Shown here piece after piece: positions 1 to 64,000 of a DNA stretch of 64,000 bases. Every line of letters begins with the position of its first letter. The first letter of the stretch is position 1. Source of the DNA: a virus. The stretch lies in the IMG/VR virus record IMGVR_UViG_3300033553_000478, positions 18,834-82,833 of that record; one strand, written 5' to 3'. A program made the translations under genes and the position numbers. Below the pieces are notes generated by a model. That model saw only the letters and a list, made by a program, of their open reading frames with translations. It was not told the origin of the DNA and did not search any database.

Positions 1-1
1 C

Positions 2-2203
2 CTCTAATTCAGCTGCTTTTATCTTCTCTGCGGAGGTTACTTTTAATCCCTCTGTCAGGGCCTTATTGTTAGCGTAAATAGTGGCTACAACTTTTTCAGT
101 TTCATTGCCTTCTCTGGCCTTCAACATATCCTGATCTCTCAATTCTTTCTCTGCAGCGGCTTGTGCTTCAGCTTGCTTAGCAGCATTTTCAGCAGCTTCA
201 GCACGAAGTTTCTCTAAAGCATTAAGCATTCTCTGGAATACAGCTTTTTTCTCAGAAGCAGATTCTCCCTCAAAAACTTCAATCAATCCCATTATCATAT
301 CTGGGGCAGATTGTCCGGCATTACCCAGGGCAACTTCAGCTGCGGCATCAATACGATCAGAGGCCTCTTTATCTTTCCTACCATCGGAAAGATAAAGTCC
401 GTAATCAGAATCAAAGAATTCCTTGAACATCTTCATGAACTTGGTCTTCATTTCTCCGAAAACGAATTGAATCAATTCACCTTCTTCATAATCATATTTG
501 CCTTTCATTATCACAGCTTCGCACAGAGCCTGTACAAAATCATCGAAAGGACCATAGATTATTTCTGTTCTGGCAGTACTTCCGCGGATAGCTTTATCTG
601 TACCGGTAGCAGTTTGATACTGCCCGATCTGTCCTTCCCTCTCCGGAGAAATACCAACAAACTTTGCAGCAAGATCTTCTATAATGGCAAGTCCATTAAA
701 CAAATCCTGAATAGATCCCTTTTGAGATAAGTCAAGGGAAGTAAATTGGTTAAAGGTGTGCTTATTGGATTTTTTCTCTGCAGAGTTAATGATCATCAAC
801 TTATCTTTTTTGATGTGATGCATTACCCTGTTCAATCCATTTTCATAGGATCCTTTTGAAAATGCTTTCGGAGTCTGGGCAGCATCGTACACGAGTACCC
901 GGCTATTTCCCGCAGACTTTAAAGCAAGACGTATTTCAAAAAGAACCTCCGAAGCAATTTCCTGCAGTTGATATAATTTAGCAGCTACAGATTTTATGTG
1001 AGAAGTACCGGTAGTATTATCCCTGATAATTGATATTACAGGAAGTTTACACTCATACGGATTTAGTTTGGTAGAATATCTGTGAGGCATTAACCCCCAA
1101 TCCAGGCAAATATCTGGACCAATCATAATACAGAAACGTGGCATTTCGCCATCGATATGTTTTACGGTATCTGTCTTGCGGATCTCCTTTTCACTTTTCA
1201 GTTTTCGGTAAACCTTTTCTCCAGTTTTTTTGTTCTCGGCAATTTTAATGGAAACTCTTTTTCTGGACTTCCACATTGCGTTAACCACTCTGATACGGCC
1301 AACCTTATTTGAAGTCTGGAACCATCCATTAGCTTTAGAAGTAACTCCCAGAGCTGAAGAGTCCATATCTCCCTCGGTAGGAGTAGATAAGGTTTCAAAG
1401 TGTTTTTTTATTTTAGCTTTTTTATCTGCATCTAAAGTGAAGCTGTTGTAAACTTCATTTTCAGTAAGCCAATAATTCTCAAAGAAATATTCGTGATTCG
1501 CCTGTACAACACTGTAAGGATCTATATCGTAATCGGCATCTAAAGGATGCACGTTACGAGCTGTAGTGTAACCGTGCTTTTTGTCAAGGATCGCGTGGCA
1601 TCTATCAGTAATACAGTAATTGATAAAAAGCTGAGGTAGCTTTTGCTTTTCCTTGCGAACGTCCAGGAATAATGAAAGCAGATTGTCCGCTACTTCCTCA
1701 CCCAACATTTTGAAGTCTTTTTCAAAGAATTCTTCAATGTCTTTTGGTAATGGAACTTCAGGGTTTTCAGTTTCCGGAGTATACCCAAGATCTGCCTGCA
1801 TCTTTTTGGTAAGATCCCGCATAATTTCTTCGCTGATCAGCTTTAGCTTTTCCTCGAATTTTGCGTTCATAGACTTCTTATCCACTACATAAGCCTTTCT
1901 CCGGATTGGACGTAACAGATATTCCCCAACGATCTGTTCCACCTTATTCTGAATAAGTGGGTAAACTACATACTCAATCCCAAGGTCAGTACCATTAGGA
2001 CAGGTAATAGCTTTTATTTTTGCCTGTTCCTCAGGACTCAACTCGCAGTTGTAGGCCCTGTAGTACTTGAGCATATTTGCTTTCTCGCTGTTATAATCTT
2101 GTGATAAAGAGAATTGAGCATACTGCAGCGGGTGTAACATATGCCATACTTCATCCTTTTCTGTTTCAGGAATGGTTTGATCGGGGAGAGAAAGAAGACT
2201 CAT
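2..2203 (-). CDS. Portal protein (partial, runs off window start)
   Basis: Absent from the ORF track, consistent with an ORF whose stop lies outside the window. N-terminus translated by hand from ATG at 2203: MSLLSLPDQTIPETEKDEVW...YVVYPLIQNKVEQIVGEYLLRP, resembling crAss-like portal N-termini. Lies directly downstream of TerL. Confidence 0.8.
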   Translation of the reverse strand, partial: MSLLSLPDQTIPETEKDEVWHMLHPLQYAQFSLSQDYNSEKANMLKYYRAYNCELSPEEQAKIKAITCPNGTDLGIEYVVYPLIQNKVEQIVGEYLLRPIRRKAYVVDKKSMNAKFEEKLKLISEEIMRDLTKKMQADLGYTPETENPEVPLPKDIEEFFEKDFKMLGEEVADNLLSLFLDVRKEKQKLPQLFINYCITDRCHAILDKKHGYTTARNVHPLDADYDIDPYSVVQANHEYFFENYWLTENEVYNSFTLDADKKAKIKKHFETLSTPTEGDMDSSALGVTSKANGWFQTSNKVGRIRVVNAMWKSRKRVSIKIAENKKTGEKVYRKLKSEKEIRKTDTVKHIDGEMPRFCIMIGPDICLDWGLMPHRYSTKLNPYECKLPVISIIRDNTTGTSHIKSVAAKLYQLQEIASEVLFEIRLALKSAGNSRVLVYDAAQTPKAFSKGSYENGLNRVMHHIKKDKLMIINSAEKKSNKHTFNQFTSLDLSQKGSIQDLFNGLAIIEDLAAKFVGISPEREGQIGQYQTATGTDKAIRGSTARTEIIYGPFDDFVQALCEAVIMKGKYDYEEGELIQFVFGEMKTKFMKMFKEFFDSDYGLYLSDGRKDKEASDRIDAAAEVALGNAGQSAPDMIMGLIEVFEGESASEKKAVFQRMLNALEKLRAEAAENAAKQAEAQAAAEKELRDQDMLKAREGNETEKVVATIYANNKALTEGLKVTSAEKIKAAELE

Positions 2204-2229
2204 TTTGTGATAATTTTAAGTTAAAAGTA

Positions 2230-4416
2230 TTAATTAATATTCATATTCCGCTTATGCTCTTCCAGAATGAATGCGAAAGTATCATTCCCATACTTGGCCA
2301 TTATCTCATCACGTTCCTCTTTTACTTTCTGTACAGCACTATTTTTAGATTCCTGGTATTGGCGTTTTTCATCACCTTCCAGATCATATTCCGGATCAAA
2401 TATTGATCTCGACTCATTGTAATCATAAGGGTTATTATCCCGGTAATCTTCAGCGTAACTTTTAAATTTATATTCTCCATTCTCAATTACCCAAGTTCCC
2501 ATATCATCGATAATATCTCCATCTCTGGAGTCTTCATCAATACCATCGGAAATTTCACCAAACATTTCCAACTTATAGAACATACACATTGCATAAGCAG
2601 AACCTAAATCCGAGTTCTTATCACCGAAATCAATAAGGTGGTCTAAGATCTCTTCAAACCAAATATTGTTGAAGTTCTGGTTCACCTCTTTTTTCATTAG
2701 CCTGGTGGCAAAATTGAAAGCATACTGGTTCGGCATTTTTAAACCATACTGGTTTACAGCTCTGGAATTATAACCGTGCTCCCCAAGATCTGGCCGAGCT
2801 TTCAAATGCTTCTCTCCATTGATATCAAGGAAATAATTTTTTATGGAAATTTTGGTATGCTCCAGTAACATTTCAGAATCGTAGTAGACAGATAGCCTGA
2901 AAGTATTTGAGTAAAATTCATCGTCATTATCTGAGCTTCCCCTATCAAGGATATATGCTACTGGTAAATCAAATTCTTTATTTGGACCACTGAATAATCG
3001 ATATACAATAGTTGCCCCCAGCGATCCTGTTCCTTCGATCACATCATCATCATAACTATCACAACCAATAATATCCGGATTGAATGGTAATCTTGAGTGG
3101 TCGATAGGATCCAGGATTTTTTTAATAGTTCCAAACTTCTCATTCTCCATAAATTTTATTGAAGAACCTCTGTTGAAATGTATCTTATCAATTTCCTTTA
3201 AATCTTTTGCCCTGGAAACAAGCATTTTTGTTTGACTATCCTTAGGTACCCATTCCAAAGTTCCGGTTACGATTGGATAAGGACAATTTTCTAAATTGTT
3301 CTTTTGAGCATTAAGCTTTTTACGGTTTAATAAACCTCCGGAGTTTTTAATGAAGATATCAGACTCTTTCAGCGGATAGGATTGAATGTGTTTTACATAT
3401 CCTTCCGCTCCCTCTTTTTCAGCACGTTCTTTTAGAATGTGCTTCAAAGCAGCCTCTTTGTTTGTACGTCCGGTTTTGAAATCAAAGAATGAAATCTTCT
3501 TTCCGGTTTTTTCATCAGCAACACCATCCCCAGGATAGAAATCTGTAGAAGAAACGAATATCTTCTTCAGGTTATATTTCTCCGGGTTATCCCACATAAT
3601 TTTATAACCCTTGGATCCTTTTTCAATTTCTCCACCGGTACCATAAATAAGCGGAGTTCCAAACTGATCAGCTCCGTTTCTAAAACAAGGTTCAGTCGAT
3701 TTGTAGGCAGCAATGATATCATCGAACAAACCGGCTTCCTCAAATACAGCCATTGAAAGAGTCTTACCCTCGAATCCTGTTGGCTTGGCATACATCGTCT
3801 TCATATACATTGAAGACATAAGGCCACCCTCTTTCTGCTGTTTGTTCTCGGTATACCAGTAGCTTAAACGAATTTCATCTTTGTTTTTTACACTGGTAGC
3901 TGCGCGATATTCTTCGCGAACATTGTCAAGGATATACCGAACTTTCTCATAGAAATCCTGAGCTTTATCATCCTGTCCGGCAGCTACTCCAATCCTGTTG
4001 CCTTTGTAAAAAAGCAATTCGTATGCGCAAGCAGAGGATCCGAACCAGGACAATCCCACTCGACGTGGCTTACCTATGATCAGTCCATACATTCCACGCT
4101 TGGCATCATCCAGCGCATTGTACAAAACCCTGTCAAGTTCCCTGTAAAAAGGAGAACCCATAGTTTTCCGAGTTGCCCCGGGTTCCATGAGTTCTATATT
4201 ACAGTTATTCAGGTAAAAATAATGCACCCCTGTTATCGACGGCATAAATGGCTTAGGCCGATATCCAGTAATACATCTGAGATCTTGTAAATCCCAGAAA
4301 TCATCGTATGCTATAGTCCCTGGATTATAGTCAGGAATCTCCATATGAACCAATGGTTTATAGAGATTACTGTCAAATTTATTCCAGTCAATGTTAACTT
4401 GCATATTGGGGGGCAT
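2230..4416 (-). CDS. terL: Terminase large subunit
   Basis: Walker A-like KPRRVGLS, Walker B VFEEAG, motif III YGTGG, nuclease GCDSYD; 728 aa; next to portal. Confidence 0.93.
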   Translation of the reverse strand: MPPNMQVNIDWNKFDSNLYKPLVHMEIPDYNPGTIAYDDFWDLQDLRCITGYRPKPFMPSITGVHYFYLNNCNIELMEPGATRKTMGSPFYRELDRVLYNALDDAKRGMYGLIIGKPRRVGLSWFGSSACAYELLFYKGNRIGVAAGQDDKAQDFYEKVRYILDNVREEYRAATSVKNKDEIRLSYWYTENKQQKEGGLMSSMYMKTMYAKPTGFEGKTLSMAVFEEAGLFDDIIAAYKSTEPCFRNGADQFGTPLIYGTGGEIEKGSKGYKIMWDNPEKYNLKKIFVSSTDFYPGDGVADEKTGKKISFFDFKTGRTNKEAALKHILKERAEKEGAEGYVKHIQSYPLKESDIFIKNSGGLLNRKKLNAQKNNLENCPYPIVTGTLEWVPKDSQTKMLVSRAKDLKEIDKIHFNRGSSIKFMENEKFGTIKKILDPIDHSRLPFNPDIIGCDSYDDDVIEGTGSLGATIVYRLFSGPNKEFDLPVAYILDRGSSDNDDEFYSNTFRLSVYYDSEMLLEHTKISIKNYFLDINGEKHLKARPDLGEHGYNSRAVNQYGLKMPNQYAFNFATRLMKKEVNQNFNNIWFEEILDHLIDFGDKNSDLGSAYAMCMFYKLEMFGEISDGIDEDSRDGDIIDDMGTWVIENGEYKFKSYAEDYRDNNPYDYNESRSIFDPEYDLEGDEKRQYQESKNSAVQKVKEERDEIMAKYGNDTFAFILEEHKRNMNIN

Positions 4417-4485
4417 TTAAAAAGGTAAAGACACCGGCTCTTTCGAACCGATGCCTCTACAGGAAACAAAGAAGGATCGTAATCA

Positions 4486-5109
4486 TCATCGTTTTTCCTT
4501 ATAAAATGAGTTTTTCTTCTCTATTTTCTGCTCAAGCCTGGATAGCTTATATCCATTTCTCACAGGAGATTTTTCATAAACATCTTTACCTTGAATTATT
4601 TTTTCATATTCTTTGATATCATTGTTTACATCTCGGAGACTGGCAGCTACATTTTTCGGATTTTCAAAAAGGATTTCTTTTCCATTTTCATCCTTAATCC
4701 CTTTATTATATTTTTCTTCAGCTTCTCTAAGCCGCTCCATCATAGTGACTTTTCGCTGGTAATGGATTTTTCCTTCTTCTAAAGTAGGATCATACTGCAG
4801 TTCATCATATCGTTTTAGAGCAATCTGTATTGGATCGTAAGGCCAATTAAAAGCTTCACGTTTCCCGGTAACTTCTTCCATGGCAGCTTTAGGTCTATCC
4901 TTCTCACTATAAAACCTGACCACTGAAAGGTTATCTACCACAAGTGCAATAGCAGTCATACAATGAATTCCGGGGTATTCTTCTTTAGAATCAAACCTTA
5001 ATGACTCATCCATAAGCACATCACGAAAAGCTTTGACGGCAAAAATACCGTCATACTCTCCTTCGTAATAAAGAAGTCCTGTTTTCTTGTTAATTTCTGT
5101 TAAATACAT
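4486..5109 (-). CDS. Hypothetical protein, possible terminase small subunit
   Basis: 207 aa helical protein immediately upstream of TerL with its own promoter-like box; function inferred from position only. Confidence 0.45.
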   Translation of the reverse strand: MYLTEINKKTGLLYYEGEYDGIFAVKAFRDVLMDESLRFDSKEEYPGIHCMTAIALVVDNLSVVRFYSEKDRPKAAMEEVTGKREAFNWPYDPIQIALKRYDELQYDPTLEEGKIHYQRKVTMMERLREAEEKYNKGIKDENGKEILFENPKNVAASLRDVNNDIKEYEKIIQGKDVYEKSPVRNGYKLSRLEQKIEKKNSFYKEKR

Positions 5110-5114
5110 CTTAA

Positions 5115-5122
5115 CAAATGTA
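5115..5122 (-). promoter_or_regulatory. Bacteroidota -7 promoter box TACATTTG
   Basis: Matches TAnnTTTG, a few nt upstream of ATG 5109. Confidence 0.5.
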
Positions 5123-5155
5123 AAAAAAAAGAGATAGCGTTAACTATCTCTTTTT
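5122..5155 (-). terminator. Intrinsic terminator (possibly bidirectional)
   Basis: AAAAAGAGATAG-cgttaa-CTATCTCTTTTT inverted repeat with T tracts on both strands. Confidence 0.8.
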
Positions 5156-5169
5156 CAATTCTTATGAAA

Positions 5170-5472
5170 TTAATTTTCAAGGAACTTTTTTACGTGCCTT
5201 TCGATCTGTCTACGGCTCAGAAATATGAGGTATCTTTTCTCAAGTATTTCATATATCTCTTGCCGGGTTTTATTGGGGTAAAGTTTTTTTAGGAATTCTG
5301 TGAGAAACCCAATTCGATAAGTCTGTTTACCCTCTATTCTTTCCGGAATTCTGAATTGAAGTTTCATTTCTTCTTCAAGATCAATGAGGACTTCTAAATG
5401 TTCAGGCCGTAAATCACCAAGTTCAGGCTTATCAAATCGTAATGTTATTTCTCCTTTCTCTCCGAATATCAT
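5170..5472 (-). CDS. Hypothetical protein, possible C-terminal HTH
   Basis: 100 aa, overlaps upstream gene; C-terminus TRQEIYEILEKRYLIFLSRRQIERHVKK is HTH-like. Confidence 0.55.
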   Translation of the reverse strand: MIFGEKGEITLRFDKPELGDLRPEHLEVLIDLEEEMKLQFRIPERIEGKQTYRIGFLTEFLKKLYPNKTRQEIYEILEKRYLIFLSRRQIERHVKKFLEN

Positions 5473-5864
5473 ACCCTTTTTTCCTTTGAACGTTTGTTCA
5501 ATTTCATAACTTTCTTTTCCTCCTTAGGCGTTAGAGGTTCTTTCTCTTTAGGAGCATGCTCAACTTTTTCATTTTCAAAAGCTGTCACCAAAGAAAGCAT
5601 AACCTTAGGAGTGGTACCGCCAAAATCTCTTTCAATTCTACCGAAGATCTCTTTATCAAGCTCATCTACAATTTCATTGTTCTTAGTGATTTTACCTCTC
5701 AGATTCATTTCAAGTCGAGATTTATAACTCAAACTCACTTTACCTTCCTGGTAAGCTTTTTCTACGGATCCAAAGAAACCGTGCATTTGCTCACTACCCA
5801 TTTGAATAATCTGCTGAGCAGATATCAGTAATGTAGTTGGCTGATCTTTTAGTTGTTTTCCCAT
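5469..5864 (-). CDS. Hypothetical protein
   Basis: 131 aa ORF coupled to neighbours. Confidence 0.7.
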   Translation of the reverse strand: MGKQLKDQPTTLLISAQQIIQMGSEQMHGFFGSVEKAYQEGKVSLSYKSRLEMNLRGKITKNNEIVDELDKEIFGRIERDFGGTTPKVMLSLVTAFENEKVEHAPKEKEPLTPKEEKKVMKLNKRSKEKRV

Positions 5865-6115
5865 TAGATAGATTTGTATTTAATTTTCTTATTTCCTTTA
5901 ATGTGCTTGACAAAGTACCCGCTTGAGCTGGGTGCATCGTACATAGTTTTCCATTGTCCTGCAGATACAGGAATATAACTGTAAACACTATCATTCGTTT
6001 TGAAATGAACATATAATGTTTGTGCTGCAGGGTTGTAAACTACCTCTTCAATAAGAGAGCTTTCAGGTGTCTTTTTACGTGGCCAGTCAGGGTTCACGGG
6101 TACTTTATGGTCCAT
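5864..6115 (-). CDS. KTSC domain protein
   Basis: SSLIEEVVYNPAAQTLYVHFK...VYSYIPVS...YDAPSSSGYFVKHIKG matches KTSC pattern. Confidence 0.85.
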   Translation of the reverse strand: MDHKVPVNPDWPRKKTPESSLIEEVVYNPAAQTLYVHFKTNDSVYSYIPVSAGQWKTMYDAPSSSGYFVKHIKGNKKIKYKSI

Positions 6116-7764
6116 TAATAACCAGGGGGATTTTGAAATTTCTTATATACTTCAGGATCTACGATAACACATTCCGTAGTAAGTAGCATTCCGGCTATAG
6201 AGGCAGCACTTTCCAGCGCAACTCTTGTAACCTTTACAGGATCCATAATGCCGGAAGCGATCATATCATCGCAAACTTTCCCGGTTCTGGCATCATAACC
6301 AGCACTGAAATTATCTGCAATTTTCCTGAAATCCATTTCCTCTAAATCTACTCCAACATTTTCAATGATCATTCCGAAAGGTTCGCGTATAGCTCTAAGA
6401 ACAATATTTGCTCCATACATTTTACTGGCATTTCTTTCTTTGGTGTCAAACTCAATAGTCGAAAGAGTTAATAATGCAGCTCCACCTCCAGGAATAATCC
6501 CTTCTTCATTTGCGGACTTTACCGCGTACAAAGCATCCTGAATCCTTCCTTGTTTCTCGATATATTCAGAATCGGAACGAGCGCCTATATTGATATAAGC
6601 AATTCCGTCTGATATCCTGGAGATACGAGTCTGCAATTGTGACTTCTCAAACTGCTGAGTAGTATTTTTCAAAACTTCCCGTAAATGATCAGCACGATCG
6701 GCCATTCTTTTCTGAATAACCTCATCCTCTTCATCGGAAACTCCAAAGGCACCTTTGATAGAAGTTACCTGTTCCTGAACAGTAACTTCTTCAGACTGGG
6801 GAAGGTAATTGAAAATCTCTGCCGTAGGAAGATCTTCAAACTGTGTTCCTTCATTTTCAATGAAAGGATCCTTACCCAATACAGCTCCTAAATCCCGAAG
6901 TAATTCCTCAGTTTCATTTCCGAAACCTGGGGCCCTTACTACACAACATTTGAAACCAGCTCTGGTAACATTGTAGATAAGCATATCCTGAATGAGATCG
7001 TCAATGCCTGGGCAAATGATCAGTAAAGCTTTTTGAGTTCTACCACATTCCATTATCAGATGTTCCAAATTTGGCTCCATTTTGGAAAGCTTCTTATTGG
7101 TCATAAACACATAAGGCTCTTCCAAAATACAAGTTTCCTCTTTGTGGTTGTTTATGTAATATCTGGAACGGTACCCGGTAGGTAAGGTCATACCTTCGAT
7201 ACTTGTCATATGCGTGACATAATCATTCGACCGCTTAATGTTTACAATTCCTTGTCTTCCTGCTACCTTAAAAGCTCTGGTCACAATATCTGCAGCTTCC
7301 TCATCATTGTTGGAAGCAACCAGGGCAACCTTTTTGAGCATTTCCAAATCATTCTCAACCGGCTTTGCTTTTTCAAGAAGCTGTTGAACGATTAATTCTA
7401 CCGCTTCGTCGATACCCTTCTTAATATCGAGTAGGTTCAGTTCCTCAGGGAAATTTAATCCCTGTTGCAATATAGCTTCAGCAATAACAGTGGCGGTGGT
7501 AGTTCCATCTCCGGCTTTATTGTCGGTATTGTTGGCGATATCCTGCAGCGACTCAATGGCCACCATCTCAATAGGATCATCAGACCAAACCTGTCCGGCA
7601 ACCGTTACTCCATCCTTGGTTGAGAATGGGCGGCTTTCCTGTCCGTTTCTAATTAAAACATTACGGCCAGATGGTCCTAATGTTACTTTTACTGCTCGGG
7701 CTATTTTATTGGCGCCCGCCAATAGGTTTTGGCGGGCCTCCAATGAATACATTGTTTTTTTCAT
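6115..7764 (-). CDS. groEL: Chaperonin GroEL (phage-encoded)
   Basis: VKVTLGPSGRNV, TKDGVTVA, AGDGTTTATV, GIIPGGG, DPVKVTRVALESAASIAGMLLTTE; 549 aa; no GGM tail. Confidence 0.97.
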   Translation of the reverse strand: MKKTMYSLEARQNLLAGANKIARAVKVTLGPSGRNVLIRNGQESRPFSTKDGVTVAGQVWSDDPIEMVAIESLQDIANNTDNKAGDGTTTATVIAEAILQQGLNFPEELNLLDIKKGIDEAVELIVQQLLEKAKPVENDLEMLKKVALVASNNDEEAADIVTRAFKVAGRQGIVNIKRSNDYVTHMTSIEGMTLPTGYRSRYYINNHKEETCILEEPYVFMTNKKLSKMEPNLEHLIMECGRTQKALLIICPGIDDLIQDMLIYNVTRAGFKCCVVRAPGFGNETEELLRDLGAVLGKDPFIENEGTQFEDLPTAEIFNYLPQSEEVTVQEQVTSIKGAFGVSDEEDEVIQKRMADRADHLREVLKNTTQQFEKSQLQTRISRISDGIAYINIGARSDSEYIEKQGRIQDALYAVKSANEEGIIPGGGAALLTLSTIEFDTKERNASKMYGANIVLRAIREPFGMIIENVGVDLEEMDFRKIADNFSAGYDARTGKVCDDMIASGIMDPVKVTRVALESAASIAGMLLTTECVIVDPEVYKKFQNPPGY

Positions 7765-7765
7765 A

Positions 7766-8653
7766 TTATACTTTCTGGGCTCCTAAGATTACTCCAAGGT
7801 GGAATTTTGCCTGTTGTGCGTGCACATAGGCCTGGGTTCTACAAATGGCTGCATTTCTGGAATTGTAACCAAGATCGAAATAGTTCAAATCTACAGAGTC
7901 GATCCAATCAATGATTTTATCAAGATCTTTTCTCAGCTGAATAGTAGCTTTGAAAGTATCAACCAGGTTAAAGCGATTAAGCTCTGCCTTGAAGTGATTG
8001 CTATCATCGTGATCTGCAGTAGCAGGAATTTCATTTCTTCCCTGAATTTTATCCTCTCCGGAGTAAGGGTTCTCAGAACCAAATGCTGCAAGGAGTTTAC
8101 CCAACCAGGCTTTAGCTAAGAAAATATCTGTTTCCGGAGTGGCATTAATCCTGTGATGCGCCTGAAGGAAATGAAATAATTTGTCAAGATCCAGCCTATA
8201 GCCTTTTATCTCAGCAATCATTTCCTGCTTAGCTTCTTCATTTGCCTGGTCAATCGCAGCCTGCTCTTCCTCAGTAATCTCTTCATCATTTACCTGAAGC
8301 TGCTGCTGATCTGCAACCACATTAGGATTGGCGAATTTTGATTCGTCGTCCTCGGTACCAGGATTAGCATCTTTGATATCCTGAATACGTTTGTCGATCA
8401 TTTCAAATGCACCTTTACGGTGATCATCACGAAGTTCAATCTCACGAAGCTGCTCAAGTTGAGCTATATCATTGATATCATCTACTTCTTTTTGAAACTC
8501 CGGAAGGAAATTATCTTGAATCTCTTCAAGATCTTTCTTCTCTGGCTGCTCATCGCCCGCAAGGACTTTAGCATCACTTGATGGTTGAACTTCTTTAGTA
8601 GCTTCTACCTTTGCGGGAGCTGGGGTTGTGGTTTTCTTAGTGGCTTTGGCCAT
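7766..8653 (-). CDS. Acidic N-terminus plus duplicated helical-hairpin domain (Acb2/Tad1-like, tentative)
   Basis: Internal repeat YRLDLDKL...LAKAWLGKLL vs LRKDLDKI...QAKFHLGVIL, with NPY...IPATAD linker. Confidence 0.45.
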   Translation of the reverse strand: MAKATKKTTTPAPAKVEATKEVQPSSDAKVLAGDEQPEKKDLEEIQDNFLPEFQKEVDDINDIAQLEQLREIELRDDHRKGAFEMIDKRIQDIKDANPGTEDDESKFANPNVVADQQQLQVNDEEITEEEQAAIDQANEEAKQEMIAEIKGYRLDLDKLFHFLQAHHRINATPETDIFLAKAWLGKLLAAFGSENPYSGEDKIQGRNEIPATADHDDSNHFKAELNRFNLVDTFKATIQLRKDLDKIIDWIDSVDLNYFDLGYNSRNAAICRTQAYVHAQQAKFHLGVILGAQKV

Positions 8654-8671
8654 CGTTTTTGAATTTAAAGA

Positions 8672-8971
8672 TTAATGATTGTTTTTATCCTGGTCCATAC
8701 GCACCAGATATTTGTAGGCATCAGCAACCAATTCATATTTGCCAATGCCTTTAATCTCAATTTTATCGGAAAGATCAGTCTTGTAGTAAATGATCTTTCC
8801 TTCCCTGTCCTGGGGCAGATCTTCACCTACTTTTTCGATAATTCCAACGTGAACCGGCATAGTTTCAAGTATACGGGTTGAAAATTCTCCTTCCGGAACA
8901 GCGAAATAGTCCTTCAGGCGAGTAACTAAGTACTCTTTTGGGTTGATAACAATTTGCGAAACGTCTGGCAT
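8672..8971 (-). CDS. Divergent co-chaperonin GroES-like protein
   Basis: Likely start MPDVSQ at 8971; about 99 aa; GIIEKVGE...GKIIYY...KIEIKGIGKYELV follows the GroES beta-barrel pattern; one gene away from groEL. Confidence 0.6.
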   Translation of the reverse strand: MPDVSQIVINPKEYLVTRLKDYFAVPEGEFSTRILETMPVHVGIIEKVGEDLPQDREGKIIYYKTDLSDKIEIKGIGKYELVADAYKYLVRMDQDKNNH

Positions 8972-8981
8972 TAATTTAAGT

Positions 8982-9440
8982 TTATTGGTTATAATTAAAT
9001 TCAATAATAGTCCAATCATCAGCAATCATATCTGTCTGAGAAGCCAGCCAACCATTTACTATGGTGTTATCTGCAGCTTTCATGCAGATATAAGCTGTAA
9101 CCTTTACCTCTGTTTCCTCGCTTCCGTGAACGAAAAACTCTTTCACTTTCCTTGGAATAGAAACAGCTCTTTCAACTATTGACATTGGAAGAGTATCTTC
9201 TGGCCGAATAAACAGGAACATATTTTTCCCATTCCATCCAGATCTTTTAACCATACAGCCATCTTTTAAAGCTGCAATAGCTTCACCGAAATTACCCCGG
9301 CCAAGGTGTAATGATCCGTAAGGACCAGGAGAAGCTTGAGAGTCTAAATGATCAATAGCTTCTTGAACTAAATCAAGGGCGTTACCTCCATCGCCCGGAG
9401 ATCTTAATGCGTGTCGAATGTCTAACAGTCTTTGTTTCAT
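8982..9440 (-). CDS. DUF2829 / Tad2-like protein
   Basis: NFGEAIAALKDGCMVKRSGWNGKNMFLF and GWLASQTDMIADDW are DUF2829 signatures. Confidence 0.85.
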   Translation of the reverse strand: MKQRLLDIRHALRSPGDGGNALDLVQEAIDHLDSQASPGPYGSLHLGRGNFGEAIAALKDGCMVKRSGWNGKNMFLFIRPEDTLPMSIVERAVSIPRKVKEFFVHGSEETEVKVTAYICMKAADNTIVNGWLASQTDMIADDWTIIEFNYNQ

Positions 9441-10237
9441 AATGTTGAAAATTGAAGTTTATTTAAAAATTTATGTAAAGCTTTATTCCACCTGGCATCA
9501 GCCAGCGCGTTATGTTCATCTTTTTGTTGGGGATAATCAGGTAATGTTTTTACCCATTTATGGTGATCCTCCCGGGATATTGGAAAAGTTCCATTTTCGT
9601 GCATTCTCGCTCTTTCTGGCATTTCAATATGCCACATAGTAGCTTGAAGGGTAATTTCATCTTGCAGCTGCTTCAAGTCCAAGCAATACATAGGAAAACC
9701 CTTAGGCAGATCCATCATTGTACCGAATAACTGGCAGAAAACAACCCAATCATAATCGGCATAATACGCCCAGAACTCAGGTTCAGCAGGTATCTTAATC
9801 TCTTCCGGTGGATTCACAAACATCAACACTTCTGTAGCAATTTTCTTATTGCTTTTCCCGTAAAAATTGATCAATAATTTCAGGTGATATTTAGTAAAAC
9901 CTGCACCAGCTGTACCAAAATACCTTCTAACAAAATTTTGATCGTGAATTGATTCTGCTTTAAACTCCCGAAATATTGGAAGCAGTACATTCTTCCGGAT
10001 CCATTTGTTTTTCCAGGCGTGGTCCAGATTAAAATCTTTGGAAACAGCATAATACTCTCTGGAAGATTTATACTTATCAGAAGTATGTCCCTCCCGGGTA
10101 CTAAACAGAGGCGCTTCCTCTGAAACAATCCCTATACTTATCAGATCAATAGTTGGTTTGGTCTTGCCATAAGTGTAACCAAAAAACTTTTTAGGTTGGG
10201 GCCCCTCAATAAATTCAGTGTCTAAATAATATCTCAT
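9437..10237 (-). CDS. DEDDh 3'-5' exo(ribo)nuclease, Rv2179c-like
   Basis: YLDTEFIE, LISIGIV, YYADYDWVVFCQLFG, HNALADARW. Confidence 0.85.
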   Translation of the reverse strand: MRYYLDTEFIEGPQPKKFFGYTYGKTKPTIDLISIGIVSEEAPLFSTREGHTSDKYKSSREYYAVSKDFNLDHAWKNKWIRKNVLLPIFREFKAESIHDQNFVRRYFGTAGAGFTKYHLKLLINFYGKSNKKIATEVLMFVNPPEEIKIPAEPEFWAYYADYDWVVFCQLFGTMMDLPKGFPMYCLDLKQLQDEITLQATMWHIEMPERARMHENGTFPISREDHHKWVKTLPDYPQQKDEHNALADARWNKALHKFLNKLQFSTL

Positions 10238-10249
10238 TTTTCTTCTTTG

Positions 10250-10405
10250 TTACGCAAACCAAATCACTACCAGTCCTACACCGATAGCACATATAATTAC
10301 AAAATACAAGTAAGTAATCCTCTCAAGATTGCGACGCCAGAATTTCTCCCAATTCATTTTCATTACATCATCTATCTTAAGTTCCACTTCTTTACTTCTT
10401 CTCAT
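10250..10405 (-). CDS. Small membrane protein (51 aa)
   Basis: Manual translation MRRSKEVELK...YLYFVIICAIGVGLVVIWFA; fills operon gap. Confidence 0.6.
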   Translation of the reverse strand: MRRSKEVELKIDDVMKMNWEKFWRRNLERITYLYFVIICAIGVGLVVIWFA

Positions 10406-10408
10406 TCT

Positions 10409-10651
10409 TTACTTTTTTTCCTTCCCCACAAAAGAGTTGAATAGATTTGATGTTATCTGTGGGTACTGGTACTCTAAAAACTCTACCTCTGGGGTAGAGT
10501 TTAAGAGGATAATACCTTGGGTTTTCCAGCGTTTCATAAATTCATCCACGTCGAAGTCTTCTGGTATTTGAGCTACAGGATAAACCAATATACTTGCATC
10601 CTCAAAGGTTAGATACTGCAGTCCTAAAATCGGGTGATAGTGAAAGAACAT
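10409..10651 (-). CDS. Hypothetical protein
   Basis: 80 aa, coupled to upstream ORF. Confidence 0.6.
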   Translation of the reverse strand: MFFHYHPILGLQYLTFEDASILVYPVAQIPEDFDVDEFMKRWKTQGIILLNSTPEVEFLEYQYPQITSNLFNSFVGKEKK

Positions 10652-10938
10652 TAATGCCTCGGCTTAATTAAAATGGATCCCTCGTGATTTTTATTTGTGA
10701 TAAATCCGCGATGCTCAGCCAAAAGCCTACGAATAATCGTATCTCTTAAGTGGTCTTGACAGTGATTTCCGTATTCTGCGTCAGGATCAATAAATACTTG
10801 GTCTTTTTTGAAGCCATATACTTTTGCTTCATTATTTCTATCCAAATGTGGCACTATAATTAGCCCTTTATTCTCAGGCTTGAAAATAGCTTGAATAGCT
10901 TCATCTACTGTTCTGGTAGTTTTTCCGTCTCTGCGCAT
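10651..10938 (-). CDS. Hypothetical protein
   Basis: 95 aa; begins RRDGKTTR (P-loop-like fragment). Confidence 0.6.
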   Translation of the reverse strand: MRRDGKTTRTVDEAIQAIFKPENKGLIIVPHLDRNNEAKVYGFKKDQVFIDPDAEYGNHCQDHLRDTIIRRLLAEHRGFITNKNHEGSILIKPRH

Positions 10939-11064
10939 TTATTTAAGTTTGTATTGGTTGATTTTCTTACGCATATCTGAAGCCACACCCAGCTTCAATC
11001 TCCAATCCTTAGATAGTTTCACCCCCAGTTTAAACTTGCTGAGCAGCTTTTTAAACTTTCTCAT
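10939..11064 (-). CDS. Small, highly basic protein (41 aa)
   Basis: Manual translation MRKFKKLLSKFKLGVKLSKDWRLKLGVASDMRKKINQYKLK; fills gap. Confidence 0.5.
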   Translation of the reverse strand: MRKFKKLLSKFKLGVKLSKDWRLKLGVASDMRKKINQYKLK

Positions 11065-11248
11065 TGTCCAGACAGTATACTAATTTGTTAATACAGTTTT
11101 GCACAGACTTCAGATCATCTACAGAAACTTCTTTGTTTCTGAAAGCAATATCGAATCTTAATTGATTCTTATCGTAAAATAGAACCGCATTGCCATGATC
11201 AAATCTATAGAGGCCAACACCTCTTTCCAATGAATTGTCCTCAGCCAT
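11051..11248 (-). CDS. Hypothetical protein
   Basis: 65 aa, TAATG-coupled to upstream ORF. Confidence 0.6.
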   Translation of the reverse strand: MAEDNSLERGVGLYRFDHGNAVLFYDKNQLRFDIAFRNKEVSVDDLKSVQNCINKLVYCLDNEKV

Positions 11249-11397
11249 TACTTACGCTTCTTTTTCTTAGGAGTAGTATTTGAACCGCGGCGATACTTCC
11301 CGTATTTAGCATCATTAGATTCCTTTTCGACTTCATTTTTGTAATCTTCTTCTTCTGTAAAGATCTCAGGATTATTATAGCCTCTATTTGTATTCAT
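11248..11397 (-). CDS. Small hypothetical protein (49 aa)
   Basis: Manual translation MNTNRGYNNPEIF...YRRGSNTTPKKKKRK. Confidence 0.55.
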   Translation of the reverse strand: MNTNRGYNNPEIFTEEEDYKNEVEKESNDAKYGKYRRGSNTTPKKKKRK

Positions 11398-11466
11398 AAC
11401 TTAACAATGTTTTGGCTAATGTAGTTAAAAACGTCATAATGTCGCAAGGGCAAGTGTAAAAATTTC

Positions 11467-11500
11467 AAAAAAAAATGCCCGTAGCAATAACTACAGGCAT
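11467..11500 (-). terminator. Intrinsic terminator after tRNA-like gene
   Basis: Minus strand ATGCCTGTAG-ttattg-CTACGGGCAT followed by a T run. Confidence 0.8.
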
Positions 11501-11502
11501 TG

Positions 11503-11607
11503 TGCAGAGGGCAGGGATCGAACCTACACGATAAATTTGTCTATTGCTACCTATCAAGCCAACCGTTGCGACCGGTACACTGCGGCTTCCACTTTCGCCA
11601 CCTCTGC
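11503..11607 (-). tRNA. Atypical tRNA-like gene (Leu-like D/T arms, enlarged central region; anticodon uncertain)
   Basis: Acceptor GCAGAGG/CCTCTGC plus A; D arm TGGCGAAAGTGGAAGCCGC; T arm GTAGG-TTCGATC-CCTGC; about 52 nt between D and T arms; no encoded CCA. Confidence 0.65.
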
Positions 11608-11860
11608 CATATATCGTTTTAACCCTTTAGCTTCGATCGAATTCGATTTCGTGAGCTAAGGTACTCTGCGACAGATTGACGCGCAAGAAAAATCTCGAAA
11701 AATTTCAAAAAAAATTTCCAGAATTTGTACGGGCGAGTGGTTAATAGTGAATTATCCCCCACCCTTCTTTCGTTTTTGGGGTGCCCCCGGCTTCGCCGGA
11801 AACTCAAAAAAGAGAGTCCGATAGGGTATCGGGCGATATAATCTCATAAACATAAATCAA

Positions 11861-12130
11861 ATGAGAAATCCATTCACTTCCAGCGCCATTAGGCGCAACA
11901 CTGCAACTGTAATCTCTACGGTTGCCAAGCACTCACACTTCATAGTTCAGTCTTCAGCTGATGCTATTGCACACACTGAGGGCTACCTCAACAGCAAGCT
12001 CACAGCTATCAACGCTGAGCAATCTGTCAACCATCGCAGGTTATCTACCAAGATCACCCAAGCAGCCATCCAACAGAGGGCAGCTAAATTGACTAATAAC
12101 CTTACCTCACGCTTCACAGCAGCTGAGTAA
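11861..12130 (+). CDS. Early hypothetical protein (paralog of 15294..15608)
   Basis: First plus-strand gene; aligns by eye with the 15294 ORF. Confidence 0.7.
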   Translation: MRNPFTSSAIRRNTATVISTVAKHSHFIVQSSADAIAHTEGYLNSKLTAINAEQSVNHRRLSTKITQAAIQQRAAKLTNNLTSRFTAAE

Positions 12131-12161
12131 ACTCAATAACAAATCACTTAAATCATTTATT

Positions 12162-12311
12162 ATGACAACTATCTATCAAGTATTGAAAGCATTCGCCCTA
12201 TTAACATTCGTATTCATCTGTCTATGGACAGGATACCTGTATGTTCCACTCATCGTAATGATGTGCCTTGGCATCTGGGCAATAGTATTAACCTTCAAAA
12301 CTTCCAAGTAA
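12162..12311 (+). CDS. Small two-TM membrane protein (49 aa)
   Basis: Manual translation MTTIYQVLKAFALLTFVFICLWTGYLYVPLIVMMCLGIWAIVLTFKTSK; TAATG-coupled to next gene. Confidence 0.65.
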   Translation: MTTIYQVLKAFALLTFVFICLWTGYLYVPLIVMMCLGIWAIVLTFKTSK

Positions 12312-12454
12312 TGGACCAACATCTATTCTCCGCACCAAGCTATCCTGAAAGGATCATCACCACTGTTCGAGCTGTTCACAAGTTCGACACACGTGAAGAG
12401 GCAATTGCGTGGCTCGCAAGCAAACCAGCCGATAAAACTCAAGAAGAGGCATAG
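12311..12454 (+). CDS. Small hypothetical protein
   Basis: MDQHLFSAPSYP...; coupled start at 12311 more likely than the track's 12224. Confidence 0.55.
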   Translation: MDQHLFSAPSYPERIITTVRAVHKFDTREEAIAWLASKPADKTQEEA

Positions 12455-12498
12455 CCTCATTAATAAACTCAAGAATAATAACTATTAAATTCAAGATT

Positions 12499-12921
12499 AT
12501 GAAAACTTCAAGACCGCGTATCAATCGTTATGACCACATCAACGTACTTCACGAAGATGCACCCATCTACATTCTGGACAACACCAAGCGCAAGCGCAGG
12601 ATCCCAGCTGTAGTAGTAGCATCACTACGTGATAACCAACGTATGCCATCATACACCAAGGCCTGCAATGATCTATTCCCATATCGCAAGATATCTGCAA
12701 TGATCATCAGAGCCATCAACAAAGGCAAAGCCTTCACCTATCGTAATGATAACCTCAGCGATGAGGTAGCACTCGATACCACTCCTGTTCACAGAACAGC
12801 AAACATCACCCAGGAGTTCATCGAGCGGCAACGCGAGAGCATCAAGAACTACGGCAAGCGACTTCCCAAGAATGAAGAAAGCCAGGCATCAGCCCAGCTT
12901 CCTATTCTTCAAGTTGCGTAA
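12499..12921 (+). CDS. Hypothetical protein
   Basis: 140 aa, AT-rich start context (TCAAGATTATG). Confidence 0.7.
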   Translation: MKTSRPRINRYDHINVLHEDAPIYILDNTKRKRRIPAVVVASLRDNQRMPSYTKACNDLFPYRKISAMIIRAINKGKAFTYRNDNLSDEVALDTTPVHRTANITQEFIERQRESIKNYGKRLPKNEESQASAQLPILQVA

Positions 12922-12996
12922 CCAGCGCCAGAAAATCAGATGTCGAAGACAATGAATTAAACAGGAACCAGTAAAGAAGAGCAACAAATATAATGA

Positions 12997-13395
12997 TTAT
13001 TTATAATCAAGCTGGCCCATATTAACAGGTTTTTCACGCTTTAGCTTAAACAATCTGTGCAAATAATCCAGCTGCCTTCTACTGGTGTATCTAATCCGCA
13101 ACGGACTAACATAATGGTCCTTGCCCTGATACACTATGAAGCCTGTATCTACAAGCTCCTTCCTATACTTAGAGAAATGCTGAGATCTTTCGAAGCCAAA
13201 ATCACTGTAATCACCTGTAACTATCAGGTCTTGCACATCAAGGCCAGCTCCAATACGCTGTATAATATCCATTAGGAGCTTACGAGCAGCCTTGCTGAGG
13301 TTCGCATAAGCCTCAAGGCTATCAGCACATAACTCAAAAGTTCTCTTGCGGTTTATTAAGTCTGAGGTAACTCTGTTCTTAATCATATCGACCAT
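12997..13395 (-). CDS. RepL-like winged-helix protein
   Basis: LSKAARKLLMDII...SKYRKELVDTGFIV...HYVSP resembles RepL/wHTH; lone minus-strand gene next to repeat arrays. Confidence 0.6.
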   Translation of the reverse strand: MVDMIKNRVTSDLINRKRTFELCADSLEAYANLSKAARKLLMDIIQRIGAGLDVQDLIVTGDYSDFGFERSQHFSKYRKELVDTGFIVYQGKDHYVSPLRIRYTSRRQLDYLHRLFKLKREKPVNMGQLDYK

Positions 13396-13486
13396 AATTT
13401 AGCGGGGGAGGAAATTTCCTATTTAATTATTAATATTCATTTGTCTTCATTTCAATTAATCTTCATCTTGTCTGATTACGCAGTAG

Positions 13487-13519
13487 CAAATATAGAATTA
13501 TTTAATTCATATCTGCAAA
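13487..13519 (-). promoter_or_regulatory. Bacteroidota housekeeping promoter for RepL-like gene
   Basis: Minus strand TTTG (13516-19)-N21-TATATTTG (13487-94), a full consensus match. Confidence 0.7.
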
Positions 13520-13533
13520 TCAATTAAAAAAAA

Positions 13534-13622
13534 GTTACACAAATCTATGTAACTATTGCAAAAAAAAAGTTACACACATCTGTGTAAGTCCTGAATATAA
13601 AAGTTACACACATCTGTGTAAC
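13534..13622. repeat. Three 20-bp palindromic repeats GTTACACAnATCTrTGTAAs
   Basis: Copies at 13534, 13569 and 13603, each preceded by an A tract. Confidence 0.9.
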
Positions 13623-13749
13623 CGATATCGCCGCAATCGACTGACAATCAATACATTCTAAAAATAAATTTGAACGTATTACTATATATGTCTGTCAAGG
13701 ACAGGATAAATCTTGTACACACAAGCTCAAATCAATCTCAATAAATACA

Positions 13750-13908
13750 TCTTGAGAATATCTGTAGAATGTCTGTAAACAAACGGTAAGCGCTACACGC
13801 TTTTCTCTTGGGGAATTCTCTTGAGAAACACCTTGAGAAGTATCTTGAGATAACTCTTAAGAACATCGGTTGCAACATCTATCAAGCATCTATCGAAATA
13901 TCTATGAT
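13750..13908. repeat. Short 11-12 bp-period repeats (CTTGAGA, ATCTAT, TCTGTA)
   Basis: CTTGAGA at 13750, 13820, 13832, 13844, with variants at 13807 and 13856; ATCTAT at 13877, 13888, 13900. Confidence 0.75.
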
Positions 13909-13983
13909 AATTCGGTAATCAATCTCGTATGGCTATAGTAGTCATACGCTCAAAAATTGTTGAATCATTTAAGTTAAAACGTT

Positions 13984-14445
13984 ATGAACAATTCAGTAAG
14001 CATCCACGAAGTAGTAATTGGTTACAAGGTTACATCTGTAAACTTTGCTAAGCAAGTCTGTAATGTCACTGTCTTCGTAGACAGGGATAAGTCTGGTACT
14101 GGTAAGGAGCAGAACTTTAAGAAAGTGAAGCTATCAAGTCTATTGGCTTGGAGGCTTCAACACCAAGAAGATCGTTACACGATCGGGAAATGGTATTGTG
14201 GTTACAATACCTCTGAGAACAGGAAAGAGAATCCTTTCCAAATAATTAAATATACTGATAAGGTCACCTTTGAAGAATGTTTAATGATCGCTCCTGTGGA
14301 ACAAAGGAGCAAATACACTCCTGTCAGCTATGATGCCTTTGGCAACAAGATGGTAGGAGATATTAAGTACAGATTTCATAAACGAGAGTTTTATACTCGA
14401 TGGAGAAATTTAGTACGAACAAATAAAAAGTTTGAGAAAGCTTAA
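13984..14445 (+). CDS. Hypothetical protein
   Basis: 153 aa followed by terminator. Confidence 0.7.
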   Translation: MNNSVSIHEVVIGYKVTSVNFAKQVCNVTVFVDRDKSGTGKEQNFKKVKLSSLLAWRLQHQEDRYTIGKWYCGYNTSENRKENPFQIIKYTDKVTFEECLMIAPVEQRSKYTPVSYDAFGNKMVGDIKYRFHKREFYTRWRNLVRTNKKFEKA

Positions 14446-14457
14446 ATAAATAACAAT

Positions 14458-14494
14458 GCCCTTCACCCCTTACGGGGGTGAGGGCTTTTGTTTT
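14458..14494 (+). terminator. Intrinsic terminator
   Basis: GC-rich stem GCCCTTCACCCC...GGGGTGAGGGC followed by TTTTGTTTT. Confidence 0.85.
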
Positions 14495-14606
14495 ACTTCC
14501 CTTTAATAAACTCATAAACACCTATCCTCTGTGACATATCGCAGTGGATCCTATTACCAATCAATAATTATTCTATAAGCTGGCGAGCATAGTACGCCTC
14601 AAGATT

Positions 14607-15266
14607 ATGAAAACTACAATCCTTGTATCCGCTAAATTCATTGAAGTAACAATCTCTGGTATCACTATCGTGATCAATCCAAAGAATCTATTCAAAGATC
14701 TGCAAACTCTCAAAGCATTCTGGAATAACATTATTCCGGAAGAGCGCAAAGAGAGTGTAGCTGGTTTTGGCTTCGATGAGTTCCTTGAGAACATCGAGAA
14801 ATACAAACCATTTGTTGAGACCTTTATGGAATGCTTCACATTCCAGGACGGGGCCAAATCAACAATGATCATAAATGAAGATGGCACAGTTAATATGCAT
14901 AGCACTGCTCAGTCAGCCACATTCAACTTCAAAAAATACATCCAGCTGCTATCTGATATCAGTAAGCTGCAGGAGGAATCATTCAAAGCTAAATACGAAG
15001 CTGAGGAATCCGAAGAAGAAGAGCACAGGTACTGGTTCCAAGTGGAATCTTGTACTCAACCTGTAACAGCTCATAACCTTGCTGAAGCATTAGAGTTTGA
15101 CGTAGATCAAATCCTCGAAGCTGTAACAGAATTCGCTGATGAGAATGTACATCCTCACGAGCATTTAACCAGAACTAAAATACATATGTTCTCTGAAGCA
15201 TTCAGATGGAAATGCATTATACAACGTGATGGTGAGGTAACAATCATTAACACCTCAGCTGAATAA
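14607..15266 (+). CDS. Hypothetical protein
   Basis: 219 aa, acidic. Confidence 0.7.
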   Translation: MKTTILVSAKFIEVTISGITIVINPKNLFKDLQTLKAFWNNIIPEERKESVAGFGFDEFLENIEKYKPFVETFMECFTFQDGAKSTMIINEDGTVNMHSTAQSATFNFKKYIQLLSDISKLQEESFKAKYEAEESEEEEHRYWFQVESCTQPVTAHNLAEALEFDVDQILEAVTEFADENVHPHEHLTRTKIHMFSEAFRWKCIIQRDGEVTIINTSAE

Positions 15267-15293
15267 TAACTATTAATCCTTAATTCAATTCAA

Positions 15294-15608
15294 ATGAAAA
15301 ATCCATTTAAAAAAGGCACTAAGCTTGCCACCGTTACCAGTAAAGTTATATCTCACGTAATGGGAGATTTTCACTTCTTATTCAAAACCTCAGCTGACAT
15401 AACAGCCAGGGCTGAATCAAAGATCGTGAACAAACTTACCGGACGTGCACCTTCCTCAGTCATTGAGGACAGGCACAATCGTACTGAGGCCACTCAGACG
15501 ATGATCATTGACAAGTCTAAACAACTTGGCAAAACCCTCACCTCATTCTTCCACGCAGTGGATGATGCAGCTGTGGACGCAGTTCAACAAACTGAATTCA
15601 ATAACTAA
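15294..15608 (+). CDS. Early hypothetical protein (paralog of 11861..12130)
   Basis: MKNPF...VISHV...HF...SAD...KLT shared with the 11861 ORF. Confidence 0.7.
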   Translation: MKNPFKKGTKLATVTSKVISHVMGDFHFLFKTSADITARAESKIVNKLTGRAPSSVIEDRHNRTEATQTMIIDKSKQLGKTLTSFFHAVDDAAVDAVQQTEFNN

Positions 15609-15964
15609 TGAAGAAGTCAACTAAAGGTGGCCTGATGTTCCTTGGAATAATCGTGGCTGCCTTTATGATTGGCGACTATATCCTATCAGCAACATTCTTT
15701 GGAATCGTTATGCTGGTAGGCTTAGTCGTCCTCGTAGAATCAATGAGCCCATTAAAATGGTTCGTAAGAAAAACATCAAAAATAATTGATGTATTAATCT
15801 TCGGAGTAACCGCAATATCAATGGCCTCTTTCGGACTCAATATGACCGCCGCTCTAACAATAGCAGGGGTGGGATATACTTTAGTCTATGCACCCTACTT
15901 GCGTGAGCAATCACCTAAGAAACAGCCAAGAGCTGATTACAGTCAAAACTTCAATCGTAAATAA
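15608..15964 (+). CDS. Multi-TM membrane protein
   Basis: About four hydrophobic segments in 118 aa. Confidence 0.75.
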   Translation: MKKSTKGGLMFLGIIVAAFMIGDYILSATFFGIVMLVGLVVLVESMSPLKWFVRKTSKIIDVLIFGVTAISMASFGLNMTAALTIAGVGYTLVYAPYLREQSPKKQPRADYSQNFNRK

Positions 15965-15966
15965 TT

Positions 15967-16206
15967 ATGTATACAGACAGTAGCACAACTGACCAATTTC
16001 CTAAAACACTGCTTATTCATAACACCAAGGGTGGAGCAGTATGGCAAGTGTATCACGTTCAAGCTGAACACGAAGCTGAAAAACTATCCAGCAATGCTGA
16101 TAAGAATGGCTTTCAGTACAGGGAACTTGTAGACCATACCAACGAAGAAGAAACATTTCCTGACTGGAGAGAAACACCAGGAGGGAAAGAAATAATTCAA
16201 CCGTAA
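15967..16206 (+). CDS. Hypothetical protein
   Basis: 79 aa, in operon. Confidence 0.65.
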   Translation: MYTDSSTTDQFPKTLLIHNTKGGAVWQVYHVQAEHEAEKLSSNADKNGFQYRELVDHTNEEETFPDWRETPGGKEIIQP

Positions 16207-16211
16207 ATAAA

Positions 16212-16373
16212 ATGGGAGATAGAATTCAAGTCCAGTTTAACAATGATAAACTGATCAAGAAAACAGGATATATAGATGGTTACATCTTCATTCCTTTCAA
16301 AGGTATTCACGCTCTTGTAATATCTGAAAATCTAATCGTCGAAGTCCATATCGACGCAATAATAGTTTACTAA
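16212..16373 (+). CDS. Small hypothetical protein (53 aa)
   Basis: Manual translation MGDRIQVQFNNDKLIKKTGYIDGY...; fills gap. Confidence 0.55.
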   Translation: MGDRIQVQFNNDKLIKKTGYIDGYIFIPFKGIHALVISENLIVEVHIDAIIVY

Positions 16374-16375
16374 TT

Positions 16376-16651
16376 ATGGCAAATGAAGATAACAAGAAGC
16401 CTCTGAATATATCAGTGGCTTACATCACAAAGGAGCTCAAGAAAGACAACAGGATCTATCGCGGAGTTATGTATTACGGCGAAGATAATCGCCCCAAATA
16501 TATGCGAGCAGTAGAATTCAAGACCGATGGCTACGGCCAATTCGTAAAGCATTGCTTCGATGAAGCATTCAGGTTTGTAGGTGGAGAAGATAAATACTAT
16601 CTCGGAACCTCAGACTTTCACAACATTGAAACCTTTAATCCCGGAACATAA
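16376..16651 (+). CDS. Hypothetical protein
   Basis: 91 aa, coupled to RadC-like gene. Confidence 0.65.
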   Translation: MANEDNKKPLNISVAYITKELKKDNRIYRGVMYYGEDNRPKYMRAVEFKTDGYGQFVKHCFDEAFRFVGGEDKYYLGTSDFHNIETFNPGT

Positions 16652-17103
16652 TGATCACTTACCAAACACCTTGTTACAAATTCAGGATTATAAAAGAGCC
16701 TAATATGAAAGCTGCAAGATGCAAAATACAAAGCTCTTCCTGCATTTCAGAATATATGAAGGCATATCATTATGCCGATGATATCTCAGTATATGAATCC
16801 TTCTGGATCATACTTCTGAATAACGCGAATAATACAATGGGATCCCATTTAATCTCAAGCGGTTCAATAACAGGATGCCTGGTGGATATAAGACTTATAG
16901 CGAAATATGCGCTGGAAGTTCTGGCCACCTCAATCATTCTGGTGCACAATCACCCAAGTGGTAATTTGCACCCCAGTGAAGCTGACAAGCAAATCACCAA
17001 GAAAATAATGACTGGTCTCGAAAATTTAGACATAAAAGTTCTGGACCACATCATTGTAACTGATGAAAGCTATTTCAGCTTTGCAGATGAAGGCTTACTT
17101 TAG
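16651..17103 (+). CDS. radC: RadC-like JAB/MPN domain protein
   Basis: ESFWIILLN...ILVHNHPSGNLHPSEAD...VLDHIIV...SFADEGLL. Confidence 0.92.
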   Translation: MITYQTPCYKFRIIKEPNMKAARCKIQSSSCISEYMKAYHYADDISVYESFWIILLNNANNTMGSHLISSGSITGCLVDIRLIAKYALEVLATSIILVHNHPSGNLHPSEADKQITKKIMTGLENLDIKVLDHIIVTDESYFSFADEGLL

Positions 17104-17188
17104 CAGAATGAAAAGAGAAGATGTAATCTTTGTGGCTGCCATCTACATAGGTTTGTGGATACTGAACTTAATGTGTTAAATATTTCTA

Positions 17189-17196
17189 TATATTTG
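17189..17196 (+). promoter_or_regulatory. -7 box TATATTTG
   Basis: TAnnTTTG upstream of ATG 17233. Confidence 0.55.
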
Positions 17197-17232
17197 TTAC
17201 TCATTGAATTCAATAACTCAAATCTATTAATT

Positions 17233-17589
17233 ATGGGAGCCTCTCCAAGAAAAGATTACGGCGCTGCTGCAGTAGTGCCGTTATCAAATCCAACCGTTAA
17301 GCGTGTAATGACGCAAAACGCCCCCTTCTCAATTCAGGCAACAGGTCACGATCTTGTACCAGGGAAACATATTCCCCTGACAAGCGAGAATCTTGACGCC
17401 TTGGTAACAGGTACGCGAGTACTTGATGTACCTCAAGAGAAGTATGTCAAAGCTGTAACCTCAAACTTAGGGGTGTTAACCTCTGCAGATATTGGGCACA
17501 GAAATGACAAAGGTGAAGAAGTCGTAAAGACTTATACCAAAGCAGAATTATTAGCATCTACGACAATATTTTTGGCGAAGGTTATATAA
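17233..17589 (+). CDS. Hypothetical protein in a stand-alone transcription unit
   Basis: Likely start MGASPRK at 17233; flanked by promoter box and terminator. Confidence 0.65.
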   Translation: MGASPRKDYGAAAVVPLSNPTVKRVMTQNAPFSIQATGHDLVPGKHIPLTSENLDALVTGTRVLDVPQEKYVKAVTSNLGVLTSADIGHRNDKGEEVVKTYTKAELLASTTIFLAKVI

Positions 17590-17607
17590 TTCTTAAATCA
17601 ATTATTC

Positions 17608-17640
17608 AAGGGAGCTGTATCAACAGCTCCCTTTTAATTT
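17608..17640 (+). terminator. Intrinsic terminator
   Basis: AAGGGAGCTGT-atca-ACAGCTCCCTT followed by T-rich tail. Confidence 0.85.
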
Positions 17641-17650
17641 AATTAAAACT

Positions 17651-18085
17651 ATGACTACAATTCAAGTTGCACCAACAAAATTCAATAGCAGAATCCTACA
17701 CCTATACTCACAGGGATTACCATATCACAAGATCCAGAAAATTCTCAAAGTAGAATTCGATGAAGATCTTGATGCGAAATGCCTGGGAGAAATAATGGGA
17801 GAGATCAAAAAAGAAATGGGATGCGCTACGCAATTCCAGATGGGTTGGCAGTATGCCCACCAGACAATACAGGGAATCTTCGAAAGTATGAAAGAAGATC
17901 ATGCACGGAAGCTTCAAGAGGAAGTGCAAGAAAGCTATCTTAGAGGAACTACATTCGGAAGAGATCAGGCTTTAATAATGCTCTCAGGTAGAGACCTCAA
18001 CAAAGGAGTAATTGCTGGCCTTGTGGCAGCAACATTCTTTTGGGTAGTAATGATCATTGCATACTACTACGTTTACCTGACCTAA
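17651..18085 (+). CDS. Hypothetical protein with C-terminal TM helix
   Basis: GVIAGLVAATFFWVVMIIAYYYVYL at C-terminus. Confidence 0.7.
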   Translation: MTTIQVAPTKFNSRILHLYSQGLPYHKIQKILKVEFDEDLDAKCLGEIMGEIKKEMGCATQFQMGWQYAHQTIQGIFESMKEDHARKLQEEVQESYLRGTTFGRDQALIMLSGRDLNKGVIAGLVAATFFWVVMIIAYYYVYLT

Positions 18086-18200
18086 AATAAGCCGCTCTAA
18101 GCGACGATCTCCCCTTCCCACTACATAGGAGTAGGGAAACCCAAGAACATCAAGATTTCAATAACGTCTGAGTCAGCTCAGGCATAAATTCAAGTTGCAA

Positions 18201-18542
18201 ATGGTTTACCAATTCACAGTACACGGCAATCTACCAAAAGGTAGTGCGTGTCCTCAGCACGAAATGTTCACTCTTTACGGAAAGCTGTTAAAGGGTGACA
18301 AGATATCCAGTCACGATAAGCAATATATAGCTGATCACCTCTGGGGAACCTTTGGCGCAAACTCCAGTACATATAGACTCGGTGGTTTCGCAGCACATTT
18401 TTCCGAAGTTCTTCCAAGGATCCTTGTAAAACAACATGGAGATTGGAGAGAATATGTAGCTCCAAATAAATCAACATTAAGAAATGCCCTATATGGCCAC
18501 ATCGATGAGATGCACTATGTAGGCAAAATCCAAGCAGTATGA
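18201..18542 (+). CDS. Hypothetical protein
   Basis: ATG at 18201; ATGA overlap with next gene. Confidence 0.65.
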   Translation: MVYQFTVHGNLPKGSACPQHEMFTLYGKLLKGDKISSHDKQYIADHLWGTFGANSSTYRLGGFAAHFSEVLPRILVKQHGDWREYVAPNKSTLRNALYGHIDEMHYVGKIQAV

Positions 18543-18949
18543 AATACTTACAAGATTATATGGACAATAAACAATCAGCTTTGTTTCAGGAGTCCTCAGC
18601 GTTCTTTGCTTTTAGCAATGAACAATTAAAAGAAGGACTTCAAAAGTTCGATTTGAAAGACACGAAAGCCATTGTCTCAATGGGAGCTGGCTTATATGTC
18701 AAGCGTGAAAATGCAAAATCATTATCTGAAGGATTAGATAAAATCTGGAATGATGCTGTTGCACAGGATATCGCTGATCACGGACTTGAAAGAATTATTC
18801 TTAGAGAGCTTGGCAATCACGAAGCCTGGTATACCGGTGACACCGAATCTACTTGGGATGCCCTTGAGGGATATCCCGGGATTAAGAGAGAGTACGTCGA
18901 TAAATTACATCGTAACCGTAACTACAAAATCCCAACAGATGAGCAGTAA
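18539..18949 (+). CDS. Hypothetical protein (phage/MGE-type FFAFSNEQ motif)
   Basis: FFAFSNEQLKEGL...SMGAGLY. Confidence 0.7.
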   Translation: MKYLQDYMDNKQSALFQESSAFFAFSNEQLKEGLQKFDLKDTKAIVSMGAGLYVKRENAKSLSEGLDKIWNDAVAQDIADHGLERIILRELGNHEAWYTGDTESTWDALEGYPGIKREYVDKLHRNRNYKIPTDEQ

Positions 18950-19093
18950 GCTTTATTATCGAGCCTATAAGTTTCTTAAACTTCGGGCAAAAACGGAAGA
19001 TCCGTTCAAAGCTATAACTGATTTGTCTTATACGAATCAAGGTAAAATCATTGATTTCCTGAAAAGGAACCATCAAGTTAAATTCCTGTAATT

Positions 19094-19483
19094 ATGAATA
19101 AAGGTGAATTAATGAAGCTTGTATATGGAAGCACATCAAATATAGATAGTGCTATCCCTTCAGCTTACTGGAATAAACTTAATACCAGAATCCACGTAAT
19201 GAATTACAGAGGCTTAGGACTCGGTGAAATTCAGAACCTTTATAAGCAGGCTATTAAAAAAGGCCTGCAGATAGATTACTCTGAAGAATATGCGAAATGC
19301 GTAGAATCTGACGAGTACTTCTACAACAATTATTGTTGGCAGGAAGGAATGGAATTCTATACTCCGGATGTGTTTGAAAAATATATCACAGGCATCCGTG
19401 ATATCCGGGACCAGGACTTCAAAGATCAAGCTGAGGATATGTTCAAAGCATATCCCATTAAACCACAAGACGCAAATGATTAG
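19094..19483 (+). CDS. Hypothetical protein
   Basis: 129 aa. Confidence 0.65.
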   Translation: MNKGELMKLVYGSTSNIDSAIPSAYWNKLNTRIHVMNYRGLGLGEIQNLYKQAIKKGLQIDYSEEYAKCVESDEYFYNNYCWQEGMEFYTPDVFEKYITGIRDIRDQDFKDQAEDMFKAYPIKPQDAND

Positions 19484-19841
19484 ACTTATGAAAAAGTACG
19501 ATATAAAGTTCAAGAATTGGAAATGTAATATTGAGTACGGACAGTACGGAACGGGAGCCACAGCTTTAAGCTTAATCGACCACGTAGATGGTGAGCCAGT
19601 GGCCACCGCTTCGGTAAACCTTATGAAGGAAGATATTGATCCACGTATCAGAGTAGATGTTCAATCCTCTGCAGAACTTCCCAAAGACCACGTTTATATA
19701 AAAACCTGGTCTGAAAATGAGGGAATGGTAGAAGCATTAATTGAAGCCGGAATTGTTGTTAGTCAACATAAGGTTGTGCCGGTAGGCCCATATGGTTCAC
19801 AAGCTGTTGAAGTAAAAATTCTCAATATGCCTCAGCAATAG
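19476..19841 (+). CDS. DUF4313-like protein
   Basis: GEPVATASVNL...VYIKTWSENEGMVEALIEAGIV. Confidence 0.5.
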   Translation: MIRLMKKYDIKFKNWKCNIEYGQYGTGATALSLIDHVDGEPVATASVNLMKEDIDPRIRVDVQSSAELPKDHVYIKTWSENEGMVEALIEAGIVVSQHKVVPVGPYGSQAVEVKILNMPQQ

Positions 19842-19847
19842 ATAAAT

Positions 19848-22454
19848 ATGTCTAATATTGCTGAAAAAGTACAGCTTTTGTTTGATGTCGGAGAATTTGA
19901 GGTGAAACCCCCTAAGCCCGTAGTTCCTATTCCTAAGATGGAAATAGTAACCAGTGTTCCCTACATAGAGGTGGACATTGGTAACATCAGGCAAATGCTC
20001 CCAAAACTCTACGATCATCAGCAACAGGATGTGCTGAAAATAGAGAAACGATTTCAAGTAGGAAAAGGATATCTGTGTACCAACGGTACTGGTACAGGAA
20101 AAACATTCGTTGGACTCGGAACAGTTAAACGGTTCTGGGCAAAAGGATGTAGAAATATTCTTATTGTTACTCCTACTGAAACGAAGTGTGGTGACTGGAT
20201 TGATGAAGGCAAGCACGTTAACCTGAAGCTTTATAAGCTGGAAGGTGTAAACGACAAAGGCCACAATATCCGCGTCACAACGTATGCTAACTATTATCAG
20301 AACGATGAGTTAGATACGGTTATATGGGATCTCGTAGTCTACGATGAATCTCATTACCTCAACCAAAACTCCAAAGGAAATGAAACTGCTTATTTAACCA
20401 AGCATAAATTCATTACCAATCTGCCCTCTTCTGTAAAGAACAGAGCTGGAGATATTGTTGGTGATAAACCCAAGTATGAACTTGGGAATGATTACGAACT
20501 ATATCAATGGCAGCTCGATGCCTGGAGGAATCAAATGCGGACTTACATATTTGATACAGTCGGCAAGACCAAAGTGTTATTCCTTTCAGCTACTCCATTC
20601 GCTTACCATAAATCAATCAAGTATGCGGATGGCTGTTTGTTCGATATCACAGAGTGTATAGAGGAACAGGAAAACCCGAGATCTGGTTATTATAATGAAC
20701 CATCTCCCTGGGAGAAGTTTATGATGGAGCATTTCGGTTACCGAATGAAACATAATAAGCTGACCATTCCAGAAACAGGAGTAGATCAAAACCTTTTAGA
20801 ACGTGCGTTCTTTGAGAACCACGTTCAAAAGGGTGTAATGTCAACCAAAATATTGGAATTGGATTACGATTACTCCCGCGACTTCTTCCTTGTAGATAGT
20901 GAGCTTGGTCACTTCATAAACTCAGGAATTGAGATGTGGTGGAATAAGGATGTTTACGAGAAATATCCTCTTATGGCTAAAGTGGTACCGAAGAAATACC
21001 GGTACCTCTACATCAATCAACTTCTGGAAGCTATTAAAGCTAAGGAGATACTTGACAGGATCCAGCAACATCTGGACCTTGGCCGCAAGGTTGTAATCTT
21101 TCATAGTTACAATCACGCTACCGTAGAGCATCCCTTCAGGTTCAATGAAGATAAGCTTACTACAGCAGACGAAGAATGGTGGAGATCTGACCTTCGGGAT
21201 GAGATACAGAAATGGTATCAGCAATTCCCGCAGTATGCAAACCTCAGCTTAAAAGGATTGAATAACTGCAGGGCTACAATCCGTGAACGCTTTCCGGATG
21301 CATTAGAATTCAATGGTACCATATCCAAGAAAAAGAAGAAGCAAAATATTGAGCTCTTCAATGATGATAACTCCGGATATGATATAATCATTGTTCAATC
21401 TAAGGCTGGCCGTGAGGGGATATCCCTTCACGACAATAAAGGTGGCAAGCCAAGGGTATTGATCAATCAATCATTACCAGTGGCACCAACTGAAGCTATC
21501 CAAACTGAAGGTAGAATCTACCGAAGTGGTTTGCAGAGTAACGCGATGTTTGAATATCCTGTTATTCACACAAGCTTTGAAATGGTAGCTTTCGCAACCA
21601 CGATAGCATCAAGAGCCAAGACTGCAGAAAACCTGGCAATGGGCAATTACGCCCGAGATCTGGAAACTGCATTCAAGGAAGGCTATATGAATGCGACAAT
21701 TGAAGCTCCAAGCTTGGAGCAAGGAGTTGGCGGTAAAGAGAGTGATCGTAAGCTTCTGGAAATATCTGAGTTCGACAAAGCCAAAACATATTACTGGTCC
21801 AGAGCGAAAAAGAATTCCAAGAATAAGGCAGCTGAAGGAGTTGACTACTTCGCTACGCCTGAGCCGTTAGGTATGAAGATGGTAGAGTGGTTGGATCCAC
21901 AACCAGACGAGCACGGTTTAGAACCTTCGGTTGGTCACGGAGCAATCGGAAGATGGTTCCCCGGATTTAGCAACAATGTATTCGTTGAGCCAAGTTTAAA
22001 GCTATTCGGAGAAATGGCAATAAACTGTACAGGCCGTCACGAGAATGTCACCTTTGAAGAATTTAAAATAATAAACAAAGCTGACTTCATTGCAATGAAT
22101 CCACCATTCGGACACCAGGGCAGGACTGCTATTGAGCATATTCAAAAAGCTCTGATACATATGAATCAGAGATCGATGAAAGGCGCAAGACTTCTGGCCA
22201 TTATTCCTAATGGTCCAGCTATGGAAAAGAAACTTGATATCCTTATGGAGCATAAAATATTCAATAGCTTCAGGTATACAGGTGAGATCTTACTCCCAGA
22301 GGTTACTTTCAAGAGAGCCGGTACCGGTGTAATGTGTAGGATTATTAAAATCGAGCACGTCAACACAGGTAACGAGCAATTCAGGAGAATTGACTTATCA
22401 CGTTGCTCAACTATCGAAGAGTTCTTCGACGAGATTGAGCATTTAAATTTCTAA
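19848..22454 (+). CDS. SF2 (strawberry-notch/DarB-like) helicase fused to C-terminal N6-adenine methyltransferase
   Basis: GTGTGKT, DESH, SATP, QTEGRIYR; then YFATPEPL, LEPSVGHGAI, MNPPFG. Confidence 0.85.
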   Translation: MSNIAEKVQLLFDVGEFEVKPPKPVVPIPKMEIVTSVPYIEVDIGNIRQMLPKLYDHQQQDVLKIEKRFQVGKGYLCTNGTGTGKTFVGLGTVKRFWAKGCRNILIVTPTETKCGDWIDEGKHVNLKLYKLEGVNDKGHNIRVTTYANYYQNDELDTVIWDLVVYDESHYLNQNSKGNETAYLTKHKFITNLPSSVKNRAGDIVGDKPKYELGNDYELYQWQLDAWRNQMRTYIFDTVGKTKVLFLSATPFAYHKSIKYADGCLFDITECIEEQENPRSGYYNEPSPWEKFMMEHFGYRMKHNKLTIPETGVDQNLLERAFFENHVQKGVMSTKILELDYDYSRDFFLVDSELGHFINSGIEMWWNKDVYEKYPLMAKVVPKKYRYLYINQLLEAIKAKEILDRIQQHLDLGRKVVIFHSYNHATVEHPFRFNEDKLTTADEEWWRSDLRDEIQKWYQQFPQYANLSLKGLNNCRATIRERFPDALEFNGTISKKKKKQNIELFNDDNSGYDIIIVQSKAGREGISLHDNKGGKPRVLINQSLPVAPTEAIQTEGRIYRSGLQSNAMFEYPVIHTSFEMVAFATTIASRAKTAENLAMGNYARDLETAFKEGYMNATIEAPSLEQGVGGKESDRKLLEISEFDKAKTYYWSRAKKNSKNKAAEGVDYFATPEPLGMKMVEWLDPQPDEHGLEPSVGHGAIGRWFPGFSNNVFVEPSLKLFGEMAINCTGRHENVTFEEFKIINKADFIAMNPPFGHQGRTAIEHIQKALIHMNQRSMKGARLLAIIPNGPAMEKKLDILMEHKIFNSFRYTGEILLPEVTFKRAGTGVMCRIIKIEHVNTGNEQFRRIDLSRCSTIEEFFDEIEHLNF

Positions 22455-22455
22455 A

Positions 22456-22743
22456 ATGAGAAATAGAGAAAAGGACAGCATCAACTGGTTAATGAATCAG
22501 GAAGATGCCAGAGCCCTTATTCAGGTAATTAATCCAAGGGATTTTACTATTATCGAAGCGGTAACACTTCACGTTGGAGCCGTAGATCAAGAGGAAGTAA
22601 TTTCCGAAACCAGTGAAATGGTTCAATGGAAAAGAGAAGAAGCCGAACAAAAGCTTCGTATCTGGATCAATAAAGTGAATGATATTCACGGTCATAAAGT
22701 TGGAGAGAAATACATATACTTCCGATTTAAAAAATGGAACTAA
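22456..22743 (+). CDS. Hypothetical protein
   Basis: 95 aa, in operon. Confidence 0.6.
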   Translation: MRNREKDSINWLMNQEDARALIQVINPRDFTIIEAVTLHVGAVDQEEVISETSEMVQWKREEAEQKLRIWINKVNDIHGHKVGEKYIYFRFKKWN

Positions 22744-22988
22744 TGAAAAAAATAATCTTAGTGCTATTCATAGTAATTAGCTGTGCTTGGCAAACTCCGG
22801 ATTTAAGTAAAGCCTGGCAATCAGGTTACATTGTTGGATGGTGTTACCACCAAGAGTATTGCATTGAGCCAATACCACCAGTGGCACCAATCCCGCGGAT
22901 ACAGGACACAACATATAAAATGATGTACAACCGCGGGTTTATAACAGGACTCAAAGCTTATGAAAAGCAAAGAACAGGTAGAAAATAA
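22743..22988 (+). CDS. Small exported/lipoprotein-like protein
   Basis: MKKIILVLFIVISC signal peptide; Pro-rich CIEPIPPVAPIP. Confidence 0.55.
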   Translation: MKKIILVLFIVISCAWQTPDLSKAWQSGYIVGWCYHQEYCIEPIPPVAPIPRIQDTTYKMMYNRGFITGLKAYEKQRTGRK

Positions 22989-23133
22989 GATCGCCATTCT
23001 AAAATCAGAACTTGAAACCCTTGACGCTATTGCGGCCAAGGGTTTTTCATTTCCTGCAGACAGGAAACATAATGTAGAGCAGCGCCAAGTTAGGCAAGCT
23101 CTTATTGTTGGACTTAAATGGGTATTAAAATGA
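22960..23133 (+). CDS. Small hypothetical protein (57 aa)
   Basis: Manual translation MKSKEQVENKIAILKSELETL...LKWVLK. Confidence 0.55.
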   Translation: MKSKEQVENKIAILKSELETLDAIAAKGFSFPADRKHNVEQRQVRQALIVGLKWVLK

Positions 23134-23360
23134 GCAATACAATTGAATGGCACGATGCCTACGACAAAAATTCCAAGGCTGAACAAGAACGCCTGGAGAG
23201 AGAGGAAAGAGATCGTAAGGAATACGATGAAAACCTCGATAGAGCAAAAGACGAAATGTGGGATGCTCTTGGAACAGATGATTTCAGAACTTCAGATTTT
23301 GATGATATCTGTTCAAATTACGGTATAGATCCTGACGATCTAATTGACGAATTAATTTAA
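23130..23360 (+). CDS. Acidic hypothetical protein
   Basis: Asp/Glu-rich, ends YGIDPDDLIDELI. Confidence 0.65.
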   Translation: MSNTIEWHDAYDKNSKAEQERLEREERDRKEYDENLDRAKDEMWDALGTDDFRTSDFDDICSNYGIDPDDLIDELI

Positions 23361-23364
23361 AGCT

Positions 23365-23655
23365 ATGATTAAATTTGAAGAGCTCCGACCGGAGCTGGTA
23401 GAAATCCTCAAAGAAAACAGTATTGAGGAAAAGGATCTGGAGAATAACTATTCAGATCTATACATTGGCTGCAGTTCTTTTGACCAGGCTGGAAAAATAA
23501 GATCTAAAATTCCGAAGCACGCAGCCCTAACAAGTACCTTCTTTCCGCAGGAAGGTAGCAGTATGGACCACCACAAAATATGTGTAGAGGTGGCATTCGG
23601 CTATATGGATGGGTACTTTGATAAAAAATATGGAAAGCGCAATAAATCCACTTAG
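23365..23655 (+). CDS. Hypothetical protein
   Basis: 96 aa. Confidence 0.65.
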   Translation: MIKFEELRPELVEILKENSIEEKDLENNYSDLYIGCSSFDQAGKIRSKIPKHAALTSTFFPQEGSSMDHHKICVEVAFGYMDGYFDKKYGKRNKST

Positions 23656-23660
23656 AATGT

Positions 23661-23668
23661 TATATTTG
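23661..23668 (+). promoter_or_regulatory. -7 box TATATTTG upstream of the PRTRC/replication operon
   Basis: TAnnTTTG consensus. Confidence 0.55.
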
Positions 23669-23677
23669 TAACTTCTT

Positions 23678-23902
23678 ATGGAAGAAAATGAGAAGCCTAC
23701 CAGAATTTATCTGGTAGATGGAAAACGAGTTGCGATAATCAAGTCAAACACACATACATATAATGTGCGCTTTGTCAAGTCTGGAATATTTATGGAAGTG
23801 TATAAAAAATATGTGATTAGTTGGTTTCCAAAACCCACTAAAAAATCTTCCACACCTATTCCCAAGAAACCAAAAAATTCACAAACCTCGCTGGACTTTT
23901 AG
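23678..23902 (+). CDS. Hypothetical protein
   Basis: 74 aa; C-terminal QTSLDF. Confidence 0.6.
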   Translation: MEENEKPTRIYLVDGKRVAIIKSNTHTYNVRFVKSGIFMEVYKKYVISWFPKPTKKSSTPIPKKPKNSQTSLDF

Positions 23903-23923
23903 TCCGGCATAATACAATTCAAT

Positions 23924-25876
23924 ATGGAACAAATGACCAAAGAGCAGTATATGGAAATGCTTAACTGGGATCAATCCCTTTACAAAATCATATCTGGTGA
24001 GGAAGCCGAACCTTTGTTAAAAATCGGTGGCCACCAGAATTATGTTTATGCTGTTTCGCCTAAAGGTGAGAAAGCATTTGGTAAAGGATCCAAGGTTGTC
24101 AAGATTGATTGGGCAGAAAAGCATTCAGCCCCAGCCGTAGAGCAAACTCCTGCTGCAGCAATTCCACCGCCACCGGCAAACATACCACCCGCCCCGGCCG
24201 CTGCAAGCATACCACCTCCACCAGCTACGGAAGCTGCTATTCCACCGCCTCCGGCACAGGAAGAAAAGCCAGTAGAAGATAACTCCGTTTATGAATTGAG
24301 ATTGGCGCAGCTGAAATCAATTGGATGGAATCAGGTAAGTGATAATGTCCTTGAACGTAAAGACGGTAAGAGGGTAAGTAATGATTACCTGAAGATGATG
24401 AATGATGATGCATTTATGGATCTTATGAAAGCTCCCCTGGAAACTCCTAAAGAGGAACCAGTGAAGGAAGAAGTTAAACAGGCTGAGCCTGCTTGGGAAC
24501 CATACATAAAAACCCGAGTGGCTAATTTAATTAGCCAAGGCTGGAAAGCCGATCAGAACGGCAATTCCGTTGTTATTTCCCCTGAAGGGAAATACTACGG
24601 ATTTATGGAGATAGGTGAGCTCAGCAATAAAGATTACACCGATCTTATCAAAAAGCCGGAAGTTCCTGCAGAGATCAAAGAGATCGCAGATGCCTCTCCG
24701 AATGTGCATATAGTTACTATGCCTAAGGATGATGAACCTACGGCTGAAGATATCGCGAAAGAGAAAGCTAATAAGCTTTTACAAATTCGCAGAATTGCAC
24801 TTTCAGCACTTGGTTTTACCAATGCTCCTGGAGCTGCTATGTGGCAATCTGATATCAATCACAACGTGAGCGATAAAGAAGTGATCGCAATGGGAGAAGA
24901 TGAATTCAAAGACTTCCTGAAACTTATGGATGGTAAAATAGTTACCGTCAAAGCTCAGAAAGCCAGTGAAGATCGTCAGGCCAAAAATGAAGAAATCCGG
25001 AAGCAGAAAGAAGCTGAACAGTCTAATCCTGATGTAGGAGTTGAAATAGCAAATGAAGCTGCTGAGGTTGCCGAGAAGTCAATAAATGAAATGGCAAATG
25101 AAACCGAAGGTATGTCAGCTGTAGAATTGGATGAACACGATGTTCGTAAACTTGCTATTGAGCAAGCTCAGAAACGTGATGATGCCGAGATCGATAAGTA
25201 TGAGGCTGAGAAGAAAATGGATGAATTGATGGAGAAGCTTCAAAAAGAGAATGATGCTCACAAGGAGCAATTCGAGAAATGGAAGCAAGATCTCATTGCT
25301 GAAACTGAAGCGGAGAAAAAGAAAATCCGTGAAGAGTATCAGCAAAAAGAATCTCCAATGACCACCGGAGATGCTGGTGGCTTCTTCGGTTTGCTTGCAG
25401 AGCTGGGTTTTGGGCAGCTGAATTTATCAGTGACAAAGTTGGAAAGCAATAAGTTCAGCGTTATCGTGAAGCCTCAAAACTTCTCAGGCGATCCAGCGTT
25501 GGATGAAATTCGTCCAATGACTTTAAGCGGTTCTCCTGCAGAATTAGATGAAGGTTTCTTCGCTGCTATCAGCCAGCCATTACAGAAAGTCCACGGTGTT
25601 ATGAGTAACGCCCAGGCTGTGATCGCTGATCTGGAAGAGAAAGCCAAGAAAACCAAGGCTGCAGAGGAAGAGAAAAAGAAAGTCACCAAAGCTGTAGAAA
25701 AAGCTAAGAAGCATCATGATGATAAAGATTTTGATGCAAAAAGTGATGCCTCTCTGAAAACTGCAAAGAAGAATTGGGATGCTGTACTGGCATTGGATCC
25801 TGGTAATAAGGATGCAAAGGCCGGACTTGATAAGCTGGAGAAGCAAATCAAGGAGAATGCTGAAACTCTTCTTTAA
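23924..25876 (+). CDS. PRTRC system protein E domain fused to Pro-rich linker, three repeats, coiled coil and TPR-like tail
   Basis: FFGLLAEL...LNLSV...SVIVKP...IRPMTLSGSPAELDEGFFAAISQP is the PRTRC-E pattern; lies upstream of PRTRC-C. Confidence 0.8.
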   Translation: MEQMTKEQYMEMLNWDQSLYKIISGEEAEPLLKIGGHQNYVYAVSPKGEKAFGKGSKVVKIDWAEKHSAPAVEQTPAAAIPPPPANIPPAPAAASIPPPPATEAAIPPPPAQEEKPVEDNSVYELRLAQLKSIGWNQVSDNVLERKDGKRVSNDYLKMMNDDAFMDLMKAPLETPKEEPVKEEVKQAEPAWEPYIKTRVANLISQGWKADQNGNSVVISPEGKYYGFMEIGELSNKDYTDLIKKPEVPAEIKEIADASPNVHIVTMPKDDEPTAEDIAKEKANKLLQIRRIALSALGFTNAPGAAMWQSDINHNVSDKEVIAMGEDEFKDFLKLMDGKIVTVKAQKASEDRQAKNEEIRKQKEAEQSNPDVGVEIANEAAEVAEKSINEMANETEGMSAVELDEHDVRKLAIEQAQKRDDAEIDKYEAEKKMDELMEKLQKENDAHKEQFEKWKQDLIAETEAEKKKIREEYQQKESPMTTGDAGGFFGLLAELGFGQLNLSVTKLESNKFSVIVKPQNFSGDPALDEIRPMTLSGSPAELDEGFFAAISQPLQKVHGVMSNAQAVIADLEEKAKKTKAAEEEKKKVTKAVEKAKKHHDDKDFDAKSDASLKTAKKNWDAVLALDPGNKDAKAGLDKLEKQIKENAETLL

Positions 25877-26040
25877 TGCTGGTATTAAAAGGCATTATCG
25901 TAGAGCAAAAGATCGAGTTCGGTAGGGGAGAGTCCAGAAACTTCTCCCCTGTCCTCGATACTTTAGAGAAAACTTATGAGCTGTCCGAAGAATTCAGACC
26001 GCACATTGGAAGAAAAATGACAATTATAATACAAGATTAA
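25876..26040 (+). CDS. Small hypothetical protein (54 aa)
   Basis: Manual translation MLVLKGIIVEQKIEFGRGESRNF...; TAATG-coupled. Confidence 0.55.
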   Translation: MLVLKGIIVEQKIEFGRGESRNFSPVLDTLEKTYELSEEFRPHIGRKMTIIIQD

Positions 26041-26041
26041 T

Positions 26042-26248
26042 ATGGCTTTAGAAACCGCAGAATTAAAGAGAGTATTCAAACACAAAGATGTTGAATTGGA
26101 AGATGTACCAGGTGCATCTTTGAAGGAAGTTTCAAAGATCTATTCAGGTGTATATCCTGAATTACTCAATACGATGCCTACATATAAGGATATCGTTGAT
26201 GGAGTAGAGATTTATGAGTTCAATGCCAAAGTTGGCCTGAAAGGTTAA
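26042..26248 (+). CDS. PRTRC system protein C (prokaryotic ubiquitin-like)
   Basis: LKRVFKHKDVELED...YSGVYPELLN...YEFNAKVGLKG; C-terminal Gly. Confidence 0.88.
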   Translation: MALETAELKRVFKHKDVELEDVPGASLKEVSKIYSGVYPELLNTMPTYKDIVDGVEIYEFNAKVGLKG

Positions 26249-26250
26249 TT

Positions 26251-26445
26251 ATGTCATTTCTCAAAAAGTTCAGAGAATTATCAAAAGAGTCCGATTGGGG
26301 TAACCCCATCGGACTTTTAAATGATGAACAATCCAGAGAGTTATGCGAAGTAATAATAAGAAATCAGCAGAAAAAAGTCCAAAGCCAAAGCCGGCAGAAA
26401 CGAGTAGATCCTACACAAATATCACGGAATATCTTTCTCACTTAG
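26251..26445 (+). CDS. Hypothetical protein overlapping next ORF
   Basis: 64 aa; good start context (TAATTATG). Confidence 0.4.
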   Translation: MSFLKKFRELSKESDWGNPIGLLNDEQSRELCEVIIRNQQKKVQSQSRQKRVDPTQISRNIFLT

Positions 26446-27506
26446 CGCCAATACATCATTATAGTAAGCTTGAGGTAATGGAGCAATTCGAGCCATTTAA
26501 TTTCAATGGCATATCGAAAGAAGATTTTGAAAAGTTCCTCGAGAAGTTTGATGTAATGCTAAAGAACAGTGGCTACGATCTGGATGATGATATAGAGAAT
26601 ATAGACTGCTTCAGTGACTTCTACAAATATCTTGGGCAATTCGCAAATAAGCTGAATTGTCATTATGATATTGAGTATGAAGAATTGATGAGGTTCACTG
26701 GTGATTTACCTATTCAAGAAACAAACATTCAATCTATAAATACATATTGGGTTGAGAAGCTGATAGATATTTTACCGCCAGACATAGCGCTGTATTTGGA
26801 TTACACTTGTTTTGTAATCCTTCAGAGAGCTACCAAAGTTATGCATTATGATTACCACCTTGCGGAAGAACCTCTGGAGTATAAGTACGATGAAGAGGAA
26901 GAATATGCCGATCAAATACAGATGTGGCATAAGCTTAATAGTTACACTATTGTCCTGTACAAGAAGTTTATCAAGGACAAAAAAACCATAGTTTCACCTT
27001 GCCCGGTTATGAAAGGCAGGCCAGAGAAGGAGCAGCAAATAATTAAGATCTGCAAGTTCCTGGTGAATCATAATGAATATATGGCACTTCAATTTATGCC
27101 GGTAAAATTCTACTTGCAGTGTTGCGGAGAGTCGCATGACGAAGATAGTGAGGAAATGAGCCATATAGCTACACAGCTTATTGATGGCGACGGAGAGTAT
27201 GCCGTAGATGCATATTACAATGCTTATTACGTGCTGACTTATGATAACGGGAACAGCTCATTAATAGATGATTATTGTGAGTTCCTGAACCAGGCATATC
27301 AAATGAATGAATGGTACCACGAAATGAGCAAGATTGTCAAGGTCAATCACAAGAATGAATTTATTCCTGTAAACAAGAAAGCCGCCAGAACAGTTGTAAA
27401 ATATCACGACTCATTTGGCGATTTAAACGAACTTTTAAAAGCATATTACGATGAGAGAGTTGGTGCAAACAATGAAGCCTGTATCGCTGTTGACAGTGTA
27501 CGATAG
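26343..27506 (+). CDS. Hypothetical protein at PRTRC protein F position
   Basis: 387 aa acidic/aromatic protein between C and B; assignment by synteny only. Confidence 0.55.
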   Translation: MRSNNKKSAEKSPKPKPAETSRSYTNITEYLSHLAPIHHYSKLEVMEQFEPFNFNGISKEDFEKFLEKFDVMLKNSGYDLDDDIENIDCFSDFYKYLGQFANKLNCHYDIEYEELMRFTGDLPIQETNIQSINTYWVEKLIDILPPDIALYLDYTCFVILQRATKVMHYDYHLAEEPLEYKYDEEEEYADQIQMWHKLNSYTIVLYKKFIKDKKTIVSPCPVMKGRPEKEQQIIKICKFLVNHNEYMALQFMPVKFYLQCCGESHDEDSEEMSHIATQLIDGDGEYAVDAYYNAYYVLTYDNGNSSLIDDYCEFLNQAYQMNEWYHEMSKIVKVNHKNEFIPVNKKAARTVVKYHDSFGDLNELLKAYYDERVGANNEACIAVDSVR

Positions 27507-28074
27507 TGGCTATATAGATTACCGAGATGTATTGGAAGCGGGAAAGGTTTCAGCTTCCAGACCATTATACCAGGAAACCATAAATGATATTTTCGCAAAT
27601 CTGAGAGGTGATCATAACCTTAAAAGATTTGAAGGTGTCATTCCAAACAAAATGGTTTATGTGGATCCAATGAGAGATCTATTTGTCTGGACCAGAAAAG
27701 CGGAAGTCCGGGAACTTCTACATACAACAAAGAAACATTCCGGAAAATATGCTATTCCTACTCTTGTATTTCGCATTGAGAAGGGCAGTGTGAGTGTTGT
27801 GGCCATAAAGAAATTGGCTATCAATTCTCCTGTATATATTCCCCCGTTTACAAACACAGCAAATGGCGATGTTTGTATGGGTTCCGCTTCTCTGAAAACC
27901 GAGACTTGCGACTGCATTGAAGATCTGGTTGAATATGCCGAAAACCAATTCTACAATTCCTATTTCACTCATTCCCCGACTGAGTACCAGCTTTTGGGAA
28001 AAGGTAAATCTACCTTCCCCAAAAAGGAACTGAAGGCAATGGGTATTAACCTAAAGCAATTTATAAATGGATAG
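27451..28074 (+). CDS. PRTRC system protein B (prokaryotic E2 family D)
   Basis: FVWTRKA...IPTLVF...PPFTNTANGDVCMGS...FYNSYFTH; putative catalytic Cys. Confidence 0.85.
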   Translation: MRELVQTMKPVSLLTVYDSGYIDYRDVLEAGKVSASRPLYQETINDIFANLRGDHNLKRFEGVIPNKMVYVDPMRDLFVWTRKAEVRELLHTTKKHSGKYAIPTLVFRIEKGSVSVVAIKKLAINSPVYIPPFTNTANGDVCMGSASLKTETCDCIEDLVEYAENQFYNSYFTHSPTEYQLLGKGKSTFPKKELKAMGINLKQFING

Positions 28075-28849
28075 CTTGAAAGTTGATCCGTATTTAATAA
28101 ACGGACAGCACAGAATAACTGTGCTCGTAGTGGGAGCTGGTGGAACTGGTGGAAAGGTACTTACCAAGCTTATAGCTTTACACGAAGCTTTGACAAGAAT
28201 GGACCATCCTGGTCTATACGTTACAATGGTGGATCCTGACATAGTAGAGGATCACAATGTAGGCCGGCAATCAAATTTCAGTGCTGCAGATGTAGGCTAC
28301 TACAAAGCTGATGCGCTGATTAGCAAAGTGAATGCCGCTTTCGGATATGATTGGGATTGTGAGAATGTACCATATAGCAATGCTCACGCTGCCAACATAG
28401 TATTTTCCTGTGTAGATAATGCTGAAGCCAGAGCCAAAATATTGGATGCATTTTTCAAAAGGCAGCAGATGTATGATACCAGGAAAGGCTTTTACATATT
28501 TGATTGCGGTAACGCCCGGGATTATGGCCAAGTCATTCTGACTGACCAGAAGCACACCCTGAAGCATATTGGTGATATTGTCCCGGATTGGGATAAGCAA
28601 GATACTGTAGAGCAGCAGGGAGAATCCTGTAGCTATGCTGAAAGCTTACGAAAGCAAGACCTATTCATTAATGATTGGGTTGCTCTGTATGCAGTGAATC
28701 TCTTCAAAGAATTACTATTCAAAAAGGAGATTGATTACCAAGGAGTATTTTTCAATACTGCAGATTTTGATGCAGTTAAAATCAAGATTAACAATGGCAG
28801 TAAGAAACGGAGAAAGACTCGTAACAAATTGGTGGACCGAAAAAACTGA
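28067..28849 (+). CDS. PRTRC system ThiF-family (E1-like) protein
   Basis: VVGAGGTGG, DPDIVEDHNVGRQ, CVDN, DCGN, SCSYAESLRKQDLFIN. Confidence 0.93.
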   Translation: MDSLKVDPYLINGQHRITVLVVGAGGTGGKVLTKLIALHEALTRMDHPGLYVTMVDPDIVEDHNVGRQSNFSAADVGYYKADALISKVNAAFGYDWDCENVPYSNAHAANIVFSCVDNAEARAKILDAFFKRQQMYDTRKGFYIFDCGNARDYGQVILTDQKHTLKHIGDIVPDWDKQDTVEQQGESCSYAESLRKQDLFINDWVALYAVNLFKELLFKKEIDYQGVFFNTADFDAVKIKINNGSKKRRKTRNKLVDRKN

Positions 28850-29000
28850 TTTGATCAATCCTGAAATATATGATAGGATTGATGGGAATGCAAGACGTAG
28901 AATTTATACAAGAATAGCCAAAGGAGAGTCCTTTGGAAATGAAACAGATGAAATCGATGGCTTTAAATACGAATGCCATTGGTCTATTAGAAAATCGTAA
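28794..29000 (+). CDS. Hypothetical protein
   Basis: Likely start MAVRNGER at 28794. Confidence 0.55.
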   Translation: MAVRNGERLVTNWWTEKTDLINPEIYDRIDGNARRRIYTRIAKGESFGNETDEIDGFKYECHWSIRKS

Positions 29001-29003
29001 ACA

Positions 29004-29258
29004 ATGGCTGAAACATTGGAAGATTTGAAGAAGCTTAAACAAGAATATGTTGAAGCTGAGGCTCAGAAGATCGTTGATTATATGGTCAAAAGAGAGCTGA
29101 TTGAAACTCAGGAACAAACTTGTGATCATAGAAATTGGGATACGAAGAAACATACTCACTTCCCCGAGATAGCTGAAAGACTTAGGAAAGAATATGGGTT
29201 GCTGGTACTCAGCAAAGTTCGCCACGGCGTAACTGAATGGGATATAAGAATTAGATAA
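29004..29258 (+). CDS. Hypothetical protein
   Basis: 84 aa, coupled to dnaB. Confidence 0.65.
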   Translation: MAETLEDLKKLKQEYVEAEAQKIVDYMVKRELIETQEQTCDHRNWDTKKHTHFPEIAERLRKEYGLLVLSKVRHGVTEWDIRIR

Positions 29259-30712
29259 TGGATGCAGAAAATGAGGAATTTCAAATACCGCCACCACCGG
29301 TAGATATTCCTAAACCCCCACTTCCGGAAATAATATATCGGAAGGATCCTGAATATCCACCGCTTGACAAAGGCAAAATACCGCCTCAAGCGGTAGACTT
29401 AGAGGAAGTGGTAATTGGAGCTCTTATGATTGACAAGCGGGCAGCGCCCGAGATAATGGGGTTTATGACTCCAGATGTTTTCTATAAGAATGCACACCAA
29501 AATGCTTTTCAAGCCATACAGACCTTGTACGAGAAGGAATTACCCATCGACTTACTTACAGTCGTTGAGGAACTAAGACGTACAGGGAAGCTTGCTATTG
29601 TAGGTGGAGAGTATTATTTGATACAGCTTACTCAAAAGGTAAGTTCTGCAGCTCATATAGAATTTCATTCTCGAATTATTTTACAGAAGTATGTACTTCG
29701 TAGAATGATACAGCTGGGAAATGTAGTCATTGAAGAAGCTTACAATCAAGATCCGGACATATTCGATCTGATGGATAAGTTTGAAAATGATGTGCTGGAT
29801 ATTTCCAATACTGCCCAGAAAGGCAAAAAGGAATCCGGCCCTGCAGATCCTGGAGAGGAACTTCGAGAAAAGGTTAGACTTAAGAGAGAAGGAAAGACAA
29901 TTGGATATCCTTCGGGAATTGAAGAGTTCGATAATTGGGCGGGTGGCTTCCTGAAAAGGTGGCTTTTCATATTGGGAGCCCGACCAGGTATGGGAAAGAC
30001 TTCATTCATTGTTGCAGTCATATATCACTTAGCTTTCGAGAGAGGTGTAAAGGTTGCATTCTTTTCCCTTGAAATGGCAGCTATCGATATTAAGTATCGA
30101 TTAGCTGCCAGGATCCTCGATATTCCATTCAGTAGAATAAATCTTGGAGAGCTCACAGATGAAGAACTTGAAGAGGTAACTGAGATAGTATCAAAAATTG
30201 AGGACTATGGAATCAACATAATTGACAACGTAAGGAACCTCAGCAAGATTACTGTTGAAACCAAGAAGCTGAAAGAAGAAGGTTTTGAAATCTTCTTTTT
30301 GGATTATTTACAGCTGGTAGAGATATCCGGAACTTCCAAGGATTTAACTGGAGAGATGGTGATCATTACCAGAACATTCAAATCACTTAAAAACGATTTA
30401 AACATTCCGTTCATTGCGCTATCACAGATTGACAGAATAGTGGATAAGCGGCCCGGTCATAGACCATTAATTTCAGATCTTAAACAGGCAAGTTCTATAG
30501 AGCAGGATGCTGATATAGTAGCTTTCATTGTGAGGCCAGAGTATTATAATGAGAATAAAAGCAAGATACCTTTGCCACCAGGCAAACCGAATCCTGAATT
30601 TATTGCTCAGTTTATTATTGCAAAAGGAAGGAGTACCGGACTGAAAGATTTTGATATATATCTGGATCTTTCAAAATTTATTTTGAAATCTGGTCATTCA
30701 GTACCTTTTTAA
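29258..30712 (+). CDS. dnaB: Replicative DNA helicase DnaB
   Basis: GKIPPQAVDLEEVVIGALMID, GARPGMGKT, FFSLEM, DYLQL, ALSQ, SIEQDAD, IIAKGR. Confidence 0.96.
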   Translation: MDAENEEFQIPPPPVDIPKPPLPEIIYRKDPEYPPLDKGKIPPQAVDLEEVVIGALMIDKRAAPEIMGFMTPDVFYKNAHQNAFQAIQTLYEKELPIDLLTVVEELRRTGKLAIVGGEYYLIQLTQKVSSAAHIEFHSRIILQKYVLRRMIQLGNVVIEEAYNQDPDIFDLMDKFENDVLDISNTAQKGKKESGPADPGEELREKVRLKREGKTIGYPSGIEEFDNWAGGFLKRWLFILGARPGMGKTSFIVAVIYHLAFERGVKVAFFSLEMAAIDIKYRLAARILDIPFSRINLGELTDEELEEVTEIVSKIEDYGINIIDNVRNLSKITVETKKLKEEGFEIFFLDYLQLVEISGTSKDLTGEMVIITRTFKSLKNDLNIPFIALSQIDRIVDKRPGHRPLISDLKQASSIEQDADIVAFIVRPEYYNENKSKIPLPPGKPNPEFIAQFIIAKGRSTGLKDFDIYLDLSKFILKSGHSVPF

Positions 30713-30715
30713 TTT

Positions 30716-30723
30716 TATATTTG
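30716..30723 (+). promoter_or_regulatory. -7 box TATATTTG
   Basis: TAnnTTTG upstream of HU-like gene. Confidence 0.55.
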
Positions 30724-30756
30724 TTAACGATAAATACATCTACAAAGTATAAAATT

Positions 30757-31044
30757 ATGGTCAAAAAACAATTAGTATCTGAAGTCGCAAAGCAATCAGG
30801 TGTTAGTAAAAAGGACACTGCCCTGGTCATTGATACAATGATCGAAACAATTAAGAGGCAATTATTGATTGGAGTGAATGTCAAAATAACTGACTTCATA
30901 GACTTCAAGAGAGAAATTTCCCCGGAGAGAAAAGGCTTCAACCCGAACACTAAGGAAGAAATAATCATTCCTAAAAAGTGGAGGGTGAAGGTTACTCTTC
31001 CGAAAGCTTTCGTTGAAAAGATTAAGGCAAAACCTATTCACTAA
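30757..31044 (+). CDS. HU/IHF family DNA-binding protein
   Basis: KQLVSEVAKQSGVSKKD...RKGFNPNTKEEIIIP. Confidence 0.9.
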   Translation: MVKKQLVSEVAKQSGVSKKDTALVIDTMIETIKRQLLIGVNVKITDFIDFKREISPERKGFNPNTKEEIIIPKKWRVKVTLPKAFVEKIKAKPIH

Positions 31045-31328
31045 TGAAAGCAGCAAGGAAGTACATATTTAGAAATCCTCTTAAAAATATTTCAAGGGAG
31101 AGTATAGATCAGTACTTGCACACGAATGTATTCAGCACGCCTGAATTTGGCATTCACGTTAAACAAGTTGCGTTAAACCTCAGACTCGACGATCGTATTG
31201 TGAGGGATGTTCTCATAAGCTATTTCAGCAATGTGATGTACATTATCAATACCGTCAGGAAATTAAGAACCAAAATCAACATCTATGGTTTCTTTTCCAT
31301 TATAGTGGAAAAGGGAGATAGGTACTAA
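31044..31328 (+). CDS. Truncated HU/IHF-like protein
   Basis: VKQVALNLRLDDRIVRDVLISYF...KINIYGFFSI resembles the HU N-terminal half. Confidence 0.5.
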   Translation: MKAARKYIFRNPLKNISRESIDQYLHTNVFSTPEFGIHVKQVALNLRLDDRIVRDVLISYFSNVMYIINTVRKLRTKINIYGFFSIIVEKGDRY

Positions 31329-31340
31329 TTCATTTTTATT

Positions 31341-32381
31341 ATGGAAAATTTTCAATTTACCGCCCCGGTTGGAGGCGACAGCAAGAGAATTGATGATGTT
31401 GCATTAATCCCTTCAGGGATGCGACTTTGTACGTTCTATGGACTTGCAGATCTTGGTACCCAAGACAGTAAAAACTTTGGGCCAAAACACAGATGCCAGC
31501 TGGCATTTGAATTCCCTCAAGAATTGAGGATATTTTATGAAGGTGATATTCATAAGCCTTCAGTGATCTGGAGTGAGGAAACTTTCTCAATGGCACCAAA
31601 AGCCAATTTGAGAAAGCATTACGTTCACGGTATGCTTGGCCGTAATCTTAGTGATGAAGAAGCGGCGAAATTCAACATAGCTTCCCTATTAGGAAAGCCA
31701 TTTGTTGCCACCATTTCTCATACTGCAGATGGTAAGTATGCGAACATCACTTCTATTACTCCATTGAGTGATCAGAACAGATTGATGTTTGGATTGCAGG
31801 ATATGAATGTACCTGTGATCAATGATATCTTTGCATATCATATGAGCCAGGGCTTTATTAGTGAGAACTTCAAGAAGCTTCCAAAATTCATTAGAGAAAA
31901 AATAAAAAACTCTGAGGAAGGTGAAGCTCACAAAAAGTCTGGAGGAACATTCCTTGAACCGGATCCAAGTGATTTCAAAAATGCTGGCAAAAAACTTAAG
32001 ATGCTGCCTAATGCAGAGTTCACATACGAACAGTATAAAGCAGCAGAGTGGACTGACCAGATGTTGGTTGATAACGGTAAAGCAGTATGGGAAGCTCCCG
32101 TTGCTCCACCAGCTCCGGTAGGTGCACCAGCAGCTCCACAGGCACCAATCGCCCCAGCTGCTCCGGTTGCTCCACAAGCAATGCCAGCTGCACCGTCAGC
32201 AATACCACCTGCAATGCCAGCTGCTACACCGCCAGCTCCCGCATTGAATCCTCAGGACACCAATGGTAGAATTACCCTTGTACCTGAATGGAGAGGGAAG
32301 CAGTCTGTTGCTGAATGGTTAGCTTCAGGATGGACTGAGGAAGCAATGTTAGCCAAGGGCTACGCTGTTCCAGTAAAGTAG
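31341..32381 (+). CDS. ssDNA-binding/replication protein (short form)
   Basis: DLGTQ...LAFEFP...KANLRK...LLGKPF...YANITSI core, Pro/Ala linker, two WT(D/E)...G repeats; SSB-type DDLPF tail in -1 frame downstream. Confidence 0.7.
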   Translation: MENFQFTAPVGGDSKRIDDVALIPSGMRLCTFYGLADLGTQDSKNFGPKHRCQLAFEFPQELRIFYEGDIHKPSVIWSEETFSMAPKANLRKHYVHGMLGRNLSDEEAAKFNIASLLGKPFVATISHTADGKYANITSITPLSDQNRLMFGLQDMNVPVINDIFAYHMSQGFISENFKKLPKFIREKIKNSEEGEAHKKSGGTFLEPDPSDFKNAGKKLKMLPNAEFTYEQYKAAEWTDQMLVDNGKAVWEAPVAPPAPVGAPAAPQAPIAPAAPVAPQAMPAAPSAIPPAMPAATPPAPALNPQDTNGRITLVPEWRGKQSVAEWLASGWTEEAMLAKGYAVPVK

Positions 32382-32515
32382 AAGGAGTAGGGGAATCAAC
32401 TCAGCAGCCTACTGCTCCACCCGCACCAGCTGAGAAAATTGAAGATCAATTTCCTGCTAACTTCAGCGTGGCTCAAGACGAGCCAGATGAAGAGCACGAT
32501 GATCTTCCATTCTAA
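32378..32515 (+). other. -1 frame extension of SSB (45 codons ending DEEHDDLPF)
   Basis: Open -1 frame VEGVGESTQQPTAPPAPAEKIEDQFPANFSVAQDEPDEEHDDLPF*; stop overlaps next ATG. Confidence 0.8.
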
Positions 32516-32859
32516 TGCACCAGTTTATTTGTAAGGCGAAGTCCGGAGAGCCAATCCCGACTTCGCCTAATAAACTGGAACTTCTGAAAAAGCTTTTAGA
32601 TCATTATGAGAAAACAAATATGTCTTTCAAGTTATCGATCGAACCTATTCAGAAGAATATAAATGAACAGCAGGAATCTTTATACAAGGCGTTCATTTTA
32701 AAAGCAGCAAATCATTTTGGCAACACCTTCCCAGAAATGGAAAACATACTTCGAAATTTAATGCCGGAAGGTCCCAGAGAAAGGTGGAGCACTAATCAAT
32801 TAGATGATTTTATAACCAAGTCCACTGCCTATTTAGGGCAGCACGGATTTCATTTTTAA
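32515..32859 (+). CDS. NinB/Orf-like protein
   Basis: NINEQQESLY...AANHFG...WSTNQLDDFI...GFHF follows NinB-like pattern. Confidence 0.45.
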   Translation: MHQFICKAKSGEPIPTSPNKLELLKKLLDHYEKTNMSFKLSIEPIQKNINEQQESLYKAFILKAANHFGNTFPEMENILRNLMPEGPRERWSTNQLDDFITKSTAYLGQHGFHF

Positions 32860-32862
32860 TTT

Positions 32863-33054
32863 ATGATATACTTAATAATGGCGCAGATCTGTAGGATCGG
32901 AGTCGTATGGACAACGAGTATGGTTTTCCGAAAAATATTTCGGACAGCTGCTATTTCATTTGTCGGTATGTACCTGGTTGAAAGAGTTCACCGTCAACAA
33001 AAAAGAGAGCAACAATATATAGATGGAGACAGCAGCAGACATAGACTTAACTAA
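32863..33054 (+). CDS. Small hypothetical protein
   Basis: 63 aa, hydrophobic. Confidence 0.45.
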   Translation: MIYLIMAQICRIGVVWTTSMVFRKIFRTAAISFVGMYLVERVHRQQKREQQYIDGDSSRHRLN

Positions 33055-34384
33055 AAGTCAGGAACAGCTTTTACCAAAATTTAAAGCGTTCCTTGACGGT
33101 CCTGAGAAATTCTTTCTCTTGACCGGCAAGCCTGGTGTTGGAAAAACATTCATAACCAAATTACTTCTGAAAGCATACATAGATGCTGATAGGGAGAATG
33201 GAGGTCACGGAATGGATATTAACGTTGCAGGGATTTGTTTAGCACACCAAGCCAAGAATGTACTTGGTGTGCACATCCCGCGCGTTTTTACTTTCGCTAA
33301 GGCGTATGGATTGAAGGAGCATACCGATGATTATACTGGAAAAAGGACATTCGTTTACGATAAATTCCACGATGGAGTTATTATAGGCGACCAGCCAATA
33401 CCGGTATTTGTTCACGATGAAGTTTCTCAATATACCGAAGAGATGCTGGAGATTGTGTTCTCACGAACATCAATGTTTAGTAAGATCATATTTATTGGAG
33501 ATAGGGCACAGCTCCCGCCAATCGATCCTGAAAATAAATTAGGAAAGGATGCGGACTCCCCAATATTTATGTATGATATACCAGATAACTGTAAGCACGA
33601 ACTTACGGAGAGGGTAAGACAGGAGGAAGGAAATAAGATCCTGCAGCTTTCAGATGTAATCCGGGAAGAGATATTCGGACTCCAGAGAGTCGGTCTTGTG
33701 CGTGAAGCTATGGCTAAGCCTCAAATGGAGGGAGGAATGGGATATGATTGGGTAACCAAGAGTGAACTGATGTTCGATTTAGAACGAAGGAATGTACTTG
33801 ATACCAAAGTGATCGCTCATACAAATGATGCGGTTAACAGGCACAATCCTGATATAAGGAATTTCCTTATGCAGAATCCGGATAATTTCTTAGTTGAAGA
33901 TGATATTGTAGCAATGACAGATAGCTTCTATAGTATGGATGAATTTGGATTTGTGAAGTATGTACTTTTTAATTCAGAGGTATTCAGAATAAAGGAGATC
34001 TACACTACTGTAATTCAGTATGAGGCATTCAGTAAAAAATATAAGATTGATGCTATGGTAGCCAATATCGAGAATAAGGTAGGACAATTCATTATTCCTT
34101 CGGAGTATGGCTATGAATTACTGCAGGAGTATTTGAGAGAGATTGCAGATGCCTGTAAATCTCATAGGAACTGGGGGCCGTTCTGGGACTTCAGGAAGAA
34201 GTTCTGTGAATGGACTTACGGTTATGCCACAACTTGCTACAAAGCGCAGGGAGGCACGTATGAGACTGTTTATGTAGATGTGAATGATATATTCGGCTGT
34301 AGGCCATTATCACGTAAGAGGCAACTGCAGACAGTTTACACCGCTATTACCAGAGCGAAGAAAGATGTTTACTTTATAAAGTAA
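33023..34384 (+). CDS. Dda/RecD-like SF1B helicase
   Basis: GKPGVGKT, DEVSQ, IGDRAQLPPI, YATTCYKAQGGTY, YTAITRAK. Confidence 0.92.
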   Translation: METAADIDLTKSQEQLLPKFKAFLDGPEKFFLLTGKPGVGKTFITKLLLKAYIDADRENGGHGMDINVAGICLAHQAKNVLGVHIPRVFTFAKAYGLKEHTDDYTGKRTFVYDKFHDGVIIGDQPIPVFVHDEVSQYTEEMLEIVFSRTSMFSKIIFIGDRAQLPPIDPENKLGKDADSPIFMYDIPDNCKHELTERVRQEEGNKILQLSDVIREEIFGLQRVGLVREAMAKPQMEGGMGYDWVTKSELMFDLERRNVLDTKVIAHTNDAVNRHNPDIRNFLMQNPDNFLVEDDIVAMTDSFYSMDEFGFVKYVLFNSEVFRIKEIYTTVIQYEAFSKKYKIDAMVANIENKVGQFIIPSEYGYELLQEYLREIADACKSHRNWGPFWDFRKKFCEWTYGYATTCYKAQGGTYETVYVDVNDIFGCRPLSRKRQLQTVYTAITRAKKDVYFIK

Positions 34385-34540
34385 TATTATGAGAGATAAT
34401 ATTTATTACCGATGGTTCAAAAAAAGTCTTAGGGATGATCAAGAAAAAGATTATCGAGAAATGAGTATCAATCAACAAAAAGATTGGTATATCTCATATT
34501 TAGAAGAACATTTTGATGCCAAGAAAATAAAATCTTAACT

Positions 34541-34762
34541 ATGGCATATTCAACTTCAGGTGAAACCTTCCACTTTATATGTAAAGTGGAAGACACCATT
34601 AACGATAATCGCATTGTGGCCAATCCATATTGTGATGTTAGAACCCGCAGGCAAGCGGAGATAGAATTTCGGAGAATGCCCCAGGTAAAGAAATACCTTG
34701 GAAACCCGAGATACAGGATTTCCTTCAGGGAAAATTCAGTATTAATTCAAGACAAAGAGTAA
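34541..34762 (+). CDS. Hypothetical protein
   Basis: 73 aa, coupled. Confidence 0.6.
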   Translation: MAYSTSGETFHFICKVEDTINDNRIVANPYCDVRTRRQAEIEFRRMPQVKKYLGNPRYRISFRENSVLIQDKE

Positions 34763-35619
34763 TGGAAATAGTACCATTTATAGCGCCATCATATCACGAT
34801 GAGCATTTCGCTACGAAACGCTTTCCGAATAAGGTTGCGCTAATCGACGCAGACCGTTACAAGCACGTTGTAACGTATAGAGTATTTCAAGAATTAGAAA
34901 AAGGAAGGGAGCACGGTAAGGAGCTGTTAGATGAATTGATCAGCGAGTACCTGCATACCGATATCTTTTCCAAGTTTGAGGCTAAAGCATACATATTCTG
35001 CTTTTCCTCACCTTCAAAAGATGTATTCCGGAACTTTATAACTCAGGAGAAAGAGTATAAGGGAAACCGGAAAGGCCGTGATGATGCTTACTTCTACGAA
35101 GGGAAGTATCAGGATATGGCTTATGTTTTCAAATATTGTGAAAGCAGATATCCAACTTTGAACTTTTCAGATTTGGAAGCAGATGATATTTTATCGATGC
35201 TGCAGGATCCTGAAGATACATTCATTTTCTCTCACGATAAGGATTTGAAACAGGTGGTAGGATTTCATTATAATATGAACCGCCATATGTTAGAGTATAC
35301 CTCGGAAAGTGAAGGGTTCTGTATGTTACTGAACCAGATGCTCACCGGAGATAGCACAGACAACATACCTGGTCTTGCTGGCTTCGGTCCTAAAGCTTTG
35401 GAGAAGTTTCAGGAGAAGTGTACCAATATGGGAGATATGGAGCGCCTGATTATGTGCATCAAGGAGTATGTAGATAAAAAGGGTATCCTTCACGGAATGG
35501 ATGTGTTTGCAGAAATGTGGACTCTTTTATCAATGAGATTGAATCGCGGAGAATATTGCCAGCTTAAATATAAGAAGGGCTTTGATCTGGTGCGATCATT
35601 CATAGAAAGGGAAGAGTAA
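34762..35619 (+). CDS. 5'-3' exonuclease / flap endonuclease (T5/T7 type)
   Basis: LIDAD, YKGNR, EADDIL, DKDLKQ, GDSTDNIPGLAGFGPK. Confidence 0.92.
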   Translation: MEIVPFIAPSYHDEHFATKRFPNKVALIDADRYKHVVTYRVFQELEKGREHGKELLDELISEYLHTDIFSKFEAKAYIFCFSSPSKDVFRNFITQEKEYKGNRKGRDDAYFYEGKYQDMAYVFKYCESRYPTLNFSDLEADDILSMLQDPEDTFIFSHDKDLKQVVGFHYNMNRHMLEYTSESEGFCMLLNQMLTGDSTDNIPGLAGFGPKALEKFQEKCTNMGDMERLIMCIKEYVDKKGILHGMDVFAEMWTLLSMRLNRGEYCQLKYKKGFDLVRSFIEREE

Positions 35620-35879
35620 TGGAGCAAGCGGAATTCAGAATGTTAGATGCATACAAGATCTTTCCTTTCTATCCGGATAGAGTTTTACTCTCGCCTCTTT
35701 ATGATGATTTCAGTGGCAAATATGCTATGATGATCAATGAGATGCTTCCGAGTGGTAGACCAGGACAAACATTATTCGCTACCACAAAAGCCGTATTTGA
35801 TAATGAAGAACAGGCAGTATTTTCAACATCGAAAATGCTGAAAATGACAATGCAAGTTGTAAAAATATCTATGAACTAA
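35619..35879 (+). CDS. Hypothetical protein
   Basis: 86 aa, coupled. Confidence 0.65.
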   Translation: MEQAEFRMLDAYKIFPFYPDRVLLSPLYDDFSGKYAMMINEMLPSGRPGQTLFATTKAVFDNEEQAVFSTSKMLKMTMQVVKISMN

Positions 35880-36790
35880 TGGAATTAGATTTTGAAAAAT
35901 ATGGACAGCAGTTAACCGTCCTGTCCTTTGGAGCAGGACAGGACAGTACCGCAATACTTGTGCGTATAATTGAAGATGCTCGCTTTAAAAGAGATTATGT
36001 GGTAGGTCAACTTATAGTTGTATTTGCCGATACCAAGAATGAGCACGCTCATACCTATGCTTATATCAGCTACATAAAGATGATTTGCAAGGTGGCTAAA
36101 ATACCATTCGTTGTGGTAGAGCCTGAGAAGTGGGCAGGAGGAAAATGGAAGCAAGGTCTGGTTGGGTTCTGGAAGCAAAATAAAGCTGTAGGATCCAAAG
36201 CCTTTCCAAAAACCTGTACTGATCAATTAAAGATTAGGCCAATTTATAAGTGGCTGGAAGAGTTCATTCATATCACTTTTGAAACCAAGAGTGTTGGGAA
36301 GAAGAAAGCTTTTTACGAGTACTTCTATAAATATGGAAAAGTTCGCGTACTGATCGGTATAGCATCCGGAGAGGAAAGCAGAGCTTCAAATGAACCTACC
36401 GGAATGAAATGGTTCGATGAGTGTGTTGAGAAGATCTACCCACTTATAGAGCAGAAAATGGATAGGGAAGCTTGTCAGCAGACAATTAACGCGTATGGGT
36501 ATGTAGTGCCGAAACCGTCAAATTGTATGTTCTGCCCATTCCTATCGCTTCAGGAGTTACTTTATTTATCAATGAAGGATCCCGGAGCATTTTTAGAATG
36601 GGTTGAAATAGAAGCTGAGAAGCTGAAAAACAATGAGCATAAAGGAGAAAAGAATCTTACAGTCTGGGGAACCAGAAAGACTCTTCCTGAAATGCGTGAG
36701 ATAGCAATGGAAAAATATGGCCATTGGACTATGGAACAATTAGAAGAATATAAAATGTCACATGGACATTGTGTAAAAAGTAAATACTAA
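35879..36790 (+). CDS. PAPS-reductase/PP-loop family protein
   Basis: LSFGAGQDS, FADTKNE, CTDQLKIRPI, SNCMFCPF. Confidence 0.85.
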   Translation: MELDFEKYGQQLTVLSFGAGQDSTAILVRIIEDARFKRDYVVGQLIVVFADTKNEHAHTYAYISYIKMICKVAKIPFVVVEPEKWAGGKWKQGLVGFWKQNKAVGSKAFPKTCTDQLKIRPIYKWLEEFIHITFETKSVGKKKAFYEYFYKYGKVRVLIGIASGEESRASNEPTGMKWFDECVEKIYPLIEQKMDREACQQTINAYGYVVPKPSNCMFCPFLSLQELLYLSMKDPGAFLEWVEIEAEKLKNNEHKGEKNLTVWGTRKTLPEMREIAMEKYGHWTMEQLEEYKMSHGHCVKSKY

Positions 36791-36960
36791 TTATGTCAAG
36801 ATACAAAACCACAAAAGTCTTTAAAAAGACTGGTTACCGTAAAACCATTGAAACAGGACTCACTAAAGATGAGGCACAAAAAGCTGTAGACAAAGACCTT
36901 GAGAATAATCCCAAGGCTCTTAGATATATGCTTGTTTATGACGAACAATAATTAACACTT

Positions 36961-37197
36961 ATGGAAGTAATATTGAATATACTTTGGTTTGGCTCAATAG
37001 GATTACTCTTTTTGGGTGGATTGAGATTGGTTTTAATTGCCTTGGCCAAAGCATCATATAAAGGATCCAGAGAAGAAATGTTTCATTTAATGCAAGGGAA
37101 ACGTCGGAATTTTATAAAGTCGACTTCCAATTCTTTATGGATGATCGCTGTAGGAGGTTTAGTGCTTTTGGCATTTGCTATTTCTAATGGGTTTTGA
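36961..37197 (+). CDS. Two-TM membrane protein
   Basis: Two hydrophobic segments in 78 aa. Confidence 0.65.
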   Translation: MEVILNILWFGSIGLLFLGGLRLVLIALAKASYKGSREEMFHLMQGKRRNFIKSTSNSLWMIAVGGLVLLAFAISNGF

Positions 37198-37654
37198 ATT
37201 ACCAGATAAAGTATTCTATTTCGCTATAAAAGCTCACTCTAAATATAGAGCGCTTCCGCCGGATGAATTTTATCTATGGGAAGATGCAAACCCTGAAAGG
37301 TTTTTTCGCTGGATGTGGTACTTTAAATATAGAGCTGCATTACTCACTGTGAAATATCCAAGAGGAACCATTATCGTAGACCAGGGAAGTAGACAGCCTA
37401 AATGCGAAGAAGAAGTGAACTTTATTGCAATCACTAAGCTCAGAAATAGAGTGAGAGCGAAGAAAGGGAAAATTACAGAGTACCGGAATAAGATAAAGCA
37501 ATTTGAAGAAGGCTGGAAGGAAAGGTACCCGATAGCCGGATTGGTCCCTATCGATAACGATGAGGGATATAATAATGCCAGAGAAAAAGTATTTCGCCTG
37601 CAGGGAGAATTACTATCGATGGAGCACGAACTTAAAATTTTAGAAGATGAGTGA
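37187..37654 (+). CDS. Hypothetical protein
   Basis: ATG start MGFELPDK; coiled-coil C-terminus. Confidence 0.65.
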   Translation: MGFELPDKVFYFAIKAHSKYRALPPDEFYLWEDANPERFFRWMWYFKYRAALLTVKYPRGTIIVDQGSRQPKCEEEVNFIAITKLRNRVRAKKGKITEYRNKIKQFEEGWKERYPIAGLVPIDNDEGYNNAREKVFRLQGELLSMEHELKILEDE

Positions 37655-38081
37655 TCAAAAATATGTGTTTTTCAAAAGTCGCGAAGGAGGTAAATCTGAG
37701 CGAATTGAAAAAACTGAAGATGAATTAACCAAGGAGGAAAAGGATCTGATTTATGGTAATCTGATCAATACTTGGAATAATTGTCCTAAAGAAATTCAAA
37801 TGAAATTTATGCAGGAATGTATAAGCATTGCTGGAGAAGATTTTGAATTACGTTTCCAAAGTACCAGAAATGCTTTTGAAGAAAGGATTGAGCTTGATGC
37901 TCGTATCACAGATATGGTGAATGAATGGCGCAAGGACAGATCTGGAACAGAATTATTTCATACAATGATGAAGGTGTTACATAAAAACTATTCATATGTA
38001 GAGATAACCACTGTTGGTGGACCTTTTAAACAACCAACCCTGTACGTGAAAATTCACGATGGATTACAAACTTTTAATTAA
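37647..38081 (+). CDS. Hypothetical protein
   Basis: 144 aa. Confidence 0.65.
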   Translation: MSDQKYVFFKSREGGKSERIEKTEDELTKEEKDLIYGNLINTWNNCPKEIQMKFMQECISIAGEDFELRFQSTRNAFEERIELDARITDMVNEWRKDRSGTELFHTMMKVLHKNYSYVEITTVGGPFKQPTLYVKIHDGLQTFN

Positions 38082-38098
38082 CCCTTAATTATAAATCA

Positions 38099-39211
38099 AT
38101 GTCAAACAAAGAAGAACAAATCGAAGAAGTAGAAATCGTAATCATTACCGATGAGCAAGTTGATGCTCTTCCTCAAAAAGCTGTAGCTACGGTAAGGAGT
38201 CTTAAAGGATCCTTACCTCACGCTCAGCTGCAAATTTTTATACCGGTAGTTCAAAAATATATTGAGCTTCGGGAAATGGCTTCCAAATTGAAATTGGAGC
38301 GTGATGAAAATGGAGAGATAAAAAAGGAATGTATCGAATCCTATAAAGAAGTAAAAAAATCTATTGGCTCTTTCAATGGTGATTTGAAACGTGAAATCAA
38401 GAAAATTAAGGATCCTTTGAATTCTATTAAATCAGATGTAATTTCTGTGGAAAATACATTTAAGGAAGAGTCTGACGAAATAAAAGAAGCTGTTCTGGAA
38501 GAGTTTAAGGAATATGAAGATGCTGAAACCAAGAGAAAAGAGGAAGCCAAAAAGAAAAAAGATGCGGCCCTGTTAGCTCAGATTGAAGAAGCTAATGAGG
38601 AAACTGAAGCTTTGAAACTGCAGCAGGATAAAATGAATATCTATAATGAGATCCGGGTAAACAGAATTACCAAGGATATTACAGATGCTACTGCAGATGC
38701 TCTGGATGAAATGAATGAACTATCCCTGGAAAGATTGAAAGCTGGTATTGCCCAAAAGACTTGGGAAACGATCACAGCTAATCAAAAGGTGGAACTTCTG
38801 GATGAGGATGTTCAGTCCGAGCTTATCACTGCTTTTGATAAAGCCAAGCAAAGAGCAATCGCTTCTATTGATGATAAGCTTCAAAAATATGAGGATGAGA
38901 GAGAGAAGGAAGTTACCGAGAGAGTTGAGAAAACTTCAATTCCACCGGCACCAAGCTCCAATCATATTGGAGGCTTTGGAGGTCCAAGCATTCCACCGCC
39001 ACCTTCTCCGGAAGAAGAACAGCACATTCAGACTGTGGCCACCAACGTTGTGGAAATTCACAAGAGATCTGAGCCCGATTTCATTAAGTATATCGTGGAT
39101 AAGATTGCAGCCTATGAAATGGCCGTTGATATTAAAGTTCAACAGGATGGGGCAACGCCTGGTCTTGTTACTTTGAAGAATAGATTTGTCAAATTTAACT
39201 CTGAACTGTAA
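38099..39211 (+). CDS. Long coiled-coil protein (DUF1351-like) with Pro-rich segment
   Basis: YKEVKKSIG...KREIKKIKDPL...; SIPPPPSP. Confidence 0.6.
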   Translation: MSNKEEQIEEVEIVIITDEQVDALPQKAVATVRSLKGSLPHAQLQIFIPVVQKYIELREMASKLKLERDENGEIKKECIESYKEVKKSIGSFNGDLKREIKKIKDPLNSIKSDVISVENTFKEESDEIKEAVLEEFKEYEDAETKRKEEAKKKKDAALLAQIEEANEETEALKLQQDKMNIYNEIRVNRITKDITDATADALDEMNELSLERLKAGIAQKTWETITANQKVELLDEDVQSELITAFDKAKQRAIASIDDKLQKYEDEREKEVTERVEKTSIPPAPSSNHIGGFGGPSIPPPPSPEEEQHIQTVATNVVEIHKRSEPDFIKYIVDKIAAYEMAVDIKVQQDGATPGLVTLKNRFVKFNSEL

Positions 39212-40056
39212 TGCTGAAAGACGTTAAGTTAACTCTGAAATTTCCGAAGCTTGATAAAGCTTTGGCGAAAGACAAGGATATGAGAGCCGATGATCCCCGC
39301 AAGGGTATCATCGTGCTCAATAATAATGCGATTGTAATGAATTACAATTTCTGTATTGTTATTGACCTTATGGATTATTTTACGATCGACTGTGGTATCG
39401 ACGATGATCAGGAGATTGCCGAATTAAAGAAGATCTTGTTTTATATGGATGAGAAGGTTTTCAATAAGGAATATTGGGGAGAGCTCACCAATGGAGCAAA
39501 TATGAAAATGAATGGTGACTCCCTGTTTATTGAAACCCCGAAGTACTCCAAGGATCTTCATTACAAACATCTGGAGGTAGATTTACTTGAGCCGTTGGAA
39601 AACATCAAAGCTGTATCTGAATCTGATCAGAATCTTGTAAGTACTATCGCTTTGCCGTTTGCCGCAATCAGTCAGATATACAATGTGCTATCTGCAGACT
39701 TCAAAGGTGATTATATCATATTTGAATTTGCGGACCAGACAAGGCCTGTGAAGTTTACTTTCAGGAATCGTAAGCACGTATACGGGTACATATATCCGCA
39801 TTATGATGCAGCTCAGGAAGGTTTCAAGTTTGAAACTATGAAGGAGTTCATAAGGGATGAGTATGTGCGTGATGTTCTTTCTGAACTTCAGGAGAAAAAG
39901 AAAAAGTCTTTAGCTCCACCGCCACCACCGCCAACGGAATTGATTGAGATCCCTGCAGACGAGAACCAGACAGATATGTTTGGAGGTGATATCCTTTCAG
40001 GAAAGTCCTGGCAGAGAGTTAATATGACTGTTGTAAAACCAGATGATAATGACTAA
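39211..40056 (+). CDS. Possible sliding-clamp (beta)-like protein
   Basis: DDPRKGIIVLNNNAIVMN and IIFEFADQTRPVKF...YGYIYP echo beta-clamp N- and C-terminal patterns; weak. Confidence 0.35.
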   Translation: MLKDVKLTLKFPKLDKALAKDKDMRADDPRKGIIVLNNNAIVMNYNFCIVIDLMDYFTIDCGIDDDQEIAELKKILFYMDEKVFNKEYWGELTNGANMKMNGDSLFIETPKYSKDLHYKHLEVDLLEPLENIKAVSESDQNLVSTIALPFAAISQIYNVLSADFKGDYIIFEFADQTRPVKFTFRNRKHVYGYIYPHYDAAQEGFKFETMKEFIRDEYVRDVLSELQEKKKKSLAPPPPPPTELIEIPADENQTDMFGGDILSGKSWQRVNMTVVKPDDND

Positions 40057-40768
40057 TATTTCTGCCAATACAAATAGCACGAAAGAAAATCCGGATGAAC
40101 TATATTTCACCTGGTACTTAGATGAATTAATGCATTATGGTTTCCTGAAAAATTATGACAGGGAGCCAGAAACATTAATTGTACTCCCTGCCTATGAGCA
40201 TTTAAGGCAGAAGCATTTTCAGACAAAGGCAAATGAGAATGAGAACTTTAATTTGACTCAGCCTTTGACATATACTTATGATTTCAGATTGATCTGGGAG
40301 GAAGCTGCTATTCATATTTTCACTGAAGCATTCAGGAAGGGTTTACCCTTTAAATATGGAGAACCTACATTCGTTTCGCATTACATAAAACTGCATGGCG
40401 GAGTAGAGCTGGTATCTTTTGTAGATGTAAAGCCACACGTTTCAGCTGCTAATTTTGGTGGAGGTAAATTATCTACATATTACACTTTTCCATTAATTCA
40501 GAAATTCTTAATGGCCACAAGGAACCTTTATATAAATAAGGTTATTCCGAAGAACCAAGGGAAACACGGAATCAATACTTGTCTATTTGCCAAGACGTTC
40601 ACGCCGAACCGGTATGAGTATACAGATGAAGCTAGAACCTTCAGGAAAATTCCCTGGAAGAAAACTTCAATAACTTCTTATGTAAATAAACAGAGGAATG
40701 TTCTTGATATGTTGGAGGCACAGGAAAATAAAAAGAACGCTAAAAATAATCAGCAAACTTTATTGTAA
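40043..40768 (+). CDS. Possible PD-(D/E)xK endonuclease
   Basis: DELYFTWYLDEL...YTYDF...VDVKP. Confidence 0.5.
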   Translation: MIMTNISANTNSTKENPDELYFTWYLDELMHYGFLKNYDREPETLIVLPAYEHLRQKHFQTKANENENFNLTQPLTYTYDFRLIWEEAAIHIFTEAFRKGLPFKYGEPTFVSHYIKLHGGVELVSFVDVKPHVSAANFGGGKLSTYYTFPLIQKFLMATRNLYINKVIPKNQGKHGINTCLFAKTFTPNRYEYTDEARTFRKIPWKKTSITSYVNKQRNVLDMLEAQENKKNAKNNQQTLL

Positions 40769-40995
40769 TGAAGATAGTCCACAATGCTCGGCCGAGAATT
40801 GCCGGAATGACAAGGGCAGCAGTTATGAGTGTAGCATTAACGTTGTATGGTACCAACCGTACAGCGTTAATTATCACTAAAGGAGATCCTTTCCTTTACC
40901 TTAGATTGCTCAAAGAGTATGGAGTTCAGGCGAAAGCTATTCCAATTCGTAGAGATCAAAGATTAATCGGTTATAAATTCAAAAACGTATCATAA
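40768..40995 (+). CDS. Hypothetical protein
   Basis: 75 aa, coupled. Confidence 0.6.
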   Translation: MKIVHNARPRIAGMTRAAVMSVALTLYGTNRTALIITKGDPFLYLRLLKEYGVQAKAIPIRRDQRLIGYKFKNVS

Positions 40996-41417
40996 TGAAA
41001 AACAAATTTTCCTCCGCATTGTATATTCCTTCAGGATTGATTGTAGGATATATAATATTATTTCTATTCTTATTTCTTTCCTGTTCAGTTAATGATCATC
41101 CACCTGAAAATAAACATAGCGTGATTATTGACCTGGACAATCTTGAAACATATCAATTCGCAGATCTTAATGAAACTGATTTTGACGATATGATCAAAGA
41201 GAATGGAGCAAAATTATTCAATGGCCATAGTTACAGCTATACCATTGAAGGAGATCGTATCACTTTAGAAACTGGATTGAGGCCCCTTGAAATAAGGTTG
41301 TTTACAAATGCCATTACTCCAGAGTATAGATTGTTAGAAATAAGTGATAATAACACTGTCACTTACAGGCGCACATTGTATGAATATGTTGTGCCTGTTT
41401 ATCCCTGGAGTAATTAA
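40995..41417 (+). CDS. Putative lipoprotein
   Basis: Hydrophobic leader ending LFLFLSC. Confidence 0.65.
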   Translation: MKNKFSSALYIPSGLIVGYIILFLFLFLSCSVNDHPPENKHSVIIDLDNLETYQFADLNETDFDDMIKENGAKLFNGHSYSYTIEGDRITLETGLRPLEIRLFTNAITPEYRLLEISDNNTVTYRRTLYEYVVPVYPWSN

Positions 41418-41428
41418 AAATTATAAAA

Positions 41429-42061
41429 ATGAAAAAACAAAAACCGCCTATAGGATTGTTCCCTCGAAAACTTCACGAAGAAGATAGGTACAAAAAAGTA
41501 TCTGATGCTATTTTAAGACGTATTTCAGCTGGATTGGAAGTATCTGAAGATTGGCTACAGGAATACAACGAGCTTGTAGTGAAAATGGAATTTAAGGAAG
41601 AAGAAGATGGAGAATTGATAATTCACGATCATCCCTTGAAGCCATCTGAATCAGCTAAGTTGAATCGTGGAGAATCTTTAAATGAAGAATCTGAATGGAC
41701 TCCTAAGAAACATCGAGAAAATTTGTTGTTTGCTATTAGGAACGATTTTGGCCCCGGGTGCGAAGCAATCTGTAAAGAACGCGCCAGACAGAAAGAGGTG
41801 AAAAATTTTCACGTTCATAGGGATGAGCAGCTTTATAAAAATGAACAGCTTGCTCAGGCAGCAGTATCATATGCATTGCATCCAAATCATTTGTATTTGG
41901 AAGAAAATCATACTGATAGAATGAGTCAATTTTGGCCTTGGGATCAAAAATATTGGAAGCCTACTCCTGAAGATCGCTATACAGAATTTAAAAAAGCCGG
42001 CGCTTTATTGGCTGCGCAAATTGATGTAACCATAGCTCAGAAAAGTGAAGGCCGTAATTAA
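41429..42061 (+). CDS. Phage hypothetical protein
   Basis: ERARQ...LAQAAVSYAL...WPWDQKYWKP...KAGALLAAQID, a pattern common in phage proteins. Confidence 0.7.
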   Translation: MKKQKPPIGLFPRKLHEEDRYKKVSDAILRRISAGLEVSEDWLQEYNELVVKMEFKEEEDGELIIHDHPLKPSESAKLNRGESLNEESEWTPKKHRENLLFAIRNDFGPGCEAICKERARQKEVKNFHVHRDEQLYKNEQLAQAAVSYALHPNHLYLEENHTDRMSQFWPWDQKYWKPTPEDRYTEFKKAGALLAAQIDVTIAQKSEGRN

Positions 42062-42184
42062 TCCGGAAACAGGAATCTTAGAGATTACTCCGGAGAATAA
42101 AGCAGAAAAATATTTATTAAATGGGTGGCATTCTGAGAACAAATCAAATCTCTTAAGTCACCACGTAACTATAATTGATAAGAA

Positions 42185-42586
42185 ATGAATAAAGATAAAT
42201 CACAATTGCATTCAGAAGTTTTAGCTTCTCAAGGAATAAAAGAATTAATGGAAATCTGTCACTTAGCTTCCCGAAATGGAGGTTGGTGGCACGATCTCAA
42301 AACAGGTGAGAAGCTTCAGCGAAATAAAGGTGAAATGCTTTGCCTTATTCATAGCGAGATATCCGAAGCTATGGAGGGAGAGCGCAAGGGCCTTATGGAT
42401 GATAAACTTACCCACCGCCCAATGGCTGAGGTAGAACTTGCTGATGCTGTAATCAGAATTATGGATTATGCTGCAGGGTTTAATTATGATCTGGCCGGAG
42501 CAATCATTGAAAAAATAGAATTCAATGCTCACAGAGCTGATCATAAACCTGAGAACAGATCAAAGGAAGGAGGTAAGAAGTTCTAA
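42185..42586 (+). CDS. MazG-like nucleotide pyrophosphohydrolase
   Basis: LIHSEISEAMEGERK...EVELADAVIRIMD. Confidence 0.85.
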   Translation: MNKDKSQLHSEVLASQGIKELMEICHLASRNGGWWHDLKTGEKLQRNKGEMLCLIHSEISEAMEGERKGLMDDKLTHRPMAEVELADAVIRIMDYAAGFNYDLAGAIIEKIEFNAHRADHKPENRSKEGGKKF

Positions 42587-42729
42587 TGAAAAGAGTAAAA
42601 CTAACTCACGGGACAGCTCGGGTATCTGAGGATTGTCCTGATGAGGTAATTGATATGCTGGACAAATTGTCCAGATTAGTCTATATGAAAAATATAGAAA
42701 CCGTAGAATTTGATAATAAAAAAGAATGA
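42586..42729 (+). CDS. Small hypothetical protein (47 aa)
   Basis: Manual translation MKRVKLTHGTARVSEDCPDEVIDMLDKL...; overlaps both neighbours. Confidence 0.6.
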   Translation: MKRVKLTHGTARVSEDCPDEVIDMLDKLSRLVYMKNIETVEFDNKKE

Positions 42730-43082
42730 CTACAGGAGAAAAAAGATTGGTACTGGAGAATATAATCAGTGCCACCCACACACTTCATAAAATTCAAGAG
42801 CTGCAAATTTTACCCCCTTGGCAGAAACAAATGAAGAATTATGGAAATTTATTTCTTAAAGAACTTCTTAGAGTTGAAGGATATTTTAATCAACTTGATA
42901 ATGAAACTCCGGAAGCTGTAGAACTTTATGAAGATTACTTTGATGTAATGAAGATTATTTCCAGAGTAAATATCCATCGTATGGATGATCTGCTGAAAGT
43001 GCTTCAGGCCTTTGAGAAAGAGCCCGCAATACTCACAGGAATTTGCCACAACATAATTGAGGAAAAACCTGAAGAGTCTTAA
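42726..43082 (+). CDS. Hypothetical protein
   Basis: 118 aa; last plus-strand gene. Confidence 0.65.
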   Translation: MTTGEKRLVLENIISATHTLHKIQELQILPPWQKQMKNYGNLFLKELLRVEGYFNQLDNETPEAVELYEDYFDVMKIISRVNIHRMDDLLKVLQAFEKEPAILTGICHNIIEEKPEES

Positions 43083-43130
43083 ATGTTTGTTAAGTCATTG
43101 ATAATTATATAATTAGATGAATTAAATTTG

Positions 43131-43219
43131 ACCACGTTGAAGGTTGCTGGGGGGCATACCAAGACGTGGTTTCTACCCTTCGGATCTTATACATAAATAA
43201 GCTTCCGAAGGTTTTAGAA
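43131..43219 (+). ncRNA. Candidate small structured RNA
   Basis: TAAATTTG box at 43123, two consecutive long hairpins, then terminator. Confidence 0.35.
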
Positions 43220-43222
43220 AGG

Positions 43223-43255
43223 AAAAACCCGCTGCGTAGGGGTCAGCGGGTTTTT
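43223..43255. terminator. Bidirectional terminator at convergence of blocks
   Basis: AAAAACCCGCTG-cgtaggggt-CAGCGGGTTTTT. Confidence 0.88.
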
Positions 43256-43297
43256 ATTAATGTCTATTTAAACTTAGCCTTGCGAATATAACAAAAT

Positions 43298-46200
43298 TTA
43301 AAAGATACTTCCAAGTAAATTATTGGTTGTTTGTATCGCAGGCGCAACCATCTTATTCTCTAACTTTTCCAAATTCATATAATAATTTGAATCCCAAAAC
43401 AAGTCGTTCGCCGTATCGCTGGCTAAACTGGCGCCAGCTAATCCAATTATTGTTGTCATTGCCATTCCTTTCAGACCGCTATCAAGGCGTGCTCTTTGAT
43501 CTGGTGACAAACTCTTTCTGTACTCAACGAATCCCTGTGGATCATTCATTACGTGACGGACCATTTTACCGACGGAGCGCAAGCTACCAATGTGCTGCTT
43601 TCCGTAGATATTGATATCCTCTTTTGAGAATCGATCGTGTACCATTGTTGGCAGAAACTTACTAAACTGCAGCATCATATTACCCCAGGAGTACATTTGT
43701 GCTACTCTCTGGTCAGTAGGCTGATAGCCTCTACCATGGGAAGCTTTTACTTTATCTTCAAGTTCGATGAGTCTGTGATTATCTATTGGCCATTCGCCTT
43801 CGTGATAGTTTCCATTCTCGTCGAATTTATTTAATTCTTCTTCAGTCAGCAGTCCTATCATATGCACTTGCTGAATCCACTTTTCTGAATAGATCATTGG
43901 TGATAGAGCCAGATCAGAAAATACCGCATCTAAGCCGTTTTTCTTTTCCATATTTACCTCATCATATACATTGATCTCCATAAAGTTCAGACTCTTCATT
44001 ATCCCGGCCATTCTTCGCTTCCTTGCGAGTACACCATTCAGGCCACCTTCCAAACCTTTATCCAATCCCCAGAATCTCTTTTCGCCTTCAATCCATTTTT
44101 TACCACCAAGATCTTTGATGTTGTGGTATTTCCCAACCAGTATGTTACCAATGGAATACAATCCGTAGGTGTTTTTGTTAGCCTGGTAACCCAGAGCATA
44201 AAATAAATTGAACCTCGTTAGAGCATTCAGTATTTTATCTCCATCCTTTCCTAAAGCAGACTCTTGCCTTTCCCCTTTCGTGAAATAATCTTTCCAGACT
44301 TTCTGAACGTGGATATTCATATTAGGCAAGTTGTTCTCCCTATTAAATGCAAGTACACCATCGATGTAACCTTGCAACTTTTCCATTCCTTTAAAATTCT
44401 TATTCCCGTTGACAAACAGCGTAGAATGTATGTAATCCCCAAGGGCCTTATTCAAGTCCATTGTGGGAAGCTCCGTAGCTTTTACAGATCTGTTATTGAC
44501 AAATCTGTTTATTGCTCCGAATCCTAAAGCTGTTTCCATTCCAACAGTACCGTGAATGATCTTGGATCCATCTTCATTCTTTCCAGTTTTCAAAAGCTGT
44601 AAAGCTTTTTTCTTCATTTTACGGTATTCCATAATCCTGTTAATGTCATTTTTCCTATGAACATCTGCAGAATCTCTCTTGAATATATCTTCAATATGTT
44701 TGAAGTTCATCAATTTAGTTTCTCCGGAACGTGGATCCTTGTAATTCATTTTCACATCGTAGATAGCTTCATCATCTCCCCTGGAGTTTACCATTAGTCC
44801 CAGAAGTCCTCTTGCTGAGAAAGCTTCAAGCTTGCTCATTGCCGTATGAGGGATGTAATCTTCTTTTCGCTTCTTAGCCGCTTTAGGCGGCATAAGCTCA
44901 TTGGTAGTTTTCCTGAAGAAATCATAAAAATCTTTTTCTGTTGCAGAAATATAACCTGCTTTAAATTCCCTCTCCATTTCATCCTGAGGACGTAATTTGA
45001 AATTATAGGTTAGATTGCCCTGCTTGTCTAAAACTTCCTCTCTGGTCACCAAATTGCCATACAGCCTATCATAAATCTCAGATTGTCCTATAGTGAACAT
45101 ATCTCGGATCCTTCTGATAGTTCCCATAAAAGTACGCTTGGAGCCATAGCCCAATTTCTCTTTATAGAGGGCGTCAGTGATCTTATTCATTTCCCGCATA
45201 TACTTTGACTTCTCATTGATAAAGGTCTTGTATTCCTTCTCCAGCATCCTTGCCAGTGATTGCGCAGCCGGGTGATTGGAAGGAATAGTTGAACCACTTA
45301 TCATATATGCCTGAAATTTGGAAATATCCTGCCCATCATAACCCTTGCCCTCTACCTCATTATCTTTCCAAAGCTTTGCCTGGTCACTGGCTAAATGTCC
45401 TGCGAGCTTTTTGATAATAGGCGTCATTACAATAGAGTAAGCATAAACATCTTTCTCCCCGTAGGTAGAGTATAGATCCAGAAGTTCATCTGCAGTCTTG
45501 CTATCCAGAGTAGGAATAAGAGTTTTAGCCAATTCATTGGCGGCTTTTTTATCCTTCACATAGTTCGCATAATTTTTCTCCTTAATGGATTTGTCTGTAA
45601 GTGGGTTGTACTCCATAGCTTCGTCAAATTCCCCAGGAGTAAGCAGTTCCTCTTTCTCGAACATAGGCAAATCGAATTCTTCTTTTGCATCCATTCCCTC
45701 AACACTTACAGGCTGATTAGCCAAGCGCTCTCTCATTCGAGCGCTGGCTTCTTCATAACTAATGGTAGCTTCAGTAAGTGAATCCATATTTTCCCGGGTA
45801 TCGTAATTAGGACTTGGCGTCCAGCTTCCCGGGATATTCTTGTCTTCGATAAGTGCAAGGTCGATATCAGCATTGTATCGTTTCTTTCCTTTATCATAGG
45901 AAAGTGCATTCGGTACCAGAGTGATATTCTCCTTGGCTAACTGAATCAATCTAATCTTTCTGGAAGATGCAGTTCTTTCACTTAAGATCTGCGGTAGAAA
46001 TTCTGCCATATCTGCCACTTCAAATAAAGCCGGCTTACCATCAGACCAAACGCTGAGGTACATTCCACCAGGCTTTTGAAGTCTTTGAATAACAGCTTCA
46101 TTTACATACTTGCCATCTTTTTGCTCGAAGATCTTGTTTACCACATTCCCAACACTCTCAAGCTTATCATTCTTTCCTAAGTAGATTTTCTGGAATGAAT

Positions 46201-49200
46201 TGCTTGGGTTCTGAGAATGCTTCAGAGCAATGATCTGTTCAAGGTTCTTAAGAACTACTTCAGAGATTGTTGTATTTGGATTTTTCAAAGCTTCATCCGC
46301 ATACATATTGATCATAAAGTTTTCATCCTTCCCAAAAAACGGTGCCATAGATTGTGGACCTTTCCACCCGTGCTGTATTAAATCATACAGCATAAGATCT
46401 TTTTGGATCTCCACCGGTAGCTCTTCAAATTCTTGCTGAGCTCTCTCCCTTTCAACTTCATTAAAACTTTCATTCACGAAACTGGTATTGGCAGAAATGT
46501 ACTGCTCATTACCATCCAGAGAAATGTTTAAAGCTTTCCGGAATAATATACTGTTGTGCAATTTTGAAACGCTATTCAGTATATTTTCTTCATCAATTTT
46601 GATATCAGACTTAAGAGGCTGCAGATAATTATTAAGCTTCTTATAGATTGAAGTCTCGCTGAATGGGTTCATGAGATCCTTGGCATACTCCTTTGAGATG
46701 TTATTGAATCCAAGTAGCCTGGAAGTCCTGAACTTTAAGAAGTCGCGGGAAATGCTCTCTATTTCATTTACCCCGATATCACCCATCTTAATTTTCAATC
46801 TGGAAAGTACCTTATTAGTCGCTGTAGCATATACAGGATTTAATCTCTTGGTATGTTCCAGGGTTTCCTCAGCTACCATCTGGTAATTTTTCAGGTCAGC
46901 ATTATTCTTTAACTTATCGTCGATCTTCAATATCTGGTTTTCAGATTTGTTATTTAGGACCGTAGAGAAGTCTGCAAGTTGCTGTTCCAATACAAGCGGG
47001 TTAACGTGAATGGTCTTATGGCCAGTCATTATCTTAGAGATCTTCTGTACCTCAGCATTCATATCCGATAGGTACCCGAACATTTCAATGATCGCTGCCT
47101 GTTCACTTGGCTTATCAGCATTCTTAGGATTGACTTTTAACTCGATGTTGGAATCACGGCTAACTTTTAGTTTCGCATAGATCTCCTTCACAATAGTTTC
47201 GCGTTTCTTTTTAGAATGAAACGCGCTATTGTTATTACGGTTGAGTTCACTCCACAATTTAGCTGCAGGAGAGTTCAAAATCATTCCCACATCTACCAAT
47301 GGGATCCCCATATTCACAAGCAGGATAGCCTGAGAAATATTGTGTTCATCCAATCCGATATCATCCGCAAAACCGTGCTTGGAGTTATCCAGAATAATGT
47401 TAGCCAGGATAGCTGATTGCTGGTTTCTGGAACCGTTACCCTGAGCATAATCTTTAAACCTGTCATAGGTGGTACCGCCAATAGTTATTGGTTTCTCGAT
47501 CGCAATCTCATAAGCTGCAAGTAGGTTTGCCAACTTGTGCGTATTGAAAACAGGACCAACGTTTCTCTTAGAGATCATTGTATTGTTGTAATCCTTGCGC
47601 CTTTGCTCCGGAGAAAATGGAGTTATATATTCCTTATTCTTAGGGAACTTTCCGTTGATCTCTTTAACGATCTCTCTGGTTTCATCCACAAACACCATCT
47701 TTGCATTGATCTGCTCTTTCATCTTAGGAGATAGCCAGTACTTGGTCATTTTATCAAATGCCTGGTTCCATTCTCCGAATTTCTTACCGCCTTTAGTTTG
47801 AATGAAAAGAGCATCCCCATCATTATCCGCTCCGATCACTTCACTGAAAGCACTCGGTACCATAACCTGATTACCTTCAGTGGTATCAAATCCAAGTACT
47901 TCAAATACTCCTGTGGAAGCTGGACCGTGACCAGGTACCCGGGAAGCAATTACAGTATGACCTTTAACGTGGAAACCGATATGTACACCTTTGCTGTCAT
48001 ATTCCTTAGCGATATATTTGAAAGCTTCTTTTCTGCTAACCCCGTGGCGTTTTTCTGCCATATCCAAAGCTGCAAACTGGATCGCATTAAGATCATCAGT
48101 TAAGGTCTGGGCCGCTTTTTCTTCCTTAGAAAGTCCTTTCATAGAATTCTCTATTGCTGATTTTCCACCGAAATTGTAGTAGGTAAGGGATTGCCTTGGC
48201 TGTACCTTATCTGACATATGCTTAGGCAATATGATTTCTGCAGGTGCAAGTGAACCATCACCATTAGGCTGGTAATGTTGCAAGCGTTGATCAACTTTAC
48301 CGCCGGCCATTTCAAAGCCGATATCCGGCTTTTGATGTGCCAGTGTTCCCGGAGTGGAAAGCTTGTTACCCATTCTTCTTAAAGTCTGGGCCAGCTGGTT
48401 CACAACGATTTCATTAACGTATGGATGCGCTAAGGATCCATTATCATCTAATAGAATTCTTTGCGCCTGGTTCATATCCTCCTTATTGAGTCCTTCCATA
48501 ATCAAAGCACGATATTCTGTGATGCTGTGATCTTTGATTTTATCAAGGACTTTCTGAAGGTTTTCCCGCTTCTGGTTGGAAATGTGCTGCTGTATCTCAT
48601 TGGCCAGATCGAGCTCTCCATTTAAAGTAGCATTTACAATAATGGAGTTGATCATTTGTACCGGAGTATTAGCAGTACTGGTTTTCTTATCCATCAGCTG
48701 CTGAGGTCCGAAGTTGTAGCTTTCAATACCTACAAATTCTCCATTTTTATAGAAAAGTTTGTCCTGTTCCTCTGTAATGGAAATAGGATTATCTCTCAAG
48801 TAAGCTGGAGTACGTTTCATTCCTGCCTCAGTATATTCACCTTTTTGGATATATTCTTCTCCGGAGAAATTAGATTTATCCGAAGACTGAGGAATAGCAA
48901 TTACCATATGGTTAAAGCTTCCATCGGAAAGATCCTGGGAAGGTTTCACGCCAAACTTCTCTCCATGGTACTGTAGGTATTTCAGTTTCCTCTGGTTCAT
49001 AGCTTCAAAAAGAGGGTGGCCCTTCTTTACAATGGTGGTATATCCTTTCAGGTATGCAGTCTTTCCTTTGAAATTAGGGTTCTCCTTCTCGATGCTGGCA
49101 TTAAGCAATTTGAATCCGTGGTTCATATTGAAAACACCTTTACCAAGCTGCTGCAGCTTCTGTGCATCCTCTTCCAGAATGTACATACCTGAATCGGTAC

Positions 49201-52200
49201 CGGCGATGCTTCCATCAAGTAGTTCATCAGCAAAGAACAAAGGTTCAATTTTGAAGTTCGGGTTCTTTACAGATATGATAGGGGAAGAGTTCATTTTAAA
49301 ACGTTTCACGATATCCTTTCCTGTAATTCCCGGTAGGAAAACTTCGGTGGTATTGTAGCCGTTAACTGTGGAGTTTACAACGTATTCTGCCACCAGCTCT
49401 ATACCATCCGGATTAAGCCTGTTCTTCTCGTTGAAGTAGTTCTTCAATTTATCGATCTTAGCCATCTCAGCCCCGTTGGAGTTCATAAACTGAATCTCTT
49501 TAATGACTGACTGCCTCAGGCTGTCTTTAAACTTCTGGCGACTGCCGGCGATCTCATCATCCCAGAATATTTCATCGTGTAAATGCTGGGCACTGCTGAC
49601 AACATTCCCCTCACGTTTGTTTACATACTTAATCTTACCAGCATCATCGTATTCAAATACATCCTCAAATTTGATACGTGGCATATTCATAAGGAACTTA
49701 CGTGGAGAATCTGAGAAAGCTCCCAGGTTTCCGAGATAAGATCTGTTCTTCACGCCTCTGGCATTTCTGGAAGTGTTGGTAAAGATTAAGAAATCTTCAA
49801 TTCCCTGTTCCAATGCAGTGGATCCAGCGTATAGGTTTCCTGTCTTATTGGAAATATTCTCAATACCGTTATATTGAGAGATAGTAGGCATTATACCTAC
49901 TTGAGCATTTTCATAGATATTATTCAGGAAAATATTCGGAACGTAACCTCTGCCGGCACGTTTCTTATTCTTCTCTGCAAGGTGGGAAAACCTTTCAAAG
50001 AATTGCTCTTTGGTTGGTATTTTACCATTCTCGTCCGGCGAAAGAAAGTTGATCATATTATCAACTTCTTTCGTTAAGTGATTATTGGTAATACGCACAG
50101 GAGTCATATTCCCCTCTGCATTCCTTACAGAACTAAGCGGGCTGAATTTCCTGTTTGTATTGATAAAAGACTCAACCAGTGGCCGTGCATTGTATAGGTA
50201 AATCCCTTTTGCAGGATCCCCCGGGAAGGGAAGATTCTTGAATTCATTAAAAGAATATCCATCACCTTTCTGCAGGTATTGGGTAGGCACATTTACACCA
50301 TTCCAATGGAATAGTTTATTTGTGGCCACCGCAGGGATTTTTGCTACCTGATTATTATAAGCGAATTGAGCTTTCTTAAAATCTGCTTTAGTAACAATCT
50401 TCTGGAATAACATTCCTTTCTTAATGAATCCGGAGATTAACGTTTCGATTGGAACATTCACCCCCTGGTAAGTAATGTAGCCTTGCTCCAAAACCTTCTC
50501 CAGATTAAACTGTCCGAATGGAGGCGCAAGGGTATTGATCACTTCAAGGTAATCTGCTTTAGTATCGTTCCCGCTGTAGATATTATTTACAGCATCCTCG
50601 AAATTCTTCCAGCGATCGGACTTACCGTCAAAATCCTTCCGGAGTTCGGAAAGGACTTTGTTGGCTCGGTGGATCTCTACCTGAGAAAGAGAGTTTACAA
50701 ACTCATACTTACCGTCATTCGTAATAGTGTTTTTGAATGCTACGATATGTTTCGAGTTGGAAAACACCAGGTGCATAGAGTTCAACAGGTTCAATTTGTT
50801 GTCACCATGCACGCTGGTCATATAGTCATTAAAAGCTTTAACCTCACGAAGCTTCGAGTTTTCGATCTGGCGAATAAACTCATTTGAGTTCGGGTTCTCG
50901 ATAGCCAGATTGTACATAATGCTTTCGAATAGATCTCTATTGAAAAGAGCTGTTTTGGCATAATCTACACTCCTACCTTTATTTTTTGCAAGGTGCCTTG
51001 TGCGCATTGCTTTGTTGTAAACAATACCGAAACGCTTCAGGATCTTGGTAGCTCCTTTAGCTTTATCGTCGAAATCCTTCGCATAGAATGACTCCCCGCT
51101 ATCCTCGATAGTATCTTCAATATCAGTAATGATATCCTCTTCACTAACATCTGAGAAGTCGCCTATAATATTGCTGGCTGCAGCTTTCTTTCTGGAAGCG
51201 ATATCTTCCAGTTGTGCTATTTGCTCATCACTCATATCATTGGCCCGAGCATCCATACCCTCGGCGCTGAGGTCTACTCCTTTGGTAACAGCTTTAAATG
51301 TATCCAGTATAAAGTCTTTCATATTCCCGGAGGGAACACCATCTTTATTTAACTGGCGTAACATTTTATCTACTCCACCGTCTTTCTCTATAATCTCACC
51401 TTTCTTACGAAGCAATCCCCACCAGATACGAGTATCTTTTTGACGTTGTGGTTCATTCTTAGGCTTAAAGATTTTATCAAATTCATCTGCCAATGGACCT
51501 TCCAAACGCTTCACAAACATTTCCTCTATAAGTAGAGATTGTTGAGACATTGGAACAGTCTTTAAAATCCCTGCAGCAATATCCTGTTTTAAGTATTCTT
51601 CCAGATTATTCTTATCAGCTCCATCGATCAGATAAGAGGCGAAAATATCCTTCTCTTTATACTTGGCAGTTTTCCCATTTGGAAGCTGTATTTCATATAA
51701 AGTAAGATCTTTATACCTTTTTTTGATATCAGCAACGAGCTCCGGATTAGCCAAAGCACTCTTAACGTTTGCCTGAGTTTCAGGTTCGTTTTTAGATAGC
51801 TGGTAATAGATATGCGAAAGTTCGTGCATAAAGATCCTGTCCTGGTTCCAGTTTTTACTATCTATAAAAATGGTACCGGCCAGTGCGTGACCTACCGCAT
51901 CAGCTCCCAAAGATTGGAACATATTACGGACAATAAAAACTTCCGTAGGCTTCTCAGCATTCGGGAACATTCTCTTAAGCTGGTGGTTTACCACAACCAT
52001 CTTATCTAATTCCTGAGGGCCATACATATTGTATGAACTGTATTGGTTCAGGTAATTGTCAAGATCATTCTGAGAAATATGAGTAGCTTCAGTGGACTTA
52101 GGCATACGAAGCTTATTGATAAAATCATCCATCCATCTGGCCATTGTCCTGTTACGGACTACCGTAGAACTTTCAGATCTGTTATCCATTCCGGAAACAG

Positions 52201-55003
52201 AGCTTTCTGAATTATCAATGTTTTTACGGGAAATATCCCAAACCTTTTTGGCCCTTGCTACTTTCTTTTTAGTAACATCAGCAATTGATTTGCCAATACT
52301 TTTCGCCTTAGCCACACCTTGAACGAAAGCCTTCTCCGCGGGAGTGAGGCTTTCGTCATTGACTTCCACAGGAGTATCATCATCATTATTATCATCTTCA
52401 GCGGGTTCCGGGTTAGTGTCTTTACCTTCCGTATTAGGCTCCTTAGGTTCCGGGTTAGGAGTTTTCTGGCCCTCATTTTCTGGTCCTTTTGGATCAGCCG
52501 CGGGTGCATCCTGAGAAGTTTTAAGAATCTGCTTTGTGATTTCACGAAGCACAGCCTCTTTATTGGTTGCTCTCATTTCATCCTGACGGCCAGTAAGCTT
52601 GCCTTTACTTCGGATAGCTTTTGCGATATCCTGAATAGTAGACATAGGAATCTCATTCTTTTCCTTGAATGCATTGTACACATCATCGGAAACAGTTTCA
52701 TTAGGATCTATCTCTACAGCTTCATTCACCTCAGCGGCTTCTTTCTTAGCTTGCTCTTCGGTTTTGGGAGTCTTAACCTTCTTTCCATCGACGGTGGTTT
52801 CCCCGGATGCCCCCGGGGTAGCCTCATCTTTTTCCAGAATTTCTTCTCCGGCTTTTTTCTCTTCCGGAGTTTTAAATTGATCCATCACCTTATTGACCAT
52901 TTCCTTACTCTTCTGAGATAGGTTGGCCATAGATGGCATTTTAAATCCTTTGGCTTTCTGAGTTGCTTCGCCTACCATTCCCTTGGCAGAATCCAAAGCC
53001 TTCTCTCCTTTGCTCTTAGCATCACCTTCCTTGGTGTACTCATTTAACTGCTGAGAGGACAATCCACCAATTACCATTTCATTACCGTACTCATCCAAAA
53101 CTAAATCCACCTCAAGAGGATTTGCTTTCCTACCGATAATTAAATTCTCCTGGTTCTGAATTGCTTCAGCTCTCAGAATAGAAAGAGCTTTTAATCTTTT
53201 TTGAAATACTCCCTCAGTCTGACGTATTTTGCTGGCTCTGGCTCCTTCATCAATATTCTGCAGAGATTTATAAGTATCAATCTGTTCTTTCGCCAATTCT
53301 TCATATTCAGCGATCTTAGTATCGAAATATGTTTGCTTGGCGTTATTGTACATTAAAGCTGAAAGTCCTTTTACATTTAATCTCTTGGCCTTAGATTTTA
53401 CTTCTTTGAAGTCAAGGACCATTTGATCATAACGCTCTTTTTCATCCTCTGTGATGTTACCATTTTTTACCAATTTCTTAGAGAAGTCCTCATACAGATC
53501 AAGCTTATCATCGATTACGATATCAGCTATCTGCTGGCGAATGTGGTATTCCTGCCAGTCCAATTCTTCATTGGTACCGTTTTTATCAACTATCTGCTTA
53601 AAGTTCTGGATCCTGTTATGAAGCTTGGCGCTTTCATCTGCTTTTTTATTGATAAGATCTGTAACATTGAAAGCAGCTCCACCCAGTGCACCTACAGCGA
53701 AGGAAAGTACCTTAGTGCCTTTATTCTCTTTGGAGTTATAAAAATCAAGATAATTTTTATACTCCAACGGTTCGCCGGTTACATCTGAAACAGCTTTTTT
53801 AGCTGCCCATTCTTCCCAGGTTTCCTGAAAGGTTTCTTCCAGACCTTCCATACCAGCCTTACCAGCAAGTCTGGTTAATGACTTCGCAATAGGCGCGATA
53901 TCATATTGGAACATTTTGGAAGCTATCTTTGATTGCTGTGCTGCAGTGTGCATTTTGCCGCCTTTAGCCACAGGGTTCAATCCTTTTAAAGCTTTCCATC
54001 CACCTCCGTAGGTCATTCCCCAGGAAGCCATATCAAGTAGCATCCAAGAGGCATTGTTCCGCATTGTTCCAGAAGCCATTTGAGATAGTTGCTCTTCATC
54101 AAAAACAAGATTACCATCGGCATCCTTCAGTTCCTTATGATCATTTACTACCTGGGCAGCGTTAAGCATACCAGACATAAGGTTGCCAGTGATACCCCCT
54201 CCGACTGCTCCAGCTAACATATTTCCTGCTCCGGATAATCCCTGTTCGGTGATCATCTTTCCAGCAAGTCCTTTCCCGGTACCAAAAACTTCTTTTCCTA
54301 AAGCTGTTTTAGCGTGATTGGTAATTACACCTTTTTTCACGGCTTTCTGTGCTGCTTTACCTAAAAGGCTTTTTGCGGCACTTGCTCCACCTTTGGAGAT
54401 AAGAATGAATTCTGCCAGCTGAGGTATCATTTCCGCAACGTGGGTACTCCAGAATTTAGGATCGGCCATAGACTTCCAGTCCAAATTTTCGTGAAGTAGT
54501 TCCTCAGGAATATGAGATTTGTAATCTGCAGCAAGGTCCGCACCGGTTTCCTGTAATGCCCGAGATATCATATTTCCTTTAGAAATATCGAAACCGGCAT
54601 AAGAACCTGCTACTTGAAACATATCACCTGTACCTTTCAGGATATGATTACCGAAACCTCTGGCAATACTGGTACCTGATTCTTCCAACCAAGGGCGCAT
54701 TGTAAATTCAGGAGACCAGGAGTCTGGATCTTCTTGAAGATCACGAGTGTTTTGAGTAGAAATTGCACCAAGCTGCTGATTGGAATATTGAGTATTCTCA
54801 TTCTGCATTTGCTCATTAGGATCACCAGAATAGTTATCGGGCATTCCTAAACCTTTTGGTTTTTCAGGCTCGATAGCTTGCTGAGCTTCTTCTCTTGAGG
54901 TTGGATAATCGATGAAGTCTTGATGCTCTTGTGGAGCTGTTGCTTCTGGCTGGGGGGCTTCTTTAGTAAGATGCTGATTGAAATTGTCAAAGATATCGGG
55001 CAT
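43298..55003 (-). CDS. Giant virion-associated RNA polymerase / ejection polyprotein
   Basis: 3901 aa; IASRVPGHG...GADNDGDALF (DxDGD at 47813-47827); HELSH zincin-like motif at 51812-51826; Gly-rich hydrophobic N-terminus; crAss-like position. Confidence 0.85.
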   Translation of the reverse strand: MPDIFDNFNQHLTKEAPQPEATAPQEHQDFIDYPTSREEAQQAIEPEKPKGLGMPDNYSGDPNEQMQNENTQYSNQQLGAISTQNTRDLQEDPDSWSPEFTMRPWLEESGTSIARGFGNHILKGTGDMFQVAGSYAGFDISKGNMISRALQETGADLAADYKSHIPEELLHENLDWKSMADPKFWSTHVAEMIPQLAEFILISKGGASAAKSLLGKAAQKAVKKGVITNHAKTALGKEVFGTGKGLAGKMITEQGLSGAGNMLAGAVGGGITGNLMSGMLNAAQVVNDHKELKDADGNLVFDEEQLSQMASGTMRNNASWMLLDMASWGMTYGGGWKALKGLNPVAKGGKMHTAAQQSKIASKMFQYDIAPIAKSLTRLAGKAGMEGLEETFQETWEEWAAKKAVSDVTGEPLEYKNYLDFYNSKENKGTKVLSFAVGALGGAAFNVTDLINKKADESAKLHNRIQNFKQIVDKNGTNEELDWQEYHIRQQIADIVIDDKLDLYEDFSKKLVKNGNITEDEKERYDQMVLDFKEVKSKAKRLNVKGLSALMYNNAKQTYFDTKIAEYEELAKEQIDTYKSLQNIDEGARASKIRQTEGVFQKRLKALSILRAEAIQNQENLIIGRKANPLEVDLVLDEYGNEMVIGGLSSQQLNEYTKEGDAKSKGEKALDSAKGMVGEATQKAKGFKMPSMANLSQKSKEMVNKVMDQFKTPEEKKAGEEILEKDEATPGASGETTVDGKKVKTPKTEEQAKKEAAEVNEAVEIDPNETVSDDVYNAFKEKNEIPMSTIQDIAKAIRSKGKLTGRQDEMRATNKEAVLREITKQILKTSQDAPAADPKGPENEGQKTPNPEPKEPNTEGKDTNPEPAEDDNNDDDTPVEVNDESLTPAEKAFVQGVAKAKSIGKSIADVTKKKVARAKKVWDISRKNIDNSESSVSGMDNRSESSTVVRNRTMARWMDDFINKLRMPKSTEATHISQNDLDNYLNQYSSYNMYGPQELDKMVVVNHQLKRMFPNAEKPTEVFIVRNMFQSLGADAVGHALAGTIFIDSKNWNQDRIFMHELSHIYYQLSKNEPETQANVKSALANPELVADIKKRYKDLTLYEIQLPNGKTAKYKEKDIFASYLIDGADKNNLEEYLKQDIAAGILKTVPMSQQSLLIEEMFVKRLEGPLADEFDKIFKPKNEPQRQKDTRIWWGLLRKKGEIIEKDGGVDKMLRQLNKDGVPSGNMKDFILDTFKAVTKGVDLSAEGMDARANDMSDEQIAQLEDIASRKKAAASNIIGDFSDVSEEDIITDIEDTIEDSGESFYAKDFDDKAKGATKILKRFGIVYNKAMRTRHLAKNKGRSVDYAKTALFNRDLFESIMYNLAIENPNSNEFIRQIENSKLREVKAFNDYMTSVHGDNKLNLLNSMHLVFSNSKHIVAFKNTITNDGKYEFVNSLSQVEIHRANKVLSELRKDFDGKSDRWKNFEDAVNNIYSGNDTKADYLEVINTLAPPFGQFNLEKVLEQGYITYQGVNVPIETLISGFIKKGMLFQKIVTKADFKKAQFAYNNQVAKIPAVATNKLFHWNGVNVPTQYLQKGDGYSFNEFKNLPFPGDPAKGIYLYNARPLVESFINTNRKFSPLSSVRNAEGNMTPVRITNNHLTKEVDNMINFLSPDENGKIPTKEQFFERFSHLAEKNKKRAGRGYVPNIFLNNIYENAQVGIMPTISQYNGIENISNKTGNLYAGSTALEQGIEDFLIFTNTSRNARGVKNRSYLGNLGAFSDSPRKFLMNMPRIKFEDVFEYDDAGKIKYVNKREGNVVSSAQHLHDEIFWDDEIAGSRQKFKDSLRQSVIKEIQFMNSNGAEMAKIDKLKNYFNEKNRLNPDGIELVAEYVVNSTVNGYNTTEVFLPGITGKDIVKRFKMNSSPIISVKNPNFKIEPLFFADELLDGSIAGTDSGMYILEEDAQKLQQLGKGVFNMNHGFKLLNASIEKENPNFKGKTAYLKGYTTIVKKGHPLFEAMNQRKLKYLQYHGEKFGVKPSQDLSDGSFNHMVIAIPQSSDKSNFSGEEYIQKGEYTEAGMKRTPAYLRDNPISITEEQDKLFYKNGEFVGIESYNFGPQQLMDKKTSTANTPVQMINSIIVNATLNGELDLANEIQQHISNQKRENLQKVLDKIKDHSITEYRALIMEGLNKEDMNQAQRILLDDNGSLAHPYVNEIVVNQLAQTLRRMGNKLSTPGTLAHQKPDIGFEMAGGKVDQRLQHYQPNGDGSLAPAEIILPKHMSDKVQPRQSLTYYNFGGKSAIENSMKGLSKEEKAAQTLTDDLNAIQFAALDMAEKRHGVSRKEAFKYIAKEYDSKGVHIGFHVKGHTVIASRVPGHGPASTGVFEVLGFDTTEGNQVMVPSAFSEVIGADNDGDALFIQTKGGKKFGEWNQAFDKMTKYWLSPKMKEQINAKMVFVDETREIVKEINGKFPKNKEYITPFSPEQRRKDYNNTMISKRNVGPVFNTHKLANLLAAYEIAIEKPITIGGTTYDRFKDYAQGNGSRNQQSAILANIILDNSKHGFADDIGLDEHNISQAILLVNMGIPLVDVGMILNSPAAKLWSELNRNNNSAFHSKKKRETIVKEIYAKLKVSRDSNIELKVNPKNADKPSEQAAIIEMFGYLSDMNAEVQKISKIMTGHKTIHVNPLVLEQQLADFSTVLNNKSENQILKIDDKLKNNADLKNYQMVAEETLEHTKRLNPVYATATNKVLSRLKIKMGDIGVNEIESISRDFLKFRTSRLLGFNNISKEYAKDLMNPFSETSIYKKLNNYLQPLKSDIKIDEENILNSVSKLHNSILFRKALNISLDGNEQYISANTSFVNESFNEVERERAQQEFEELPVEIQKDLMLYDLIQHGWKGPQSMAPFFGKDENFMINMYADEALKNPNTTISEVVLKNLEQIIALKHSQNPSNSFQKIYLGKNDKLESVGNVVNKIFEQKDGKYVNEAVIQRLQKPGGMYLSVWSDGKPALFEVADMAEFLPQILSERTASSRKIRLIQLAKENITLVPNALSYDKGKKRYNADIDLALIEDKNIPGSWTPSPNYDTRENMDSLTEATISYEEASARMRERLANQPVSVEGMDAKEEFDLPMFEKEELLTPGEFDEAMEYNPLTDKSIKEKNYANYVKDKKAANELAKTLIPTLDSKTADELLDLYSTYGEKDVYAYSIVMTPIIKKLAGHLASDQAKLWKDNEVEGKGYDGQDISKFQAYMISGSTIPSNHPAAQSLARMLEKEYKTFINEKSKYMREMNKITDALYKEKLGYGSKRTFMGTIRRIRDMFTIGQSEIYDRLYGNLVTREEVLDKQGNLTYNFKLRPQDEMEREFKAGYISATEKDFYDFFRKTTNELMPPKAAKKRKEDYIPHTAMSKLEAFSARGLLGLMVNSRGDDEAIYDVKMNYKDPRSGETKLMNFKHIEDIFKRDSADVHRKNDINRIMEYRKMKKKALQLLKTGKNEDGSKIIHGTVGMETALGFGAINRFVNNRSVKATELPTMDLNKALGDYIHSTLFVNGNKNFKGMEKLQGYIDGVLAFNRENNLPNMNIHVQKVWKDYFTKGERQESALGKDGDKILNALTRFNLFYALGYQANKNTYGLYSIGNILVGKYHNIKDLGGKKWIEGEKRFWGLDKGLEGGLNGVLARKRRMAGIMKSLNFMEINVYDEVNMEKKNGLDAVFSDLALSPMIYSEKWIQQVHMIGLLTEEELNKFDENGNYHEGEWPIDNHRLIELEDKVKASHGRGYQPTDQRVAQMYSWGNMMLQFSKFLPTMVHDRFSKEDINIYGKQHIGSLRSVGKMVRHVMNDPQGFVEYRKSLSPDQRARLDSGLKGMAMTTIIGLAGASLASDTANDLFWDSNYYMNLEKLENKMVAPAIQTTNNLLGSIF

Positions 55004-55026
55004 GATATTCTGGGTTTATGTTAAGA

Positions 55027-55061
55027 CAAATATAAAAAAAGCAACCCTTCGCAGGGTTGCT
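55027..55061 (-). promoter_or_regulatory. Terminator hairpin overlapping a TATATTTG promoter box upstream of vRNAP
   Basis: Minus strand AGCAACCCT-gcga-AGGGTTGCT, then TTTTTTATATTTG. Confidence 0.6.
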
Positions 55062-55095
55062 GTTAAAATTAGTTAATATTTTGAGTATTTCGACA

Positions 55096-57138
55096 TTACA
55101 TCCTTCCAAGTATCTGCATCCATTTGGAAGCAAGTTCCTGATTCTTCTTATAACTTAAAGAACCTTCCTGAAGATCTTGGTTCATGTTGGTAAGCCACTT
55201 ACCAATTAGAGCCTGTGGATCATTACCCTGAGCATAATTCTTGAATTCTTCTTCAACACCTCCAGTGATCATCGCGGAAGTAAATAATTCATTGTCGATC
55301 GCTTTCTGAACTGTTTCCGGATAAATATTTTTATCTCCTTGAGGATTCTGTTCATCACGTCGGTATGAATTATTCAGGTAATCGAAAGCCATATAGAAAG
55401 CTTTCATCTCATTGTACCTGTTCTCCTGGCCACCGCTATTTTCCCCGAAGAAGTTTTCACCCTCTGCCTTAAACATAGGATCCTTGAAAACTTTTTGTTC
55501 AAGTTGGTTTTTGGTGCCTTCAAATAAAATCTGTTCCTCTTTAGTATTGGCAGATATCTGGGCGATAGCTTGAGCGGAAACATTTTCCTGCTTCACAGTA
55601 TCGGTAAGATCATCGTACTTCCCAAGGATAGCACTCATCTTAGTTTTGATATGAGGCTTGCTAAGATCAATTTCCTTGTAGAATAGGTTTCCGTCTTTAT
55701 CTTCCAGGGCAACCACTGTAGTCATTCCAGCTTCAGAAGTGTAGCCTTTGTCGATTTTCTCGGTGTTTTCTTTATCAAGTTCACCATCATTATCGTAAGC
55801 ATTTATAAGTAAGGCATCATTGCCATCACTTGCCATTTTGGATTTAAGAGCTGTGGTAACTCCCACAACTTTAAAGTTACCTTTATGATCAGCTGGATCC
55901 AGTTTATTATCACCGGTAAGCTTCACACCATCCATACGATACATATCCTCTGTAGGAGTGAAATCAATAACACTTCCACCTTCCAGCTTAAATCCTAAAC
56001 CTTCTTTACCGAAAATAGCATCAGCAAACATAGCCTCGTTACCTTCCATTACAGCGTAAGATTCTTTCAATCCTACTTTATCCTTGAATAAAGTTTCAGC
56101 GAAACCACCAGGTACCATATTCAATCCTATATCTGTGATATCGAAACCTTCCTCTGAAAGAGAACGCTTGTAAGCTTTAGGTTGGAATTTGTTTCCAAGC
56201 AGCTTTCCGATCGTAGGATCAGATTTGCGTAAATTATCGATAAGGTTACCTTCATACTTGCCATTGATATCTGCAACGGTTAAACCTGCAGGTATCTTGG
56301 ATTTAAGAACGTTCAGCTCATTCAGGTAGCTGATAGTTCCTTCATCTTTTTTATTGGTTGAGGTCTTCTTATCGTAAGCAGCTTTCTCCTGGTCAGCGAT
56401 CATCTTTTGGCGAAGCATTGTTGTATTGCTACCTTGACCACCATATCCCATCTTCTTAGCGAAAGCTACAAGCTTTACATAATCTTCCGGGTTCTTTTGT
56501 GGATCCAATTCAGGTGCATCCGGATTCTGAATTTTATAATTCCCCATAATCTTCATTAGGTTGGAATTGTAGCTCAGAATATTATTGATAGGAATTTCAG
56601 TGCCATAATCGAAATTAGCTGAAGGTGGAATTTCCACCTCAGTCATCATTCCGGAATAAGAAATAGGACCACCATCTTCATTGTTCTGATAAGCTTCCAT
56701 TGCTTCAATATCTCTGGGAGCTAAAAGATGGCCGAAACCTTTTTCTTTTATCTCGAGTATTTTTGCAAGGTTCTTTTTATTCTCCTTGTACTGGTTCGCT
56801 TCATCAGATTGAATAATACCGTTCTGGATATCACCAAGGACATTGATTCCACCCTGAGCCATAAAGTCCTTACGTGAACCACCTGTTTGAGACAGGTGTT
56901 CACGAATTGTTTTCTGAGCCAATACAATCTTTTGATTGATTTTCTTCCTATCCTTATCGAGCATTTGATCAGCAGTCTGATACATTTTATCATAGAACAT
57001 TTGTTCCTGTTGCTGAGCTTGGATCTCTGCCACTTTATCTGATTCGATATTTTGTGACATTCGCTCTAAAACACTAAGGTCACGAATTTTACTTTCGCGA
57101 TCCTGGGTGCCTCCTGTAAGTCCTATTAAACCATTCAT
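55096..57138 (-). CDS. Putative ejection/cargo virion protein
   Basis: 680 aa between muzzle and vRNAP genes; positional. Confidence 0.6.
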   Translation of the reverse strand: MNGLIGLTGGTQDRESKIRDLSVLERMSQNIESDKVAEIQAQQQEQMFYDKMYQTADQMLDKDRKKINQKIVLAQKTIREHLSQTGGSRKDFMAQGGINVLGDIQNGIIQSDEANQYKENKKNLAKILEIKEKGFGHLLAPRDIEAMEAYQNNEDGGPISYSGMMTEVEIPPSANFDYGTEIPINNILSYNSNLMKIMGNYKIQNPDAPELDPQKNPEDYVKLVAFAKKMGYGGQGSNTTMLRQKMIADQEKAAYDKKTSTNKKDEGTISYLNELNVLKSKIPAGLTVADINGKYEGNLIDNLRKSDPTIGKLLGNKFQPKAYKRSLSEEGFDITDIGLNMVPGGFAETLFKDKVGLKESYAVMEGNEAMFADAIFGKEGLGFKLEGGSVIDFTPTEDMYRMDGVKLTGDNKLDPADHKGNFKVVGVTTALKSKMASDGNDALLINAYDNDGELDKENTEKIDKGYTSEAGMTTVVALEDKDGNLFYKEIDLSKPHIKTKMSAILGKYDDLTDTVKQENVSAQAIAQISANTKEEQILFEGTKNQLEQKVFKDPMFKAEGENFFGENSGGQENRYNEMKAFYMAFDYLNNSYRRDEQNPQGDKNIYPETVQKAIDNELFTSAMITGGVEEEFKNYAQGNDPQALIGKWLTNMNQDLQEGSLSYKKNQELASKWMQILGRM

Positions 57139-57141
57139 AGC

Positions 57142-59649
57142 TTATTGTGTATTGTTAAGGTTGGCTAATTTTTCTAAAGCTTCGTTCATAAATCCATTGT
57201 CTGCTACTGCAGTTTCAGGTTGAACAGATGGCTGTCCTATTCCCGGAGCTCCAAGTAATCCCTGGGGCTGAATTGTGGGAGTAGCTAATATTGGAGCAAC
57301 TGGCTTCAATTCGTTTACTGTGGAAACTGTAGGCTGTACAGCTTCTTTTCTGCTAACAGATAATAAACCGAAATCATCTTGCTTCAATGCAACATCCATA
57401 TTGTCCATTTTAACCTTCGCTGGATCCACATTCGGATTTTTAGAAAGATAGTCTATGAATTTAAACCTGCTCTTTTCGTCGGTATTATTCTCAAAGAATT
57501 GACCGGCCAGATTTTTCTGAGAAGGATTAAGAGAATTTAATTTTTGGTGGTACTCACTGGTTATACCGAATTTTTCCTGATCAGCAGCTTTCTGCTTATC
57601 GAAATAACTTTTGGTACCCGGAGTATCACCCAGACCATTATCCTTAGCCTTTGGATTGAAACCAAACATTTTCTGCATAAGGTGTGCCTCATACATAGAA
57701 TTGATGCTCCCCGGTCCATTCTCCTTCTGGTATTTAATACCTTCAACCATTTGAGCGAAACCAGCTGTGGCTAAAGCTCTACCATCTTGCTGTCGTTGAA
57801 TACCCTGTTGATATTTAATAGAATGATTTGCAACGTCCCTGCGGGCATCAAATTCATTCTTATATCGGATAGCTTCACCATATTGCTGAAACGCTTTCTC
57901 TTTGGCTTCGTAGTCCGCAAGACCTATATCAATGATACCTTTGTTCCTTGCGGTTTCAAGTTGCCCCTGGTTACCAAGTACCAAAGCTCTGTTTCCTCCG
58001 GAAGCATTTTTGATATTCTCCAATCCACCTTGATAAGCTTCAGCAAGCTTTGTATTCATAGCAGCTTCCACCTCAGCTGGAAGACCTTCTTTTGAACGCT
58101 TGGCCAATTCAGAAGTAAACATTTTTACTGCCTGGGAAACCTCTTCAGTCCTTAATGGAATGTTGGCATTTTTAGCCTGTTCATTTCCAATCAGTCCAAG
58201 GGCCATTCCCATAACAGCATCTATTGGAAGTTCTCTCTTGGATTCAACTGGAGAAGTTGAACCATCCTTCACTCCGAGAAGTCCTAATTTTTGGTCAAAA
58301 TATTCATCTGCAGCGTTGGACTTTTCCAGACCAGGAGTTTCTGTTTTATCTTCAGTTTTAGCCGCTGAAGTTTCTTCTTTTTTATCTGCAGCTGTAGATT
58401 CTTCTGTAACAACCGGCTTTGGAATATCTGGTACCAGATTAGGATCAATTTTCTTAATCTCAGTATATCCTGTTGCACCAGCAATATTATCCCTTAAGCT
58501 TTTATCAAACACAAGATTTCCTTTTCGACTGTTTGGCTCTCCGCCAAAAAAGTCGAAAACACCAGCTACTTTATTTGAGAAGTTATCTACATCAAAATCA
58601 GTAAATCCTTTCACGTCAAATTTTTCACCAGTCACATCAGCATAAGATCCTTTTACAGCTTTGATATAATCCTGGGACTCTATATTGTAAATAAAGTTTT
58701 TTCCTCCGGAGATCTTAATGCCATTCTCTTTAGCGAACTGCTCAAACTCTTTTGCTTTTTTACCAGAACCAAGATTGATACTTCCCTGTTTCAGTTTGCT
58801 GCCATTCTTTCCTTTGTCAAAGAAAAAATCTGCCTGCTCGCCATACTCCAGAAGTTTCTCAAGCTTCTCTTTTTTACCTATAAGTTTTTCCTGAGCTTCA
58901 GTTTTATTAGTGGCATTCCTTCCATCTATGTAATCATTAACTACAGGTAGATACCCTTCAGCTTTATATTCAGATTGAAGTTCCTGGATCCTCTTATTTC
59001 TCTCACCTTTGGAAAGGTCCGGAGTAAAATGAATGATCGTATCAACTTTATTGAAATAGTCTTTAGCGATCTGCTCCTTTTCTTTTGGAGACATAACTTC
59101 AATATCAGTTACCTTTTTGGCACCGGTAGCTTCCAGAGCTGAATTGTATTTATTAAGATAACCCTTCATAGATACATTATCTACAGTGGCTCCGTTCACT
59201 CCTTTTTTAGTGGCTTCTCTATAAGCTTCTTTCCCGCCTGTAATAGCTTTGGTTGCTACTTCTGGTGATTGGAAATGAAAAAACACCGCTGCTTCTTCCA
59301 GGGTGAGTCCTTCAGGGTTTCCTTTACCAAGCGCTTTGTTTGCCTGAGGGATTATATCATTTTTTACATAGTGCCTGAAATAAGAATCCTGAAGAGATGG
59401 AGATCTTAAAAAATCTTCGTGGGTTTTAATATCATAGCCATTCTTTTTGGCGAAAGCGGTTATATCCTTCCACCAGTATTTTGGAACGAATTGATACTTA
59501 CCAAGCGCCTGCATATCAGGATTTGAGTTTTGCTTATTACGGGCAAGATATCCATCCTTTGCAGACTCAACTTTAGGTATACCGGTTTGAAGATTTTGAA
59601 CGATCTTATCGATAGCTTCTTCACTTAATTCATAAGGGGGCTTTGGCAT
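57142..59649 (-). CDS. Ejection/cargo protein with N-terminal lysozyme-like domain
   Basis: KVESAKDGYLARN...ALGKYQF...FLRSPSLQD muramidase/transglycosylase-like motif. Confidence 0.7.
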   Translation of the reverse strand: MPKPPYELSEEAIDKIVQNLQTGIPKVESAKDGYLARNKQNSNPDMQALGKYQFVPKYWWKDITAFAKKNGYDIKTHEDFLRSPSLQDSYFRHYVKNDIIPQANKALGKGNPEGLTLEEAAVFFHFQSPEVATKAITGGKEAYREATKKGVNGATVDNVSMKGYLNKYNSALEATGAKKVTDIEVMSPKEKEQIAKDYFNKVDTIIHFTPDLSKGERNKRIQELQSEYKAEGYLPVVNDYIDGRNATNKTEAQEKLIGKKEKLEKLLEYGEQADFFFDKGKNGSKLKQGSINLGSGKKAKEFEQFAKENGIKISGGKNFIYNIESQDYIKAVKGSYADVTGEKFDVKGFTDFDVDNFSNKVAGVFDFFGGEPNSRKGNLVFDKSLRDNIAGATGYTEIKKIDPNLVPDIPKPVVTEESTAADKKEETSAAKTEDKTETPGLEKSNAADEYFDQKLGLLGVKDGSTSPVESKRELPIDAVMGMALGLIGNEQAKNANIPLRTEEVSQAVKMFTSELAKRSKEGLPAEVEAAMNTKLAEAYQGGLENIKNASGGNRALVLGNQGQLETARNKGIIDIGLADYEAKEKAFQQYGEAIRYKNEFDARRDVANHSIKYQQGIQRQQDGRALATAGFAQMVEGIKYQKENGPGSINSMYEAHLMQKMFGFNPKAKDNGLGDTPGTKSYFDKQKAADQEKFGITSEYHQKLNSLNPSQKNLAGQFFENNTDEKSRFKFIDYLSKNPNVDPAKVKMDNMDVALKQDDFGLLSVSRKEAVQPTVSTVNELKPVAPILATPTIQPQGLLGAPGIGQPSVQPETAVADNGFMNEALEKLANLNNTQ

Positions 59650-59659
59650 GATTTCTAAT

Positions 59660-60271
59660 TTATGATATTAAACCTAATTGTTTTTCGCGTAAAGCTTTCA
59701 GTCCGTCCATAGAGACAAGGCCCTCAGATATAGCGTAAGTTTCTTTTGCTTCAGCATCCTCAATAGCATCATTTTTCAAATTATACTTCTTACGATTGTC
59801 GTAGTATTTCTTTTTAGCATCATTATGAGCTACTGCAGAAATACCACCGCCAACTGCTGCTCCTATTGCCATACCCCAAGGGCCTGCAACCTGTCCGAGT
59901 TGCGCTCCTTGGGCAGCTCCCTGCATAATAGCTCCACCAGCTTTACCTACTCCACCTCCCTCAGCTGAAGTATCAAACTGTCCTCCCTGAGCATTACTGA
60001 GCAATCCCATTGCGGCTGGCGCAGCATCCATAACAGCTCCCATTGCTCCCGCGGCTTTACCTCCTGAAGCGGCACCGCTATCTGAAGATACTGAAGCTTT
60101 TAGATCATCCGTACTGGCTAATCCTTCTGCTCCGATATTTGGTTTAGGACCTGCAACTATACCTCCAGGTTTTAAAGAAGAAACTGCCTGAACTTGTGGT
60201 CTTGGGCGTTTTAAAGGTTCTCCCTCTGTTGCGGGAAACCTTTTTAAGAAATCGTCTAATGCTGAATCCAT
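59660..60271 (-). CDS. Gly/Ala-rich ejection (pilot/cargo) protein
   Basis: GAAQGAQLGQVAGPWGMAIGAAVGGGISAV glycine-zipper-like segment. Confidence 0.65.
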   Translation of the reverse strand: MDSALDDFLKRFPATEGEPLKRPRPQVQAVSSLKPGGIVAGPKPNIGAEGLASTDDLKASVSSDSGAASGGKAAGAMGAVMDAAPAAMGLLSNAQGGQFDTSAEGGGVGKAGGAIMQGAAQGAQLGQVAGPWGMAIGAAVGGGISAVAHNDAKKKYYDNRKKYNLKNDAIEDAEAKETYAISEGLVSMDGLKALREKQLGLIS

Positions 60272-60287
60272 TTTTCTGAGGGGTTTT

Positions 60288-60316
60288 TGTCACAATTATA
60301 CCATATAATTGTGACA
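60288..60316. repeat. Perfect 13-bp inverted repeat
   Basis: TGTCACAATTATA-cca-TATAATTGTGACA, intergenic. Confidence 0.8.
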
Positions 60317-60327
60317 GATTTTTCTTT

Positions 60328-63300
60328 CTATTGATGACTAAACCTGAGGCTGTTGATTACGGCTAAGATATCAACTTTTGCTTTATTTATACTTTCTGCA
60401 GTAACTTCTACTGATATCCAATTACCTCTTAAATCTGCTAACTCTACTTCAGAGATAGCTTCATTTTTAGTTGGAATTGAATGATTCCCTTCCCTGAATT
60501 TATATCCCGGGTGATTACCTAAAACAAATCTTGTTTGGCCAAGACTTGTTTTATATAGTACCTGACGAACCGGATATTTCATAGAAGTAACAAGGCCTGT
60601 CTGTGCATACTGAAAAACTTTATCAACCTGTGAGTTGACTATTATCTCATATTTGAAAAGCTTCTGCTGGCTAAATAAATTAAGCGGATCTCCTTCATTT
60701 AATTGATGCAGTACGTGGTTCATATTGCGTACCGGAGCATAAAGCTTTTTATCAAAATTGATGTAAAGATCATTATTATACTCATACTCTCCATTGAAAC
60801 AATCTAACATTTCATTGTAAGATAGCAATATAGATTTGCCACTGGCACATCTTATCCGGATACAGGTTTCTTTATGCTTCTGATCAAAGAAAGCTTCAGT
60901 ATCTACAATACGATCTGTTTTACACTGGTCCCAGAAGTCCAGGTGAAGAAGCTTTGCAGCAAGCATAGGTTTGTCAATCTTCACGAATTCAATATGTTTT
61001 TCGTCAAAGAATGAGAAACCAAAATCACTCTCGGCTACAGCTCGTCGAATAGAAGTTCCGTAGTTACTCAAAATCTTATGACCATCTACAACGGTACCGG
61101 ATCCCTGTTTCAGATTTATTGGGGTTCCATCTGCATCAGAAATAATTCTATCGGTACCTATGTAGATTAGGGAAGTCTGGTCTTCCTGAATAGCGAAAAT
61201 ATCTTCTTTATGCCTAATAATATTTGAAATATCACCTTTGTTCTTTTCAAGCTCTGCATAGAAGTTATTCGGCTTAAACATCGTCCAGGCGTCATAAGTT
61301 TCTCCGGCAAGCTTAACATCTGAAACAGCGATCACATTCCCCATATTTGGATCATCCTTAAACTTGAAAGGTTTAGGAATGAATTGCTTCATATTGTTTT
61401 CATTGAAGTAAGCTTCATTGATTACTTCGGGCTTTTGCAAATCAAATTTGTGGCTTCCACTCTGTCTGTAGAATTCATATCCATAAGTAAGCTTTGGTTC
61501 TACCTGAGTTTCCAGAACTGTAACATAGTTCCAGGCTCCGTGCCTAAGCCAGGTAGTAATTTCACCTTTAGCTCTACCACCACCAGCATTATCGAATTCT
61601 ATTTCTTCGATAGTAGCTTCTCCTGCATCATTCTTTGTCCGGATATTTAAAGTCATATAGGTATCAGCTCCACAATCAAAAGACTGTATCCCTGTATTTT
61701 TAGATACAGGGATAGTTCTGCTTAAAGGAATAAATACGTTTCGGCTGTAAGCCTGTTCAGTACGTCCACCGTACACTGAAGTCCTGTTGTTACGATAAAT
61801 ATTGATAAGAGGATATGTATCATAAACTAATTTGTCTGATCCGTCAAGCCTTATTTCACCTTCAACATTGTGTACATTCGGACCAATGAAACTATCAGTA
61901 AATAGATCTACTGAAGTTCTAATGATCGTAGTTTTATAACCCGGAGAAGTAATTGCGTGCCCCCATAAATCTGCTCTTGGTCTTCCATCCTGATCATCCC
62001 ATCTTCTTTGGTATGAACTATAATACCAAGGCATACAAGGCAATACCATTGCATTATTTGAGATATCGTGATCAATATCAAAAGCATCCCCGGAGATTAC
62101 TTCCCCGCGGCCCATTGTCCTGCTCCTGTCAATTATAAATTCCTGCTTAGGAATGTTGAGGTATTTAGCAAAAACAGAAACATTTATAAAATAAGATTCG
62201 GTAGTTCCTGACTCTCTATCTTCTCTGGCTGCTCTTGGCAATCCCTCAACGTGGGTATCTCCATCAATCTGCTCTTCTAATATTTTCCTTGAAAATTTAG
62301 GATACTTCTCATTAAGGCCTCCATAGCCTCCATGGTTCATTATTACTCTGGGAGTGTGATCAGTATTTAGTTTTGCAATAACATTTAACCTGGAACTGGA
62401 TAAATACTGATCTGAGATCTTGTTATAATACAAGTCCGGAGAATCGAAATACATCAATCTTCTGTTTGTGATTATTCGTTCAAGATATCCATCTCCCTGA
62501 TAATTATAATTTTCACCATTCTGATCATATTGATTTAATGGATCTCTTTCATAAACAGGACCTCCATAATAAGGCAAGTTCCATTTATTCTGAATTTCCG
62601 TTGGCATTCTATGGTGATCATCACCATTAGTCTGAGTTCTTTGCAATGGAGCTGCAATACCCTGACAGAGGATTGTCCTGTTATCTTCTGTACGCTCAAC
62701 GTAAAGTATCTGGTACATAGATATAAGTTTCTGCATTTCGCAGCTTAAACGCACCTCTATGTGCATTTTAATTCCGTGGCCATACAAAATACCATTCTCT
62801 ACAGATTGGTTTGTGTAGGTTTTGGAAGTGATCACCGGGTTCCCCTGGTTATCTACAGAAGAAATAAGATCTCCTATCTCTGGTATCATCAAATCACCAC
62901 AAGGAATTGAGAAGTATCTACTGGAAGCAGGATCGTAAGCCTGGAAAGCCAATCTATATATTTCTCCTTTCATACAGTACTTCTCACCTGAGGGTACCAT
63001 ATAATCCAAAAGCTTACCGGTTCCATCATAAACCGAAGTAGCCTGCTTTAAAAGAGGCTCTTTAAATTCCCGGTAAGTAACTCTTATTCCGTTCCCTTGG
63101 TTAAATCCAATAGATTCCGCACCGTGAACCATCTTGAAAGTATTTACTGCCGGAGCAAGGAATACAAGATTATTTTTAAAGTTTTCGATGAACTGGTCAT
63201 TGTTCGACTCGAATACATAATTTGATAAGTCTGTTTGCACAGTATCATCAATTGGAGAAAGTAGTAACTGGCCATCGTTGTTTTGAACTTTTAAGTTTGG

Positions 63301-63999
63301 AAACAGGATGTTGAAATTTGGATCATTCTGTTGCTTTCCAGTTAACCAGGTAATTACTTCAGGCATAATGCTTGAATAATTTTCCAAGGTAAGAAGTGGA
63401 AAGTCTATACTGATGGAAAGGTCTACAAGCTTATTTGTAAACTTTAGTGTACACGGCCCGAAAGAAGATATAGTTTCATACTTCTTTTGTTTTACATAAA
63501 TCAACTTCTGAGTATTGGTTGGATCGATATAACGATATTCCCAAGGCTCAGGGTTCATTAACGTATTAAAGGTCTCTCCATTCTTTTTCCAGCTATGAAG
63601 CGGAAAAAGATATTCTAAGTTTTGTATCTGGGTTGGCACAGGATTATTTCTAAGTCCTGCAGCAATAAGCTTATTCTTTTTGGAAGTGAAGTCATTACAA
63701 TATTTCCAGGTGTTTTTAAATTCAAGGATATCATTGATTGTAATGTTATCTGAGAATTCAGGTTCATTTCCAAAGTGTTGGAATTCTACCACATTAGAAG
63801 CTCTCTTTATTCCTAAATTTCTGATAGCAGTAGGTATGCCTTTGGCTTCAAATTCTACAGCAATACATTCTACCTCAGCTGAGGTTTCTGGATTGATAAG
63901 ATTGATTTTAATCTTAGCCATTTTCCCGGTAGTTTCTCCGTAGTTACCACCTCTAAACCTGATATCTTCATTTTCAGGAAGAATATCAGCATAAAAAGA
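60328..63999 (-). CDS. Tail muzzle / stabilisation protein (partial; frame open to window end)
   Basis: More than 1220 aa, beta-rich; C-terminal LRGNWISVEV; precedes cargo genes as in crAss-like phages; frame stays open upstream of ATG 63921. Confidence 0.7.
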   Translation of the reverse strand, partial: SFYADILPENEDIRFRGGNYGETTGKMAKIKINLINPETSAEVECIAVEFEAKGIPTAIRNLGIKRASNVVEFQHFGNEPEFSDNITINDILEFKNTWKYCNDFTSKKNKLIAAGLRNNPVPTQIQNLEYLFPLHSWKKNGETFNTLMNPEPWEYRYIDPTNTQKLIYVKQKKYETISSFGPCTLKFTNKLVDLSISIDFPLLTLENYSSIMPEVITWLTGKQQNDPNFNILFPNLKVQNNDGQLLLSPIDDTVQTDLSNYVFESNNDQFIENFKNNLVFLAPAVNTFKMVHGAESIGFNQGNGIRVTYREFKEPLLKQATSVYDGTGKLLDYMVPSGEKYCMKGEIYRLAFQAYDPASSRYFSIPCGDLMIPEIGDLISSVDNQGNPVITSKTYTNQSVENGILYGHGIKMHIEVRLSCEMQKLISMYQILYVERTEDNRTILCQGIAAPLQRTQTNGDDHHRMPTEIQNKWNLPYYGGPVYERDPLNQYDQNGENYNYQGDGYLERIITNRRLMYFDSPDLYYNKISDQYLSSSRLNVIAKLNTDHTPRVIMNHGGYGGLNEKYPKFSRKILEEQIDGDTHVEGLPRAAREDRESGTTESYFINVSVFAKYLNIPKQEFIIDRSRTMGRGEVISGDAFDIDHDISNNAMVLPCMPWYYSSYQRRWDDQDGRPRADLWGHAITSPGYKTTIIRTSVDLFTDSFIGPNVHNVEGEIRLDGSDKLVYDTYPLINIYRNNRTSVYGGRTEQAYSRNVFIPLSRTIPVSKNTGIQSFDCGADTYMTLNIRTKNDAGEATIEEIEFDNAGGGRAKGEITTWLRHGAWNYVTVLETQVEPKLTYGYEFYRQSGSHKFDLQKPEVINEAYFNENNMKQFIPKPFKFKDDPNMGNVIAVSDVKLAGETYDAWTMFKPNNFYAELEKNKGDISNIIRHKEDIFAIQEDQTSLIYIGTDRIISDADGTPINLKQGSGTVVDGHKILSNYGTSIRRAVAESDFGFSFFDEKHIEFVKIDKPMLAAKLLHLDFWDQCKTDRIVDTEAFFDQKHKETCIRIRCASGKSILLSYNEMLDCFNGEYEYNNDLYINFDKKLYAPVRNMNHVLHQLNEGDPLNLFSQQKLFKYEIIVNSQVDKVFQYAQTGLVTSMKYPVRQVLYKTSLGQTRFVLGNHPGYKFREGNHSIPTKNEAISEVELADLRGNWISVEVTAESINKAKVDILAVINSLRFSHQ

Positions 64000-64000
64000 G

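What the first reader, a model, noticed from the sequence alone, without database searches (positions are those of the whole stretch)
23924..28849. Phage-encoded ubiquitin-like conjugation (PRTRC) cassette wired into the replication module
Seen: a contiguous E-domain protein, a small ORF, a 68-aa Ub-like protein ending VGLKG, a 387-aa unknown, an E2-like protein with NxxxxxxVCMG, and an E1/ThiF with GAGGTGG, NVGRQ and SCS motifs. The cassette lies two short genes upstream of dnaB, HU and SSB, downstream of a TATATTTG box. Established: PRTRC (ParB-related ThiF-related cassette) is known from plasmids and ICEs, and its function and targets are uncharacterised. Inference: a virion-RNAP crAss-like phage carries a ParB-less version with intact catalytic residues. 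It may tag host or phage proteins, for example replisome or defence factors, or counter host Ubl-based immunity.
Basis: partly seen in the sequence, partly recalled or inferred. Interest (0 to 1): 0.9.

Follow-up and report, generated by a model that had tools for sequence, protein, structure and literature searches.

The report
Phage ubiquitin-like tagging cassette, PRTRC-type
An uncultured cold-spring phage, distantly like crAss phages, carries inside its DNA-replication genes a complete-looking kit for attaching a small ubiquitin-like protein to other proteins; it is a stripped-down relative of a known but never-tested bacterial cassette, and what it tags is unknown.

Summary
At 23924-28849 (+) lie six packed genes. 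HMMs identify PRTRC protein E (650 aa), a 68-aa Prok_Ub/PRTRC-C protein ending in Gly, a Prok-E2_D/PRTRC-B E2 and a PRTRC ThiF E1. A 54-aa ORF and a 387-aa protein match no family. The host record is an 82.8-kb virus contig rated complete. It has no ParB, no PRTRC A (JAB), no D and no recognisable F.

The five-gene core E-Ubl-F position-E2-E1 is common. Relatives of the E1 are encoded by 278 IMG/VR stretches and at least 289 stretches in bacterial genomes, nearly all Bacteroidota. The context is either a phage replication module (dnaN, dnaB, helicase) or an ICE module (topoisomerase, DUF3945), never both.

A metagenome contig keeps the window's order from E to Dda helicase at 43-54% identity. 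Contigs of two samples bridge both cassette borders, so it is not a chimera.

Phage PRTRC cassettes are already on record (Ralstonia phage Dina, a B. gladioli prophage paper). This scan noted them on other DNA many times.

New leads: E proteins carry a clamp-binding-like motif, often beside dnaN, and a hairpin follows the Ubl gene. Function remains untested.

The parts
23661..23668 (+). TATATTTG box, resembling a Bacteroidota-type -7 promoter element (that consensus is recalled). It lies 10 nt before the 74-aa ORF that heads this gene run.
   Evidence: 9 copies in the window against 4.5 expected; 3 of 100 shuffles reach 9. Other copies sit before the HU-like gene (30716) and before the 3901-aa ORF (55027, minus strand). 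This is a consensus match only.
23678..23902 (+). 74-aa ORF of unknown function between the box and the cassette.
   Evidence: No homologue in the 80 IMG/VR loci by tblastn.
23924..25876 (+). PRTRC protein E, 650 aa. The E domain lies at residues 486-644 and includes a TPR-like helical hairpin and a Lys-rich stretch. It follows a ~480-aa extension with four IPP[PA]P motifs.
   Evidence: PF19556 3.9e-23; TIGR03741 1.9e-11. (alignment A7). (weak TPR matches, best E 0.003). (IPP[PA]P motif). The L162 homologue is 621 aa with the same layout.
25876..26040 (+). 54-aa ORF. Its start overlaps the stop of E by one base and it ends 1 nt before the Ubl start codon. Unknown function.
   Evidence: No family match. 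Absent at this place in L162 and not found by tblastn in the 80 IMG/VR or 33 metagenome loci.
26042..26248 (+). Ubiquitin-like protein (PRTRC C / Prok_Ub), 68 aa, made with its C-terminal Gly already exposed (…G-L-K-G-stop).
   Evidence: G65 and G68 are invariant and K67 is in at least 90% of 37 sequences; 64 of 67 Ubl-position ORFs end in KG and 1 in HG.
26285..26318 (+). Strong hairpin followed by a U run, in the 95-nt gap between the Ubl gene and the next gene. It looks like a terminator or attenuator.
   Evidence: -26.2 kcal/mol for 80 nt, z -5.3, 0 of 200 shuffles as good. The same place in L002 (z -4.8), L008 (z -2.4) and L163 (z -4.2) holds hairpins of different sequence. L162 is weaker (z -2.1) and L165 has none. 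The simple terminator scan did not list it.
26343..27506 (+). 387-aa protein in the position of PRTRC F. It belongs to a fast-evolving family of unknown fold.
   Evidence: only 3 homologues at E <= 0.001 among 1.84 billion representatives; the L162 protein at the same position is homologous (hhalign 98%, E 1.7e-13, 330 columns); only a weak link to the main F-position family (probability 25%, E 7.6e-4); no match to TIGR03742.
27451..28074 (+). E2-like protein (Prok-E2_D / PRTRC B-like), 207 aa, putative catalytic Cys142.
   Evidence: P132, N135, C142 and G144 are invariant in 43 sequences. No solved relative by profile search.
28067..28849 (+). E1-like adenylating enzyme (PRTRC ThiF family), 260 aa, invariant Cys188. 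Its start overlaps the E2 stop by 8 nt.
   Evidence: 188.6 bits against 144.75. (invariant residues); the nearest solved sequences are eukaryotic E1 catalytic subunits (best E 1.1e-7), ahead of Cap2 and ThiF (about 3e-4).
29258..30712 (+). Context: DnaB-like replicative helicase, two short ORFs downstream of the E1. It is followed by an HU-like gene, a 346-aa protein and a Dda-like helicase.
   Evidence: The same order is kept in L162 at 43-54% identity.

Best explanation
This is a ParB-less and JAB-less variant of the PRTRC-type ubiquitin-like conjugation cassette. It corresponds to operon type 6d of Iyer, Burroughs and Aravind 2006. It has been inherited within a lineage of uncultured phages that are distantly crAss-like, and it is transcribed with their replication genes.

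Inferred chemistry:
1. The 260-aa E1 adenylates the free C-terminal Gly68 of the 68-aa Ubl.
2. The E1 takes the Ubl as a thioester on Cys188.
3. The Ubl passes to Cys142 of the E2.
4. The Ubl ends up on lysines of target proteins.

No trimming peptidase is needed, because the Ubl is made already ending in Gly.

Protein E and the fast-evolving 387-aa protein have no recognisable catalytic motif. Most likely they set location and target choice. The constant placement beside replication genes, and the docking-type motifs in E proteins, point to DNA-bound or replisome proteins of phage or host as targets.

The hairpin after the Ubl gene would let E and the Ubl be made in excess over the enzymes.

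Shown: gene content, conserved residues, synteny and spread. Inferred: every chemical step, the targets and the role of the hairpin.
For: - Family matches above the curated cut-offs for E, C and ThiF, and Pfam Prok-E2_D for B.
- Invariant E1 nucleotide-binding and Arg/Gln residues and Cys188 in 26 of 26. Invariant E2 Cys142 and Asn135 in 43 of 43.
- The Ubl ends in KG in 64 of 67 position-matched ORFs.
- Prok-JAB is found in 0 of 50 viral records that carry the cassette, including 0 of 30 rated at least 90% complete. In Ralstonia phage Dina the Ubl runs on past GRKG and PRTRC A is annotated.
- Gene order E-C-F-B-ThiF is the same as in Dina.
- Cassette genes found among the 80 IMG/VR loci: E 72, Ubl 76, E2 79, ThiF 80.
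- Context by clustering, IMG/VR loci: 48 of 80 replication-type, 7 ICE-type, 0 both, 25 neither. Bacterial loci: 15 of 80 replication-type, 32 ICE-type, 0 both, 33 neither.
- L162 keeps E-Ubl-F-E2-E1-DnaB-HU-g94-346aa-g114-Dda.
- The window's E1 lies in a clade of 14 (support 99) with metagenome proteins only. The next set of 20 holds no bacterial-genome row.
- Depth is even, and contigs from two samples bridge both borders without differences. GC content is unremarkable.
Against: - No biochemistry exists for any PRTRC system in the library searched. The 2026 prophage paper says the function has not been studied (passages).
- TIGR03737 (B) scores 56 against a cut-off of 131, and F is not recognised.
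- No E3-like or substrate-binding domain was identified.
The Atlas model of the 387-aa protein has pTM 0.22. There are no solved relatives.
- A single C-terminal Gly instead of Gly-Gly is also compatible with sulfur-carrier chemistry.
- The window's own E lacks the GSLF-type motif seen in most E proteins, and the phage has no dnaN.
- The tree is a FastTree with a midpoint root.
Confidence: 0.6

Rival explanations
1. Counter-defence or host takeover. The phage tags host defence proteins or other host proteins, or interferes with host Ubl-based immunity (Bil, CBASS Cap2/Cap3).
For: The F-position protein evolves very fast. It has 3 homologues at E <= 0.001 in 1.84 billion representatives, and the mean column identity of the main F family is 19%. 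That pace fits an arms race. A 2026 preprint reports recurrent variation in PRTRC protein B of a Phocaeicola vulgatus prophage (passages only). The cassette is phage-borne.
Against: The same core sits at a fixed place beside replication genes in phages and beside topoisomerase/DUF3945 in ICEs, never in a variable island. No deconjugating peptidase is present, though countering host Ubl tagging would call for one. PADLOC gives only weak matches to the E1 nucleotide-binding region, best 8.1e-6 at 22 bits, and nothing for the other five proteins.
Confidence: 0.15
2. Sulfur-carrier or adenylation pathway without protein conjugation. The E1 activates the small protein as ThiF/MoeB activate ThiS/MoaD, to thiolate or otherwise modify a nucleic acid or cofactor.
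For: The E1 belongs to the ThiF superfamily. The small protein ends in a single Gly. A PAPS-reductase-like gene lies about 7 kb downstream at 35879-36790 (phrog_424, 9.6e-30).
Against: An E2-like protein with an invariant Cys is always encoded beside the E1 (79 of 80 IMG/VR loci). ThiF, MoeB and SAMP-E1 equivalog models score far below their cut-offs, for example 35 against 159. The best solved matches are eukaryotic conjugation E1s. None of the cassette's six proteins matched a rhodanese or a cysteine desulfurase, and the neighbouring ORFs scanned did not either.
Confidence: 0.08
3. A defence or exclusion system carried by mobile elements for the benefit of the element or the lysogen, as Bil and CBASS are.
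For: It is borne by mobile elements and patchily spread. Iyer et al. 2006 compared these operons with restriction-modification, toxin-antitoxin and CRISPR systems in their mobility (passages). About 20 of the 50 viral records examined are proviruses.
Against: The window's record has crAss-like TerL and portal genes, and the ORFs that were scanned show no integrase. The scans were not exhaustive. The cassette is kept in synteny with dnaB at about 50% protein identity, which looks like a core replication-module function. There are no PADLOC matches beyond the E1.
Confidence: 0.07
4. An inactive remnant or an assembly artefact.
For: TIGR03737 scores below its cut-off, and F, A, D and ParB were not found.
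Against: All ORFs are intact and tightly coupled. Catalytic residues are invariant. The cassette is conserved in a 14-member clade and in L162. Contigs from two samples cover the region evenly at 100% identity and bridge both borders.
Confidence: 0.03

Closest known systems
PRTRC (ParB-Related, ThiF-Related Cassette; NCBIfam TIGR03734-03742). Annotated examples: Ralstonia phage Dina (NC_055026, gp02-gp07) and the B. gladioli prophage AB2 (PMC13366799).
   Same: Same gene order, E-C-F position-B-ThiF. E, C and ThiF score above the NCBIfam cut-offs. Carried by a phage. Function untested (passages).
   Different: No ParB, no protein A (JAB), no protein D and no recognisable F. The Ubl ends at Gly, whereas Dina's Ubl has a tail after GRKG. 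E is 650 aa with the E domain at the C-terminal end, against 183-197 aa in Dina and BgVeeders33. E1 identity to those phages is only 30-37%.
[quoted passage not shown]
   Same: Ubl, E1 and E2 are present, plus a fast-diverging protein between the Ubl and E2 genes. The E2 lacks the classical His-Pro-Asn, and an Asn 7 residues before the Cys is invariant. Bacteroides is among the taxa listed.
   Different: No JAB. The extra E protein is not part of that description. The His after the catalytic Cys is present in the window (FTH) but is not among the invariant or 90% columns of the 43-sequence alignment.
The Bacteroidota five-gene core (E-Ubl-F-E2-E1) in prophages and in ICEs with topoisomerase/DUF3945. 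It is unnamed in the literature I could search.
   Same: Same five positions and strand. The Ubl ends in KG. No Prok-JAB.
   Different: The window's clade has its own F-position family, a long E, an extra 54-aa ORF and a roughly 95-nt gap with a hairpin after the Ubl gene. The window itself has no dnaN; the relatives were not searched for it.
Bacterial antiviral Ubl systems: CBASS Cap2/Cap3 (PMC10097602, listing and abstract seen) and Bil (recalled, not read here).
   Same: The E1-E2-Ubl logic. There is weak similarity in the E1 nucleotide-binding region to Cap2 (E 2.9e-4) and to the PADLOC 'E1-E2' models.
   Different: E1 and E2 are separate small proteins. There is no JAB, no cyclase or effector, the cassette is encoded by the phage itself, and the context is replication genes.

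Membership tests
PRTRC (NCBIfam TIGR03734-03742) | ThiF-family E1 matching TIGR03736 above its cut-off | tested here: met
   188.6 bits against 144.75, E 1.1e-55, model positions 3-241 of 245.
PRTRC (NCBIfam TIGR03734-03742) | Protein C (Ubl), TIGR03738 / Pfam Prok_Ub | tested here: met
   47.1 against 45.95 bits, which is marginal. PF14454 43.7 against 25.
PRTRC (NCBIfam TIGR03734-03742) | Protein E, TIGR03741 / PF19556 | tested here: met
   43.9 against 37.95, and 82.5 against 26 bits. It covers only residues 486-644 of 650.
PRTRC (NCBIfam TIGR03734-03742) | Protein B (E2-like), TIGR03737 | tested here: inconclusive
   56.3 bits, below the cut-off of 131.45. Pfam Prok-E2_D scores 61.9 against 25. 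The Cys is invariant.
PRTRC (NCBIfam TIGR03734-03742) | Protein F, TIGR03742 | tested here: not met
   No match in the genome at E <= 10 or for the 387-aa protein. None of the 9 other F-position or related proteins scanned matched it either. The equivalence is by position only.
PRTRC (NCBIfam TIGR03734-03742) | Protein A (JAB peptidase), TIGR03735 / Prok-JAB | tested here: not met
   No TIGR03735 match, though that search rang in no control genome. PF14464 gives only 13.8 bits against 25, on a RadC-like protein at 16651-17103.
PRTRC (NCBIfam TIGR03734-03742) | ParB homologue, TIGR03734 / ParB_N | tested here: not met
   No match at E <= 10 or at E <= 1 for PF02195, in a record rated 100% complete.
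PRTRC (NCBIfam TIGR03734-03742) | Protein D, TIGR03739 | tested here: not met
   No match at E <= 10.
E1-E2 ubiquitin-like conjugation chemistry | Ubl with a free C-terminal Gly; E1 ATP-binding and catalytic residues; E1 and E2 cysteines | tested here: met
   This is sequence evidence only.
E1-E2 ubiquitin-like conjugation chemistry | ATP-dependent thioesters and isopeptide conjugates | not testable with these tools
   Needs biochemistry.
E1-E2 ubiquitin-like conjugation chemistry | Beta-grasp, UBC and Rossmann-type E1 folds | not tested
No solved relatives of the Ubl or the E2 by profile search.
crAss-like phages (Crassvirales and distant relatives) | crAss-type large terminase | tested here: met
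   72 phage records matched. The 15 listed are crAss-like phages or unnamed 'Bacteriophage sp.' fragments, at 24-26% identity over 81-84% of the protein. The similarity is distant.
crAss-like phages (Crassvirales and distant relatives) | Giant virion RNA polymerase | tested here: inconclusive
   The 3901-aa ORF has no Pfam or PHROG match. There is one tblastn hit to a crAssphage 'putative RNAP': 28% over 199 aa, E 4e-4. Homologues exist in L002, L008 and L168.
Known antiviral Ubl systems (CBASS Cap2/3, 6A-MBL, Bil) | Match to the defence-system models | tested here: not met
   PADLOC gives only E1-E2 models at 13-22 bits on residues 15-120 of the E1, and nothing for the other five proteins. 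NCBIfam 6A-MBL cap2_3 scores 21.6 against 320.
ThiF/MoeB sulfur-carrier activation | Match to the ThiF/MoeB equivalogs | tested here: not met
   35 against 159, 32 against 275 and 18.5 against 266 bits.

The most novel reading that the evidence does not exclude
The PRTRC-type core is a replisome-directed tagging system. Protein E docks on the beta sliding clamp and on DNA, and brings the E2~Ubl to the clamp or to clamp-bound proteins. That would be a phage and mobile-element counterpart of PCNA ubiquitination and SUMOylation in eukaryotes.

Basis:
- 54 of 61 non-redundant E proteins carry [GQSPNAT]x[LMI]F after the E domain. Shuffled tails give a mean of 8 and a maximum of 19.
- The motif often reads Q-G/N-S-L-F, close to the published clamp-binding consensus QL(S/D)LF.
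- Q.[SD][LMI]F is about 40 times denser in E tails than in the other ORFs of the same loci (consensus from PMC9690074, passages).
- dnaN lies directly upstream of E in 24 of 80 IMG/VR loci.
- Proteobacterial phage E proteins carry an RGRP stretch, which resembles an AT-hook (the AT-hook reading is recalled).

The window's own E lacks the motif. Instead it shares IPP[PA]P with DnaB.
Probability: 0.2. Interest if true: 0.9.

Novelty: new variant of a known kind. Interest (0 to 1): 0.5.

Why it matters
Iyer and colleagues predicted five bacterial E1/E2/Ubl operon types in 2006. From recall, the CBASS and Bil types have since been shown to be antiviral. In the library I searched, nothing has been tested for the PRTRC type.

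Here the cassette is encoded by the virus itself, inside its replication operon, in a lineage far from the few cultured phages that carry it. The same core is very common in Bacteroidota prophages and ICEs, and gut species that can be grown are among the carriers. So the question 'what does a mobile element tag with its own ubiquitin-like protein?' can be tested in culturable relatives.

If the link to the sliding clamp holds, it would be the first clamp-directed Ubl system outside eukaryotes.

A practical point: the near-invariant Lys before the terminal Gly means that trypsin would leave a single-Gly remnant on targets. That matters for the design of any mass-spectrometry search.

Tried and rejected
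- DNA search of the cassette against 50,697 phage records: no match.
- Single-protein scan of IMG/VR: no relative. The alignment-based scan worked.
- The 64-aa ORF at 26251-26445 is rejected as a gene or a frameshift partner. Its apparent conservation (NIFLT ending) follows from the conserved E-Y-L/F-S-x-L of the overlapping 387-aa frame, and its body holds the hairpin.
- Linking the 387-aa family to the main F-position family: phmmer and jackhmmer found nothing. hhalign was weak (25%). Pfam on 52 F-position proteins gave nothing consistent, at most 2 of 52 for any family. The PDB profile search gave nothing.
- ESM Atlas for the 387-aa protein: its model has pTM 0.22, there was no usable feature hit, and all structure rows have TM below 0.4.
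- RadC-like JAB (16651-17103) as the missing peptidase: rejected as a general partner. RadC is found in only 2 of 50 cassette-bearing viral records.
- Literature:
  - 'PRTRC': 45 papers, 30 listed, mostly annotation mentions.
  - crAss-like / ubiquitin-like / ThiF, crAss + ThiF and Crassvirales + ubiquitin: nothing on such a cassette in crAss-like phages.
  - Pfam names: nothing relevant.
  - Papers' supplements were closed and may list such genes.
- No RNA holder was listed for the stretch. One RNA run of the same study holds next to none of its words.
- The contexts of the closest E1 relatives (P0002-P0013) and of P0047-P0049 could not be fetched.
- The resemblance between the E N-terminus, the C-terminus of the 346-aa protein and the C-terminus of the L008 E protein (a W-T-D/E-type stretch) was seen by eye only and was not tested.

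Full report
**What is there.** On the + strand between 23924 and 28849 lie six tightly packed ORFs.
- A 650-aa protein whose residues 486-644 are a PRTRC_E domain (PF19556, 3.9e-23; TIGR03741, above its cut-off).
- A 54-aa ORF with no match.
- A 68-aa Prok_Ub / PRTRC_C protein ending G-L-K-G-stop.
- A 387-aa protein with no match in Pfam, NCBIfam, PHROGs or PADLOC.
- A 207-aa Prok-E2_D protein. PRTRC_B scores 56 bits, below its cut-off of 131.
- A 260-aa PRTRC ThiF-family E1 (188.6 bits against 144.75).

Stops and starts overlap or abut, except for a 95-nt gap after the Ubl gene. The E2 motif has five, not six, residues between Asn135 and Val-Cys142.

**Residue conservation.**
- E1 relatives, 26 aligned: the glycine-rich loop, D56, D58, N64, G66, R67, Q68, K80, D117 and C188 are invariant.
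- E2 relatives, 43 aligned: P132, N135, C142 and G144 are invariant.
- Ubl relatives, 37 aligned: G65 and the terminal G68 are invariant, and K67 is present in at least 90%.

**What carries it.** The window is bases 18834-82833 of an 82,833-bp IMG/VR virus record. CheckV rates it 100% complete and no terminal repeats were found.
- It encodes a large terminase, a portal and a GroEL-like chaperonin.
- The terminase matches 72 phage records. The 15 listed are crAss-like phages or unnamed fragments, at only 24-26% identity.
- The 3901-aa ORF has no Pfam or PHROG match. It gives one weak hit to a crAssphage 'putative RNAP' (E 4e-4).

'Distantly crAss-like' is therefore reasonable, but 'virion RNAP' is not shown. 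Two DNA runs of one cold-spring metagenome study hold 95-96% of the stretch's sampled words.

**Not a chimera and not a recent capture.** Contigs of both runs cover 19000-34500 at even depth (about 4-7) with no differences. Single contigs bridge 23924 (X1 record 2) and 28849 (X1 record 5, X2 record 14). One of the samples may be the source of the record. GC content is unremarkable.

A metagenome contig, L162 (SDBT01015982.1), keeps the order E - Ubl - F position - E2 - E1 - DnaB - HU-like - g94 - 346-aa protein - g114 - Dda helicase. Identity is 34-54% over these proteins: 34% for the E2, 35% for the HU-like protein and 43-54% for the rest.

In a FastTree of 203 E1 rows the window lies in a clade of 14 (support 99). 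The other 13 are metagenome proteins at 51-59% identity. The next set of 20 (support 86) holds only IMG/VR and metagenome rows. Most rows with topoisomerase/DUF3945 neighbours sit in one other clade of 67. The root is a midpoint root, so I draw no direction of transfer.

**What is missing.** The whole record has none of the following:
- PRTRC_A. That search rang in no control genome, so it is weak evidence.
- PRTRC_D, PRTRC_F and PRTRC ParB.
- A ParB_N domain.

Prok-JAB gives only a sub-threshold hit, on a RadC-like JAB protein at 16651-17103 (PF04002, 7.1e-39). RadC occurs in only 2 of 50 other cassette-bearing viral records, so I do not count it as part of the system.

**How common the core is.** A profile of the E1 found 278 encoding stretches among 412 candidates in IMG/VR. 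By their titles, 76 of the 80 best genome loci are Bacteroidota.

In the 80 IMG/VR loci kept, iterative searches find E in 72, the Ubl in 76, E2 in 79 and E1 in 80. All lie on one strand in the order E, Ubl, a 350-430-aa protein, E2, E1.

Of 67 ORFs in the Ubl position, 64 end in K-G and one in H-G. The other two look like mis-picked ORFs.

None of 50 viral records searched has Prok-JAB, including none of the 30 rated at least 90% complete. These 50 were the longer contigs among the 80.

By contrast, Ralstonia phage Dina is annotated with PRTRC E, C, F, B, A and ThiF in that order. Its Ubl continues for 64 residues past G-R-K-G. So a peptidase goes with a Ubl that needs trimming, and the Bacteroidota/phage form has neither.

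**Two exclusive contexts.** I clustered the neighbours within 10 kb, using BLASTP E < 1e-10 and at least 60% coverage. Pfam or NCBIfam on representatives gave two kinds of neighbourhood.
- Replication type: DnaN, DnaB, a ResIII/DEAD helicase, VRR-NUC.
- ICE type: type IA topoisomerase, DUF3945/DUF4099.

| Set | Replication type | ICE type | Both | Neither |
|---|---|---|---|---|
| IMG/VR loci (80) | 48 | 7 | 0 | 25 |
| Genome loci (80) | 15 | 32 | 0 | 33 |

dnaN lies directly upstream of E in 24 IMG/VR loci. The window belongs to the replication type, but it has no dnaN of its own.

**The 387-aa protein.** An exhaustive phmmer search found only three homologues at E <= 0.001, of 371-386 aa. 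None matches PRTRC_F. The L162 protein in the same position is homologous (hhalign 98%, E 1.7e-13).

The main F-position family is itself very divergent, with a mean column identity of 19% over 52 sequences. It matches neither TIGR03742 (0 of 6 scanned) nor any Pfam family consistently. The two families link only weakly, at collinear positions (hhalign 25%, E 7.6e-4).

[quoted passage not shown] 2006 (PMC1779556, passages). Homology is not shown.

**Protein E.** The usual E is about 200 aa. It has an N-terminal E domain, a Lys-rich helical part with weak TPR-like matches (best E 0.003), a short motif and an acidic tail.
- 54 of 61 non-redundant E proteins have [GQSPNAT]x[LMI]F after residue 110. 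Shuffled tails give a mean of 8 and a maximum of 19.
- 12 of 61 have Q.[SD][LMI]F. That is 1.68 per 1000 aa, against 0.04 in the other ORFs of the same loci.
- A review gives QL(S/D)LF as the bacterial clamp-binding consensus and notes that it tolerates variation (PMC9690074, passages).
- The E proteins of the two proteobacterial phages carry an RGRP stretch, which I read from recall as AT-hook-like.

The window's E and that of L162 differ. Their E domain is C-terminal, and they end in E-T-L-L and S-K-L-L. They have a roughly 480-aa N-terminal extension.

In the window, IPP[PA]P occurs 7 times in all six frames. Four are in E, one is at the DnaB N-terminus and two are in the 370-aa protein at 38099. 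I read E as a docking or adaptor protein, or as a substrate. This is inference.

**The hairpin.** In the gap after the Ubl gene the window has a 34-nt hairpin followed by a U run (26285-26318; z -5.3).
- Hairpins of other sequence occupy the same place in L002 (z -4.8), L008 (z -2.4) and L163 (z -4.2).
- L162 has a weaker one without a U run (z -2.1), and L165 has none.
- Most Bacteroidota loci have only about 25 nt there, for example L004.

If the hairpin terminates part of the transcripts, E and the Ubl would be made in excess over the enzymes. This is untested.

**What is known.**
- The E1 profile's nearest solved sequences are eukaryotic NEDD8, UBA6 and UBA1 E1s (1e-7), ahead of Cap2 and ThiF (3e-4).
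- The E2, Ubl, E and F profiles have no solved relative.
- PADLOC gives only weak E1 matches.
- A 2026 paper on B. gladioli prophages calls the cassette a 'ParB/ThiF-partitioning cassette' and says its function has not been studied (PMC13366799, passages).
- A 2026 preprint notes recurrent variation in PRTRC protein B of a P. vulgatus prophage (passages).
- My searches found nothing on such a cassette in crAss-like phages.
- Earlier notes of this scan describe phage PRTRC-type cassettes on other DNA many times: 537 notes in at least 391 genomes hold the search words. They include a JAB-less one and one placed in replication modules.

**Verdict.** The cassette is real and intact, and it belongs to a phage. 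It is a variant of a known but untested family. It is one more case of a pattern already on record, so the interest of the bare finding is moderate. The leads on clamp docking, the exclusive replication and ICE contexts and the hairpin give concrete experiments.

**Limits.** The tree is a quick one. The motif evidence is statistical, not biochemical.

Noticed in passing
window 16651-17103 (+): A RadC-like JAB-domain protein (PF04002, 7.1e-39) with an intact H-x-H…S-x-x-D motif, about 7 kb upstream of the cassette. RadC is found in only 2 of 50 other cassette-bearing viral records, one being the L008 phage, so it is probably unrelated to the Ubl system.
   Followed up: yes
window 23924-25876, 29258-30712, 38099-39211: IPP[PA]P occurs 7 times in the six-frame translation of the whole window, all in three proteins of the replication region: PRTRC-E (4), the DnaB N-terminus (1) and a 370-aa protein (2). 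It may be a shared docking motif. First-stage notes had flagged it.
   Followed up: partly
L009, L027 and 22 other IMG/VR loci; E-protein alignment A7: dnaN (TIGR00663) lies directly upstream of PRTRC-E in 24 of 80 IMG/VR loci. Most E proteins carry a G/Q-x-S-L-F type motif that resembles the beta-clamp-binding consensus.
   Followed up: partly
L195 (Ralstonia phage Dina) 2338-3330; L196 (Burkholderia phage BgVeeders33) 2153-2701: The proteobacterial phage E proteins carry an RGRP stretch, AT-hook-like by recall. Dina's Ubl has a 64-residue tail after G-R-K-G and a PRTRC A gene is annotated. This fits the rule that a peptidase is present only where the Ubl needs trimming.
   Followed up: partly
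window 19848-22454 (+): An 868-aa fusion of a helicase (SNF2/DEAD-type) with a methyltransferase-like C-terminal part. It matches the middle of much longer PHROG families (phrog_10691, 5.9e-275).
   Followed up: no
window 6115-7764 (-): A phage-encoded GroEL-like chaperonin (phrog_5725, 6.7e-123) next to the packaging genes.
   Followed up: no
window 35879-36790 (+): A PAPS-reductase-like gene (phrog_424, 9.6e-30) in the replication region. It could belong to a DNA-modification pathway. It is the only hint for the sulfur-chemistry rival.
   Followed up: no
window 23924-24010, 32000-32381; L008 7500-7716: By eye, the N-terminus of the window's E, two stretches near the C-terminus of the 346-aa protein and the C-terminus of the L008 E protein share a short E-Q/E-Y…W-T-D/E…L pattern. 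It was not tested statistically.
   Followed up: no
window 43298-55003 (-): A 3901-aa ORF with no Pfam or PHROG match. It is preceded by a TATATTTG box at 55027-55034. Homologues exist in L002, L008 and L168. There is one weak hit to a crAssphage 'putative RNAP'.
   Followed up: partly

Follow-up and report, generated by a model that had tools for sequence, protein, structure and literature searches.

Organization of the locus

The window analyzed here, meaning the whole 64,000-nucleotide stretch, derives from a phage of cold-spring source. On its plus strand, the ORF at 31341-32381 encodes a protein of 346 amino acids, closing with CCA GTA AAG TAG (32370-32381) to give a product that ends in ...GYAVPVK. 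As read from the translation, the protein comprises an N-terminal core domain (approximately residues 1-215; 31341-31985), a small 'TYEQYK..WTDQMLVDNGKA.W' module in its first copy (32016-32090), a Pro/Ala-rich linker (32091-32228), and a second copy of this W-T module (…AEWLASGWTEEAMLAKGYAVPVK; 32301-32378), at whose 3' end the proposed shift site lies. The core domain is common to relatives of ~190-225 amino acids, which match residues ~19-212 and whose C-termini end in frame with ...D(I/L/V)PF.

In the window, an ending of this type is found in the -1 frame. This frame is open from 32339 to 32515, the last -1-frame stop ending at 32338. As both frames are open only at 32339-32381, any shift must fall within that overlap. 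From 32378, the -1 frame encodes a tail of 45 codons followed by TAA (32378-32515, plus strand), which begins with VEGVGES, includes FPANF, and ends with EEHDDLPF (DEPDEEHDDLPF). The tail stop (32513-32515) overlaps, as TAATG, the ATG of a conserved downstream gene of 114 amino acids (MHQFICK…; 32515-32859, plus strand), which also comes after the gene in the relatives L001, L024, and L027. There is no ATG in the -1 ORF, and its sole canonical start is a GTG located 15 codons before the end. An earlier note on this DNA, which read the arrangement as a programmed -1 frameshift, had described the zero-frame stop at 32379-32381, the 45-codon -1 frame with its DDLPF end, the lack of an ATG, and the overlap with the next gene; each of these details was borne out.

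An open frame beyond a stop is not by itself significant. Among 53 ORFs examined, there were 33 ORF-frame cases in which a +1 or -1 frame stayed open for at least 45 codons after the stop, since in a packed genome the next gene usually overlaps. The significance of the layout therefore rests on homology and conservation. Reading of the TAG as an amino acid was also considered and rejected, as the zero frame continues with KE and then another stop, a continuation that is not tail-like.

The frame break recurs in independent assemblies. Contigs from the source run (X1) and from an independent sample (X2) are identical across the shift site. A third contig (X3), obtained from soil in a different study, covers 32202-32439 and shows seven substitutions and no gaps. 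A metatranscriptome of the source study (X4) yielded no sequence over the site. The missing base that the earlier note had advised looking for is thus not indicated, the comparison being one of assembled contigs rather than raw reads.

The tail in related phages

A profile search of a representative library identified 4546 relatives of the core domain (E<=1e-3), and the homologues P0002-P0019 match the protein with E-values of 1e-125 to 9e-41. We compared 13 junction types, defined as the distinct long-type relatives with the 3' end in hand, the window included. A PF tail lies in the -1 frame in nine of them (the window, the L005 and L009 types, L010, L013, L019, L020, L022, and L025) and in frame in one (L024), while the remaining three (the L001 type, L027, and L028) have no tail in any frame. 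The eight other relatives with a homologous -1-frame tail share 39-47% protein identity with the window protein. The closest relatives, those of the L001 type (57% identity), are among the tail-less forms.

The -1 tails are homologous to the in-frame tails of P0011, P0016, and others. For example, the -1 tails of the window and of L025 contain FPANF, and the tail of P0011, which is in frame, contains FPPNY; likewise, FDGGPH is present in five of the -1 tails, and the in-frame tail of P0016 has GNPH. When differences are counted by -1-frame codon position, they number 8/10/18 between L013 and L019 and 9/11/21 between L013 and L010. This excess at third codon positions is a coding signal and shows that the -1 tail is under purifying selection.

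The frameshift device has been gained or lost repeatedly, given that the relatives include in-frame and tail-less forms; their interleaving with the frameshifted forms was read from a quick tree. As the tail is missing from the closest relatives and encoded in frame in others, an arrangement with two isoforms is not indispensable. In addition, the nine sites are related and do not represent nine independent events. In L090 and L091, proteins of the P0020 type, discussed below, lack a tail in every frame. Among GenBank phages, a DNA search with the gene gave no match and tblastn returned only four distant matches, annotated 'phage associated protein'. Phage RIO-1, in which a 'missing C-terminal segment' is noted for the next ORF, was considered as a further frameshift case and rejected: the SSB-like gene there closes, as it stands, with an acidic ...GDW tip, and the ORF that follows is a separate gene with its own ATG.

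Proposed slip site and downstream hairpin

All nine -1 junctions share one layout, namely a Z_ZZN tetramer, a spacer of ~5 nt, and a hairpin of 32-39 nt. In the window, the proposed slip tetramer is A_AAG (32375-32378, plus strand), at which the Lys codon AAG would re-pair on AAA. The zero-frame stop TAG (32379-32381) falls within the spacer, and a candidate stimulatory hairpin (32384-32418, plus strand) begins 5 nt past the slip codon. The window and L009 have A_AAG as the tetramer, whereas L005, L010, L013, L019, L020, and L022 have T_TTT and L025 has T_TTC. Of the conservation anticipated for the site, the -1 frame is kept in eight relatives, but only the L009 type has the exact string A_AAG_TAG in common with the window, and T_TTT_C or T_TTC is found in the others. 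Adjacency of the stop is not conserved either, as the zero-frame stop lies 0, 1, or 3 codons past the slip codon in the relatives.

The window lacks a canonical X_XXY_YYZ heptamer: it reads A_GTA_AAG, in which the P-site codon cannot re-pair. Among the nine sites, only L025 comes near to a heptamer, with G_TTT_TTC. A tetramer can nevertheless suffice. According to the cited sections of PMC5009743, the minimal -1 shift site is Z_ZZN, with A_AAG documented above all, which agrees with its earlier description as a known bacterial shift site; tetramer-only sites are described there as usually shifting at low efficiency.

The hairpin foreseen downstream is present in the minimum-free-energy fold of the window (-12.9 kcal/mol), which pairs 32384-32393 with 32408-32418 around one bulge. 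Taken alone, it is unexceptional (z = -1.35), as an equally good fold is reached by 18 of 200 dinucleotide shuffles, and it ranks among the lowest 3.3% of 42-nt segments in the surrounding 7 kb. Across the nine sites, the hairpin starts at +4 to +6 past the slip codon in every case, and each falls in the lowest 0.4-4% of 42-nt segments of its own locus.

The stem covaries between relatives. The initial covariance model (R1) drew on five similar sites and was dropped as it missed the window, L009, and L025; because it was too sequence-bound, a second model was built from the four most diverse sites, and this recovered all nine sites as its top plus-strand matches. In a structural alignment of the nine sites, fitted to the covariance model's own structure and containing the L009 hairpin once more as a row from the reverse strand, 93.8% of cells pair and both sides change in five of the seven pairs. 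The covariation score of 0.429, versus 0.220 for shuffles, was reached by none of 500 shuffles, and slid registers of the alignment pair at only 20-55%. For the 3' arm of L020, the placement given by the model differs from that in the minimum-free-energy fold. A possible pseudoknot pairing (32400-32434, plus strand) joins the loop sequence CTCAGC (32400-32405) to GCTGAG (32429-32434). Such loop-downstream pairing is matched by 1% of loop shuffles in the window and by 7-40% in the eight relatives; as it clearly beats shuffled loops only in the window, a pseudoknot is not claimed.

Probable function of the protein

The gene product is the probable SSB (single-stranded-DNA-binding protein) of the phage. 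We infer this identity from the family-wide PF tail, the replication-gene context, and the lack of a known SSB family in the complete genome. Most family members end in DDLPF, DDIPF, or DDVPF. Among the 161 family representatives listed, 112 have [PA][FY] ends, mostly DDLPF, and PF-type tails are in frame in 47 of the 49 short relatives with DNA. The neighboring genes encode DnaB, HU, an SF1 helicase, and a 5'-3' exonuclease. PF00436 has no match in the complete 82.8-kb genome, in a search whose control found it in 10 of 14 genomes; PF05037, PF10991, PF21265, and PF08804 likewise gave no match in the 82.8-kb genome, with controls for these four that matched nowhere. Annotation of relatives points in the same direction. 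The relative in phage RIO-1 carries the annotation of a putative ssDNA-binding protein, and residues 8-187 of P0139 match phrog_378 (E 3e-4), a family labeled 'single strand DNA binding protein'.

An unlikely, though by no means negligible, alternative is that the frameshift is real and the protein is another replication or recombination factor with an SSB-like docking tip. This would fit the failure to detect similarity with any SSB family, whether of solved structure or in Pfam. The window protein has no Pfam match at E<=0.1, including the PF00436 SSB domain, and hmmscan found no PF05037 (DUF669) match in it, in 150 relatives, or in 10 others. A profile search of the core domain against the PDB gave nothing below E 0.1. 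With hhalign, a comparison with T7 gp2.5 as one sequence gave nothing, the probability against a 23-sequence family of T7 gp2.5 (PF21265) was 0.2%, and that against Enc34-type domains (PF10991) was 0.6%. Furthermore, phrog_862, which matches residues 22-145 (E 2.9e-5), bears the label 'unknown function'. Among the members of the nearest named ESM-Atlas clusters (score 0.87), 10-14% carry DUF669, which we treat only as a lead.

Against this alternative stand the acidic PF tail found throughout the family, the position of the gene in a replication module, and the lack of another SSB candidate in the complete genome. Weak whole-domain matches to SSB-annotated families also occur among 150 family members, seven to phrog_7011 ('Gp2.5-like') and one to phrog_378. 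In P0020, L090, and L091, moreover, the W-T module follows a PF10991 ssDNA-binding domain, which thus occupies the same place before the modules as the core domain does here.

Proposed recoding mechanism

Frameshifting into the -1 frame is well supported by comparison, given the -1 tails in relatives, the common layout, the covariation of the stem, and the excess of third-position changes. We consider it highly probable that the gene is subject to a programmed -1 ribosomal frameshift yielding tail-less and tailed forms of a probable SSB, as the earlier note had suggested. Some homologues do encode the tail in frame, a finding that, combined with the lack of a conserved shift site, it had named as adverse to this reading; nine junctions, however, combine a -1 tail with a slip tetramer and a hairpin.

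On this proposal, most ribosomes would stop at the TAG at 32379 and release the 346-amino-acid tail-less protein. A fraction would slip one base back on A_AAG at 32375-32378, most likely as they meet the hairpin at 32384-32418, 5 nt downstream. The shifted ribosomes would then read 45 codons in the -1 frame to make a form of 391 amino acids ending in ...EEHDDLPF. Both products, and the ratio between them, may be of importance to the phage.

It is improbable that the recoding, while real, occurs through transcriptional slippage on a short A/T run or through a ribosomal shift at another tetramer. The 43-nt overlap of the window contains a second Z_ZZN tetramer, G_GGC at 32357-32360, which judging by sequence alone may be an alternative shift site. 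The overlaps of three relatives narrow the choice: counted through the slip codon, they span only 16 nt in L020 and L010 and 13 nt in L025, and the only homopolymeric tetramer in them is T_TTT or T_TTC. Transcriptional slippage could draw on the T5 run of L005, but the runs, being A3 (the window and L009), T4, or T5, are far shorter than those known for polymerase slippage. In addition, the hairpin lies at a spacing typical for a ribosomal -1 stimulator in all nine sites.

Still less probable is separate translation of the -1 ORF as a small acidic peptide, an unfused mimic of an SSB tip. The GTG of the window could serve as its start. Three of the nine -1 ORFs (L009, L013, and L025), however, contain no ATG, GTG, or TTG anywhere, and start positions are not conserved among the others. 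The protein is also conserved from the slip codon onward and continues the Pro-rich style of the linker, and the same tail is fused to the protein in the in-frame relatives. The least probable explanation, largely refuted, is that the frame break arose as an error of sequencing or assembly, or through an indel that inactivated the gene recently, with the true tail in frame or a decaying remnant: the in-frame tails of P0010, P0011, P0016, P0017, and L024, an extra early frame break in L026 that resembles an error, and the restriction of the comparison to contigs speak for it, but the junction is the same in two samples and gap-free in a third study, and in eight diverged relatives the tail is likewise offset by -1 and intact over 41-70 codons, with end motifs that are conserved, excess third-position changes, and a covarying hairpin at fixed spacing.

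Comparison with known systems

Programmed -1 frameshifting as proposed for the window resembles that of E. coli dnaX, in which a replication protein is likewise made in two forms (tau and gamma) that differ by a C-terminal partner-binding part. In both, the -1 slip would involve a Lys AAG codon with a stem-loop downstream, located ~5-6 nt away in dnaX. The systems differ in that dnaX has a full heptamer, A_AAA_AAG, whereas the window has only a tetramer; dnaX also has an upstream Shine-Dalgarno-like stimulator. The shifted product is the shorter one in dnaX and would be the longer, tail-bearing one in the window. The cited sections of PMC5009743 give the dnaX heptamer with its slip on AAG, as well as two sites, B. 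subtilis cdd (A_CGA_AAG) and IS1222 (G_CGA_AAG), at which the slip to -1 takes place with no tandem slippery codon.

As proposed here, a slip on A_AAG in cdd produces a C-terminally extended protein, and the same sections call that frameshift incidental (PMC5009743). Unlike cdd, the arrangement in the window is conserved across diverged phages and has a covarying hairpin and a functional-looking tail. In T7 gene 10A/10B and the tail-chaperone genes G/GT, a -1 shift near the 3' end of the gene produces a fixed minority of extended protein. Their sites are heptameric and lie in genes for structure or assembly, whereas the window has a replication-module gene with a tetramer.

The C-terminal tips of SSBs dock partner proteins, that of E. 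coli SSB being ...DDDIPF. The tails of bacterial SSBs and T7 gp2.5 share with the window tail an acidic stretch and a hydrophobic-Pro-Phe ending at the C-terminus. Unlike the bacterial tip, the window tip is reached only after a change of frame, and the core domain has no detectable sequence relationship with PF00436 or the T7 gp2.5 family. Roles of acidic tails in SSBs and phage SSBs are described in the cited portions of PMC10359462 and PMC7913777. DUF669/N4-type SSBs are, in the cited portion of PMC4889955, phage-only proteins that lack an OB-fold sequence signature, carry acidic C-terminal tails, and occur in phages lacking known SSBs; ssDNA binding has been shown for a DUF669 protein (PMC13687109, cited in part). 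The window family is similarly phage-only, with an acidic tail, no recognizable OB-fold signature in its sequence, and an occurrence in phages without known SSBs, but shows no match to PF05037.

Implications

To our knowledge, programmed frameshifts in replication genes are rare, with dnaX as the textbook case. The gene described here would add a second, independent example of recoding that determines if a replication protein bears its partner-binding end. A literature search outside subscription journals and supplements found no paper on a frameshift-encoded SSB tail. The family concerned is large and uncharacterized, with 4546 relatives and 'function unknown' in PHROGs. Gene callers truncate these proteins: 23 of the 161 family representatives listed end directly after the second W-T module, at this same spot. 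The junctions also supply natural tetramer-hairpin cassettes with three different slip codons for study of the minimal -1 site, and the gene offers a natural system in which to test the role of SSB tail dosage.

We tentatively suggest that the frameshift may act as a stoichiometry device of a replisome hub, setting the share of tailed SSB and with it the density of docking sites; this proposal is plausible, though on balance doubtful. If it is true, the tail would be both partner-docking and self-inhibiting, and the shift would fix the share of SSB subunits that bear it. Translation of the conserved downstream gene might in addition be coupled to the tailed form, as translation would end at the TAATG overlap only for shifted ribosomes. 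On this view, the way in which frameshifted, in-frame, and tail-less forms interleave on the tree would represent repeated retuning of the tailed share between 0%, a fixed fraction, and 100%.

Conservation of a tail in the -1 frame

The ORF of the probable SSB lies at 31341-32381 on the plus strand and encodes 346 residues, ending with CCA GTA AAG TAG (32370-32381). On translation, the -1 frame of the same strand is open from 32339 to 32515. Entered from the AAG codon, it would add a tail of 45 residues that starts with VEGVGES and ends with DEPDEEHDDLPF. Within the -1 ORF there is no ATG and only one GTG, 15 codons from the end; the last base of its TAA (32513-32515) is also the first base of the ATG that opens the next plus-strand ORF (32515-32859). 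The earlier note had described this zero-frame end, ATG-less extension and TAATG overlap, and all are present in the sequence. Its A_AAG tetramer before the stop and downstream hairpin were likewise found, with plus-strand positions 32384-32393 predicted to pair with 32408-32418 (-12.9 kcal/mol), beginning 5 nt past AAG. By itself the window hairpin is unexceptional (z -1.35, equalled by 18 of 200 dinucleotide shuffles). Open +1 or -1 frames past a stop are frequent here, since the genome is compact and adjacent genes overlap.

Among 5.8 billion clustered proteins, a search returned 18 clear homologues and one marginal match, excluding the protein itself. Identity to the window protein is 42-60% for 17 of the 18 and 32% for the other (P0019). 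Five homologues have an in-frame C-terminal tail, ending in VPF (P0010, P0011, P0016, P0017) or GVAF (P0019); most of the rest end where the window protein does, typically with GHA(S/T)FQ. DNA of relatives was taken from IMG/VR and metagenome contigs. Long-type loci represent 13 distinct junction types where the 3' end is present; L002, L004 and L021 each run off their contig and are outside this count. A PF-ended tail is found in the -1 frame in nine types (window, L005 group, L009 group, L010, L013, L019, L020, L022, L025), in frame in one (L024) and in no frame in three (L001 group, L027, L028). The L001 group contains the closest relatives of the window (57% identity). The earlier note had looked to conservation of both the -1 frame and its tetramer: the frame is kept in these nine types, but A_AAG itself occurs only in the window and L009. 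In addition, the near-copy of the L009/L023 gene in L026 has an extra frame break after about 69 codons, within the core domain; a sequencing error or pseudogene probably accounts for this break, which has no relation to the conserved shift at the 3' end.

The nine -1 tails comprise 41-70 residues, and those of the relatives end with DDLPF (L009, L013, L019, L022, L010, L025), DDCPF (L020) or QDPPF (L005 group). They have motifs in common with the in-frame tails: FPANF in the window and L025 corresponds to FPPNY in P0011, and FDGGPH in five -1 tails to GNPH in P0016. Counted by codon position in the -1 frame, tail substitutions peak at the third (8/10/18 and 9/11/21, for instance), and many are synonymous. 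Together with the common motifs, these patterns indicate that the tail is a translated, selected coding sequence. As judged from the sequences, it is reachable only by a frame change.

Proposed slip site, hairpin and mechanism

The nine sites were aligned on the sole homopolymeric tetramer near the zero-frame stop, which is A_AAG in the window and L009, T_TTT in L005, L010, L013, L019, L020 and L022, and T_TTC in L025. The frame overlap up to the end of the slip codon is only 13-16 nt in L010, L020 and L025, so these loci contain no other candidate tetramer. Minimum-free-energy folds place a hairpin of 32-39 nt at +4 to +6 past the slip codon in all nine sites, each ranking, within its own locus, among the lowest 0.4-4% of 42-nt windows. 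The zero-frame stop follows the slip codon by 0, 1 or 3 codons; hence stop adjacency is not conserved, whereas hairpin spacing is. When a covariance model was trained on the four sites that differ most, all nine were its best plus-strand matches in 100 kb. In the resulting alignment, which is fitted to the model and includes the reverse-strand L009 hairpin as one row, 93.8% of cells hold standard pairs. Two-sided changes affect five of seven stem pairs (G-C to A-U; C-G to U-A; A-U, U-A and C-G at one position). Covariation scored 0.429, compared with 0.220 for shuffles, a value that none of 500 shuffles reached; moving the 3' arm along by 1-3 columns lowered pairing to 20-55%. For L020, the downstream partner of the 5' arm in the model is not the one in the minimum-free-energy fold. 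We consider it reasonably likely that the slip codon and hairpin are the recoding signal. A pseudoknot is also possible in the window, where loop CTCAGC could pair with GCTGAG 11 nt downstream (equalled by 1% of shuffled loops); it is unsupported in the eight relatives, in which 7-40% of shuffled loops pair no worse than the real one.

The stem-loop spacing seen here is the usual one for -1 stimulators. The review of Atkins et al. (2016; PMC5009743) describes the Z_ZZN tetramer as the minimal -1 shift site, with A_AAG the best studied. Among the cases it covers, A_AAG is incidental in B. subtilis cdd and productive in IS1222, and in dnaX AAA is a stronger pairing partner for the Lys-tRNA than AAG is. 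The nine candidate sites fit the Z_ZZN description combined with a downstream stem-loop. Most likely, the ribosome would be held by the hairpin while the tRNA on AAG, UUU or UUC slips one base back; unshifted ribosomes would terminate within 0-3 codons and shifted ones would append the tail. Shift efficiency may be modest, since the sites lack the canonical tandem heptamer. Transcriptional slippage could also make the frame change, but this is unlikely given that the runs at the slip sites are only 3-5 bases, too short for slippage to be probable. A +1 reading was rejected, as it yields no tail.

That the frame break is a sequencing or assembly error is untenable: the conserved -1 tails and proposed recoding signal of the relatives oppose it, and the 1-nt indel that the earlier note considered is absent across the site from contigs of three metagenomes (assemblies, not raw reads, which may mask heterogeneity within a sample), with 32229-32797 identical in X1 (the likely source run) and X2 (another cold-spring sample), and a soil contig from another study (X3) covering 32202-32439 with seven substitutions and no gaps. 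It is very likely that the recoding is real rather than an artefact. Both spring samples also contain a second, diverged relative, whose contigs match only 32505-32562 (8 differences in 58 nt), the tail end and next-gene start; the acidic stretch encoded by its loose end upstream is a different one, so the spring harbours two or more related phages.

Identity of the protein

A profile search of a 1.84-billion representative library detected 4546 relatives at E<=1e-3, the best 161 of which were tabulated (dropped rows: P0020, P0037, P0110, P0149). Among these 161, 112 have a [PA][FY] C-terminal end, mostly DDLPF, and 23 end just past the last W-T module, like the zero-frame product of the window. 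Short relatives with DNA (about 170-225 residues) have in-frame PF-type tips in 20/22 and 27/27 cases in two locus sets. The gene is preceded by those for DnaB and an HU-like protein, and followed by those for an SF1 helicase and a 5'-3' exonuclease. SSB-annotated PHROGs were touched by few of 150 members: phrog_7011 by seven and phrog_378 by one (P0139, across the whole domain). Pseudoalteromonas phage RIO-1 has a homologue annotated as a putative ssDNA-binding protein, and P0020, L090 and L091 carry a bona fide PF10991 ssDNA-binding domain ahead of the same linker and W-T modules.

Also in favour of an SSB, the 82,833-bp virus genome, rated 100% complete, lacks a PF00436 match (control positive). 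PF05037, PF10991, PF21265 and PF08804 were also unmatched there, though silent controls make these four blanks weak. Against this reading, Pfam and PDB sequence searches with the SSB-like protein and the relatives searched gave no match, profile-profile comparison of the family was negative against the T7 gp2.5 family and Enc34-type domains, and PHROGs lists the family (phrog_862) as of unknown function. The ESM Atlas offered DUF669 as a lead only. The case made for DUF669 proteins as SSBs (PMC4889955) rested on indirect grounds like those used here, and one of these proteins has since been shown to bind ssDNA (PMC13687109). As PF tips, gene context, the lack of a known SSB family in the genome and SSB-annotated matches stand against absent Pfam, PDB and profile matches, we regard the window protein as a probable SSB outside every named SSB family.

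The W-T module spans about 25 residues (consensus TYEQYK..GWTD.QLV.NG.A.W) and is encoded twice in the window gene (32016-32090, 32301-32378). Several copies follow the PF10991 domain in P0020, L090 and L091, and P0149 (2733 residues) contains 27 matching stretches. It matches no Pfam family and could represent an unnamed module, widespread among phages, for interaction or DNA binding. In phage RIO-1 (L093; NC_021300 15511-16370), a GenBank note calls RIO-1_23 the "missing C-terminal segment" of the SSB-like gene. We reject this, since RIO-1_22 already has an acidic GDW tip, resembling the PA11 gp15 end (DDDIPW), and RIO-1_23, which starts at an ATG of its own, forms a separate ORF.

Significance and evolution of the proposed device

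Overall, addition of an SSB-type tip by a conserved recoding event is likely, and we hold this with good confidence. Its nearest analogue in logic is dnaX tau/gamma. In product type, the nearest are the C-terminal extensions of T7 10A/10B and phage G/GT, both phage cases; in shift-site type, cdd and IS1222. Conserved programmed -1 frameshifting is rated a known kind of event; new here is the gene family, with its minimal tetramer sites. The literature searched on phage or SSB frameshifting contained no description of a frameshift-encoded SSB tail.

The start of the downstream gene, itself conserved (MHQFICK or MYQFIVK), adjoins or overlaps the stop codon of the longest SSB-like form in the window (32513-32517), L001, L024 and L027, as TAATG or TAG TAG ATG. 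Because only frameshifted ribosomes would terminate at the window's TAATG, this suggests possible translational coupling of the downstream gene to the shifted fraction. In many short relatives (L029-L034, L039-L041, L066-L070, L075-L077, L080-L082), the next gene overlaps in the +1 frame and encodes a conserved protein of about 270-345 residues. By eye, this looks like a recombination-module nuclease, which hints that short members operate in SSB/annealase-exonuclease pairs.

A quick maximum-likelihood tree built on 39 core-domain rows interleaves in-frame-tail and short-stopping forms, "short" here being a mixture of frameshifted forms, tail-less forms and forms with unseen DNA. Well-supported branches force at least three changes of tail state; for example, P0008, which stops at FQ, is sister to the in-frame P0016 with 99% support. 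The device seems, from these sequences, to be toggled by single-base changes, and the closest relatives of the window, the L001 group, have wholly lost the tail.
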